Source: Paracoccaceae bacterium
Lineage (GTDB): Bacteria; Pseudomonadota; Alphaproteobacteria; Rhodobacterales; Rhodobacteraceae
Direction of reading: 5' to 3'
Assembly: GCA_016937195.1 (NCBI GenBank)
Contig: JAFGWK010000014.1
Location: forward strand, 1 to 50,077
DNA: 50,077 nt
Shown: piece by piece, positions 1 through 50,077 of the stretch
How positions within the stretch are numbered: the first letter of the stretch is position 1
Layout of the letters: every line of letters begins with the position of its first letter
Translations under genes and position numbers: made by a program
The notes under the pieces: model-generated
The model's input: the letters and a program-made list of their open reading frames with translations, nothing else
The model's database searches: none
What the model was told of the DNA's origin: nothing

Positions 1-1140
1 GAGCGCACTTGCCAGTCGGGCGCGGGGGCAAGCGATATTGAGGCGACCGAACCCGGCGCCCTGTGATCCGAAGGAGGTGCCGCGCGTGATCGCCCAACCC
101 GCCTGGCTGCGCAGAAAAAGATGCAGGTCTTCCGGCGCAAGCCCGAGCGCGCGGAAATCAAGCCAGAGCAGGAAGGTGCCGTCCGGCTCGATCAGCCGCA
201 CCGGCCCGTCCGAGAGCCGCTCGCGCACCAGCGCAAGGTTGCCCGCGATGTAGTCGAGCGCGGCATCGAGCCATGCCACGCCGTCACGCCACGCCGCTTC
301 CATCGCGACCGAAGCGAAGGCGTTGTTCTTGTTCACCGTCAGCCGCGAGTTCTCGGCCTGAAACCGGCTGCGGTGCTCGGGGTCTGGCACCACCGCGAAG
401 GCAGAACAGCACGACGCGATGTTGAAGCTTTTGGCCGGTGACAGGCAGCTGATGCTGTTCTGCGCATCGGCCTCGGACAAGGTCGCGAAGGGCGTGTAAG
501 GATGACCGGTGAAGGTGAAGTCGGCATGAATCTCGTCTGAGACAACGAGCACGTCGTAGGCGCGGCAAATTGCGCCCAACCGGGCCAACTCGTCGCGCGT
601 CCAGACCCGACCGACCGGGTTGTGCGGGTTGCACAGCAATATCATCCGCGTCGCTGGGTCCTGTGCCAGCCGCGCCAACCCTTCAAAATCCATCTCGTAA
701 CGCCCGTCGCGCAAGACCAACGGGTTTTCAACGATCCGGCGCCCGTTCTCGCGGATGATATCGGCGAAATCGAAGAAGACCGGCGGCTGGATCACAATGC
801 CTTCGCCGGGGTCGCTGAACAGGTTGACTGCCATCGCGAGGCTGTTGAGCACATTGGGCGCGCGCAATATCTGTGCGGCCTCCAGCTGCCAGCCGTGGCG
901 CCGCGCCAGCCAGTCGGTCAACGCCGGCATCAGCCCGTCGGGAACCGCCTCGTAGCCGAAGACACCATGCGCGGCGCGGCGCGCGATCGCGTCCAGAACG
1001 CAAGGGGGCGCGCGAAAGTCCATGTCGGCCACGCCACCGGGGAACAGACCGACCCCGTTCTCGCCCAATACGATGCGGTGCGTCTTCAGGGCGGGCACAG
1101 TGCGGCGGTCGATGGGCATATCAAAGTCGAACTCAGTCAT
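1..1140 (-). CDS. MalY/PatB-family PLP-dependent C-S lyase/aminotransferase (runs off the left edge)
   Basis: Not in the ORF track because it lacks a stop in the window. Manual translation from ATG 1140 gives MTEFDFDMPIDRR...VADMDFRAPP...HGVFGY...IQPPVF...LCNPHNPVGRVW, which are MalY/PatB motifs. Confidence 0.85.
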   Translation of the reverse strand, partial: MTEFDFDMPIDRRTVPALKTHRIVLGENGVGLFPGGVADMDFRAPPCVLDAIARRAAHGVFGYEAVPDGLMPALTDWLARRHGWQLEAAQILRAPNVLNSLAMAVNLFSDPGEGIVIQPPVFFDFADIIRENGRRIVENPLVLRDGRYEMDFEGLARLAQDPATRMILLCNPHNPVGRVWTRDELARLGAICRAYDVLVVSDEIHADFTFTGHPYTPFATLSEADAQNSISCLSPAKSFNIASCCSAFAVVPDPEHRSRFQAENSRLTVNKNNAFASVAMEAAWRDGVAWLDAALDYIAGNLALVRERLSDGPVRLIEPDGTFLLWLDFRALGLAPEDLHLFLRSQAGWAITRGTSFGSQGAGFGRLNIACPRARLASAL

Positions 1141-2020
1141 CCCCGGCCTCCAAGAGCCGCGCGAACCGCGCCGCGTCGATATTGCCGCCAGTGATCACGG
1201 TCGCGACGGTCTGCCCTTTGATCGGCACCTGTCCCGCGAGGATCGCGGCCAGCCCAACCACCGCGCCGGGCTCGGTGACCAGCTTGAAATGGGTGAAGGC
1301 AAAGCGCATCGCCGCGCGCACTTGTGCATCGCTCACCGCAAGCCCGCCCTTGAGATGTGCGCGATTCACTTCAAAGGTCATCGGGTTGGGGCTGGGCGTC
1401 ATGATCGCATCGCAGATCGTGCGCCGTCCGGTCGGGTTTGAAACCCGCTCCCCGGCGGCAAGCGAGCGCCGTGTATCGTCGAAAAGCTCCGGCTCGGCGG
1501 CATAAAGGGCGCATTCCGGCGCCAGTTCGAGCAGCGCCACCGTGCCCGCACCCGCCATCACCTGTGGATGACCGCCTGTGGGCACCTCGATCCGGCGCGT
1601 CTCCGCCACGATCCGCGCGATCACCTCGGCGCTTTCTTCGCGGTCGCGGTCATAAGTGACGATCTGCGCTCCGAGGGCACGGATCGCCGCCATCTTCGCT
1701 TGCGCTGCATCTTCCGGCATAACGATCACCGCCGACGATCTCAGCAGCGCCGCTGAGCGCGCAAGCCCCAGCGCGTGATTGCCAGAGGAATAGCTGATCA
1801 CGCCGCGCGCCAATTCCTCGGCACTCATTTGCGACATCCGAACATAGGCCCCGCGCAGCTTGAACGCGCCGCTGCGCTGCAGGTTCTCGCATTTGAGCAA
1901 GAGCCGTCCGCCGAGCCTCTCGTTTACGTCTGGGTTTTCCAGCACTGGTGTGCGCGTCGCAACGCCCTGTAGGCGTTCTGCCGCTTCGCGTATGTCACGC
2001 AGTGAAATCGGGGCGTTCAT
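1133..2020 (-). CDS. Threonine/serine dehydratase family PLP enzyme, apparently with an internal in-frame deletion
   Basis: KCENLQRSGAFKLRGA (PLP lysine), SSGNHA, EPGAVVGLAA and TGGNID are present. The glycine-rich loop expected after GTVAL is absent. Start placed at MNAPIS. Confidence 0.8.
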   Translation of the reverse strand: MNAPISLRDIREAAERLQGVATRTPVLENPDVNERLGGRLLLKCENLQRSGAFKLRGAYVRMSQMSAEELARGVISYSSGNHALGLARSAALLRSSAVIVMPEDAAQAKMAAIRALGAQIVTYDRDREESAEVIARIVAETRRIEVPTGGHPQVMAGAGTVALLELAPECALYAAEPELFDDTRRSLAAGERVSNPTGRRTICDAIMTPSPNPMTFEVNRAHLKGGLAVSDAQVRAAMRFAFTHFKLVTEPGAVVGLAAILAGQVPIKGQTVATVITGGNIDAARFARLLEAGDD

Positions 2021-2069
2021 TCTGAATACGCCTTTCCAAGCTCTCCGGCGGGCAGTGCCACGCGGCATC

Positions 2070-2152
2070 ATTTCGGGAAATGCCGAATTGATATCGAGCT
2101 ACGAACTTGCCGGGAGCTTGTCAAGCTTCGACATTTCGGGCAATGACGAAAT
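2070..2152. promoter_or_regulatory. Two imperfect palindromic ArsR-type operators in the divergent intergenic region
   Basis: ATTTCGGGAAATGCCGAATT (2070-2089) and ATTTCGGGCAATGACGAAAT (2133-2152); the second abuts the arsR start codon. Confidence 0.65.
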
Positions 2153-2485
2153 ATGGAACAAAATGCTGCCCTCGACGCCTTCGCCGCCCTAGCGCATGAA
2201 ACGCGGCTCTCGGTCTTTCGACTGCTCGTCAAAGCCGGGCCGGAGGGCGTGCCTGCGCTCGAAATCGCGCGGCGGCTCGAGGCGAAGCCCTCGACGCTAT
2301 CGGGCCATCTCTCAATCCTAAAAGGCGCGGGTCTGCTGACAGCGACACGCCATCAACGAGAGATACGCTATGCCGCCAACCTCGGATCGGTGAACGACCT
2401 CGTCATGTTCCTTCTGTCGGATTGCTGTGGTGGCGATCTGGCAGCCTGCGCGGATGTGATTTCGTTGCGGTGCGGGAACGGTTAG
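2153..2485 (+). CDS. arsR: ArsR/SmtB family transcriptional regulator with C-terminal vicinal cysteines
   Basis: FAALAHETRLSVFRLLVKAGPEG...STLSGHLSIL winged HTH; C-terminal SDCCGG..C. Confidence 0.85.
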   Translation: MEQNAALDAFAALAHETRLSVFRLLVKAGPEGVPALEIARRLEAKPSTLSGHLSILKGAGLLTATRHQREIRYAANLGSVNDLVMFLLSDCCGGDLAACADVISLRCGNG

Positions 2486-2880
2486 CGCGTTCTGCCATAT
2501 TCGATCGGGACACAGAGACTGCACCGCGCCGCATCCTTTTTGGTGGATCGACCAAAACGTGGTTCATCCCGCGCGCTGTAAACACGGTCAAGGTCTTTGG
2601 ATCGCAGAGACCGCTGTCCACCCTGGTCACCCCAGAGTAGTTCGGCCCACAGCCGACTTTCATGGATCGTGCATTGGATGGCACTCCCAGACCAAAGCTG
2701 ACATTAGATTCTGTGTTCTTCTCTACGTGGACTGGTGCCAAGATACGAAAATGAGCTATTGGAGCATTTAGTGTTTTAAGCTTTTAAATTTGTTTAAGTG
2801 CCTCTTTTAGCATGCACCTATCCTACGCAGTTCTTTCAAGAGGTCACTCGCCATACCGCATGCTCCCAACTGGATAAATT

Positions 2881-3494
2881 TCAATAAATGCTTGATCGAT
2901 ATATTACCCGAATCTTTAAAAATATCTGGTTGATGATCAAAAATTCGCCATCGTTTCTCAATCTTTGCCATTGTAGTTCACTGTCTCTAGAAAAGGACGC
3001 TCGATCAATAGCCGTTACAATTGTTGGCACGTCTCCGAAATTTTTCTTCACACACACAACAACCCATCCAGAAGCGGAAGAGGCAGAAGGTTTCCGTTCG
3101 GCGACAAAAGAAAATTGGCCTGATGTAGCCATCCGAATGTTGGCTAAATGGTAGAGACCAGTTGGAAAATATTACGTATGCGCCATCTCTCAACCAGACG
3201 CTCAACGCTATGTTTAGAGCACGTAGCAATCAGAATGGTTGAAAATTCTATTTGCTTGGTAGGTCTCAACGACAGCGATGCGCGCATGATATCTATGCCC
3301 CCTTCACCGTCGGACACCAAGACCAACCAAACGGCGTGACACGCTTGAGGGTTAACTTTATGTGCGCAGCCTGCGACCTTCATTCGCGTTAAGGTTTTTT
3401 GAATAATTTTCCGGTGTTTCTTTTTGCTGAGAATTTGCTTGTCTGTGAGACTGAATTCTTCATTGAGTTGGCGAATAGCCTCTATTTTATACAC
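2881..3494 (-). pseudogene. Low-GC hypothetical gene, probably split by frameshift
   Basis: Consecutive minus-strand ORFs 3144-3494, 3005-3229 and 2881-3132 in AT-rich DNA directly downstream of the viperin fragment; no recognised motif. Confidence 0.35.
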
Positions 3495-3582
3495 CGCTTA
3501 GAAATTTGGCGCGCATAGCCCCGAATAGTGTCGGGATGCACGATCTTGCGTTCAGAAACAGAGTCTATGCGAGTGGAGGCAT

Positions 3583-4062
3583 TCATTTCAGGTCCTCCGC
3601 AGTGAGCAGGTCCGCTGCATAACGCGCATTGAACGCATTCTCATAAAAAGTGATTTGATAAAAGGCCTTTTTCGCGCCGACCTCATGAATGGGGTCGCTG
3701 TAGCAATACTCTTTTGACCTCAGGCAGACGCTATTGTCGAAGAACCGCCCCAAGGGATCTACCATCAAGTAGGAGGCAAGCATCGTGTCATTGTTTTCCA
3801 CGCGCATGATGTGTTCAAGATGTTCATGGCACTTAACAAATTCTGAGAAATTTTGATCAGAAACTAATAGAGCATCCGTCGTCGCCAGAAGCGCGCGGAA
3901 AACTTTCCATTTTTCGGGGGCGATTACCTCGATTAAGTTGGATAGGTCTTCAATAAAATTGTGTGCATTGACGACCGTATTCAGTTTGATCTTGATGTCC
4001 GGGTTTTCGACTCGTGCAGCACTGATGGCCACCTTGATAGATTGTTGAAAATTTTCGCGCAA
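3583..4062 (-). pseudogene. Prokaryotic viperin (radical SAM antiviral enzyme), C-terminal half only
   Basis: KIKLNTVVN...PEKWKVFR...ENNDTMLASYLMVDPLGRFFDN...YSDPIHEVG...FNARY matches viperin C-terminal motifs. No CxxxCxxC-containing N-terminus was found upstream. Confidence 0.8.
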
Positions 4063-4557
4063 CGCGTCAAACGACTGGTATGGGGAGGCCGCACCGCAGC
4101 GCGACCTTGCCCGGCAAAAGGCAGCTCTGGGCCGGGAGCGGCAGCCTTCTCAAAGGGCGGCGAGTTCAAATGATCGACGCCGTGAATATTGCATAGCTCA
4201 ATTGCCTGACGCTCCTTGTCTTGAGTTGAAACCGATTGGTCTTCGGCCCCAACCAAAACCACGCTAGGCGCGAAAGCAAAGACGACAGAACCAAAAGTTC
4301 TGCCGTCTTCACAACTCGAACAAGAAATCTCAGAACTTCTAAGGGCGCTCAGAGTCGAAGAAGTATCTTGACACCCTTTGCGCAGGCTTATGCTTTCTTT
4401 TGCGCACTCATCTGCTTTTTCTTGTCCGGGCGCGGAAAGTTTGACCTTTCCTTGACCTATGTTGCATTGAATTTATTGAATATTTCTCAAGGTCAAGCTC
4501 ACCTCTCTGCCTTTTTGACCCGGTAAGATTGCCCTTCGAAATAATCAGTCAAAGCAC

Positions 4558-4582
4558 AAAAAAGCCGCCCCGAAGGGCGGCC
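4558..4582 (-). terminator. Rho-independent terminator after tniQ
   Basis: Minus strand GCCGCCC-TTCG-GGGCGGC followed by a T run. Confidence 0.8.
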
Positions 4583-4603
4583 AATCATTCGAAGCTCGGT
4601 GAC

Positions 4604-6439
4604 TCAGACAAGTGCGCGCCTGAAGTAGGCTCTGTTCATTGTTCGACGCGGCAAGATCGGCTCGACCCCTCGATCCCTCAATCGATTTGATGCCGTGCGC
4701 GCCGAAACCCCCATCTCGGAGGCAAGCGTTGTGAGGTCGACATGCTGTTCCATGAAGTCTTCCACCGTGTCGGCCTCGAAGAACTGCTCTTGCTTGCCCC
4801 GGCCATTTCGGACCAGAATCGGCGCAAGGAAGATATTCCCGGTGTCGTCCCTATGTGTTGCCAACAAGGTGACGCCGCTGGTGAAGACACCAAGCTTCGC
4901 CGCAACCGCCTGCTTCGACATCAGATGCTCGGGCGGCTTCGCCAAGAGTTTTTCGCGAATTTCTTCCGGGTCCACAAATACTGAACGAAAGCGTTTGCCT
5001 GCATCGATCAAATCGATGTTCGTGAGTTCGCGTCGCAGCACCATTCGGACAATCTTGACGACAGAAAATCGCAGGGCTTGCGCCGCGTCGATCATGTCCA
5101 GCATCCCATCGCCAGGCAACTCTACGACCCGTCCATAGGAGCGAAGCTTCTTCAGGAATGTTTCGACCTCGTCGAGATCAATACGCGTCGTCCGGATGCC
5201 ACCCGCTCCATTGATCACTGGTGGGATCACTCCCTCCCTTGCAAGCACCTCAGCTTGCGTGCGATTGCAGTTGAGGGCCTCCGGCAGCTGAGTGACCGGG
5301 ATCGCTCTCAAAAAGCTCTCTGCGAGCCTTTCTCCGGCCTCAGCATCGAAAACCAGACGGGCATCAGTTAGCCCCACATCTCCTTCCTCGATCAGGCCGG
5401 CGCCGACCACCAGTCGATTGATCGTCCGAGGATGGATCCCGGATTTCGCGGCCAATGAGACGACAGAATGAACCTTTGAGCGGTCGACCCGCTGCCCAAA
5501 GAGGATCGTGCCCTCTGCGACAGGCATACGATCCAACACGAACTCGCGGACCACATCCTGGATTGGCCCGACCGATTTCTTGTGCTGTCTGTATTGAAGC
5601 CATTTGTAGAGCTTCCCGAATACCTTCTGAGGCCCGCCTTTGACATCTCGGTCTTTCTGTTCGCGCTTGAGCACATCGGCTAGGCACTCGTGAATTCCCT
5701 CGCTCCCACGCTTGGCAAATTGGTAGCCAACATGGCCTGCCCGATCCCAGTCATCGACTGTCAGCTTTTTCAGGTCCGCGTTCGGGTCGAACAAGTGAAC
5801 GAAGCCCAGCATTTCACACGCGCGGGCCGCTTGGTCGACTTGCTGGCTATCAAGCCATGTCGCCCCCCTGCCCCCGTTGAAGCGAGCGTCGACATATGAC
5901 TGGAGGTCCGAGACCTCCCGCGGCGAACAGCGCCCCAACTCCTTCATGAGTCGGTCAGTGCCCGGGGCAACGAAATTCATGTCCTGCGCAGCCTCAGCGT
6001 GAGTTCGGGTGCGACGCCGGATCAGCGGAATTCTATGGTGTTGGCATGTTCTGACCGGAGCGAACATCCAATTCACCAGTCCGACCCGCTGCGAGCCACC
6101 TATACCTTCGCCATTGTCTGCCTCCAACAGGCAGGCCGGGCAGTAGGTCGTGTGCTTGCCAGCAAGAAACTCGCTGTGAAACTGCTCACCGCGATGCTCG
6201 TGGAGCCGAGCACTAGGCGAGGACCATGTCGAATCCAGCAGCCTCTCGAAGGTATTTCCGGTCATTGACGCGAGCCGGATCAAGGCCTCAGGATCAGCAC
6301 GCAGAACCGACGTTCGACTCATCTCGATCACATTGAGGAAGTCGAACGTGCTCGTGTTGCCATGATACCGAGCGACGCGCGAAATATACGAAATCAGGCT
6401 TTCCTGCGGCAGGATTTCAAGATGCGGAAGCAATGCCAT
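4604..6439 (-). CDS. tniQ: TniQ/TnsD-like target selector with long C-terminal extension
   Basis: N-terminal PQESLISYISRVA, YCPACL and W....RTCQHH Zn-binding motifs; last gene of a tnsABC-like operon. Confidence 0.85.
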   Translation of the reverse strand: MALLPHLEILPQESLISYISRVARYHGNTSTFDFLNVIEMSRTSVLRADPEALIRLASMTGNTFERLLDSTWSSPSARLHEHRGEQFHSEFLAGKHTTYCPACLLEADNGEGIGGSQRVGLVNWMFAPVRTCQHHRIPLIRRRTRTHAEAAQDMNFVAPGTDRLMKELGRCSPREVSDLQSYVDARFNGGRGATWLDSQQVDQAARACEMLGFVHLFDPNADLKKLTVDDWDRAGHVGYQFAKRGSEGIHECLADVLKREQKDRDVKGGPQKVFGKLYKWLQYRQHKKSVGPIQDVVREFVLDRMPVAEGTILFGQRVDRSKVHSVVSLAAKSGIHPRTINRLVVGAGLIEEGDVGLTDARLVFDAEAGERLAESFLRAIPVTQLPEALNCNRTQAEVLAREGVIPPVINGAGGIRTTRIDLDEVETFLKKLRSYGRVVELPGDGMLDMIDAAQALRFSVVKIVRMVLRRELTNIDLIDAGKRFRSVFVDPEEIREKLLAKPPEHLMSKQAVAAKLGVFTSGVTLLATHRDDTGNIFLAPILVRNGRGKQEQFFEADTVEDFMEQHVDLTTLASEMGVSARTASNRLRDRGVEPILPRRTMNRAYFRRALV

Positions 6440-6444
6440 TGATC

Positions 6445-7443
6445 TTACCCTTTCCGCCGAGAGCGTTTGCGGCCATTCTCGGAGCGGAGTGCGGTGGGAT
6501 CTTCTTCAAGCGGATCCAGGTCAAGATCCTGCCAATGGTGAGCCACGAAGACATTTTCCGACCAAGCACAACTCTCGCCCATGCCCCAGGCTTCGGCGAA
6601 ATCGTCGGGCGTCAATTTATCCGCCCCTCTCTCGAGCGCGAGCTCAATCGCATTAATTGATGTTTCGATCGCGCGTCCGAAACGTTGGCGGCTACCGTAG
6701 ATAAGCCGATGAACCAGGTCCCGTTCCGGTCGGAAAGCCAAGCCGGCCACGTCGCAGTAAGCTGTGATCATCTTCCCGAGGCTGTCGGTATGAGCCCCTG
6801 GCTCAAGCGACGACGGAATGATCTTCATGAAGCGCCGACTGACCTGTGGATCCACGGAGGTCATCTGCCCCAGGCGCTCCGTGCCGCTCAGAAGCACGAT
6901 CACCGCGGCCTCGCCTTGCATGAGGCTCTTGAGCATCTTGAGCATCCGGTCGACTTCGCGGTCGCTGCCTTTGCCAAACAGGTCATGCGCCTCGTCGATC
7001 CAGAGCACGATGATGCCATTCAGCGCCAGCCTGTGGCGCACCATGTCCCAGATTTCCCAAACCTTGGCGCGCTCCGAGATCTTGTCGATACCGAGTTCAC
7101 GCAAGATCGCGATGCCGAGGCTTTTCTGGGTTGCAGGGCTCTCGACCTGCGCATGAAGATAGCGTGGCCTTCCGGTCTCGGGATTGTCCTGCAGTGCCGA
7201 ATACGAAGCCAAGACATTTTGGACTGCCGTGGTTTTGCCGCCGCCCGCGGGCTCGATCATCGCGACCCCACGCGTTTCCAGCCCGCCCGCGAAGCGCACC
7301 GGATTCACAGTCGTCGCGCCGTCAGTGCTGACATCGAGGAGGCGATCCAATTGTCGGCGCAATTCAATATCGCGTTCAGTCTCGATATGAATGGCGCGAA
7401 GTTCCGCGAGGACGGATTTCGTGTCGGATGCACTGGTTGTCAT
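6445..7443 (-). CDS. tniB: TniB/TnsC-like AAA+ transposition ATPase
   Basis: Walker A PAGGGKT, Walker B LWIDEAH, DPQVSRRF arginine finger; lies between the transposase and tniQ. Confidence 0.85.
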   Translation of the reverse strand: MTTSASDTKSVLAELRAIHIETERDIELRRQLDRLLDVSTDGATTVNPVRFAGGLETRGVAMIEPAGGGKTTAVQNVLASYSALQDNPETGRPRYLHAQVESPATQKSLGIAILRELGIDKISERAKVWEIWDMVRHRLALNGIIVLWIDEAHDLFGKGSDREVDRMLKMLKSLMQGEAAVIVLLSGTERLGQMTSVDPQVSRRFMKIIPSSLEPGAHTDSLGKMITAYCDVAGLAFRPERDLVHRLIYGSRQRFGRAIETSINAIELALERGADKLTPDDFAEAWGMGESCAWSENVFVAHHWQDLDLDPLEEDPTALRSENGRKRSRRKG

Positions 7444-7560
7444 GATTTTTTCTTTCGATTTGCCTGCGAAGCACGGGGATCACGCCGTCCGTGCAAGGTC
7501 TCTAGGAGGAGAAACGCGACCGGGCACCTGATTGGCGCCCGGTCTCAATGGGTCGACAGA

Positions 7561-9855
7561 TCATTTATCCCGGGAGGGGAAATTGAATTCGGCCGAGGAA
7601 CGGCGGTTTCGCGGCCGCGCTTCACCGCTTTGCTCGGACGCGTCGTTCTGCGTCTGCGCATCACCTTCGGGGGCGCTCGGCTCAGGAACTCCCTCGAGGT
7701 CGTGTCCCGGCCGCTGGGGCAGAATTACCTGACCACGTCCGCCATCCGGCTCTCCAAGGGTCGGAGCCGCTTGCGACATACTGAATCCTTGGAACTCCTC
7801 GAGCTCGAAGCTCGTCAAACGGTCTTCCGACCAGTTCCGATCAAGGATCTGGAACGCTAGGCCTTTGCGCCGGTTCAGCGAAAGAATGTCATCGAGAGCC
7901 GCCATCACCACGTCGTCGGTCCACTTTTGGCGTTGCGGCGAGCGCGTCCTCAGCGCTTTGCGGGTTTCGATCCAGTCTTCCGCACAGACACCGCCATTCG
8001 CGAATGCGGGCTTGACGGCCTCAACTTCGATCCAGCCACCGAGATTAACCTCGATGACGCTGATGTCGTCAGGATCCCAACGGATCTCGAGCATCTGTCC
8101 GCGTTTGTCGAGATAGGCCTTTTCCAGACACGGATCCTGATACTGAACCCCCAGAACGGTCAGACCGCCCTTGTGCAGCTTGCGGAACACGGCAAGCCCG
8201 AAAGCCATGCGCTTCTTTCGTTTACCCGGTGCCCCATTCAACGTGGAATTTCCAGCGGTCATGTCCGCCTCCCACTGCTCGAGCGGGGTGCGTCCGCCGA
8301 GGGCTTCGTGAGGCGTATTGTGATACATGTCGATCACCCAGCGCAGGAAGATCCTCGCCACATCCTCGACACTCAGGCAAGCCCTTTCCATCGAAGGATA
8401 GCCATCCTTTGCGATGACGTCCTCGAACGTGCGCCCGTGAAGTTCGCGCAGAACACCACGAGCAGCGGAGCCAAAGCATCTCTCGATCGCACCGCGCATC
8501 GTGGCCGCGCCGGCCTTCGCGACCACTTTTGTGATCCCGAGTGCTTCGCAGGCTCGCACAAACACGATTGATGTGTAGGCTGCCCCGGCATCCGTCACGA
8601 TCTCTTCCCACGTCGCACATTGATCCCAAGGCGTCTTGGCACCGACCGCCCGGGCCAAGTATCCGCGATCCGACATCGACATCCTCAGACTCTTCAGGGC
8701 TGCGCTTCCACGCGGCGATCGCGTCAGCGTGGCGCCAACGATCAACTTGGTGCGGTGATCAATGACCGCACTCAGCCACCAGCGCCCGACATTCCCGGTC
8801 TCGAAGCCTACGTCTTTGTAGATCTTCTCCCCGAAGATCTCCCGGAAGGCATCGGGGTCGAGATGCGAGAAGAGATCGATCTTCCATTCATCGGCCTCAC
8901 CGCGCTCGAAGGGGCGCGATGTCTCCACACCAGCGCCGATCGTGCGCAATCGGTTCATGGCCGCATCTTTACCGAAATGAGCGACCAAAACTTCGACATG
9001 TGGGATCGCGTCGATCTCGCGGTTGACAGCACGTTTGCCCGGGACCCGAAGAAGCGAGCGCCCTTCCGCCGCGCGTTCCTCATTGGCCTTGAGAAACGCG
9101 AGGCGGACCGTGTTCTTAACATGCGTCTTCGTCGCGCCACCGAGCACGAGATATCCTTCGCGAACCGTTTGGGTCAGAAGGAAGCGTTCATCCGACGTGA
9201 AATACGTATTATTGTTGCCGCACTTGGCATATTCGTCGCACAGGCCAGCGAGACCATATTTCTTATAGTCACGCACCCAGCCCAGAAGCGTGCGGGCGGC
9301 AGGAGCGCTCAACCTCGTTTCCTGCCGACCACCGCGTTTTCTACGCGTCTTGAGAGCCTCACCAGCGGCCTCCGCGTCAGCTTGTGCCGCCTCACGCTCC
9401 ATCTGCGCGCCCGTTGGAAGCTCTTGCAGGAAATACCGCTCTGCGAGTTGCTCAAGCGCCAGAAGGCTCGCGCCGATCGAGAGCTCTGTCTTCTTGATCT
9501 GCTTGAGATCATAGAGATGATCGAAAGCGCGGACGAAAGCCAGCTTCACCCACAGACGCTTCCATCCCTCAAGCGAGAGTGACGAGGAGAATTCGCGAAA
9601 GCTCTGATGACGTTGCGCGATACGTTGGTCTTCCGGCAGAAAATACCCTGGAATATGCTCGATTTCGCCAGCCGCGTTGAGGCGACGGAGCGTGCCGAAA
9701 TCAAAAGCCTCGCGAAGTCCATTCCGGTCGACCGGCGCAAGGATAAGCTCGCCGCCACGCACGCTTTCCGGGCGCCACGCCTGCCCTTGAATACGCAGAA
9801 GATCAGATTCACCCGCGGTGAAGGGCATGTAGGAAGTGTGATTGTGCTGGTTCAT
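7561..9855 (-). CDS. tnsB: TnsB/TniA-like DDE transposase (Mu/Tn7 type)
   Basis: Catalytic triad contexts EADEWKIDL, VTDAGAAY and GAIERCF; YHNTPHEALGGRTP; Mu C-terminal RWDPDDISVI. Confidence 0.85.
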   Translation of the reverse strand: MNQHNHTSYMPFTAGESDLLRIQGQAWRPESVRGGELILAPVDRNGLREAFDFGTLRRLNAAGEIEHIPGYFLPEDQRIAQRHQSFREFSSSLSLEGWKRLWVKLAFVRAFDHLYDLKQIKKTELSIGASLLALEQLAERYFLQELPTGAQMEREAAQADAEAAGEALKTRRKRGGRQETRLSAPAARTLLGWVRDYKKYGLAGLCDEYAKCGNNNTYFTSDERFLLTQTVREGYLVLGGATKTHVKNTVRLAFLKANEERAAEGRSLLRVPGKRAVNREIDAIPHVEVLVAHFGKDAAMNRLRTIGAGVETSRPFERGEADEWKIDLFSHLDPDAFREIFGEKIYKDVGFETGNVGRWWLSAVIDHRTKLIVGATLTRSPRGSAALKSLRMSMSDRGYLARAVGAKTPWDQCATWEEIVTDAGAAYTSIVFVRACEALGITKVVAKAGAATMRGAIERCFGSAARGVLRELHGRTFEDVIAKDGYPSMERACLSVEDVARIFLRWVIDMYHNTPHEALGGRTPLEQWEADMTAGNSTLNGAPGKRKKRMAFGLAVFRKLHKGGLTVLGVQYQDPCLEKAYLDKRGQMLEIRWDPDDISVIEVNLGGWIEVEAVKPAFANGGVCAEDWIETRKALRTRSPQRQKWTDDVVMAALDDILSLNRRKGLAFQILDRNWSEDRLTSFELEEFQGFSMSQAAPTLGEPDGGRGQVILPQRPGHDLEGVPEPSAPEGDAQTQNDASEQSGEARPRNRRSSAEFNFPSRDK

Positions 9856-10556
9856 TTGCCTTGCTCCTTGCGGCGAACATTCGATTGAGGGGTGATCCGT
9901 TCCCGGCGGGTGAGTTGGAGTTCATTTTGGGCGAGCAGATGCAGGAGTGCCCTGTAGCCAGGGGCGCCGAGCGCGATTTCGTTCACCAAGTCGCGCAGGC
10001 CGACGCTCCCCGTCAGCTGCGACACCACAAGCCGCGCTTGGGCGAGCGCCGCGGCATCGACGAGGCGCACGCCAGCGAAAACGCGTCCGTTGTGCAGATC
10101 GATGGGATCAATGTCTGCTTCGGTGATCAGCCGCACCTCGTCCGCGAAACTAAATTCGCGCACCCACCAAGCCACCTCGGCCATCTCACGCAGAAACACA
10201 CCGGATCTCAGCTTCGCAGTTGGTTTGACGGTTTCCGCGATGACGCGACCATCCACCATGGTCTTTAGGACATCAAAATAATGCCGTTGCTTCCGCTTGG
10301 GCCCGTAGAAGAACTCGGCCTGGACACGGAAGTCAGCAACCGCTGGGTCGGCGTTCAAGATCAGAAGGTTCTTGTATTCCGTATAGGATTCCCCTTCCAC
10401 AACCTGGCCGTGATCCCGTCCCAATACTGCGTTGACGACGCAGTGGCCCTTCGACCGGCTGGCGATGCTTCGGTTCGCTCGCGATGGCGCGGGCAGATGC
10501 AAACTGCCCCTGTTGTGTCCAGCCAAGGCGACAGACGTAGCGTAGAAATTAGACAT
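9852..10556 (-). CDS. TnsA-like endonuclease
   Basis: ESYTE...DFRVQ...HYFDVLKT..DGRVIAETVK resembles the TnsA PD-(D/E)XK N-terminal domain; overlaps the tnsB start (ATGA). Confidence 0.65.
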   Translation of the reverse strand: MSNFYATSVALAGHNRGSLHLPAPSRANRSIASRSKGHCVVNAVLGRDHGQVVEGESYTEYKNLLILNADPAVADFRVQAEFFYGPKRKQRHYFDVLKTMVDGRVIAETVKPTAKLRSGVFLREMAEVAWWVREFSFADEVRLITEADIDPIDLHNGRVFAGVRLVDAAALAQARLVVSQLTGSVGLRDLVNEIALGAPGYRALLHLLAQNELQLTRRERITPQSNVRRKEQGK

Positions 10557-11733
10557 AGGTCCTCCGTTCCCGGAAATCCGGGTGAATTCGTTTCGAATGG
10601 ACCGAGGAACGGAGTTGCGCTTGCCCGTATTCGGGTCTATGAACGCAAGTGAATGAGCGGCCGTTCTCGGTCGTTACCTATGGCGCGCCGTCTTCGGTGC
10701 GCCTTTTTCTTTTCATGGTGGATCTTTCATCGCGGCCCTCCTCGTTTCGGTTCGATGACATTTGGATTGCGTCAATTTGCTTTCCGGAAAAGCCTAAAGA
10801 CGCGGATTCACAAAATGGCCTTATTCTCGACCAATTATGAATGGCTCAAAAAATTGACGCTTATTCAGTATCTTATGCGAAAAAGCATAGTTACTCACGA
10901 GACGCACCCGTTGATCGTTTAAGTATACTTGAAACATGTCTTCTTCTTTCGATCTCGGAGGCGCTAAACAGGCCCTGTGCGAAAACCGTATTAAATACGG
11001 CAAGTCGATTTTGGCCTATCGACACGGAGTCAGTTCCAGCCCTCGCGTTGCGGAGTGTCAGGAACGGATTTCCAGCCGGCGCCGAATCAAGATGGCGCAG
11101 CCGGAAGACGGATTTTGCGGGATAACTTGGCTTCGAGGTCCATTGTTAGGACTCGGCAATCCGTTGATCGTATTCCACCAAAATGGCGGAGAAACTATTC
11201 TTGAGACATGCGCTCAAAAACAACGATCAAGGGAGAGCAGGACGAACCCAGCACGTCACGCTTAATCCAAGCGGATCAGCGTATCAGTCGCGATGCGACA
11301 AGGGGAATATGCAGGTTCATCAACATGGCGCCACAATAGCCAATCGGACGCTTAGGCGAAAGTCGCAAAATTCACCGACACCCCTGAACTGTAGCCTTGC
11401 CGCAACGATCGACAGAAAAGAAACGGCATGTTTCAAGTTTGAGATGCGAACCCCCTTCCTTACCCAATATATTGGTTAAGTAAGGAAGGGCCGCCGAGAA
11501 AGACGGCCTCCAAGCTCCCCTAAAACGCTGACATAAAATATTTGTGACCGGCGCGATTTGTCTCGATGGAGCGTGGGTTTGGCCTGAAATTTTCGCCCCA
11601 CGCGGTGTTCACCCGGGCGCTGCCGCTTCCCTCCCGCATGACCAGGTCTTCGATGTTCGTTCTCATATGCCCCATTGACCGGCAATGCCTGTTGGGCAAG
11701 ACTGGAACATATTAAGAACTTTTGGGGCGTCTC

Positions 11734-13158
11734 ATGCCAAAGAGCATTCTCATATTTTCCGACGGAACCGGACAGATCGGCGGGATGCGTCCTGATCAGC
11801 GTCTTTCAAACATCTACAAGATGTATCGCGCGATGCGCCCTGGCCCGTCTTCCCCGATCAGCCCTCTCGAACAGGTCTGTTTTTACGATCCGGGTCTAGG
11901 GGCCGGTGAAGTCGGCGGGATAACATTCAAACGTATCAGAAACATCCTCTCAGCTGCGGTCGGAACCGGGATCGATGAAAACGTGACCGATTGCTACGAA
12001 AAGATCATTTCTTATTATGAACCTGGCGACCGTATTCTTTTATTCGGTTTCTCTCGGGGCGCCTACACTGTCAGGGCCGTAGCTAACGTCATGAACCTTT
12101 GCGGCATTCCGACGAAAATGCCCGACGGTTCCCGTGTTCCACGCTTCGGGCCAAATCTTCGCAAGATCGCCAGCGACGCTGTGAACTACGTCTATAACCA
12201 CGGCAACGGATATCCTCGCGGGCAACAGCCCTACTTTGAAAGACGTGAGGAGCTCGGCCGGCGGTTTCGTCACAAATACGGGAGCTTTGTCCCGAACGCG
12301 GAGGAAGACGTTCAAGGGAATGTCCAGCCGACGTTCATCGGCGTCTTCGATACAGTCGCAGCACTTGGGAACGCAAAGGTCACCGCTGCAGCCGGTGCGG
12401 CTGCTTTAGCCCTTGCCACCGCCATCGTCTGGATGATCTGGGCCTCTGTGCATTGGACAATCTGGGGGGCTGCGGGGCTCGTTTTAGCCGCAATTCTCTA
12501 CTGGTATGGCAAACTCAAATGGTCTCAGTGGAAATACTTCTCGCCCGATGAAACCCGACCGCTCAAGATTTCGCGGATCAGAGACTGGCCAGAGATCTGG
12601 AAGTATGGACACTACGCCAAATGGAACCTGAAAAACTACGACAGGTGGCTCGACTCCGACGTGCAGCACGCCCGTCATGCGCTCTCGATCGACGAACACC
12701 GGAAGAACTTTCCCAGGGTTCAATGGGCGAGGCGGGAAGAGGTGAAGAAGACAGAGGGGCGGGAACCAATTTGGCTAAAGCAGGTCTGGTTTGCCGGATG
12801 CCACAGCGACGTCGGCGGGAGCTATCCTGAAGAGGAATCCCGCCTGAGCGACATATCACTTCAATGGATGCTCCACGAACTCCGCGAGTGCGTTCCGCAC
12901 ATCCAGATCAACGATGACAAGCTCTACCTAGCGCCGGATCCTCATGGGATGCAGCATGAAGAGACCTTCATGTTTGAACTCGGTCCGATCAAATTGCGTT
13001 GGCCAAAACATCCCCGCAAGGTCGACTCTGTGTTTCAACTACACCCGTCAGTGCTTGAGAGGCTGGAAGCCGAGGCGGTGTCGCATTTGGGAGAGATGGG
13101 CGCCTATCGGCCCGAGCAGTTGCGTGAACATCCCCAGGCGAAGGCATATTTCGAATAG
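11734..13158 (+). CDS. DUF2235 (Tle1-like) alpha/beta hydrolase with an inserted transmembrane hairpin
   Basis: LIFSDGTG, GFSRGA nucleophile elbow, GVFDTV, RHALSIDEHR, WFAGCHSDVGG; two hydrophobic helices mid-protein. Confidence 0.85.
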   Translation: MPKSILIFSDGTGQIGGMRPDQRLSNIYKMYRAMRPGPSSPISPLEQVCFYDPGLGAGEVGGITFKRIRNILSAAVGTGIDENVTDCYEKIISYYEPGDRILLFGFSRGAYTVRAVANVMNLCGIPTKMPDGSRVPRFGPNLRKIASDAVNYVYNHGNGYPRGQQPYFERREELGRRFRHKYGSFVPNAEEDVQGNVQPTFIGVFDTVAALGNAKVTAAAGAAALALATAIVWMIWASVHWTIWGAAGLVLAAILYWYGKLKWSQWKYFSPDETRPLKISRIRDWPEIWKYGHYAKWNLKNYDRWLDSDVQHARHALSIDEHRKNFPRVQWARREEVKKTEGREPIWLKQVWFAGCHSDVGGSYPEEESRLSDISLQWMLHELRECVPHIQINDDKLYLAPDPHGMQHEETFMFELGPIKLRWPKHPRKVDSVFQLHPSVLERLEAEAVSHLGEMGAYRPEQLREHPQAKAYFE

Positions 13159-13175
13159 GTGGAAAATGCCCGAAC

Positions 13176-13358
13176 CTAGTCCTCAAATTCTTCACGCTCT
13201 CGGTGCGCATTCAGCGGCGTCTGCTTGGATTGCTTATCGAATGCCTCTCTGGGGCTGCGCGAAAGATAATAGCGCCGCGCGTTGTCAGTCAGACCGTAGC
13301 GCTCAACGTAGTCGAGAAGCAGCTGTTCAAGCTCTTCGTAATCACAACTGGCATTCAT
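13176..13358 (-). CDS. Small hypothetical protein
   Basis: 60 aa ORF (LLLDYVERYGLTDNARRY) with an upstream GGAGG; convergent with the DUF2235 gene. Confidence 0.45.
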   Translation of the reverse strand: MNASCDYEELEQLLLDYVERYGLTDNARRYYLSRSPREAFDKQSKQTPLNAHREREEFED

Positions 13359-13470
13359 GGCCTCATGCCTCCGATCAAAATTCTTTTATGCGGAAAATGT
13401 TAAACAAACGTTAAATTTTTGAGGCACAATTGCTCTAATGATGTAACCCGCGCACCACATTTACCCTTCG

Positions 13471-13539
13471 TATGACCATTATTCTGAAGGAGGCTTTGGA
13501 GCCTTAGCGGATCGCTCGCCTCGGCCCAAGTCAGTCTGG
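13471..13539 (+). pseudogene. Short IS481-family transposase relic
   Basis: Translates YDHYSEGGFGALADRSPRPKSVW, resembling the IS481 N-terminal HTH linker. Confidence 0.45.
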
Positions 13540-13625
13540 AGCCCGTGGGCCGGCAGGCGATTGCGTCGCAATCTGCCGATAGGCACCACCCACAAGCCCG
13601 GCGCGATGATCTGATCGGGTTCGCG

Positions 13626-13685
13626 CTTGAGCGCATCGATTATGGTTCGGTCGCCGAGCTGCGCGCCACCGATCTTCTGCATTCG
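13626..13685 (-). pseudogene. Short dihydroxyacetone kinase (DhaL/DAK2) relic
   Basis: MQKIGGAQLGDRTIIDAL matches the DAK2 GxAxxGDxTxxDAL motif; only about 20 codons remain. Confidence 0.5.
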
Positions 13686-13724
13686 GCGCAGGGCGGGAAG
13701 TCTGGAACCACCCCCCGGGGATTG

Positions 13725-13751
13725 AAAAAGCCCTGCAAGAAGCAGGGCTTT
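13725..13751 (-). terminator. Rho-independent terminator downstream of the lipoprotein gene
   Basis: AAAGCCCTGC-N5-GCAGGGCTTT hairpin with A/T flanks. Confidence 0.7.
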
Positions 13752-13776
13752 CTATATCTCACATCCAAGAGAGAAA

Positions 13777-14121
13777 TCACATCGGGCAGTGTTTGCGTGC
13801 CATCTCTTGATCAATGGCATCAATCTTACCCTTGGTAACCGAAATAGCTGCCTCTTTGTCTCCACCCGACATGCTGGAAAGCGGTAGGCCTAGCAGGAAA
13901 ACACCCAACGCATCACCGCTGGCCGCACTCTTTTGCTCCGCTGAGAGGCTCGCAAGGTCTTGCGAGAGCTTCACCTTCGTCTGGCCGAGATAGCTGCAGC
14001 TTTGGCCAGCATACATGCTCGACTCCATAGGAATAGCTGCGATCTCGTCAGGCTGTTTTGCGCATGCACTAATTGCAATTGCCGCGACCGAGAGAATGCC
14101 AAGATTAATAATTGTCTTCAC
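13777..14121 (-). CDS. Small lipoprotein, hypothetical
   Basis: Signal peptide with lipobox ISA-C; additional cysteines and a hydrophobic DALGVFLLGLP segment. Confidence 0.7.
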   Translation of the reverse strand: MKTIINLGILSVAAIAISACAKQPDEIAAIPMESSMYAGQSCSYLGQTKVKLSQDLASLSAEQKSAASGDALGVFLLGLPLSSMSGGDKEAAISVTKGKIDAIDQEMARKHCPM

Positions 14122-14329
14122 GTCATTGTTCCTTGTTCGTTATCAATGTTGCCAGATGGCGAATTCATGCCCCGCAATTGTGTCACTAACTTGTTAAAGC
14201 CGTGGGCAAAATTGTGACATTTCATCGGTCGCAGCTTCACCATTTCTCTCACGCAGACAGTGCGCCTTGGCCTGTCAATGCTCGATAGGCGGCATCCGCA
14301 CGTTTAGTGACGGCCCTATCTCAAGGCGC

Positions 14330-14809
14330 ACCGCACGGCTTCGAGCCCGCGGTTGAAAAAGGGGGGCATGGCAGGCTGATTGGGCGGACGAAGGGTGGCA
14401 TGAACACCAAGTTGCATGCCGTCACAGATGCGAAGGGCCGCCCGATCAAGTTCTTCATGACAGCCGGCCAGGTCAGCGACTACACCGGTGCGGCGGCCCT
14501 GCTGAGCAGCCTGCCCGAGGCCGAATGGCTGTTGGCCGATCGGGGCTATGACGCCGACTGGTATCGTGAAGCCTTGCAGAACAAGGGCATCAAGCCCTGC
14601 ATCCCGGGCCGGAGGTCCCGAAGCAGGCCCGTCAAATACGACAAGCGCCGCTACAAGCGGCGCAACCGGATCGAGATCATGTTCGGCAGGCTCAAGGACT
14701 AGCGCCGCGTTGCGACCCGCTACGACAGGTGCCCGAAGGTCTTTCTGTCCGCCATAGCCCTCGCCGCAACTGTCATCTTCTGGCTTTGAAAATTAACGAG
14801 TCTGGAGCC
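14330..14809 (+). pseudogene. IS5-family transposase remnant (3' part with right end)
   Basis: IGRTKGGMNTKLH, LLADRGYD and YKRRNRIE.MFGRLKD; in-frame TAG at 14700-14702 interrupts the RRVATRYD tail; 5' part missing. Confidence 0.85.
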
Positions 14810-16160
14810 TACATAGCCACCGGCAAGAAACGCCCCAGTTCCCAAAATACTGGTGAAAGAATACTCTACCGAAAATGAATAATCTGAGCTCTGACCAGCG
14901 CCATCATTCTGCTCGCTCATTTTTAATTTTCACCTCTCTAATAAAGCTTATAAAAGCCCTTCTTGGCACAACCCCAAATATCAGCATCAAACTTAAAAAA
15001 AACATCATGTTGTAGTTCGTGTAAACAGAAACAACAGCCACCAATACAGAAAACAGCTCCTCAGATATAAATTGCACCTTCCAGTTCTTATATCGCATCT
15101 ATCTAACCCGGATAAAGCCAGAAACCAAAGAAACAGGATAGCCCATTATAATGCCCACGTTATTTAGGGTTGCAGCTCAGTCCCCGATTTTATGCGTTAG
15201 CGCGAACCACATCAGAGCCGCCTGACGTAAACTGAGATTGGGCCGAAGCCCCTATCACCTCACGATGTCTGCAATCTCCTCAACAACTAAAGTCATCCCC
15301 ACAAAAAATATGGCAAACGAGCACCATTCACATCAAGAGACCTATCGATTCAGACAGGTCGAAAATAAGATATCCAAGATGTAAGCTGCACTTGGCGGAT
15401 CGCGCAAGAATTCTCTTAACAAATTCGTGATCGCTGTTTCGGCGATGTCGGGCAACCCGTTGGATTTGCAAGAAATTCATGCCTCGAACTACCTCGTAGC
15501 GGCACGTGTCGCGCTGACGGCAAGTGCAGTTATGGTCGCGTAAGCCGGGCGGTATTGTCCGAACGTTCAATGCGAAGGCCCGCAAACGTCATGCGGCGCA
15601 ACACCCTGAAAAAATTTGACAAATTCGCTCACGTCTCCTCATTCGATCTGCAATTGCTTTCACTGGTTTCCCCGCTGGCCTCCGGAGCCTTCGCCTTAAG
15701 CTCACTTGCCTTCTCAAGCTGCGCATTGAGCCACCGGACCTCCTCCTCGGTCAGCGGTGTATTTGATCGTTTCCACGAGCGCCGCTCAATTCAAACGGTC
15801 GCCCATAGAGCGATGATCACCAAGACACTAAGCCCTTCGGCGACCAAGATCGCCATATCCAAATTCAGGTTCCCACAATCCGCCATTTCACCCTCCCCCG
15901 CTCACTGCAATGTCGGACGGCTATCGTGCGCCACGAGACCATCGATCAGCTTGATCACCGCGCGCAGATCCCACCCAAGCGAACAGTTCATCACGTCAGA
16001 CGAGCCGACAGCCCTCATTTTCTCAAGAAACGATCTTTATGGGCTGCTCAGCTCGCCCGGTCATGGACTACGTGAGACGCTTCTTTTGTTTCCTCAGTCT
16101 CCGGAGATACGCTTTCTGCGCATAACCGCCGCTCGCACACTATGCAGCATCTGTCAAAGA

Positions 16161-16294
16161 GGGCTCGTTCCAGACCTTCGCTGCGCCGCAGTGCCAAGCG
16201 CCTAGTCGACCCTCATGCGGCGTCGCTCTCGGCCCTGACCTGCCGTTCGATTTGTCATGCGACGCAGTGGTAACCCTCCTGAAAGCGGGCATTC
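16161..16294 (-). repeat. Cluster of degenerate intergenic repeat units (core AANGNCNGC/G)
   Basis: Reverse complements read GCAGCGAAGGTCTGGAACGAGCCC (16161-16184), GAACGGCAGGTCAGGGCCG (16230-16248) and GAATGCCCGCTTT (16282-16294); homologous units occur elsewhere (see findings). Confidence 0.6.
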
Positions 16295-16315
16295 ATGCAT
16301 TGTGCATCGTAACTC

Positions 16316-16930
16316 TCACTCCTCTGGCTTGGTGCCGTATCTCATTGGGCTGACCTGCTGTGGATGAAGCCCCAATACAACGTCGCCTTTAGATGGGGGT
16401 TCTTCCTCTGTCGATCGCCAACGCGTAAAATCCGGCTCAACCCAGACCTTAGACTTGCGGCGTTCTAACGCCACCCAGTCAGCTCTGTGGTAGAGCCTAA
16501 GCACAACACAGATAGTTGCATTTATCAGACGGAACCGTGGCGTGTGAGCGGGATAAGCGTCTCCTTCAGGCAAGGGGCTAGAAAAGCTGGAACAAAGACC
16601 TTTAATGGCCTCATCGCTAAACGAAAGACCGTGTCGCGCATGAGCAAAGCGATTGCGCACTTTCCTTATTAGCTCTGTCTCTGATTTCTCATAGTCATCG
16701 ACTAATCCAAGCGCATGACACAAATTCACACGTGCAGACATTGTGCCGATCGGTGCCGTAGCTCCATTCAACAACTTGTCATGCGCACTATTTTCGGTGA
16801 AGAAACCGCGCAAGGTATCTGAAAGCAATTCATCAATCAACGCTGCTGCCACCAATGGCAGACCGCGATCAGTCTCCTTTTTCAGTTCTTGTGTAAACGC
16901 AGCCAAGTCTTCTGCTGTCGATAATAGCAC
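16316..16930 (-). CDS. MtlR-family / HEPN-like protein
   Basis: ETDRGLPLVAAALIDELL...APIGTMSARVNLCHALGLV...IRKVRNRFAH (RxxxxH). Confidence 0.75.
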   Translation of the reverse strand: MLLSTAEDLAAFTQELKKETDRGLPLVAAALIDELLSDTLRGFFTENSAHDKLLNGATAPIGTMSARVNLCHALGLVDDYEKSETELIRKVRNRFAHARHGLSFSDEAIKGLCSSFSSPLPEGDAYPAHTPRFRLINATICVVLRLYHRADWVALERRKSKVWVEPDFTRWRSTEEEPPSKGDVVLGLHPQQVSPMRYGTKPEE

Positions 16931-17029
16931 TATTACGGCCTCTCTTCTAAAGCGTATGACCTGCTCCCCTTTGGGTCAGCATTCATAAGTTAGCTCTCGT
17001 AAGGTCTTGCGAGCGGACAGTCGGAAGGT

Positions 17030-17542
17030 TCAGCGTCGAACGTTCTCTAGCAACATGCCTTGGTTGTTTGGGTAGAAAAGGCCATAGCCCCCGCTCTGGG
17101 CAGCATCCACATTCCTATACAATCCCAAGTATTCATTCCCATGATTCCGGCCCGCGCTGTCGCGGGTCGGAATAATCACGATCTTGTCAATATCCTTCAC
17201 GCCGTCCGCGCAACCAATCTCCCACGGACACCACCGGCTCGAAGCCGAGTTCGCGGTTGCTAAATAAAGGAACCAATCAAAACGTTTGATCTTATCCTTG
17301 ATCTTCTGCGCCGTTTCACGATTGGGCTTTGATGGCATCGACATGTCTTCCCAGTCGATGTAAACGAGCCAGCCCTTGGACTGAAGAAACCCTTGAAGGC
17401 CTTTGGCCAATGCCGAATCCTTGTGGCTATGAGAGAGAAAGGCTGTTTGCTTTCCTGCCTGCCGTGCTTCCTCCACAATACGCTCTGACTTCCGAACCTC
17501 AGCGCGATTTGTATAAGCAAGAATAGAAGACTGATCGATCAT
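17030..17542 (-). CDS. TIR domain protein
   Basis: AFLSHSHKD, VYIDW and SRWCPWEIG with the catalytic Glu. Confidence 0.9.
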   Translation of the reverse strand: MIDQSSILAYTNRAEVRKSERIVEEARQAGKQTAFLSHSHKDSALAKGLQGFLQSKGWLVYIDWEDMSMPSKPNRETAQKIKDKIKRFDWFLYLATANSASSRWCPWEIGCADGVKDIDKIVIIPTRDSAGRNHGNEYLGLYRNVDAAQSGGYGLFYPNNQGMLLENVRR

Positions 17543-17544
17543 CG

Positions 17545-18183
17545 TTACCTCCCAACGTCAGATGCAGCTTGCCGCACCCAAGACGAAAAATTGGCACCGC
17601 CGTTCTGTGTCTTGTAGCAATACAACCCCGCATAGCGTGACAGCCTGATCACATTCGTGTCGTGCGGCTTGATCCATGTGGCAGGAAGATCCACCGCCTG
17701 CGTGTAGTCATCATACCTCACCCATTTTCCATTCTTGATTTCCGCTATGCGTATCACACCACCCGCGTTGTAAACGCCCATATAGTCGAGTGGATTAGGC
17801 CCCTCCTGGGATACATATCCCTGCTGATTTCCCATGAGATTGATCCTCACGGCCATCAGCCCGTTTCCTTTGACGACCGACCTAGCAAGCTCGTAACGAA
17901 CCCATCGGCGCTCATACGTTGCCGCGCCAACGAGAACGCAAGTCACGGAAGTGTTTTTGATCCCCTCGCGGATAAGGCTTTTGAGAGATTCCGGCCCTAT
18001 TCGCCGGGAGCTCTCCCAAATGCTGCCATCAAAGAAGCCTTCCGACTCGCGCGTGTTCTCGTGGTTGTATCGCCACGATTTGCGAACCTGGTTCACCTTC
18101 CAAATGTCGTTTTGGTAATGGAACGAGAAGAAGACCCGGCGCTTGAAAATTTGGGCGGGCATCGCCCCGAAAATACTAGCCAT
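17545..18183 (-). CDS. ThsB-like TIR protein (DUF1863/MTH538 type)
   Basis: RRVFFSFHYQND, IKNTSVTCVLVG and RRWVRYELARS with the catalytic Glu. Confidence 0.88.
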   Translation of the reverse strand: MASIFGAMPAQIFKRRVFFSFHYQNDIWKVNQVRKSWRYNHENTRESEGFFDGSIWESSRRIGPESLKSLIREGIKNTSVTCVLVGAATYERRWVRYELARSVVKGNGLMAVRINLMGNQQGYVSQEGPNPLDYMGVYNAGGVIRIAEIKNGKWVRYDDYTQAVDLPATWIKPHDTNVIRLSRYAGLYCYKTQNGGANFSSWVRQAASDVGR

Positions 18184-18618
18184 TTACACCCCACAAAAAA
18201 TCAACGAAGCGACCGCCCCTAATGATAGAAAAATCGCCACATAAAACCAGCTCACCGACCACGAAAGCGCCAGACGAAGCACTGAAGACGTATCCTTCAT
18301 GAACGGTGTGGCTTCGAGGCTATAGGCTTCGACCTCTTCCCCTTTTCGGACATGCTCGTAGAGCTTCCGATAGGCTCGCTCGAGGCGCAAATATTGTGCA
18401 TCCATGAGCCAGAAAATGATCATCGGCACTATGGCAGCAACCGAATAATATGGCGAAGGTGTTTCCACGGTGGCCATGACGGCAACTGCCGCGCTCCCAA
18501 ACGTCGCAGCAAGAGCTTTGAGAGTAAATGAGTTTGCCCCCATCCTTGTAATGACTCCTTGCAGCATCGTCAGATGCGCAATTCGAATACTCTCATCTTG
18601 GACTTGAGTATCGCCCAT
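18184..18618 (-). CDS. Small multi-pass membrane protein, first gene of the TIR operon
   Basis: HLTMLQGVITRMGANSF..K, FWLMDAQYLRLERAYR.LY; about three hydrophobic segments; stop abuts the TIR start. Confidence 0.75.
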   Translation of the reverse strand: MGDTQVQDESIRIAHLTMLQGVITRMGANSFTLKALAATFGSAAVAVMATVETPSPYYSVAAIVPMIIFWLMDAQYLRLERAYRKLYEHVRKGEEVEAYSLEATPFMKDTSSVLRLALSWSVSWFYVAIFLSLGAVASLIFCGV

Positions 18619-18789
18619 GCAATTGCCTCGTTTTCTGTGTGCGTTTTCAATCTCAGCGTGAAATCAACTCCAATGTATCTAAGCAACCTGGGAAATCCAG
18701 CGAAAGTCACTAGCGATGACGTCTGCTTTGCTTCAAAAACACGATTTGATCTCGCACCTGCAGCGAACGGCCGCTTCTCTAATTGGGTG

Positions 18790-19026
18790 TCTGGGTCAAG
18801 CTCGTTTTCCTTCTTATGAATGATGAGGGATCGTATATCCGGGTCACGCTTCTCTTCGCAGTCTGGTTTGGCGTTCGAAGGGCGCAGCTGCATGTATGTG
18901 TCGGATTGGTAGTGGAGAGCCCCGCTTTCCGGCGCGCTTCAAGTTGCGCAGCAGACATTTTCGGCTTCATCCACAAACCTCGTCCGGATGGACGATCCCG
19001 TTCAGGTTAGGTGGTGGGCTATTGGG
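18790..19026 (-). ncRNA. Putative seekRNA/bridge RNA region of the IS1111 element
   Basis: Position downstream of tnp as known for the IS1111 group; contains short matches to the junction and target sequences. Boundaries are inferred. Confidence 0.5.
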
Positions 19027-20061
19027 TCATGCCTGGCCTCCCACTTTTTCCTGACGGAACTCTGTGCCGTCGATCCACATCCGATGTAAAAGGACGGCCA
19101 GTTTGCGAGCAACCGCGACGACGGCACGGCGGCGGCCTTTGGTGCGCATGAGGCGCATGCCCCATGACTTGATCTGCGATCCGGCCATTGTTCGCATGAG
19201 CAACGCATTTGCGGCAGCGTAGAGCGTCGCTCGGACATTCTGATCACCGGCTTTGGAGATGCGACCTGGGTTGTCGTGTTCGCCGGACTGGTATCGCCTC
19301 GGCGTGAAACCAAAGTGCGCGGCTACTGTGCGAGAACGTTTGAACCGATTGGGGTCATCGACCGCTGCTTTGAATGTCAGAGCAGCGATCGGGCCTACAC
19401 CAGGCACCATCATCATCCGCATGCAGACCTCGTCTTGCGACGCCGCACGCTTCACCCGTCGATCCAGTTCAAGATAATGATGGAACAGGACGGCACGTGC
19501 ATCGAGCAACGGAATGACCGCGTGCGCGAGAACTTCATCCATCTCGATCATGGGCCTCACGAGACCGTCGAAGCTACCGTGCTTGACGGTCCGGGGAAGG
19601 CGAACACCGAATATCTTCAGCAATCCACGCACTTCGTTTGCCAAGTCCATTGTTTTCTTCAGCAAGGCCTTTCTGGTGCTCAGCAGAGCCCGTAGCCCGT
19701 GCGCCTCCCGGCTCTTCATATGCACCGGGCTGAACCAACCCGTCCGCAAAATCTGGGCAATGCCCTTGGCGTCCGTCTTGTCTGTCTTGTTCCGCATCGC
19801 TGAAAGTGCAGCACTGACCTGGCGAGCTTCCATGCACACGATCTCGAAACCCATGTCTTGCAGGCCGAAGAAAAGGTGCTGGCTCAGCGCACCAGCCTCA
19901 AAGCCGATCCGCACGATTGGGGCGCCGAACGTATTCAGGCAGTTGGCGATTTCATCGACCTCACACGGGAGCTCTCGCTCCATGCAAGCCTTGCCACGAC
20001 CGTCCACAATGCAAAGCGCGCAAGACCGAAGTGACACATCCAAACCAACGAAGTATTCCAT
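19027..20061 (-). CDS. IS110 family transposase/recombinase
   Basis: FVGLDVS, GFEAG and KTDKTDA (DEDD RuvC fold); VPGVGPIAA; GFTPRRYQSG (catalytic Ser) and GRISKAGD. Confidence 0.95.
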   Translation of the reverse strand: MEYFVGLDVSLRSCALCIVDGRGKACMERELPCEVDEIANCLNTFGAPIVRIGFEAGALSQHLFFGLQDMGFEIVCMEARQVSAALSAMRNKTDKTDAKGIAQILRTGWFSPVHMKSREAHGLRALLSTRKALLKKTMDLANEVRGLLKIFGVRLPRTVKHGSFDGLVRPMIEMDEVLAHAVIPLLDARAVLFHHYLELDRRVKRAASQDEVCMRMMMVPGVGPIAALTFKAAVDDPNRFKRSRTVAAHFGFTPRRYQSGEHDNPGRISKAGDQNVRATLYAAANALLMRTMAGSQIKSWGMRLMRTKGRRRAVVAVARKLAVLLHRMWIDGTEFRQEKVGGQA

Positions 20062-20309
20062 TTTCTGTCTCCCTATTCTCACAGCAATGCTGAGATCTTA
20101 TCGGGAGATCGACCTTTGAGCAGGGGCAGCCCAATTACGCATGCTTCCCGCCCTCCTGTGCGTCACCCTGTGACACGGTAGCTTCGCTGCAAGCGACGAA
20201 AATAGGCTATCGCGGGCAGTTGTTACTTCCCGCTAAACCGGTAGCAGGCGCTATGGCCCACGCAATTGGTCAACTTTCCAATGTGACGGCCCGCATCATC
20301 AGCGTCATA

Positions 20310-20780
20310 TTAGCGTCGGCGCCAATCCCAAGGCATCATGAATTCACTCGCCCAGATACCGGCTCGTTGTTTCCTAGCCGCGTCTTCCTGAGGCACGTAA
20401 TCCCGCCCATAACGCCTATACGCGACGGCCCAGCCATTGCGAACAAGCCAAGCGTTCAGGTCTTCCCCGTTTTGGCGACAGATCGCGACGAAGCGTTTAT
20501 ATCGGTCGATATCGGTGACCTCACATGAGACCGGCGCGCGTCCAATCTTGTCGGCGAGCGCAAAAGACGCATCCTTACCGCAGTTCCACAGCTTGCCGTT
20601 GGGCAGCTTGCAGCGCTGACGGCTCTCAATCGCGTCGATCGCGTGTAGTCGAATGCGGCTCCCGTGAATGTCGATGGTGTCGCCGTCAATAACCGACGCT
20701 GTGCCGGTTATGGTCTTCGCGTGCAGCGGCCCATAAAGACCAACTGCAAGGATAAGTCCGAGCAAGAGCCTTAGTGACAA
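20310..20780 (-). CDS. Secreted thermonuclease (SNase-like) family protein
   Basis: VIDGDTI...RIRLHAIDAIE...DRYKRFVA...LVRNGWA...A....GIW; N-terminal signal peptide; start codon uncertain (TTG). Confidence 0.85.
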   Translation of the reverse strand: MSLRLLLGLILAVGLYGPLHAKTITGTASVIDGDTIDIHGSRIRLHAIDAIESRQRCKLPNGKLWNCGKDASFALADKIGRAPVSCEVTDIDRYKRFVAICRQNGEDLNAWLVRNGWAVAYRRYGRDYVPQEDAARKQRAGIWASEFMMPWDWRRR

Positions 20781-20953
20781 TGGACACGCCCCGCTTTGTT
20801 GTCCATGTGGCAGCATTGCCCAGCAGGTGAGTTTTTGCGGCAACCGCCACCGTGGGCGATTTCATCTTGGCTCAGTGCAGCAGCCGTCGGCATGGCTTGG
20901 ATCGGCAGTGAAAGCGCGAGCAACGCAGCCATGCTTGAAAGAATAGCCTTCAT
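20771..20953 (-). CDS. Small secreted Cys/His-rich peptide (YHYH-like)
   Basis: Signal peptide then AHGGGC..S..GQCCHMD...G.VHCH; AGGAGG RBS; overlaps the thermonuclease start. Confidence 0.6.
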   Translation of the reverse strand: MKAILSSMAALLALSLPIQAMPTAAALSQDEIAHGGGCRKNSPAGQCCHMDNKAGRVHCH

Positions 20954-21256
20954 TGAAATACCTCCTACACAAATCAGTGAAAAAGACCGTATCGTCTTGG
21001 CCGAAGGCTGCAAGTGGAATGATGCCGTTTTCGTGATCGTTTCCGGATTTCCGCAGCCGCCTCTTTCAGAGGCCCCGGATCACCGATGTGGACCTCCGTG
21101 AATTACTGCTGCCTGTATGAATGCGGACATGGATATCCAAATGAAGGGCATGACTGCGTTTGTTTTACGGCAGCAGTTCAGTAGGAATTGGGGATTACTT
21201 GGTATTCAAGTCAGCATTAAGCTGTTCATGGCAAGATTTTCAGAAGGAATTTTCTT

Positions 21257-22267
21257 ATGGGAGTTTTTGACTGGCTTACGGTTGGTTCGCGAAAGCAGTC
21301 CCAGTCACCGCGTGCCGAGGCCGATCAGCGGAAAGCGCAGGTATCTGACCATGCCGCGCCCCCTGACCGCCCCGCTTTTTCGCACGCGCCCCGCGTGCCG
21401 GAGGGTGAGTTTCGCTTCATCGCGCTTGATGTGGAAACGGCCTGCAGCGATGCCGCCAGCATTTGCCAGATCGGCATTGCTTGCGTGCAGCCTGACAACC
21501 AGATTCAGACCTTCTCGATGCTGGTCAATCCCGGCACCCGTTTTGACGCGTTCAATATCCAACTTCACGGTATCGGCCCCGCGCATGTCGCTGACGCTCC
21601 TCGCTTCCCAGATGCTTTGGATGCGTTGCTGCCGCTGTTGACCCGCCACCAGCTCATCCAGCACAGCAATTTCGATAAGCAGGCCATCAATGCTGCTTGC
21701 GGATTTTGCGGCATTGAAACGCCCGACCTGCGCTGGAGCGACAGCGTCAAGATTGCGCGGCGGGCCTGGCCCGAATTGAAGGGGAACGGGGGCCACGGCC
21801 TTGCAAACCTCAAGCGGGTTTTGGATCTGCAGTTTCACCATCACGACGCAGGCGAAGACGCGCGAGCGGCCGCGCTGGTGGTGCTTCATGCTGAAGCGCG
21901 ACTGGCCATGACGTTTGGCGAGCTGGTTCTACCGGCGCCGAAACCCCGCTTTTCGAAGAAACCGACCCCATCGGCCAATCCCAACGGGCCGCTGGTGGGC
22001 GCAATCGCAGTGTTCACCGGAAACCTTGGCATGTCGCGGGACGAGGCCGCAAATCTTGCGGCGCGCGCGGGAATGGATGTGAAAGTGGGCGTGACGAAAC
22101 AGACCACACACCTGATTGTTGGCGATCAGGATCTGAGCTTGCTTGCAGGGCACACGAAAAGCAGCAAGCACCGCAAGGCAGAGGCGATGCGCGATGCAGG
22201 CCATCCGATCCGAATTCTGGGTGAAAGCGAGTTTAAGGATATTCTTGCAGGTGCTGGTGTGCTGTAA
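21257..22267 (+). CDS. DEDDh 3'-5' exonuclease (DnaQ-like) fused to a C-terminal BRCT domain
   Basis: ALDVETA, HSNFD and HHDAGEDA; BRCT-like AVFTGNL.MSRDEA...GVTKQTTHLIVG...SSK..KA....I.ILGE.EF. Confidence 0.85.
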   Translation: MGVFDWLTVGSRKQSQSPRAEADQRKAQVSDHAAPPDRPAFSHAPRVPEGEFRFIALDVETACSDAASICQIGIACVQPDNQIQTFSMLVNPGTRFDAFNIQLHGIGPAHVADAPRFPDALDALLPLLTRHQLIQHSNFDKQAINAACGFCGIETPDLRWSDSVKIARRAWPELKGNGGHGLANLKRVLDLQFHHHDAGEDARAAALVVLHAEARLAMTFGELVLPAPKPRFSKKPTPSANPNGPLVGAIAVFTGNLGMSRDEAANLAARAGMDVKVGVTKQTTHLIVGDQDLSLLAGHTKSSKHRKAEAMRDAGHPIRILGESEFKDILAGAGVL

Positions 22268-22439
22268 GGTCCTGTGAAATTGGACGCCGTTGGCCTCCGC
22301 CGCAGATAGTCAAGCGGTATAAGCCGCGATATTAATGGGGTGTTACAGCAAGCGTGGTGCATGCCCTCCTGATCGAGGGGACGATGGGAAGGCTATCCAA
22401 GATGCTGCGCACCTCTCGCGCATTGCGGCTATGGCAGGC

Positions 22440-23156
22440 TCACAGCTCGAGGCGCATCCGGTGGGAAGGTGAAAAGGACTGTCGGGCGAATGTGATCGGG
22501 GACGCATCCAGCCAAGTCACGCGCAGCATCGTCAAGATCGGATCGTCGGGCGCGCAAATCAAATGTTTGGACCGCGCACCCGCCGTTTCAGCGAGGAATT
22601 CCATCGTCCCATGCGTGTAGGGCGCATGGCGCACGAGCCACACGTTGGGGCTGGTTTTAACAAGATCGACAGCTTCGATTTCAGGAACAGTATCCAGAAC
22701 GATCCAACGGTCCTCAAACATATGCGGCACGTTATCTGCCAGATGCAGGCTCTTGACGTGCAGCACGCGTTCCTTGCCCGCAAGCTTGAGCTTTTCGCGC
22801 ACCGAAGGCGGCGGCGTTTCACCCATTCGCTCCAACAGGCGATATTCATAACGCGCGCCGCTGGCCTCAACCTCGGCGCGGGTCAGCGGGATCGCCAATG
22901 TGGCTTTGCGCCGCGGTGCCTCGCGCACCCGCGTGCCCGCCTTGCGCCGCCGGTCCAGAAACCCCGAGGTCGCCAGATCGCGCAACGCCCGGTTGACGGT
23001 GGCACGCGCGCATCCGAATTCCGTGGCCAGATCGACCTCGTTCGGGATCAGTTCACCGGGGGCGTAATCCTGCGCGCGAATGCGTGCCATCATCGCATCG
23101 CGGATCGACTGCCAACTGACCGAACCGACCGAACTCTCCCCTTTTACCACATTCAC
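22440..23156 (-). CDS. hutC: Histidine utilisation repressor, GntR/UTRA family
   Basis: IPNEVDLATEFGCARATVNRALRDL wHTH plus UTRA domain; coupled to hutF. Confidence 0.85.
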   Translation of the reverse strand: MNVVKGESSVGSVSWQSIRDAMMARIRAQDYAPGELIPNEVDLATEFGCARATVNRALRDLATSGFLDRRRKAGTRVREAPRRKATLAIPLTRAEVEASGARYEYRLLERMGETPPPSVREKLKLAGKERVLHVKSLHLADNVPHMFEDRWIVLDTVPEIEAVDLVKTSPNVWLVRHAPYTHGTMEFLAETAGARSKHLICAPDDPILTMLRVTWLDASPITFARQSFSPSHRMRLEL

Positions 23157-24523
23157 ACCTCATGGCCCAGTCGCTCCATGACCCGCGCATAGGCGGCCAC
23201 GATCGCGTCGCGTTGATTGTGCCACCCATCCTGCACCACATGCCGCCCCGCTGACCAGACATCGCGCACCGCGCGGTCGTCGCGCGCGAAAATCCAGGTA
23301 TCCAGCAGGGTGTCGCCGGCCTTCCCTAGCCCATCCGGCCCCAGATCGTCCAGCGCCAGCAGATCGGCCCAAAGCCCCTGCGCAATCGCGCCACTGGCCC
23401 GACCCGCCGCCTGCGCGCCGCCCTCAACCGCGCCCTGAAACAGCACCCGCCCCGTTGAGCGATCGGGGTCTGCGAGCACGGCGCGGCGGCGATCGCGCAG
23501 CCGTTGCGAATATTCCAGCGTGCGCAGCTCTTCGGTCAGCGAAATGCGGATATTGCTATCCGAGCCGATGCCGAACGCCCCCCCCGCAGCGCGCCAGCGT
23601 GCGCCGTCAAATATCCCGTCGCCCAGGCTGGATTCGGTGATCGGGCACAGTCCGGCAACCGCGCCGGTGGCCGCCAGCGCCTCGGTCTCGGCGGGTAGCA
23701 TCTGCGTGGCATGGATCAGGCACCAGCGCGCATCGACCGGCGCGTTTTCCAGCAGCCATTCTACCGGACGCCGCCCGGTGGCGGCTTTGACCTGATCGAC
23801 TTCGGCCAGTTGCTCGGCCAGATGAATGTGGATCGGTGCGTCGCCCGCAAGCGCAACTGCCGCTTCAAGCCCCGCCGCATCGACCGCGCGCAAACTATGA
23901 GGCGCAATCCCCAGCCCGCTATCGCCCCCGAGCCGCGCGACATGGCTGCGCGCGCCCTCGACAAGACGGGCAAAACGCTCGGGGTCGTTGCCAAAGCGGT
24001 CCTGCCCCGCGATCAGCGCGCGCCGATCCAGCCCGCCATAACTGTAAAGCACGGGCAACAGCGTCAGCCCGATCCCCGTTTGCGCCGCCGCCGCCGCGAT
24101 CCGCCCCGCCATCTCGGCCAGATCACCATAGGGGCGACCGTCAGGCGCGTGATGCAGATAGTGAAACTCGACATTGCAGGCATAGCCCGCCTCAAGCATC
24201 TCCATCTGCACGAAAGCCGCAATCGCCTGAATGTCATCGGGCGTCAGACGGTCGAGAAAGCGATACATCAACTGTCGCCACGTCCAGAAACTGTCCTGCG
24301 GATCGCTACCACGGCGCTCGGACAACCCCGCCATCGCGCGCTGAAAGGCATGGCTGTGCAGATTGGCGGGCGCGGGCAGCAGCATTTGCACGCGTTTCGC
24401 CCCTTCTGGGCAGTCGGCCCCGACGATCACGGCGCCTATTCGTCCGTCCTCATCAAGATCAATTCTTACCGCTTCCACCCAAGAATTCATCACCAGCGCC
24501 CTGTGCGCCCAGATCGTTCGCAT
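23153..24523 (-). CDS. hutF: Formimidoylglutamate deiminase
   Basis: [40 protein letters not shown]. Confidence 0.95.
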
Positions 24524-24551
24524 GATCGAATCTCCGTGTTGACACGTATAT

Positions 24552-24565
24552 TATGTGCAGACATA
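24552..24565. promoter_or_regulatory. Probable HutC operator between divergent hutF and hutI
   Basis: Palindrome TATGT-GCAG-ACATA resembling HutC TGT-N4-ACA boxes; TTGACA at 24539-24544. Confidence 0.7.
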
Positions 24566-24595
24566 TTAAATTCAAATCAAGCGCGAATCGAACTC

Positions 24596-25774
24596 ATGAC
24601 CCAAATCACCCTCACCAATGCCACCCTTGTTTCTTGCACCGATGACGCGGATGGCCGCCCCTATAATGGCTGGTTGCGTATCGAAGACGGGCGTATTGCT
24701 GCGATGGGTGCTGGCCCTGCCGAAGGCGAGGATCTGGGCGGTCGTCTGGTGACCCCAGCGCTGATTGATTGCCATACGCATCTGGTTTACGGCGGCAGCC
24801 GCGCGCGCGAATTCGAGAAACGTCTGGAGGGCGCAAGCTACGAAGAAATTGCCCAAAGCGGCGGCGGCATCCTCTCGACGGTGAACGCGACCCGCGCGGC
24901 TAGCGAGGACGAGCTGGTCGCCTCGGCGCTGCCCCGTCTCGATGCGCTGCTGGCTGAGGGCGCGGCGGTGGTCGAGGTCAAATCGGGCTACGGGCTGACG
25001 ATTGCCGACGAGCTCAAGATGCTGCGCGCGGCGCGGCGGCTGGCGCAGATGCGCTCGGTGCGGATCGTGACGACGTGGCTTGCCGCCCATGCGCTGCCCC
25101 CCGAATATACCGGCCGCGCCGAGGCCTATATTGACGAGGTCGTAATCGCCGGTTTGCGCGCTGCCCATGCCGAAGGGCTTGTCGATGCGGTGGACGGTTT
25201 TTGCGAAAACATCGCCTTTTCCGCCGCGCAGATGGCGCGCGTCTTCGATGTCGCTCACGCCCTTGACCTGCCGGTGAAACTTCATGCCGAGCAGCTATCC
25301 CATCAGGGCGGCGCGCAACTCGTCGCCGCGCGCAAGGGGCTTTCGGCCGATCACATCGAATATGCGACCGCTGCGGATGCCAAGGCGCTGGCGGATGCGG
25401 GAAGTGTCGCTGTGTTGCTGCCCGGCGCCTTCTACACCCTGCGCGAAACCCAAATGCCGCCGATTGATGCGTTTCGCGCAGCGGGTTGCACGATGGCGCT
25501 GGCCAGTGATTGCAATCCCGGCACCTCGCCGCTCACCTCGCTGCTGCTGAGCATGAACATGGGGGCCACGCTTTTCCGCCTGACCCCGACCGAGTGTCTG
25601 CGCGGCGTGACCTGCAATGCGGCGCAGGCGCTGGGGCTATCCGATTGCGGTCGCCTAGCGCCGGGCCTGCGCGCCGATCTGGCGGTGTGGAACGTTACCG
25701 ACCCTGCCGAGCTGACCTATCGCATCGGCTTCAACCCTCTTCACAGCCGTTATTTCGGAGGCCGCAAATGCTGA
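24596..25774 (+). CDS. hutI: Imidazolonepropionase
   Basis: [39 protein letters not shown]; true start MTQITL lies inside the longer ORF. Confidence 0.95.
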
Positions 25775-27288
25775 CACTGATCCCCGGCGAGGCAACGCTT
25801 GAGCAACTCGAAACCCTCTGGCGCACGGGCGATGCGGCGCGACTTGATCCGCGCACTGCCCCTGCCATCGCAACTTCTGCGGGGCGCATTGCCGCCGCAG
25901 CCGCGGGCGATGCAGCGGTTTACGGGGTCAATACCGGCTTTGGAAAACTCGCCTCGGTGCGTATCGCGACTGATGACACAGCAACGCTGCAACGCAACCT
26001 GATCCTGTCGCATTGCTGTGGCGTCGGAGAACCGCTGTCAAAGCCGACCACACGGCTGATGATGGCGCTCAAACTGCTCAGCCTCGGGCGCGGAGCGTCG
26101 GGGGTGCGTCCCGAGATCGTTGCGCTGATCGAGGCGATGCTGGAGCGCGGCGTGACGCCGATCGTGCCCGAACAAGGCAGCGTCGGGGCCTCGGGCGATC
26201 TGGCGCCGCTGGCGCATATGGCTGCGGTGATGATCGGTGCGGGCGAGGCCGTTTTCAACGACCAGCGCCTACCCGGCGCAGACGCGCTGGTCGCTGCCGG
26301 GCTTGCCTCGGTGACACTGGGCGCGAAAGAAGGTCTCGCACTTATCAACGGCACGCAATTCTCGACCGCGCTGGCGCTGGCGGGGTTCTTTCGCGCAATG
26401 ACCTGCCTGCGCACCGCCATCGTCACCGGCGCGCTATCCACCGATGCGATCATGGGCTCGACCGCGCCCACGCATCCCGAAATCCACGCCCTGCGCGGCC
26501 ATCGCGGCCAGATCGACGTGGCCGCCGCGATGCGCGCCTTGCTGGAAGGCAGCGCGATCCGCGAAAGCCATCTTGAAGGCGATGCCCGCGTGCAAGACCC
26601 CTATTGCATCCGCTGCCAGCCGCAGGTCTCGGGGGCGGCGCTGGAGCTGTTGCGCTTTGCCGGCCAGACCCTGATCACCGAGGCCAATGCCGTCACCGAC
26701 AACCCGCTTGTGCTATCGGATGGCACCATCGTCTCGGGCGGGAATTTCCATGCCGAACCCGTGGCCTTTGCGGCCGATCAGATCGCGCTGGCCGTGGCCG
26801 AGATTGGCGCGATTGCGCAGCGCCGCGTTGCGCTGATGGTCGATCCAGCGCTCAGCTTTGGTTTGCCGCCGTTCCTGACGCCGCAGCCGGGGCTCAACAG
26901 CGGGCTGATGATTGCCGAGGTCACCACCGCCGCGCTGATGAGCGAGAACAAGCATCTCGCCTCCCCCTGCTCGGTTGACAGCACGCCGACCAGCGCCAAT
27001 CAGGAGGATCATGTCAGCATGGCTGCCCATGGCGCGCGCCGGCTGGGGCTGATGACGCGCAACCTCTCGGTGATCCTGGGCGTCGAGGCGATCTGCGCCG
27101 CGCAGGGCATCGAATTCCGCGCACCACTCACGACCTCGGCCCCGCTTGCGCGGGTGATAGAGGCACTTCGGGCGCATGTCGAAACGATGGGCAATGATCG
27201 CTACCTCGCGCCCGATCTCGAAAAGGCGCAAGCCTTAGTCGAAGACGGGACGCTTGTCTCTGCCGCCGGGTTGGAGATCACGCAATGA
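25768..27288 (+). CDS. hutH: Histidine ammonia-lyase
   Basis: [31 protein letters not shown] (ASG/MIO), [19 protein letters not shown]. Confidence 0.97.
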
Positions 27289-28088
27289 CCGCACCCGCGC
27301 CCGTCGAGATCGAACAAGGCGATAGCCCGGTCATTCTGGGCCTGCCCCATACCGGCACCTGGCTGCCCAAAAGCGTGCGCGCCGCCCTGAACGAACGCGG
27401 GCTCGAATTGGCCGATACCGATTGGAACATCCACCAGCTTTACGCAGCACTGCTACCGGGCGCGACCACCGTGCGCGCCACGTTTCATCGCTATGTGATC
27501 GACGCCAATCGCGGCCCCGAAAACGACAGCCTCTATCCCGGTCAGAACACGACGGGGCTGGTGCCGCTGACCGATTTCGACGGCACTCCGATCTGGAGCG
27601 TTGAACCAGACGCCGCCGAGATCGAAACCCGTCTCGCGCAGTTCCACACCCCCTATCACGCCGCTCTGCGCGCCGAGATTGCGCGGGTGCGCGCGATGCA
27701 CGGCGTAGCGATCCTTTATGACTGCCACTCGATCCGCTCGCATATCCCGTTCCTGTTTGACGGCAAACTGCCCGATTTCAATATCGGCACCGCAAACGGC
27801 ACAAGCTGCGCCCCGCAGATCGAGACCGTAACCGCCGCAATTTGTGCCCGCGCCCAAGGGTTCGATCATATCGTGAACGGGCGCTTCAAGGGCGGCTGGA
27901 CGACGCGCCATTACGGGCAGCCCGAAACCGGCGTTCATGCGATTCAGATGGAGCTGGCGCAATCCACCCATCTCACCGCCGAGGCACCGCCTTGGGAGAT
28001 CAGCGCCGACAAGGCCGCGCGCCTGCGCCCTTATCTGGGCGAAATCCTGCGCACATTGGAAAGCCTTGCTCCGGAGTTGCGCGCATGA
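27285..28088 (+). CDS. hutG: N-formylglutamate deformylase
   Basis: [39 protein letters not shown]. Confidence 0.93.
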
Positions 28089-29278
28089 AACCGCTCGAAG
28101 GTCTGCGCATCCTTGATCTGACCCGCGTGCTGTCGGGGCCGTTCGCCACCGCCTTGCTGGCCGATCTGGGCGCGAAGATCCTCAAACTCGAATCGCCTCA
28201 AGGCGATGATTACCGTCATATCGGCCCGTTCCGCGACGGGGAATCGGCGCTGTTTGCGCTGACAAATCGCGGCAAAAGCTCCGTCGTGATCGACCTCAAG
28301 ACCCCCGAGGGTCAGGCGCTTGCGCGTCAACTCGCAAGCCAATGCGATGTCGTGGTCGAAAATTTCCGCCCCGGCGTTGCGGCCCGGCTGGGACTGGGTG
28401 CAGAGACGTTGCGCGCGGATAATCCGGGCCTTGTCTATTGCTCGATTTCCGGCTTTGGCCAGGAAGGCCCGGCGGCGGGGCTGCCTGCATATGATCTTGT
28501 CGCACAAGCGATGTCCGGCTGGATGGATGCGACGGGCGAAGAGGGCGGCGAACCGCTGAAGGTGGGCGAAGCCCTTGGCGATATCGCGGCGGGGCTTTAT
28601 GCGGTGATCGCAATTCTGGCAGCGCTGATCGGACGGGCGAAAACCGGGTGCGGCGCGGCACTGGATGTCGCAATGCTTGACTGCCTTGTGGCGATGCTGC
28701 CCACTAGCCACGCGATCCACCTTTATTCCGACAGCCCCGTAGCGCGTGTCGGCAACCGCCATCCGCTGTCTACGCCGTTCGGGGCGTTTCGCACCGCTGA
28801 TGGGCACGCGATCATCGCGGTGCTGGGTGCGCGCCAGTTCGAGGCGCTGTGCCGGGTAATCGGCGCGCCCGAAGCCGCTGGCGACCCGCGCTTTGCCAGT
28901 GATGAAAGCCGCACGCAGAATGAACCCGCCCTGCGCGCGCTGATCGAACGCTGGAGCAAGACGCAACCCACGCAAGCCGCCGTTGCCGCGCTGGCCGAGG
29001 CACGCGTGCCGACCGCACCGATCCTGAGCCTCGCCGCGCAACTGGCCTCCGATCACGCCACCAAGCGCGCCTTGGTCAATGACCTGCCCCATCACCGGTT
29101 GGGCAAAACCCCGGTCGTCGGTCAGCCGATCCGCTTTGACGGCAAGGCGCTACTGGCCGAGACCGGCGCGCCCGCGCTTGGCGGCGAGACCCGCGCCATT
29201 TTGCAGGAGGCCGGTTTGAGCAGCGCGCAAATCACGCAGCTCATCGCCGCTGGCGTTATCAAGGATCCAGCATCATGA
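28085..29278 (+). CDS. Class III (CaiB/BaiF/Frc) CoA-transferase
   Basis: LDLTRVLSGPFAT.LLADLGA, NRGKSS, ENFRPG, ISGFGQ; catalytic Asp in ALGDIAAG. Confidence 0.93.
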   Translation: MKPLEGLRILDLTRVLSGPFATALLADLGAKILKLESPQGDDYRHIGPFRDGESALFALTNRGKSSVVIDLKTPEGQALARQLASQCDVVVENFRPGVAARLGLGAETLRADNPGLVYCSISGFGQEGPAAGLPAYDLVAQAMSGWMDATGEEGGEPLKVGEALGDIAAGLYAVIAILAALIGRAKTGCGAALDVAMLDCLVAMLPTSHAIHLYSDSPVARVGNRHPLSTPFGAFRTADGHAIIAVLGARQFEALCRVIGAPEAAGDPRFASDESRTQNEPALRALIERWSKTQPTQAAVAALAEARVPTAPILSLAAQLASDHATKRALVNDLPHHRLGKTPVVGQPIRFDGKALLAETGAPALGGETRAILQEAGLSSAQITQLIAAGVIKDPAS

Positions 29279-30417
29279 GCGATTTTGACCATCTTCTCAG
29301 CCCCGAAGAACGCCAGTTCCTCGACATGCTCGCGCGGTTTTCCAACGAGGTGCTTGTCCCGCAGGCCGGGGCGACCGATGCGTCGGGGGCGTTCGTGCAT
29401 GCCCAACTCGCCGCGCTGGCCGAGACGGGCATGATGGGGGCGAACCTGCCCGAGCGTTGGGGCGGGGCCGATATTTCCGCGCATGCGCTGTTCGAGGCGG
29501 TGGCCTGCATCGCGGGAGGCTGCGGCTCGACCGTCTCGGCGCTGACGGCGCATTATCTGGCCACCGACAGCTTGCTGATTGGGGCTGGCGATGACTTGCG
29601 CGAACGGTTTCTGCCCGCCGCGGCCGAGGGCCGGATGCTGGGCGCGTTCGGGCTGACCGAACCCAATGCCGGCTCTGATCCTGCCGACATGCGCACCAAG
29701 GCCACGCGTGAGGGCGCGGATTGGCGCATCAAGGGCAAGAAATGTTTCATCTCGAATGGCGGCGTGGCGGATTTCATCGTGCTTTACTGCGTCACCGATC
29801 CCGAGGCGGGCCATCGCGGCATCTCGGCTTTCGTGATCGAGAAAGGCACGCCGGGCCTTGTGCCGGGGCGGGTCGAGCAGACGATGGGCCTGCGCGGCGG
29901 TCATGTCTGGGAGCTGGATATCGACGTCGTGGTGCCCGATGCGAACCGCCTTGACGCTGAAGGCACGGGGTTTCGCACCGCGATGAAGGTGCTCGATAAC
30001 GGGCGCGCCGAAGTGGCCGCGATGGCCGTGGGGATCGCGCGCGCCGCGCTCAATGCCGCGCGCGACTGGGCGAAATCGCGCATCATTGGCGGTGAGCCGC
30101 TGTCCAGCCGTCAGGGCATCCAGTGGATGATGGCGGATATGGCGACCGAGCTGTCTGCCGCAGAACTGCTGGGCCATGAGGCTGCGCGCCAACGTCAGGC
30201 CGGGCAGCGTTTCACCACCGCCGCCTCGAAAGCCAAGCTGTTTGCAACCGAGGCCGCCTCGCGCATCGCCGACAATGCGCTGCAAATCCACGGAGGCTAC
30301 GGCTACACGCAGGACTTCCCGCTGGAACGTCACCTTCGCGATCTGCGCATCATGCGCATCTACGAAGGCTCCTCTGAAATTCAACGCAACATCATCGCGG
30401 GCCGCCTGCTCGCCTGA
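29275..30417 (+). CDS. Acyl-CoA dehydrogenase
   Basis: AFGLTEPNAGSD, GKKCFISNG, QIHGGYGY and IYEGSSEIQR (catalytic Glu). Confidence 0.93.
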   Translation: MSDFDHLLSPEERQFLDMLARFSNEVLVPQAGATDASGAFVHAQLAALAETGMMGANLPERWGGADISAHALFEAVACIAGGCGSTVSALTAHYLATDSLLIGAGDDLRERFLPAAAEGRMLGAFGLTEPNAGSDPADMRTKATREGADWRIKGKKCFISNGGVADFIVLYCVTDPEAGHRGISAFVIEKGTPGLVPGRVEQTMGLRGGHVWELDIDVVVPDANRLDAEGTGFRTAMKVLDNGRAEVAAMAVGIARAALNAARDWAKSRIIGGEPLSSRQGIQWMMADMATELSAAELLGHEAARQRQAGQRFTTAASKAKLFATEAASRIADNALQIHGGYGYTQDFPLERHLRDLRIMRIYEGSSEIQRNIIAGRLLA

Positions 30418-30435
30418 CATGCTGAAAGGACCGAT

Positions 30436-32133
30436 TTGATGAACAATCCGCGCCACAATACCCGCGACATTTACCCAGCGACCGGCACCGAGATCACCGC
30501 CAAGAGCTGGCTGACCGAAGCGCCGCTGCGCATGTTGATGAACAACCTGCACCCCGATGTGGCCGAGAACCCGCATGAGCTGGTGGTCTATGGCGGCATC
30601 GGGCGCGCGGCGCGCACCTGGGAAGATTTCGACCTGATCTGCGCATCGCTGCGCAAGCTCGAGGCCGATCAGACGCTTTTGGTGCAATCGGGCAAACCGG
30701 TGGGGATATTTCAGACCCACACCGATGCCCCGCGCGTGTTGATCGCCAATTCCAACCTCGTGCCGCATTGGGCCAATTGGGAACATTTCAACGAGCTCGA
30801 TAAGAAGGGTCTGGCGATGTATGGCCAGATGACGGCGGGCTCGTGGATTTATATCGGTGCGCAGGGCATCGTTCAGGGCACCTATGAGACCTTCGCCGAA
30901 GCCGGTCGCCAGCATTACGATGGTGATCTGAAAGGGCGCTGGATTCTGACCGGCGGGCTTGGCGGTATGGGCGGCGCGCAGCCGCTGGCGGCGGTGATGG
31001 CGGGCGCCTGCTGTCTGGCGGTGGAATGCGACGAGAGCCGCGCCGATTTCCGCATCCGCACCCGCTATTGCGATGAAAAGACTCATTCGCTGGACGAGGC
31101 ACTCGCGATGATCGGGCGCTGGACGGCGGCGGGCGAGGCAAAATCGGTCGCGCTTATCGGCAATGCCGCCGACATCTTCCCCGAGATCCTGCGCCGGATG
31201 CAAGCGGGCGAAGCCCTGCCCAACGGGCGGCCCGACATGGTGACCGACCAGACCTCGGCGCATGATCCCTTCCACGGCTACCTGCCCAAGGGCTGGACCG
31301 TGGCGCAATGGCGCGCCGAGCAGGAGAGCAATCCCGCCGCTGTCGCAAGCGCCGCGCGCGCCTCGATGCGCGATCATGTCGAGGCGATGGTGGGCTTTTG
31401 GAACGCGGGCGTGCCGACGCTCGATTATGGCAATAACATCCGCCAGATGGCGCAAGAAGAAGGGCTGGAAAACGCCTTTGCCTTCCCGGGCTTCGTGCCC
31501 GCCTATATCCGTCCGCTGTTCTGCCGGGGCGTCGGGCCGTTCCGCTGGGCCGCGCTGTCGGGGGATCCCGAAGATATCTACAAGACCGACCAGCGCATGA
31601 AAGAGCTGTTCCCCGAAAACGCGCATCTGCATCGCTGGCTGGATATGGCGCGCGAGCGGATCGCCTTTCAGGGGCTGCCTGCGCGGATCATGTGGATCGG
31701 CCTGAACGAGCGCCACAAGGCGGGTCTGGCGATCAACGAGATGGTGCGCAATGGCGAGTTGAAAGCCCCCGTCGTGATCGGGCGCGATCACCTTGATAGC
31801 GGCTCGGTCGCCTCGCCCAACCGCGAAACCGAGGCGATGAAGGACGGCTCGGACGCGGTATCGGACTGGCCTTTGCTGAACGCGCTGCTCAATACGGCCT
31901 CGGGCGCGACATGGGTATCGCTGCATCACGGCGGCGGCGTTGGCATGGGGTTTTCGCAGCATTCGGGCATGGTGATTTGCTGTGATGGCAGCGAGGACGC
32001 AGATCGCCGTCTTGCCCGTGTGCTGTGGAACGATCCGGCCACCGGCGTCATGCGCCATGCCGATGCGGGCTATGAGATCGCGCGCGATTGCGCCATCGAA
32101 AACGGGCTCGATCTGCCGGGCATCCTGAAATGA
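30436..32133 (+). CDS. hutU: Urocanate hydratase
   Basis: [42 protein letters not shown]. Confidence 0.98.
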
Positions 32134-32681
32134 AGATCCTGAGCCGCCACGATCTGAACGCGCAGCCCTGGAAGAACGGGGGCGGTCTGACCTGGGAGAT
32201 CGCCGCCTTTCCCGAAGGGGCGGGGTTTGAGGATATGGCATGGCGGCTCAGCATGGCCGAGGTCGCACGCGACGGCGCGTTCTCGGCCTTTGCGGGGATC
32301 GACCGCACACTGACGTTGCTCTCGGGCGCAGGCATGGTGCTTGAGTTTGCCCAAGGCAGGTCGATCACGCTCGACACGAACGCCCCGCCCCTGTCCTTTC
32401 CGGGCGAGGCGGCCATTCATGCGCGTTTGTGCGACGGGCCAATCCTTGATCTCAACATCATGACGCGGCGCGGTGTCTGCGCGCATCGGGTCGAGACGCT
32501 CGCGCTGCCTTCGCGCCTGCCGGAAGGCACGATTGCCCTCGTCACGCGCGATCAAGCCGTCGAGATCGGCAATCTCGTCTTGCATCCCGGTGAGGTTCTG
32601 CTTTTTGATCATCCCGAGGAGTTGGAGGAGATCGTCACCCGAGGCCCCGTGCTCGCCATTATGGTGCACGCCCTCGCATAA
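32130..32681 (+). CDS. hutD: HutD family cupin protein
   Basis: [35 protein letters not shown]. Confidence 0.9.
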
Positions 32682-32780
32682 TTCTTTCCGGCGCCGGGGA
32701 AACCTGCGCCGGATCCCCCCATCCGGCTGCCAGAGGGGCGCGGCACCGGTCACAAAAGCCCCGCTAACAGGAGAGACGAC

Positions 32781-33593
32781 ATGACCTTTTCCACAACACT
32801 GAAATCCGCGCTTTTCGGTCTGGGCGCGCTTGCCATGACCGCATCAGGCGCGATGGCAGACGATCTGGCCGACATCAAGTCAGCCGGCAAGATCGTCGCC
32901 GCGACCGAAATGCACTACGCCCCGTTCGACATGCTTGAAAACGGCGAATATGTCGGTTTCGACCGCGACCTGTTTGACGAGATCGCCAAGGAACTGGGCG
33001 TCACGCCAGTCTATCAGGATCTGCCCTGGACCTCGATCCTGCCCGGTCTTGAAGTCAAGAAATTCGACTTCGTGCTGGCACCGGTCACGATGACCGCCGA
33101 GCGTGCTGATCGCTACAGCTTTACCCTGCCGATCGCGGATGCGACCGTGGCCTTTGTGCAGCGCAAAGGTGGCAAGCTGAGCACGCCGGAAGACGCCAAG
33201 GGCATGACCGTGGGCGTGCAGAAAGGCACCGCGCAAGAGAAACAACTCGAGGCCTATGGCGAGAAGATTGGCGGCATCAACGTCAAGGGTTACGGCACCA
33301 CGGATGAAGCCTATGCCGACCTGATGACGGGTCGCCTTGACGCGGTTGCCGGCTCGGCGCCGCTTCTGAACTTCCTCGCCAAGACCCGCCCCGACGATTT
33401 CGCCGTCGTCAACCCGCCCTTCGGCACGCCGACCTATTTCGGCTTTGTCGCGCGCAAGGGCGAGGGCGACACGCTGGTCGCGGCGGTCAATGATGCGCTC
33501 AAAAAGATTGAGGCCGATGGCCGCATGACGGCGATGCAGGAAAAATGGTTCGGCGCCGCAACCGAGCTGCCCATGACCATGCCCCAGATCTAA
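32781..33593 (+). CDS. Polar amino acid ABC transporter substrate-binding protein
   Basis: Signal peptide; YAPFD, GFDRDL, TMTAERA...FT.P (SBP family 3). Confidence 0.9.
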   Translation: MTFSTTLKSALFGLGALAMTASGAMADDLADIKSAGKIVAATEMHYAPFDMLENGEYVGFDRDLFDEIAKELGVTPVYQDLPWTSILPGLEVKKFDFVLAPVTMTAERADRYSFTLPIADATVAFVQRKGGKLSTPEDAKGMTVGVQKGTAQEKQLEAYGEKIGGINVKGYGTTDEAYADLMTGRLDAVAGSAPLLNFLAKTRPDDFAVVNPPFGTPTYFGFVARKGEGDTLVAAVNDALKKIEADGRMTAMQEKWFGAATELPMTMPQI

Positions 33594-33662
33594 GATCTTG
33601 CGCGCGCGGGCTGGCTGCTATCTGGCCCGCGCGACGTGCTCACCCACAATCAAGGTGTGGCA

Positions 33663-34310
33663 ATGTTCTCATTCCAGACGATCATTGACAATTTTCCGGT
33701 GCTGCTTGGTGCGGCGCGCTATACGCTGCTGATCTCGGTGCTCGGCTGTATCGAGGGGCTTATCTTAGGCGCGCTGATCTGTGCGGCCGCCCTGTCCCCC
33801 AAGCTCTGGCTGCGCCGGTGCGCGGCGCTTTACGTCAGCTTCTTTCGCGGCGTGCCGCTGCTGATCCAGCTTCTTGCGGCCTATTACCTGCTGCCGGTGA
33901 TCGGGATCAACGTGCCCGCCCTTGTCGCGGCTGTGCTGACCGTGGGGCTATGCGCCGCGGCCTATCTAGCAGAGGTGCTGCGCGGGTCACTGAACGCAAT
34001 CCCGAAAGGTCAGGCCGAGGCCGCCGCCGCGATCGGCATGGCGCCCCGCGATGTCTGGGTGCGCATCCTTCTGCCCCAAGCGCTCAAGATCGGCCTGCCT
34101 GCCATCGTCAACGAGCTGATCTTGCTGGTCAAAGCCAGCTCACTTGTGACCGTGGTCGGCATTGTCGAGATCACGCGGATGAGCCAGTCCATCGCCGCCG
34201 CCACCTACCGCCCGCTCGAAATCTACCTCGCGGCCGCTTTCATCTACCTCGCGATCAACCTCGTGATTGCACAGGCCGGACGCATCCTGGAACGGAGGCT
34301 CACGGTCTGA
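33663..34310 (+). CDS. Amino acid ABC transporter permease
   Basis: FFRGVPLLIQL; AEVLRG..AIPKGQAEAA EAA loop. Confidence 0.9.
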   Translation: MFSFQTIIDNFPVLLGAARYTLLISVLGCIEGLILGALICAAALSPKLWLRRCAALYVSFFRGVPLLIQLLAAYYLLPVIGINVPALVAAVLTVGLCAAAYLAEVLRGSLNAIPKGQAEAAAAIGMAPRDVWVRILLPQALKIGLPAIVNELILLVKASSLVTVVGIVEITRMSQSIAAATYRPLEIYLAAAFIYLAINLVIAQAGRILERRLTV

Positions 34311-34969
34311 TGATGGAGACATTGCACCGCTACGGCCCGGATCTGCTAACCGGGTTCGGCTTTACCCTTCTCAGCTGGGCGCTTGGCACGGTCCTTGGTC
34401 TGGCCCTTGGCTTTGTGATCGAGATCGCACGCCGGTTCGGGCCGCGCGCCCTTGGCTATCCGATCCGTGCCTATGTCGAGTTCATTCGCGGCACACCCTT
34501 TCTTGTGCAGCTTTTTGTGCTCTATTACGGCGGGCCGCTGATCGGGTTGCGCCTGGATGCGTTGCCCGCGGGCATCCTTGGATTAACGATCTATGGCAGC
34601 GCCTATTTCACCGAAATCCTGCGCGCGGGATTTGACGCGGTGCCACTTGGCCAGATCGAGGCCGCGCGCGCCATCGGCTTTCGCAACACCACCATCGTGA
34701 TGCGTATCATGGTGCCGGTAATGATGGTCTCGGCCCTTCCGGCGCTGGTGAATTTCGCGATTATTCTGACGAAGGAAACCGTGATCCTGTCGATGATTAC
34801 CGTTCCCGAAATCATGTTCCAGACCCAGACGATGATGAGCGAGACCTTCGCCTTCGTCACCCCGATCCTGATCCTCGCGCTGTTCTTCTGGGGCTTTATC
34901 GAGACGATCTCGCGCTTCGGGCGCCGTCTAGAACGCCGCTTCACCCATTACCTCATTGATCGGACCTGA
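34310..34969 (+). CDS. Amino acid ABC transporter permease
   Basis: YVEFIRGTPFLVQL; EILRAG..AVPLGQIEAA. Confidence 0.9.
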   Translation: MMETLHRYGPDLLTGFGFTLLSWALGTVLGLALGFVIEIARRFGPRALGYPIRAYVEFIRGTPFLVQLFVLYYGGPLIGLRLDALPAGILGLTIYGSAYFTEILRAGFDAVPLGQIEAARAIGFRNTTIVMRIMVPVMMVSALPALVNFAIILTKETVILSMITVPEIMFQTQTMMSETFAFVTPILILALFFWGFIETISRFGRRLERRFTHYLIDRT

Positions 34970-34972
34970 GAG

Positions 34973-35767
34973 ATGACCAATCAGCAAACCGCACCGGCGT
35001 CTGCCCATCTGCGCAATGTCTGCAAATTCTATGGCCCTTTTCAGGCGCTCAAAGACGTCTCACTCGACATTCCTCCGGGCAAGGTGACCTGCCTGATCGG
35101 CCCCTCGGGGTCGGGAAAATCCACGCTGCTGCGCTGCATCAACGTGCTTGAGATGTATGACAGCGGCGAGGTGCGTATCGACGACCAGCTGATCGGCTAT
35201 GACAGCCCCGGCGGCAAACCCATGGCGCCGCGCCGCTTGCGCGAAATGCGCCGCGAGATCGGGATGGTGTTTCAGCAGTTCAACCTGTGGCCGCATATGA
35301 CCGCCTTGCAAAATGTCACCGAAGGGTTGGAGCGCGTGCGCGGGCTGTCGCGCGCCGAGGCGCAAAGCCGCGCCCGCGAGGCATTGGCGAAGGTCGGGCT
35401 GGCCGATAAGGAGAGCAATCACCCCAGCCACCTGTCGGGCGGGCAGCTGCAGCGCGTGGCAATCGCCCGCGCCATCGCGATGGAGCCGCGCATCATGCTG
35501 TTTGACGAACCGACAAGCGCGCTTGACCCTGAACTGGTCGGTGAGGTGCTGGGCGTGATGAAACAGCTTGCCGCCGAGGGCATGACGATGGTCGTGGTCA
35601 CCCACGAGATGGGATTTGCCGCCCATGTCGCTGACCGGGTGGTGTTCATGGAGCGCGGCGAAATCGTCGCGACCGGCTCGCCCCGCGAGGTGTTCGACGC
35701 CCCCTCCGACCCGCGCCTCGCAAGTTTTCTGCAAGGCTACCGCGAACGCAATTCGCTTGATTTTTGA
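34973..35767 (+). CDS. Amino acid ABC transporter ATP-binding protein
   Basis: [29 protein letters not shown]. Confidence 0.93.
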
Positions 35768-35829
35768 GTGGGTGTCGGATCGTCATTTTTGATACTTTGC
35801 GGGACAAGATCTGCGACGAAGATAGCCGC

Positions 35830-36113
35830 AGCAGGGTCGAGAACAAGGCCGCCAACTTCTCTCTCGGCGTCACCGGGTATCGGGCGGATCAAAAACGTGT
35901 GGGGGATCTGCCACATTTTCATAGCTTTCTTCACCCAGTTGCCTCCTTCGCTGGATACGGCCCCGGCGCGCGATGCAGGAGGCCGCAGCATGAGCTGAAC
36001 GGCCCTATCACCGCCTTGAGGCGGATAGACGGGCGATCGCTCGAATGCGAAGACGCCGTTCAACGCAATCAGGCGTCAAAATCGGTGATTTCGACCGACT
36101 TTTTCAACACAAT
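35830..36113 (+). mobile_element. Degraded IS1182-family right end
   Basis: Terminal GACTTTTTCAACACAAT (36097-36113) matches the IRs of the IS at 41402-43004; a relic peptide KAANFSLGVTGY lies upstream. Confidence 0.55.
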
Positions 36114-36400
36114 GGGCGGTGAGCCGACAGATGCATGTGCGGCAACCCCATGAGAGCTTCGGCGGAAGCGGCCATTGGAACTCGATGCAAGAAGCTGGCG
36201 ACGATACTTGTCCAGATCGAAGCAATCGGCCCTTCGCAAAACACTCAGGTATGGTTCAGCAAGTTCATATCCTGTGCAGGCGCAGCGTGGATCAGACCCA
36301 CATCTCAAATTTGCAGTTGTTTCTGGGCAGCCAAGGCTCGTAGCCTGAGGACAAGTTGCGAAGGCGTCCTGATGATAACCGAAAAGTGGAAAGATTATCG

Positions 36401-38161
36401 ATGAATGACATTGTCTTAGCTAAGGTTAACGCCCCTCGCCCGGCAGACGCAGAATTAGATCGATTTGTGAAGTTCAGGCTTGTTGAACTTACGTTTCACT
36501 ATTCTTTGGATAGCTATAAGGCTCCGGCATTGAACTCTCCGTTCATTGCCCAGGAGCTGTTGGGGCTTATTAAGATCGTTCGCGAAACAGGAAAGGGAAA
36601 AGGAGAAATTCCGCTGGTATTGGAGGAGTTGCGCCATAGATTGAGCTCAGATCCAGTCGCTGCAGTTTTAATAGGAATCTCAATTCAGGGCGTGCTTCCA
36701 GATAATGTTGAAGATTCTCCTGACTTCGAGTCCAGAGTGGGTGCAATTGCCGCCCGCCTCAATCCGCTTGCATATCTTAGCGCGCTAGAGTCTGCCTTGG
36801 ATGATGAGTTAAAATCTCCAAAGCCATCTAAGGAGACAGTAGATCACATCATCTCAAATTTAGTGACAACCAAGATAAATCTTGGGATGTCCAGTAGCTT
36901 CATTCATGCGGTTTCCAAGCGAAGCTTCAATCCCAAAAGCCCCAAGACGACCGCAGAGAAAGCGGCCGAATTTCTAAGTGAGACCGCCCTGCTCCGGTCG
37001 AATTACAAAGTAATTCTGAGGGCGGATATCCGATCGGATGGTGTCAGGCACGATCATTATAACGCCTTCGACATTCAGCTCCCCGACCGCATGCCTGACG
37101 AGTTCAAAGTGAAGCCTAGGCCCGGCAGGGCTGAGGACATGCTTGAAGAAAACGGCACAAAGAAGCTAGTCATAATTGATGGAATTAATGCGACTGATCC
37201 ACATGCCGCAGTTCACAAGTCAATCAAAAAAATGCAACATCTCTTCGACCTTGTTGCGATATTTGACCACAAATCGAACGTGTCTATTGAAGCAAATGCA
37301 AGAGCGCTGAACACTGACGACAACAAGTGTTACCGAGTTCACTCATTGAGAAATCGGATGACATTTATCGATGAGGGGCAGACAAAAAGAACTCTTGGTG
37401 ATCTAGATTCTTTTCTCAGCAACTTGAAGTTTTCAGATCGAAGGGAGTTATCTAAGTTTCTTAGGGCGATCACACTTCATGGCCAGGCGATAACCACATC
37501 CAGCGAAGAGGCCCAACTTCTCAATCTTTGGACCGCAATGGAGATAGTTGGAAGAAATATGAGAAAAACCTCAATTGTTGAGGATGTAGCGGGATCACTG
37601 CTGCCGGTAATTTCTCTTGGATATCCCACCAGAATAGTAGACGCATGGGCGAAGCGGGCAGAGGTCAACTCTAAAGAGTTCGTTGATTTTTGCAAAGAAA
37701 GAAGCGACGTATCTAATTGGAAAATTGCGTTTATCCTGAAAACAATGAAAGAGGAGGATCACAGAGAGGCATGCCGCATATTGAAGAACAGTCCCGCTCT
37801 CCTCTTCCGCGGCTTCACCATCGGGAAACGATTTGGAACCCCAAAGCACCTGCTGGAAGATCTAAGTAGACATGAAAAATTTGTTTGCTGGCAGATACAT
37901 CGAATTTACCGAGCCAGAAATATCATAACACATAGCGGAGCTAGCCCGACCTACTGTGGCGCACTGGTGGATAACGCCCACGACTACCTTGACCAAGTTT
38001 TGACCGAACTGGGGCGGAATCTCTGCTCGGATCGACCATTTGGAACTATATCTGATATGCTTACTTTTGCCGAGGTGCAGCTTTCAACCTGGAGATCTAC
38101 CCTCAAATCCAAGGAGCAATGGGACCAAGCTGGCGGGCTTTTCAGTCCACCAGCTTGGTGA
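36401..38161 (+). CDS. Large low-GC protein with C-terminal HEPN-like domain
   Basis: QLLNLWTAME helix followed by IYRARNIITHSG (RxxxxH), as in ApeA-like HEPN domains. Confidence 0.65.
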   Translation: MNDIVLAKVNAPRPADAELDRFVKFRLVELTFHYSLDSYKAPALNSPFIAQELLGLIKIVRETGKGKGEIPLVLEELRHRLSSDPVAAVLIGISIQGVLPDNVEDSPDFESRVGAIAARLNPLAYLSALESALDDELKSPKPSKETVDHIISNLVTTKINLGMSSSFIHAVSKRSFNPKSPKTTAEKAAEFLSETALLRSNYKVILRADIRSDGVRHDHYNAFDIQLPDRMPDEFKVKPRPGRAEDMLEENGTKKLVIIDGINATDPHAAVHKSIKKMQHLFDLVAIFDHKSNVSIEANARALNTDDNKCYRVHSLRNRMTFIDEGQTKRTLGDLDSFLSNLKFSDRRELSKFLRAITLHGQAITTSSEEAQLLNLWTAMEIVGRNMRKTSIVEDVAGSLLPVISLGYPTRIVDAWAKRAEVNSKEFVDFCKERSDVSNWKIAFILKTMKEEDHREACRILKNSPALLFRGFTIGKRFGTPKHLLEDLSRHEKFVCWQIHRIYRARNIITHSGASPTYCGALVDNAHDYLDQVLTELGRNLCSDRPFGTISDMLTFAEVQLSTWRSTLKSKEQWDQAGGLFSPPAW

Positions 38162-38407
38162 ATTTGGTCCCGCAGCAGCGACGTTGACCGCTAAGGAGCG
38201 GAGCGATACGAGCGAACGGCTGGTTCGGTCGAGCTGCACCGCGGCACCTGGCGGGTGCTGACCGGCGGCTCTGGGCCGGTCGGTTCGCCCGACACTGAGG
38301 GCAAAGCGGGCTTTCTCTGCGGCGACCATGAACGTCCCGAGGGCGCTGCCCGCGAACCTTCGTCGAAGGCCGCGCCAATGGCGGCTGGATAGCCCCCTTA
38401 CAGCATG

Positions 38408-41335
38408 TCATGCACTTTTCTGCAGCTTGGCTTTGCCGTCGCAGTCTGGGAAGCGGACACAGCTAAGAAAGGCTCCATAGCGGCCGCGCCGTTCTACAAG
38501 CCATCCTGCGTCGCAACTCGGATAAGCCGGCTGGCTTTGCCCGCAATCTCCGCAAACCAGTTCTCCACGCGTCCGAGAACGGACTGGGAGGCCGACACCG
38601 CAGGCCGGACACGCGGGCATTCGACTGCCGCACAGCTTCACATGCGCGCAGCGATACCAGTCGCGCCCGTCCTTTCCAGCCATGTGAAGCAGACGCCCGC
38701 CGCAACCCGGACAGGTGTGGGTGTGCTTCTGGGCCTCCGGGGGCACGACCACGCCGAATTCGGGCTCTTTCATCAGCTCCTCGACGAAGACCGAGGGGCG
38801 CGCTTCGGATGCCAGGATGGTCACTGTCCGCCGGGCCCGGGTTACGGCGACATACATGACGCGCCGCTCTTCGGCATTCGGGTAGGGCTCGGCTTCGGGC
38901 GATACCAGGCTAAGCAAAGGGTCGTCCACGATCATTGACGGGAAGCCCATCTTGGCGTTGTCGGCACCGAGGATGATCACGTGATCCGCCTTCAGGCCCT
39001 TCGAGGCATGGATGGTCTTGAAGGTGATCATCGCCCCTGGGTTCTGGCGCTGAAGCCGCCCGACATCGGGCCTCAGGAACCGATATCGACCGAGGATCAG
39101 GATGGACGGTTTCCCGCCACCCTTCCCTTCTGTGGCGGCAAGAGCAGCCACGGCGTCGTTCAAGACCGTCTCCCCGGTGTCGCGGCGCGTCCAGGCGATC
39201 CTGATTGACGGCTCGTCCGTCTCGCCTGCGGGGATCACCGTCTTGGTGATCTGTGCTGGGTTGCGCAGAACGAAGCGACGGGCGGCCAAAGCGATCCTGT
39301 CCACCGATCGAAAAGTCCGACCGAGATCGACGGTCCGATGGACACCGGCGACCCCTGCATAGGTGCCGCCAAATTCCGCGCCGAAGTTGCGCATAATATG
39401 AATATCCGAGCCGGCGAAGCGATAGATCGACTGCCAGTCGTCGCCGACGGCAAACACCTTGGCATCTGAGTGTTGGCGTTTGAGGGCCTGGATCAGCTTC
39501 GCCCGTCCGGTCGAGATGTCCTGGAATTCGTCGACGAGGATGTGCCGGAACAGGCTCTGGTAGCGTCCTTTTTCGACGAGGGCCGTGGCGCGGTTCACCA
39601 TGACCTCGAAGTCGATCCGATCGCCCAGGCGGGATTGATACTCCCGAAAGACGGCGCCGAAGATCTTCAGGAATGCTTCGGCGCGTTTGCCCATCTTCAG
39701 AGTTTGCGCCTTGTCTGAACAGTCCTCGACCCGATAGCCGCCGTTCTTGAAGTGACGCAGGAACGTGCCCATCAACGAGGTGAAGCTGTCCACCACCCCG
39801 ACCTCGGCCACACGATCATATATTTCGATGTCCGGGATCGGACGGAGCGTGACGTGCGGCTCGAGCTTTTCGGCCAGCGCATCGAGCAGCCGGCCTTCTT
39901 CACGCTCCCAGCTATATGTTTCGACCAGCACCGTCTCGTGCTCGGCATGGACTTGCCGTTTCCAGTTCATGCCCTCGAGGTAGTCTTCGCGATCGATGTA
40001 AGGCGCCGTGGTCAGCCCCTCCTTGCCGTCCCTGCCGCGTTTCTTGCGCACACCGAAATGCTCGATGTAGATGCCGCTCTCTGTCAGCCGAAAATCGGGC
40101 GTGTAGACGCGGCGCCCGGTCTTCTGGAGCTTGTGCTCGTAGCTGGGCTCGTATTCGTAGGCGATGCCGTTCCGGAACAGCCAGTTGGCGATCAGAAGTT
40201 CTTCGAAACTGTTCACCGTCTCGCCTTGCAGCGTCCGCAGGTTGCGGCTTTCGATCTGCGCATACCATTCGTGCTTCGTCTTGAAGTCCCATTCTGTCGG
40301 GAAGTCGTCGAAGAAACCGGCGAACCAACCAATCACGGTCTGCGCGATGTCACTGGCGCTCGCTACGACGTGCCTCAGGATCTCCTTCATCAGGGATAAG
40401 AACGCCTTGTCGTCTGTCGCGGTCGGCGCCAAGGGTGGCTTTTCACCTTCCACCTCACCGATGATCTCGTAGGCCAATGCATGGAAGGTGCGGGCCGCCA
40501 CGGGGACGCCACACCGCGCCTCGATCCGCTCCGACATCTCGGTCGCTGCGTCTTTCGCAAAGGCCAGCAGCAGGAGCTCGCTTGGCTTCCGTATCTCCGC
40601 CTTCACCAGGTATGCGGCCTTGGCGGTGATCACGCTTGTCTTGCCGGAGCCCGCCCCGGCCAGAACCAGCGTCGCATCTTCGTCGACGACCACCGACAGG
40701 CGCTGCTCCGGCGTCAGTGGCATAGTCTCGACCGTGTCGAAGAAATCCTTCCAGCGGAGGAGCTGATCCTCCACAAACATCTCGATAGATGCGTCACGGA
40801 CGGCATTCGGATCGGATGCGAACGCAACGATCGGGGCAATTCGGGACATGACTTCGTCGCCAACGGCCTCCGCATTCAGCTTAGAAAGCACCCGGCGGTT
40901 CAGATCGGCAGCATCGCGCTCCAGCGGCGCGACGTGGCATGCTGCGGGATAAGCGTCCGGCACCATGAGTGCATCGAGCGCGTGCAGGATACGCAGAACC
41001 GCGGTCTCCTCCTTTTGCAACTCCGCCCGGTTGAAATCCGTCCAGGCGGTGGCAGCGGCATCTGCAAAGTTTCTTGCTGCAGACGCGTCCACCGCCGGCA
41101 AGGTCAGATTCCGGCCGCCCCCGAGATCGAGCGACAGAGACCAAGAGAGGAGGCCCTTCCTCATTGAAGGGCGCGTCGCGATTGCGTCAAACCCTATCCA
41201 TGGCGAACCCGCCCCACGCGCGGCAATGCCCCTGTCTTGCAGTGTCAGGGACCTTGGATGTCGGCCGAGAGGGTCAACCAAGAACCCCAGGAAGGATTTT
41301 GAGACGAGATTCATGTGCGCCGAAGTGTCAGTCAT
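38408..41335 (-). CDS. UvrD/helicase IV-like SF1 helicase with inserted PD-(D/E)XK nuclease and C-terminal topoisomerase-type Zn ribbons
   Basis: LAGAGSGKT, LVDEFQD, VGDDWQSIYRF, TIHASKGL, YVAVTRAR; insert S.EELLIANWL..YEYE..YTPDF..IYIEHFG; CxxC repeats ending FLSCVRFPDC. Confidence 0.88.
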   Translation of the reverse strand: MTDTSAHMNLVSKSFLGFLVDPLGRHPRSLTLQDRGIAARGAGSPWIGFDAIATRPSMRKGLLSWSLSLDLGGGRNLTLPAVDASAARNFADAAATAWTDFNRAELQKEETAVLRILHALDALMVPDAYPAACHVAPLERDAADLNRRVLSKLNAEAVGDEVMSRIAPIVAFASDPNAVRDASIEMFVEDQLLRWKDFFDTVETMPLTPEQRLSVVVDEDATLVLAGAGSGKTSVITAKAAYLVKAEIRKPSELLLLAFAKDAATEMSERIEARCGVPVAARTFHALAYEIIGEVEGEKPPLAPTATDDKAFLSLMKEILRHVVASASDIAQTVIGWFAGFFDDFPTEWDFKTKHEWYAQIESRNLRTLQGETVNSFEELLIANWLFRNGIAYEYEPSYEHKLQKTGRRVYTPDFRLTESGIYIEHFGVRKKRGRDGKEGLTTAPYIDREDYLEGMNWKRQVHAEHETVLVETYSWEREEGRLLDALAEKLEPHVTLRPIPDIEIYDRVAEVGVVDSFTSLMGTFLRHFKNGGYRVEDCSDKAQTLKMGKRAEAFLKIFGAVFREYQSRLGDRIDFEVMVNRATALVEKGRYQSLFRHILVDEFQDISTGRAKLIQALKRQHSDAKVFAVGDDWQSIYRFAGSDIHIMRNFGAEFGGTYAGVAGVHRTVDLGRTFRSVDRIALAARRFVLRNPAQITKTVIPAGETDEPSIRIAWTRRDTGETVLNDAVAALAATEGKGGGKPSILILGRYRFLRPDVGRLQRQNPGAMITFKTIHASKGLKADHVIILGADNAKMGFPSMIVDDPLLSLVSPEAEPYPNAEERRVMYVAVTRARRTVTILASEARPSVFVEELMKEPEFGVVVPPEAQKHTHTCPGCGGRLLHMAGKDGRDWYRCAHVKLCGSRMPACPACGVGLPVRSRTRGELVCGDCGQSQPAYPSCDAGWLVERRGRYGAFLSCVRFPDCDGKAKLQKSA

Positions 41336-41401
41336 TTCCGAGGTGTAGCAAATATTGGAAAGCGGGGAACCTCAAGGGACGCATTTCTGGCGCGAAGGGC
41401 G

Positions 41402-43004
41402 GATTTTGTTGAAAAAGTCGGCCTGAGAACGCGTTTTGAGCTGCCCTCAGGCTCGGGTGTCGCCGTTTGGTTCGGACAATCGCCCGTCGCGCCGCCTTGT
41501 AGCGACTATCTGGCCACTTAGATCATGCCGTGGCCTCCGGGTTGGCGCACTGAGGCCGCAGCTTTGCGAGCTTTCGGAGGTTCTGGGCGATGGCGGCGAG
41601 GAGGAATTCGTCCTTTGCTCCATTGGGGCCGCGCAGGCGTAGCCGGGTCAGGCCGAGAATGCGCTTCAGATGTGCGAAGAGCATCTCTACTTTCTTCCGC
41701 TTGTCTCGGGATACCTTGTAGGCCTTGGTCTTGCGGCATTTGCGGGCGAACTCGCGTGCTTCCTCGTGGGGTTCACGGGTGACGCATCGGGCCTCCGCTT
41801 TCGGGCAGCAGATTTCCTTGGATGGACAGGTCTGACATGTCGCCTTCAGGGCGCGATATTTCTTCCGTCCGCCGGTGTCCTGACCCCGGTTCGGATCGGA
41901 GTAGTTCCGGCGATATTGCCTCAGGGCATGACCCTCGGGGCAGATGTATTGATCGTTCGCCTCGTCCCATTCGAAGTCGGATCTGGACCAGATGCCATCG
42001 GTCCGCTCCGACTTGTCGATCACCGGGATGAAGGAGATGATGCTCCGCTGCTCAACCAGCCATCCGAGGTTCTCGGCGTTGCCATAGGCCGTGTCGGCCG
42101 CCAGCCAATCCGGCCTGATCCCGAACCGTTTCTCGGTTCTGTCGAGCATCGTGCGCGACGCCCCGACTTCGGCCTAGCGAATGGCTCGCGTCGCCTCAAC
42201 ATCCATGATTACCGAGCTTTTGGTGTCGATCAGTTTTGGTGTCGATCAGGTAGTTGGTGGCGTAAGCAAAATAGGGGCGACTTTCCTCGGCGCGGGTCCA
42301 CTGCGCCGCCGGGTCGGACTTGGCCACGAACTTCGGCTGGGTCGGTGACGCGGCGCCGAAGGCGGCATCATCCAGCGTTTCCAGATATTCCCGCGCCGCC
42401 CGGTTGCCAGCCTCGCGTGCGACCTCAGGGCTCCAGTCCTCGGCTGCGATTGACCGGGCCTTGTTGGCGTCAGCGGAGATCAGGCTGGCATCCACGGCAA
42501 AGCCCTCGCCGGACACCAAGTCCTCCCTCAGGCACCGCTCGACCGTGGCTTCGAACACCTGTCGCAGCAGATTGCTTTCGCGAAACTTGCCATGGCGATA
42601 CCGCGAGAACGTCGAGTGATCCGGGACCTTCCCCTCCAGGCCCAGCCGACAGAACCACCGATAGGCGAGGTTCAGATGGACCTCGTCGCAGAGGCGACGT
42701 TCCGATCGGATGCCCATGACGTAACCGATGACCAACATGCGGATGATCAGCTCTGGATCGATCGAGGGACGCCCGAGGTGGCTGTAGAAGGGGCGAAGAG
42801 CCTCTCGCATTCCATCCACGTCGAGGACCCGGTCGATCTCGCGAAGCATATGACCGGAAGGAACATGACGCTCCAGATCGAAGTCATAGAACAGCTGTGC
42901 CGGTGCCGTTTGGGTGCCCATCATGACGAAATCCTCCAATCCCCTCATAATCGAGTGAATCAAAGGACTTGCCGCGCTGCAACAAAGACTTTTTCAACAG
43001 CATC
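41402..43004 (-). mobile_element. IS1182-family insertion sequence with inactivated transposase
   Basis: IRs GATTTTGTTGAAAAAGTC and GATGCTGTTGAAAAAGTC; GGCG direct repeat on both sides (41398-41401, 43005-43008). Confidence 0.88.
41523..42963 (-). pseudogene. IS1182 transposase pseudogene
   Basis: GRPSIDPE, VPDHSTFS, LAADTAYG and RKKVEMLFAHLK; broken by a 16-bp tandem duplication (42218-42249) and an in-frame TAG (42174-42176). Confidence 0.88.
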
Positions 43005-43518
43005 GGCGGAAACCAGCCATTCGCTGCAGCAGCGATCTCCCTATCCATCGTCCTAAACTTCGAACCCAGAAACCGCGATGATCTTACTTTTTAGCGTTAG
43101 CAAGACTCAAGTGCAGGCCACCAATCTTGGCATTGCCAAATTTCAAAGCCCTCTACGTCGGCAACGATGGACACATTGCGCGCCTTTCCAATCATTGTTG
43201 GAACAATATTTTGCGTTGTATTGCCACGTGCCATCTCCTCTTTTTCGTCCCGCCTCACGCAGCGGGTGAAGGTGGCGGTGTCAAGGCGGATCGCGACAGC
43301 GCTTGCTGAACCACCGTATGGCGAAGTCCTTTCGTCAACGCGACGGGTAAGCTAGGTTGGGCTAGTCGAATAAACTGGTGGCTGGGAGGGTAAGTTTGCA
43401 AAATGACTAGTAGGAAACGTCCCCGGCCTTTCGGTTCGAAGAAGCCACGCCCAACGATACTAGTTAGATCCCATCTGTGGCAGCGCGGCGTGGATGCGGC
43501 GACGGACGAAATCTCGGT

Positions 43519-45030
43519 ATGGAAGGCCGGTTGTTTGGCTATTTCGTCTCGTATGCCCTGCTTCTAGTATTTATTGCTGTCACTGCGCTATCCACCACTG
43601 AACTTCAACTTCTAATCCCGAAGCAAGGGATTAATCTCCCCTTTCTCGGCATAAAGACCTCGGTCAGGGGTTTCTACATTGTCAGCAGCATCGTCGTGTG
43701 TGCGGCTTCATTATTCATGGCTCGCGAATTCTGGAGGCTAGAGACACTACGAGTTAGAAAGAAACGGCAAACTGGCTACATCTTCGCACGCTCCGGTGGC
43801 GATACAGAAGAACGCCCGCTATTCGGCGTTGACGGCGACATTGATAGAATAGCCCTCAATATCATTTCGAATTTGGTCTTCTTCGTGAGCGGGCCGACTG
43901 TAGTCGCACTTCTAACCTTTTGGTTTGCCGACGCTCAGGATCGTATTGCTTTTGCCCTTCAGTCAACTCTTCTTTTTGCGTCTTGCTACTTCTCGTGGGT
44001 ATTCTATCGCCGCTCCACGAAGACCGAAGAAAGTAGGCGATATCACAAATATACTAAAATCTGGACCGCAATTAAATATGTTGTTTTATCATTTTTCGCC
44101 CTGAAGTTTTTAGTATGCGTAGATGTTATTTACCTACCAACAAAAATATCTCCCACCTTCTTTCTTCGAGAGAACACCTCATGGCTAGATGCTGCTGACG
44201 GCGGTGTCTCAGCTTTCGTTCCGCACATTCGGATTGATCGATTTACAAGGGTCTGGAAAGGCAAATCAACAACTGAAATCAAACAATTAGCTTTTCAGAA
44301 CGGGTCTCCGGACGACGAATACTATTTCATGAGCAGAGGGGTGGGGGTCGATCTGCGTCACCGACAGTTACGTTTTCTGGACCTCCAGTTTCAGGTTGTG
44401 CCTCGACTTATGGTCCATTACTCTGACCTATCGGGGGCAAATTTGAGCGCTACGAAACTTCTAGGCTCGAATTTCGTGAGCACAAAGATGTATGACGTCA
44501 ATCTCCAGTCTTCAGTGCTGGATGGATCTCGTTTTATGGACGTGGACGTTAAGTTTGGGATTTGGCAAAACGTTCATGCAAGAGGCGTGATTTTCGACAA
44601 CACTAGCTTTGATAGCTCAGTCCTATTTCGAGCAAACTTCTTGGGATCATCGTTCTTCGGGGTAAATGTTGCGAACTCGTTCCTATCTGGAGCTAATTTC
44701 TCTGCGACAAGCTTCTATCAGACAACATTCAAGCACAACATATTGGCACCCATGAGAAGTTTCTCAGTTTTTATTTCGGATAAAAAATCAGGAAACCAGA
44801 TCGACGAATTTGTTACATACTTTAACGAGAACAACGATGATGCCATTTCCGAGCTTGTAGATGGGTTCTGCACGGGCTTAGGTAAAGCGGCAGACTCCAA
44901 TGCGTTGTATACGATTTCGTCATTTTATACCCTAGAGTTCCCTGAGAGAATTAAAAAGATCAGCACGGCCTTTGAGAAATCGAGCTGTAAATCTGCAAGT
45001 ACAGCTTGGAACACTGATGTTGGGCAATGA
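43519..45030 (+). CDS. Membrane protein with pentapeptide repeats
   Basis: About five N-terminal hydrophobic helices (including INLPFLGI), then SDLSGANLS...ANFLGSSF...ANFSATSF pentapeptide repeats; low GC. Confidence 0.75.
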   Translation: MEGRLFGYFVSYALLLVFIAVTALSTTELQLLIPKQGINLPFLGIKTSVRGFYIVSSIVVCAASLFMAREFWRLETLRVRKKRQTGYIFARSGGDTEERPLFGVDGDIDRIALNIISNLVFFVSGPTVVALLTFWFADAQDRIAFALQSTLLFASCYFSWVFYRRSTKTEESRRYHKYTKIWTAIKYVVLSFFALKFLVCVDVIYLPTKISPTFFLRENTSWLDAADGGVSAFVPHIRIDRFTRVWKGKSTTEIKQLAFQNGSPDDEYYFMSRGVGVDLRHRQLRFLDLQFQVVPRLMVHYSDLSGANLSATKLLGSNFVSTKMYDVNLQSSVLDGSRFMDVDVKFGIWQNVHARGVIFDNTSFDSSVLFRANFLGSSFFGVNVANSFLSGANFSATSFYQTTFKHNILAPMRSFSVFISDKKSGNQIDEFVTYFNENNDDAISELVDGFCTGLGKAADSNALYTISSFYTLEFPERIKKISTAFEKSSCKSASTAWNTDVGQ

Positions 45031-45437
45031 CGCTGTCACAGACCGTCAAGCACCTTCCAATTACCAAGCACTTCCAATGCCCCATCGGGCGAGGGGCGTT
45101 GCAGACTTCTGCCCCTATTGGGGTATGGCAGCAGCGAGCACACCGCATTCTGCTTTGAGAATTCTGCACTGCGACATTTCCACGAGCCACGGAAGGCAGC
45201 AAAGGGCTGGACGCGTCGGTCGCCGGTCCGAAGCGGAAGGGACGGGAAACCATCGTTCGCTGCGGCATGGACGAGCGTCTAGGATGCGCAATTGTGTGCT
45301 CGTTGTGCAGTGCCGCCACATGTCCGCTTCAAGCCTTAACCCGTCAATTCAAATTCAATATTAAGAGCTCGATGATTTTCGTTCCCACGTTTGTCAGGTG
45401 GATTCGCGCCGAGTTTGCGTATGATGGCTCATCTTCC

Positions 45438-45968
45438 CTACCTTACTCGCGGGCCAACCAGCCCATTGGCTGCTGCATAATCCTTGATTGCAATAAGTCT
45501 ATCCGGGCCACCGATCTGATGATAGTCGAAAACCTCTTCATCCAGATTTTTGAGGTTGAATTGCATCCCTGAAAACTCATAGATGCGACGGTAACGGTCT
45601 TTGATTCTCCATCGTGGTTCAGCAATGTCATGCGCAAATGCGCACCGAATTTGATAAATCAGAGCGATGCATTGATCGTTTTCGGATTGTATCGGATCGG
45701 GCAAATCATGTCCTGCCTCATGCCTAGCCCTATCGAGGGTTATCACAGCCGCGCCAAAAGCAATCGTTAGATTATTTTCGAAAGCTAGGATAAAGTCACC
45801 TGCGGATTCAAAAATTCGAGGTGGCAAAACAAAAATCTGACTTCGATCTTCGCTTTGAAATGTGATCTCGGAGTCCAGAGCTTCACGATCAATATTTCCA
45901 TCGAGGGCATAGTTGTATAGCTTCCAAGAAAAGAAAAGCTGTGCAAATGCTGTGGGCAGGTAGTTCAT
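45438..45968 (-). CDS. Hypothetical protein with HEPN-like RxxxxH motif
   Basis: Low-GC ORF with GAGG RBS; IYQIRCAFAHD. Confidence 0.6.
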   Translation of the reverse strand: MNYLPTAFAQLFFSWKLYNYALDGNIDREALDSEITFQSEDRSQIFVLPPRIFESAGDFILAFENNLTIAFGAAVITLDRARHEAGHDLPDPIQSENDQCIALIYQIRCAFAHDIAEPRWRIKDRYRRIYEFSGMQFNLKNLDEEVFDYHQIGGPDRLIAIKDYAAANGLVGPRVR

Positions 45969-46487
45969 TTTTCCTCAACTCACTCGTTGGCTCTTGACCA
46001 AAGTAGCGCGCTTTTTCGCAATTGTCTTCGATTGAAAGTCAGCCTGATATCATCCCAAGTCGGCGTTCGACAGCGCGCCCGGCTATCCGATGGGCCCCGC
46101 ACTTAGGGCACGATGGTTATAACGACGAACGCCCGCTCCATCCGGATAGTCAACATCTCCCTTTGTGATGATGCTGCACGTTGTCCCGAAAGACCGCTTT
46201 GGAGAACCTGCGCGCAGAGACATGAAGCCTGTCGAAGGTCCGGTATGGGCCGTTCGCGTCGATCAACACAAGGGGCGGATTGCGGACTTCCGCTGCGGTC
46301 TAGCCAGCAGCTCAAGGTTCTTCAAAGCAGACATTCAAGTTTCCCGTTTTGGGAAAGGTAACCACCCGAGGCTACGCCCCGTTCACTTTCCGAGCGCCTA
46401 AACCAGTATGTATGCTACGTTTTGTGTTGTGTTTTCTCATCATAAACATAAGACGTTTGGAAGTGGAATCTGTTTCTGGGGGCAGTC

Positions 46488-47681
46488 TTGGCCGACAAAA
46501 AGCGACAACATTTTGTTCCCAGGTATATCCTTCGAAACTTTTCAGCTGATCCGTCCGCCAAACAGATCAATCTTTTTCACATACCGTCAAAGAGACTAGT
46601 CATAGGCGCTTCGTTGCGTGAGCAGTGCTATCGAGACTACTTCTATGGCGACAATCCTGAGATTGAGAATAGTCTATCTGCAATCGAGGGCGTGCAAGCC
46701 CACCTGATAAAGAAACTCACGCAAGCCAAGAGGATTACTGAGCTCAGGTTACCTGAAATACCTCTCTTCCTCGCTATGCAATATGGAAGAACGCTACGCT
46801 CTGCTGAAGATCAGAGCGACAGATTTGAAGCAATGGCAAAACTCTACCTTACGGGTTCCGTTGATGAGGACGCTCTGCGGAATGTGCGAATTCGGATAAA
46901 AAATAGCTCAACGCTATCAACCTCTAATGCGATCAAAACAAGCCCGTTATTGTATGACTTGAAGCAAGTTCTAATTGAAAACAAAAGCAAAATACCATTT
47001 GTAATTTCTGATCATCCGGTGGTCCTAACCAACTGGTTTTGCCGTCGCAGCTTTCCAAGCAATCATGGCACTGGGCTTGCTACCGCTGGCTTGCAAATCC
47101 TCATGCCAATTTCACCGAGATTTTCTCTAATGCTATTGGATGCTGGCACCTATAGGATCGCAGATAAACTCGGCCATGTGATGTTATCAAAAGGAAAAGA
47201 CGTTCACGGACTAAATGCGCTGCAATGGATTAATGCCGATAAAGTCATTTATGTCCCGCAAGGTCTTGAAGAGTCCCAACTCAAATCCTTAACTATGACA
47301 AGCGGGCGCAAAGACCGCCGATTTGAGTTCACAAGAGCTGACAAGCTCGCAGATGGCAGTGGATTTGCTGTGACGGACAAGGATGAGTATGCCGCTCCTA
47401 CACAGGGAGCGAAATCGGAATTGGTGGTGATTGGTGGAGCAAAACCGGCACAGGATATTCGATTTTCTGGGCTCGACTTGAAAGCCCGCCCGCAATTTTT
47501 TGACGATGGATCATTGGTTTCGCCACTTCGCGACCCTTATTGGCTCCAGATCGTGGAGGAATTCATACGTGAAGATTCTGGCATTCAGCGACCTCACAGT
47601 GACTTTGCGGAGTTTGTCGCATCACATCCGCTAGAACCCCTTATCGGGCAGAGGTTGAGGTCGTATCGCCATTCGACCTAG
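46488..47681 (+). CDS. DUF4238 domain protein
   Basis: KRQHFVPRYILRNFS, IENSLSAIE, FVISDHPV and MPISPR. Confidence 0.8.
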   Translation: MADKKRQHFVPRYILRNFSADPSAKQINLFHIPSKRLVIGASLREQCYRDYFYGDNPEIENSLSAIEGVQAHLIKKLTQAKRITELRLPEIPLFLAMQYGRTLRSAEDQSDRFEAMAKLYLTGSVDEDALRNVRIRIKNSSTLSTSNAIKTSPLLYDLKQVLIENKSKIPFVISDHPVVLTNWFCRRSFPSNHGTGLATAGLQILMPISPRFSLMLLDAGTYRIADKLGHVMLSKGKDVHGLNALQWINADKVIYVPQGLEESQLKSLTMTSGRKDRRFEFTRADKLADGSGFAVTDKDEYAAPTQGAKSELVVIGGAKPAQDIRFSGLDLKARPQFFDDGSLVSPLRDPYWLQIVEEFIREDSGIQRPHSDFAEFVASHPLEPLIGQRLRSYRHST

Positions 47682-47922
47682 GCGACAGAACAGACATCTG
47701 GATGATCAAACCAAACGGCGGTTTTATCCGCAGTCCGATCATTAAGTTCGTCGGTAATGCTGCAAGCTGCACGAACGTCGGCTATTTGGGCTGCACGGAA
47801 GCGTCGCCATCAGCGGTCGGACGGCGGCAATGGGCCGATTGCAATGATCCTGCAGGCGGAGAACGAGAAGAGAATGTGTGCGTCGGGCAGCTCGCGAGTC
47901 TTAGGACAATCATCAGCAATTT

Positions 47923-48687
47923 TCATGGCTTCCCATGCTTGGTTGTCGCCTTCTCCGGATACCCCACCGAAACATTGCGCAGCTTTGTCGTTCCAATCTG
48001 AAACTCTGCCGCGAGATGGGTATGCCCAAAGAGCCATTGATCGGGCTGGAAGCGGTTGATCAGATCGCTCAGGTCCGAGGCATATGCTTGCGGCGCCGGG
48101 CCGCCTGGCGACAGTGCAAAAGGATGGGGCGCATGATGGGTCACGACGACGGTCTCGCCTGCAAACGGTTCTGACAACCGCGCCTCCAGCCATGCGACAT
48201 GCTCACGATGCAGCGCAACCGTGTCGAGCGGGCGCGCCTTGCGGAAGCCCGCGTGCGCAATACGGATATAGCGGTAATCGTTCATGATACGCGCAGCCTC
48301 GGCCGCATTCTCTTCCAACGTTCCAGCCCCCGCGCGCATATCCGTCCAGAGCGTGCAGCACAGATAGCGCGTGGAGCCGCAGGTGATCACAGATTTCTGC
48401 GCAAACTTGGCGCCAGCTGTCAGGGCGATCTCGGCAAGCCGGTCATCGCCATCGAGCCGAAAGTCGTAATAGTCGTGGTTCCCCGGGAGCACATGGACGC
48501 GCTCCAGCGGGATGCGTTCACCGATTAGCGCAAACGCTTGCTTCCAACGCACCCGGGGTTTGTTGGTCAGATCGCCGGCGATGATCATCAACGCGACACC
48601 GTCGAAATCAATCTGGTCGAGCGGGTTGAGGCCCGCCTGATGCCAGAGGTCGAGATGCAGATCGGCGAGGACTAGTGTTTTGGTCAT
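47923..48687 (-). CDS. Calcineurin-like metallophosphoesterase
   Basis: ADLHLD, IAGDL, PGNHDYY, TLWTD, VTHHAP, FGHTH. Confidence 0.9.
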   Translation of the reverse strand: MTKTLVLADLHLDLWHQAGLNPLDQIDFDGVALMIIAGDLTNKPRVRWKQAFALIGERIPLERVHVLPGNHDYYDFRLDGDDRLAEIALTAGAKFAQKSVITCGSTRYLCCTLWTDMRAGAGTLEENAAEAARIMNDYRYIRIAHAGFRKARPLDTVALHREHVAWLEARLSEPFAGETVVVTHHAPHPFALSPGGPAPQAYASDLSDLINRFQPDQWLFGHTHLAAEFQIGTTKLRNVSVGYPEKATTKHGKP

Positions 48688-48703
48688 AAGACGGCCTCCG
48701 ATT

Positions 48704-49795
48704 TCAATGGGTTCTTGGGCTATTCTCGTGCGCGACGAGGCCATCGATCAGCTTGATTACCGCGCGCAGATCCAAGCGCTGGCAGGAACCTTCAAGCATC
48801 TCGGCCAAGGTTGCAATCGCATCCTCTGATAGGCCCCGCGCCGCTCCCTCCCGGCGTGCGAAATACGCCAGCTGTGCGCCCGAGAGCGCGGGGATATCGA
48901 CGACCCGGCAGCGGCTGAGCAGTGGTGCGGGCACGTTGCAGCGATTGTTCGAGGTCAGGATCCAGCTGATCCAGCGCATGTCAAACGTGACCCGGAAGTA
49001 GGGACAGCTCCACGCCTGCGCGCTGAGCGGCTCAAGCAAAGGCAGAAGAGCATTGGTCCGCGCAAAGCTCATGCCCTTGTTTGAGCGCACATCGCCGACC
49101 TTGTCGATCTCATCGATCACCATCACCGGATTGCCCACGTGTTCGCGCAGGAACAGTTCGACCGGACGCCCTGGCTGCGCGGTCGCCCAACCGCGTTGGC
49201 TTCCGGTGACCGCGAAACCGGCGGGCTCGTTTGCGGCGTCGATCAGTTCCGACGGCGTGCCGATCAACTCCGCCAGACGCCGCGCCCAGTAGCTTTTACC
49301 GACACCCGGCGGCCCATCGAGCAGCATCGGCGGCAAATGCAAGGCGGGTGCACCGCTGCGCACGCTCTCGCGCATCGCGTGCCAAGCCAGAGTGGTCGCC
49401 TGCGCCATCCAGGGCATCTCATCGTGCAGCGTCGCTGCAATCTCGTCGGCGCGATGCGCGCTTGGCAGCTGAACCACACGAACACCGTCGCTGAGGGCGC
49501 GCAGCTTCTCTTGCGCGTCCTTGTCCAGATGCCTCAGACCCGATGCTCTCATACGCCGATCCGCGAGTGCTTTTGCTCGGCGGCAAATCTTCTCGCCATC
49601 ATGCCGACTGGGACTACAAGCGCGCAACTCCTCGCTCCAGCGATCCGCCTCGCGCGCGGCTTGCAGATCCGCCGGGTCCAACCCGCGCGCCTTCCAGCGC
49701 AGATCGCGCAGGAAGGAGATGAGCTGTTGCTCAATCTTCTGCGGTGAGTTTTCGAGATCGAAGCGCAGAGCGACAATGCGGAGAGGGGCGGACAT
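48704..49795 (-). CDS. Lon-type AAA+ ATPase lacking a protease domain
   Basis: LLDGPPGVGKS, NPVMVIDEIDK, ALLPLLEP, PAPLLSRC; the ORF ends soon after the AAA lid. Confidence 0.85.
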   Translation of the reverse strand: MSAPLRIVALRFDLENSPQKIEQQLISFLRDLRWKARGLDPADLQAAREADRWSEELRACSPSRHDGEKICRRAKALADRRMRASGLRHLDKDAQEKLRALSDGVRVVQLPSAHRADEIAATLHDEMPWMAQATTLAWHAMRESVRSGAPALHLPPMLLDGPPGVGKSYWARRLAELIGTPSELIDAANEPAGFAVTGSQRGWATAQPGRPVELFLREHVGNPVMVIDEIDKVGDVRSNKGMSFARTNALLPLLEPLSAQAWSCPYFRVTFDMRWISWILTSNNRCNVPAPLLSRCRVVDIPALSGAQLAYFARREGAARGLSEDAIATLAEMLEGSCQRLDLRAVIKLIDGLVAHENSPRTH

Positions 49796-50077
49796 GGCAG
49801 GCTCCTTCTGAACAGACGGCATGCGCCGCAAAAGCGCCCTCAAGAACGGAGGTTCGAGAGGCGATGAGATAAGGAACCCGGGTTTGGTGAGAGATAGGCC
49901 AGCTCGAGCGCCAAGGGTCAAGTCAAGGGCGGCGGTGCTACAGCGGCCGAAAACCTAGACACACACCGAAGCGCTCAAACAGAAGGCAGTCCGTAAGTAT
50001 TTGAAAAATAAAGACCTCTGACCAGAGCGCTGGCCAGAGGCAGATCTTACCGTATCAAAGGTGGGTCAATTTACCCC

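What the first reader, a model, noticed from the sequence alone, without database searches (positions are those of the whole stretch)
27285..32681. CoA-transferase + acyl-CoA dehydrogenase embedded in the hut operon: candidate imidazole propionate catabolic pathway
Seen: hutG, a class III CoA-transferase and an acyl-CoA dehydrogenase overlap by ATGA-type junctions, and hutU follows 18 bp later, all downstream of the HutC operator. Known: canonical Hut (HutH-U-I-F-G) has no CoA step; class III transferases exchange CoA between related acids; acyl-CoA dehydrogenases make alpha,beta-trans-enoyl-CoAs; urocanate is the enoate of imidazole propionate (dihydrourocanate), which other bacteria produce with UrdA. 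Inference: the transferase forms imidazolepropionyl-CoA, the dehydrogenase oxidises it to urocanyl-CoA, and CoA exchange releases urocanate for HutU, giving an ATP-free cycle. I know of no described CoA-dependent route for degrading this metabolite, which has been linked to human metabolic disease. Alternatives are a methylated or otherwise modified imidazole acid, or the reductive direction.
Basis: partly seen in the sequence, partly recalled or inferred. Interest (0 to 1): 0.85.

Follow-up and report, generated by a model that had tools for sequence, protein, structure and literature searches.

The report
Imidazole propionate breakdown genes beside urocanase
A CoA-transferase gene and an acyl-CoA dehydrogenase gene sit inside this histidine-breakdown operon and beside urocanase genes in many other bacteria, and they likely turn imidazole propionate, a diabetes-linked gut metabolite usually called non-metabolisable, back into urocanate so that the cell can feed on it.

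Summary
Observation confirmed. hutG, a class III CoA-transferase and an acyl-CoA dehydrogenase (ACAD) overlap by ATGA, and hutU follows. The ACAD defines a discrete clade that matches no curated family. In 61 related loci the transferase is adjacent in 59, hutU lies within 1.5 kb in 44 and some hut enzyme gene is present in 53; 0 of 72 generic-ACAD control loci show either. The link recurs in several gene orders across Alpha-, Beta- and Gammaproteobacteria. One complete genome has the pair with hutU-I-G but no histidase. One locus, whose proteins cluster with Providencia proteins, adds ETF and ETF-quinone oxidoreductase, which favours oxidation. Orthologs exist in Comamonas testosteroni, the species of a 1973 paper on imidazolylpropionate degradation (title seen, content recalled). 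Best reading (0.72): imidazole propionate is activated to its CoA ester, oxidised to urocanyl-CoA and released as urocanate for HutU. The substrate is inferred; nothing was assayed. Ten literature searches found no described genes for this step. The module is patchy (19 of 401 family genomes). The scan noted the same module twice before on other genomes; part of one note later fell, which part is not told.

The parts
22440..23141 (-). hutC, histidine utilisation repressor (start approximate)
   Evidence: TIGR02018 236 bits, cut-off 220
23153..24523 (-). hutF, formimidoylglutamate deiminase
   Evidence: TIGR02022 560.9, cut-off 413
24552..24565 (.). palindrome TATGTGCAGACATA, predicted HutC operator
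   Evidence: only TATGT-N4-ACATA in the assembly; conserved in place in relatives; binding not tested, consensus recalled
24596..25774 (+). hutI, imidazolonepropionase
   Evidence: TIGR01224 421, cut-off 298
25768..27288 (+). hutH, histidine ammonia-lyase
   Evidence: TIGR01225 676, cut-off 539
27285..28088 (+). hutG, N-formylglutamate deformylase
   Evidence: TIGR02017 362.5, cut-off 279
28085..29278 (+). class III CoA-transferase (397 aa); predicted imidazole propionate/urocanate CoA-transferase; Asp166 is the predicted catalytic residue
   Evidence: PF02515 412 bits; below every curated equivalog cut-off; D166 invariant in 29 of 29 rows; pair-linked clade, SH 97
29275..30417 (+). acyl-CoA dehydrogenase (380 aa); predicted imidazolepropionyl-CoA dehydrogenase; Glu364 is the predicted catalytic base
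   Evidence: Pfam N, M, C domains; TM 0.93-0.94 to solved ACADs; clade SH 100; below every curated cut-off
30439..32133 (+). hutU, canonical urocanate hydratase, the only copy found in the assembly (91.7% complete)
   Evidence: TIGR01228 930.5; thiourocanate models 665.7 < 880 and 651.8 < 930; single copy
32130..32681 (+). hutD
   Evidence: PF05962 157 bits
32781..35767 (+). polar amino acid ABC transporter: binding protein 32781-33593, permeases 33663-34310 and 34310-34969, ATPase 34973-35767; ligand unknown (histidine or an imidazole acid, inferred)
   Evidence: PF00497, PF00528, PF00005; no curated cut-off reached by the binding protein; kept after hutU or hutD in relatives

Best explanation
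The class III CoA-transferase and acyl-CoA dehydrogenase between hutG and hutU likely form a feeder branch that oxidises imported imidazole propionate to urocanate, which HutU, HutI, HutF and HutG would then carry to glutamate and formate. Shown: gene identities, operon anatomy, intact catalytic residues, the recurring link to hutU, HutC-type boxes and transporters. Inferred steps: (1) uptake by the adjacent transporter; (2) the transferase, through Asp166, moves CoA onto imidazole propionate; (3) the ACAD (Glu364, FAD) removes the alpha and beta hydrogens to give trans-urocanyl-CoA and passes electrons through ETF and ETF-quinone oxidoreductase to the respiratory chain; (4) the same transferase moves CoA off urocanyl-CoA, onto fresh imidazole propionate or via succinate, so no ligase, ATP or thioesterase is needed; (5) urocanate enters HutU and keeps HutC derepressed. 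Many genomes put the pair under its own LysR regulator instead.
For: Pair and hut link: 59, 44 and 53 of 61 family loci have the transferase adjacent, hutU within 1.5 kb, or any hut enzyme gene; 0 of 72 control loci; 0 of 77 generic metagenome ACAD loci have a hut gene. hutU is the constant neighbour while hutH, I, F, G come and go (L017, L106, L127, L133). All 7 tested genomes whose pair is unlinked have hutU elsewhere; 19 of 19 pair-bearing family genomes have hutU against 82 of 151 in a background sample. G1071 (100% complete, 2 contigs) has hutC-hutD-hutU-pair-NCS1-hutG-hutI and no HutH or PF00221 match. In 4 of 5 tested genomes of family f48 the pair sits with a second, canonical hutU (1028-1037 bits) apart from the histidase operon; its NCS1 permease is 76% identical to the permease next to hutU in the main hut cluster of G493. 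L166: hutU-transferase-ACAD-NCS1-etfB-etfA-ETF-QO plus hutC; ETF and ETF-QO are elsewhere in the window's genome. No dehydratase, thiolase, ligase or hydratase recurs near the pair in 33 loci, apart from one enoyl-CoA hydratase in L126 and one in a separate operon in L125; only transporters and regulators recur. Orthologs in Comamonas testosteroni (51% to the window's ACAD), the species in the title of Coote and Hassall 1973. Imidazolepropionate is titled an inducer of hut enzymes (Schlesinger and Magasanik 1965, title only). Chemistry has precedent: MCAD on phenylpropionate (PMC9889317 passages), FldA/AcdA in reverse (PMC13764928 passages), transferase plus ACAD feeding methylsuccinate (PMC12290011 abstract). 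Family-specific polar residues at pocket positions: Ser88 and Thr91 (MCAD Thr96, Glu99) and Glu/Asp246 (63 of 63 against 6 of 200, four of which look like fragments or distant kin of the family).
Against: No enzyme, growth or binding data. The substrate is argued from context alone. The content of the 1973 paper is recalled, and I did not see that strain's genome; the hut context is from G707, whose ACAD is 97% identical to proteins named C. testosteroni. G1071 could import urocanate directly, so lack of hutH does not by itself fix the direction. ETF genes are clustered in only 1 locus, and the Cai/Fix system uses related carriers for reduction (recalled). 8 of 61 loci, and L165, show no hut gene nearby. 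Glu246 co-occurs with an invariant Arg361 and may be a structural salt bridge, not a ligand contact; I had no model coordinates to check. Loci are kin and controls are mostly Streptomyces, so counts are not independent. The module is rare: 19 of 401, 9 of 401, 3 of 251, 17 of 201 and 1 of 350 genomes in five samples.
Confidence: 0.72

Rival explanations
1. Same oxidative chemistry on a modified imidazole acid (N-methyl- or 2-thio-imidazole propionate), giving a modified urocanate.
For: L115 has the pair near a divergent urocanase (575 bits on TIGR01228, 591 on the S-methyl thiourocanate model) and its ACAD has Asp at the catalytic position. Duplicate hutU copies in family f48 could be specialised.
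Against: The window's hutU is canonical, single-copy and below both thiourocanate cut-offs; the duplicate copies score like the main ones; G1071 has one canonical hutU followed by ordinary hutI and hutG.
Confidence: 0.1
2. Reductive direction: urocanate is activated and reduced to imidazole propionate as an electron sink, a UrdA-independent producer route like FldA/AcdA or CaiB/CaiA.
For: ACAD reactions are reversible; the best NCBIfam hit is acryloyl-CoA reductase, though below cut-off (341.8 < 640); some hosts are facultative anaerobes or phototrophs (Rhodovulum, Providencia); ETF and an ETF-QO homolog serve reduction in the Cai/Fix system (recalled).
Against: The genes are in one operon with hutU, which would drain the same urocanate; hosts include Comamonas, Delftia, Cupriavidus and Pseudomonas, aerobic respirers (lifestyle recalled; names); L166 carries a single-chain ETF-QO with the ubiquinone-binding domain; G1071 cannot make urocanate from histidine.
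Confidence: 0.08
3. The pair converts cis-urocanate or imidazole lactate to trans-urocanate through CoA esters.
For: Both are natural imidazole acids one step from trans-urocanate; class III transferases act on aryl-lactates (FldA).
Against: Lactate dehydration needs a dehydratase, and none recurs in 33 loci. Isomerisation has no net electron flow, yet L166 carries ETF and ETF-QO. The ACAD keeps an ordinary dehydrogenase active site.
Confidence: 0.05
4. The pair acts on an unrelated acid or a hut side product (for example 3-sulfinopropionate as UniRef's label says, glutarate, formate or hydantoin propionate) and is only co-regulated.
For: UniRef names several members 3-sulfinopropanoyl-CoA desulfinase; nearest curated transferase model is succinate-glutarate CoA-transferase; 8 of 61 loci lack hut genes nearby.
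Against: Desulfinase model 235.6-260.7 < 600; glutaryl-CoA dehydrogenase 217 < 470; transferase models all below cut-off. The link is to hutU and importers, not to hutG or hutI, in several gene orders.
Confidence: 0.05

Closest known systems
Itaconate CoA-transferase plus methylsuccinyl-CoA dehydrogenase of Cupriavidus necator and Pseudomonas aeruginosa (PMC12290011, abstract seen)
   Same: Accessory transferase plus ACAD in a catabolic cluster that lets the saturated analogue of a pathway acid enter the pathway.
   Different: Dicarboxylate substrate; the enoyl-CoA continues as a CoA ester, whereas HutU acts on free urocanate, so CoA must come off again. Sequence orthology was not tested.
FldA/FldBC/FldI/AcdA of Clostridium sporogenes (PMC13764928 passages)
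   Same: Class III transferase and ACAD interconvert an aryl-acrylate and an aryl-propionate through CoA esters.
   Different: Reductive, anaerobic, for Phe, Tyr and Trp acids, with a dehydratase and activator; no dehydratase recurs here.
CaiB/CaiA with FixABCX of Escherichia coli (recalled; comparison prompted by earlier scan notes)
   Same: Class III transferase, ACAD and, in L166, ETF with a quinone oxidoreductase and a transporter in one cluster.
   Different: Scores far below the CaiB (130.7 < 413) and CaiA (143.6 < 540) cut-offs; carnitine substrate; reductive; includes ligase and dehydratase.
Urocanate reductase UrdA (PMC7921117 passages)
   Same: Same substrate and product pair, if the reading holds.
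   Different: Unrelated flavoprotein acting on the free acid, described as unidirectional reduction to a 'non-metabolizable' product; the pair would be the missing reverse route.
Imidazolylpropionate degradation by Pseudomonas (Comamonas) testosteroni, Coote and Hassall 1973 (title seen in reference lists; content recalled)
   Same: Recalled: growth on imidazolylpropionate through urocanate, needing urocanase and not histidase; C. testosteroni encodes the ACAD ortholog.
   Different: Physiology only; I found no genes or CoA intermediates assigned to it.
Five-step Hut pathway (HutH, U, I, F, G; HutC, HutD)
   Same: All genes present and canonical.
   Different: Has no CoA step; the two extra genes are an accessory entry.

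Membership tests
Class III CoA-transferases (PF02515) | Full-length match over the family cut-off | tested here: met
   412.1 bits, cut-off 23.3, profile 1-366 of 366
Class III CoA-transferases (PF02515) | Catalytic aspartate (Asp169 of formyl-CoA transferase) | tested here: met
   Asp166 invariant in 29 of 29 rows; alignment range 2-205 to 3-208 of Frc is consistent with 169; Asp169 mutant entries among fold hits
Class III CoA-transferases (PF02515) | Interlocked dimer and CoA-transfer activity | not testable with these tools
   Monomer model matches class III structures at E 1e-36 to 1e-23 but TM about 0.5 and rmsd about 22; no assay
Named transferases (succinate-glutarate, formyl-CoA, CoA:oxalate, mesaconate, L-carnitine) | Curated NCBIfam cut-off | tested here: not met
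   323.8 < 750; 255 < 442; 286.6 < 522; 277.6 < 700; 130.7 < 413
Acyl-CoA dehydrogenases | N, middle and C domains and fold | tested here: met
   PF02771, PF02770, PF00441 over cut-off; model pLDDT 88, TM 0.93-0.94 to solved ACADs
Acyl-CoA dehydrogenases | Catalytic glutamate at the MCAD Glu376 position | tested here: met
   Glu364 in YEG; Glu in 62 and Asp in 1 of 63 family rows; offset to MCAD
Acyl-CoA dehydrogenases | FAD binding and electron transfer to ETF | not testable with these tools
   ETF and ETF-QO genes are in the genome and in the L166 operon; no assay
3-sulfinopropanoyl-CoA desulfinase (UniRef label) | NF042439 cut-off 600 | tested here: not met
   235.6 for the window, 252.8-260.7 for three named members
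Acryloyl-CoA reductase AcrC, CaiA, glutaryl-CoA and cyclohexane-carbonyl-CoA dehydrogenases | Curated NCBIfam cut-offs | tested here: not met
   341.8 < 640; 143.6 < 540; 217.3 < 470; 272.9 < 650
Fld/AcdA reductive aryl-lactate system | 2-hydroxyacyl-CoA dehydratase and activator in the cluster | tested here: not met
   None in the window operon; no such family recurs among 537 neighbouring ORFs of 33 loci
Thiourocanate and S-methyl thiourocanate pathways | Specialised hydratase in place of HutU | tested here: not met
   Window hutU 651.8 < 930 and 665.7 < 880, TIGR01228 930.5; L115 copy is divergent and unassigned
Five-step Hut pathway | HutH, HutU, HutI, HutF, HutG, HutC over curated cut-offs | tested here: met
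HutC regulon | HutC binds the operator and is released by an imidazole acid | tested here: inconclusive
   Conserved palindrome in the expected place; binding not testable; consensus recalled

The most novel reading that the evidence does not exclude
This pair is the long-missing imidazole propionate dehydrogenation pathway: an ATP-free, two-enzyme CoA cycle that reverses urocanate reductase, explains the 1973 Comamonas testosteroni phenotype, and is carried with its own ETF chain by gut-associated Providencia, so that the microbial level of a metabolite called non-metabolisable is set by degraders as well as producers.
Probability: 0.6. Interest if true: 0.85.

Novelty: new variant of a known kind. 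Interest (0 to 1): 0.72.

Why it matters
Imidazole propionate is linked to insulin resistance, heart failure and atherosclerosis (reference titles in PMC13764928) and is called non-metabolisable in PMC7921117 and PMC11872695 (passages). A two-gene route that removes it would give genes to an activity reported in 1973, supply a metagenomic marker for degraders (a discrete family: over 575 bits against at most 455 on one profile), offer enzymes for an assay or for lowering the metabolite, and reveal cross-feeding between anaerobic urocanate reducers and respiring neighbours. The test is cheap: two soluble enzymes, a commercial substrate and a product absorbing at 277 nm (wavelength).

Tried and rejected
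UniRef's desulfinase label: below cut-off. Long hits of the representative search as transferase-ACAD fusions: they are tandem ACAD-ACAD proteins of other taxa; fused forms were not searched for separately. PDB 10UH/9ZAV as a characterised ortholog: a Brucella protein at about 40% identity with succinate or zinc. Rhodococcus ACAD P0445 shares four signature positions but falls outside the clade; a search of 201 genomes around G1209 found no match and had no positive control, so its context is unknown. The metagenome scan used generic patterns and gave only 2 family loci of 79. The class-wide sample around G493 gave only G493 itself, 1 of 350, with one genome unscored. A mixture-model tree did not finish; the trees are FastTree with SH-like support only, and the transferase tree has only 6 outgroup rows; L019, L087 and L101 were left out of the ACAD tree as partial or duplicate. 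RNA runs: a relative's contig in RNA run X1 spans transferase-ACAD-hutU (28451-30815), but contigs show no single transcript, strand or level, so it is not counted. A PF04205 search as a proxy for UrdA hit only short frames (159 and 247 aa) in 2 of 4 genomes, a weak negative. The binding protein has no close solved relative. No complex prediction or protein atlas search was run. Papers not held: Coote and Hassall 1973, its companion, Bender 2012, Zhang and Rainey 2007; one id was the wrong paper. PMC11535228 and 10.1101/2022.01.20.477176 passages said nothing on degradation.
Full report
Observation. The window carries a complete hut cluster: hutC and hutF on the minus strand, then hutI, hutH, hutG, two extra genes, hutU, hutD and an ABC transporter on the plus strand. 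The extra genes are a class III CoA-transferase (28085-29278) and an acyl-CoA dehydrogenase, ACAD (29275-30417), joined to hutG and to each other by ATGA overlaps; hutU starts 18 or 21 bp later. A palindrome at 24552-24565 is the only TATGT-N4-ACATA in the assembly and recurs upstream of hutI in 14 of 24 comparable loci. The nearest named relatives are Thioclava and other Paracoccaceae at 94-95%.

The enzymes look intact and match no named family. The transferase keeps Asp166 in 29 of 29 aligned rows and scores below all seven curated models it hits. The ACAD folds like solved ACADs (TM 0.93-0.94), keeps Glu364 at the MCAD Glu376 position (62 Glu, 1 Asp of 63 rows) and is below all curated cut-offs, including the desulfinase whose name UniRef gives it. 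A profile of 20 members separates the family cleanly: full-length members score over 575 bits, other ACADs at most 455. On a FastTree tree 60 family rows and 3 fragments form one clade with SH 100; the 36 partner transferases form one clade with SH 97 against only 6 outgroup rows, and pairwise identities of the two genes correlate (Spearman 0.63, 36 loci; kin share history, so this is no proof of co-evolution).

Context across genomes. Of 61 family loci (the duplicate L101 left out), 59 have the transferase adjacent, 44 have hutU within 1.5 kb of the ACAD and 53 have some hut enzyme gene; of 72 generic-ACAD loci (67 of 10 kb or more, mostly Streptomyces) none has a hut gene or a class III transferase. 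Of 79 metagenome loci, 2 were family members; none of the other 77 had a hut gene. The link appears in several gene orders: hutI-H-G-pair-hutU as here; pair-hutU alone after hutC (L017, L106); a divergent LysR with the pair, beside a hut cluster (L110, L112, L124, L128, L129, L147) or apart (L108, L109, L111, L113, L114, L123, L125); hutU-pair-NCS1 in all 17 members of family f48, with a TGT-N4-ACA box upstream in 12 of the 12 whose upstream DNA was held, against 1 loose hit in 13 LysR-led loci. All 7 tested genomes with an unlinked pair have hutU elsewhere; the eighth, G832, was tested only for histidase, which it has. hutU is in 19 of 19 pair-bearing genomes of the window's family against 82 of 151 in a background draw. 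The module is patchy: 19 of 401 genomes in the own family, 9 of 401 in the phylum, 3 of 251 in f47, 17 of 201 in f48, 1 of 350 in a class-wide draw.

What the context says about substrate and direction. First, hutU is the constant partner, so the product or substrate is most simply urocanate. Second, G1071 (100% complete) has hutC-hutD-hutU-pair-NCS1-hutG-hutI and no match to HutH or to the aromatic amino acid lyase family: the pair stands where the urocanate source would be, though urocanate import could also feed that operon. Third, 4 of 5 tested f48 genomes carry the pair with a second canonical hutU, away from the histidase operon, and the permease is 76% identical to the one beside hutU in the main cluster of G493. 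Fourth, among 537 neighbouring ORFs of 33 loci only transporters (TRAP, ABC, NCS1) and regulators recur broadly; no ligase, thiolase or dehydratase does, and an enoyl-CoA hydratase is seen in two loci, one of them in a separate operon. That argues against beta-oxidation and against an imidazole lactate route, and for an imported substrate. Fifth, L166 reads hutU-transferase-ACAD-NCS1-etfB-etfA-ETF-QO with hutC; its proteins cluster with those named Providencia rettgeri, P. alcalifaciens and kin. A quinone-coupled electron exit fits net oxidation and not isomerisation; it does not exclude reduction, since Cai/Fix runs such carriers the other way (recalled). The window's genome has ETF and ETF-QO elsewhere. 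An ACAD makes a trans-2-enoyl-CoA from the saturated ester (established chemistry); the saturated partner of urocanate is imidazole propionate.

Active site. By ungapped offsets to pig MCAD, Ser88, Thr91, Leu95, Gly243, Glu246 and Val247 correspond to residues 96, 99, 103, 255, 258 and 259, which line the acyl pocket (recalled). Ser88 (61 of 61), Asp/Glu98 (62 of 62), Glu/Asp246 (63 of 63) and Arg361 (63 of 63) are fixed in the family and rare in 200 other ACADs (11, 33, 6 and 14 rows). A polar, acidic pocket would suit an imidazole ring, but Glu246 may simply pair with Arg361. This is suggestive only.

Literature. Ten full-text searches listed no paper on genes or CoA esters for this step; six spellings of the CoA esters gave one irrelevant hit. 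The library lacks most subscription papers, and I opened no supplements. PMC7921117 and PMC11872695 (passages) call imidazole propionate non-metabolisable, and the first calls UrdA unidirectional. PMC13764928 (passages) lists only production. The titles of Coote and Hassall 1973 (degradation of imidazolylpropionate by Pseudomonas testosteroni) and Schlesinger and Magasanik 1965 (imidazolepropionate as non-metabolisable inducer of hut enzymes in Aerobacter) were seen in reference lists; that the 1973 route runs through urocanate and needs urocanase but not histidase is recalled. Proteins named Comamonas testosteroni and Delftia acidovorans are orthologs (97% and 88-89% to the L128 ACAD, 50-52% to the window's), and in G707 the pair lies in one stretch with hutH, hutU, hutI, hutF and hutG. 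Precedents for the chemistry: PMC12290011 (abstract), PMC9889317 (passages). A marine source of the substrate is described in 10.1101/2025.08.13.670108 (passages).

Earlier scan notes. Two notes on other genomes reach the same reading; I had formed mine before seeing them, and they are not independent support. One is marked as partly fallen in a later check, without saying which part.

Verdict. Real, conserved and not assigned in what I could search. It works like the known transferase-plus-ACAD feeder modules and is a member of both enzyme superfamilies, but of no named subfamily. Imidazole propionate oxidation to urocanate is the best reading (0.72); a modified imidazole acid (0.10), reduction (0.08), cis-urocanate or imidazole lactate (0.05) and an unrelated acid (0.05) remain. 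Interest 0.72: familiar chemistry, but it makes a 50-year-old orphan reaction on a disease-linked metabolite directly testable.

Noticed in passing
L115:4182-10581 (G105): The pair lies near a divergent urocanase (575 bits on TIGR01228, below both thiourocanate cut-offs) and an aminotransferase; this ACAD has Asp at the catalytic position. G105 has three urocanases. Possibly a variant for a modified imidazole acid.
   Followed up: partly
L166:4071-14220: hutU-transferase-ACAD-NCS1-etfB-etfA-ETF-QO with convergent hutC and a box at 3759; proteins cluster with those named Providencia spp. No hutH, hutI or hutG in the 15 kb held.
   Followed up: yes
L126:2416-13869 (G471): ACAD and transferase are 6 kb apart, with a HutC-like regulator, an enoyl-CoA hydratase and a TRAP transporter between them, next to hutH and hutU; the hydratase is unexplained.
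   Followed up: partly
window 17030-18618 (-): Three-gene candidate defence cluster: a small protein matching PADLOC PDC-M50A, a TIR protein matching PDC-M50B/ThsB and a second ThsB-like TIR protein.
   Followed up: partly
window 4604-10556 (-) and 19027-20082 (-): Tn7-like tnsB, tniB, tniQ genes and an IS110 transposase; the hut cluster sits among mobile genes. Some relatives are recorded on plasmids (L002 title; P0125, P0154 names).
   Followed up: no
window 11722-13158 (+): ORF with a type VI secretion Tle1-like phospholipase catalytic domain (PF09994).
   Followed up: no
window 36356-38161 (+), 38408-41335 (-), 43477-49921: A 601 aa ORF with no Pfam or PADLOC match; a UvrD helicase with a topoisomerase-type zinc ribbon; pentapeptide-repeat, DUF4238, metallophosphoesterase and AAA genes.
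   Followed up: no
window 27995-30439, run X3 record 18: A contig of a relative joins the hutG region to hutU, skipping 2443 bases with 95 other letters between: a hut operon without the pair, in line with an accessory module.
   Followed up: no
P0445: An ACAD named from Rhodococcus shares Ser88, acidic 98, acidic 246 and Arg361 with the family at 39% identity but falls outside the clade; its context was not obtained.
   Followed up: partly
P0362-P0369, P0373, P0375-P0377: Tandem ACAD-ACAD proteins of 610-800 aa from unrelated bacteria and archaea.
   Followed up: no
L014, L016, L110, L112, L126, L127, L128: Four transporter families (TRAP, NCS1, polar amino acid ABC, SsuA-like ABC) accompany the pair in different lineages; their binding proteins are candidate imidazole propionate sensors.
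   Followed up: partly
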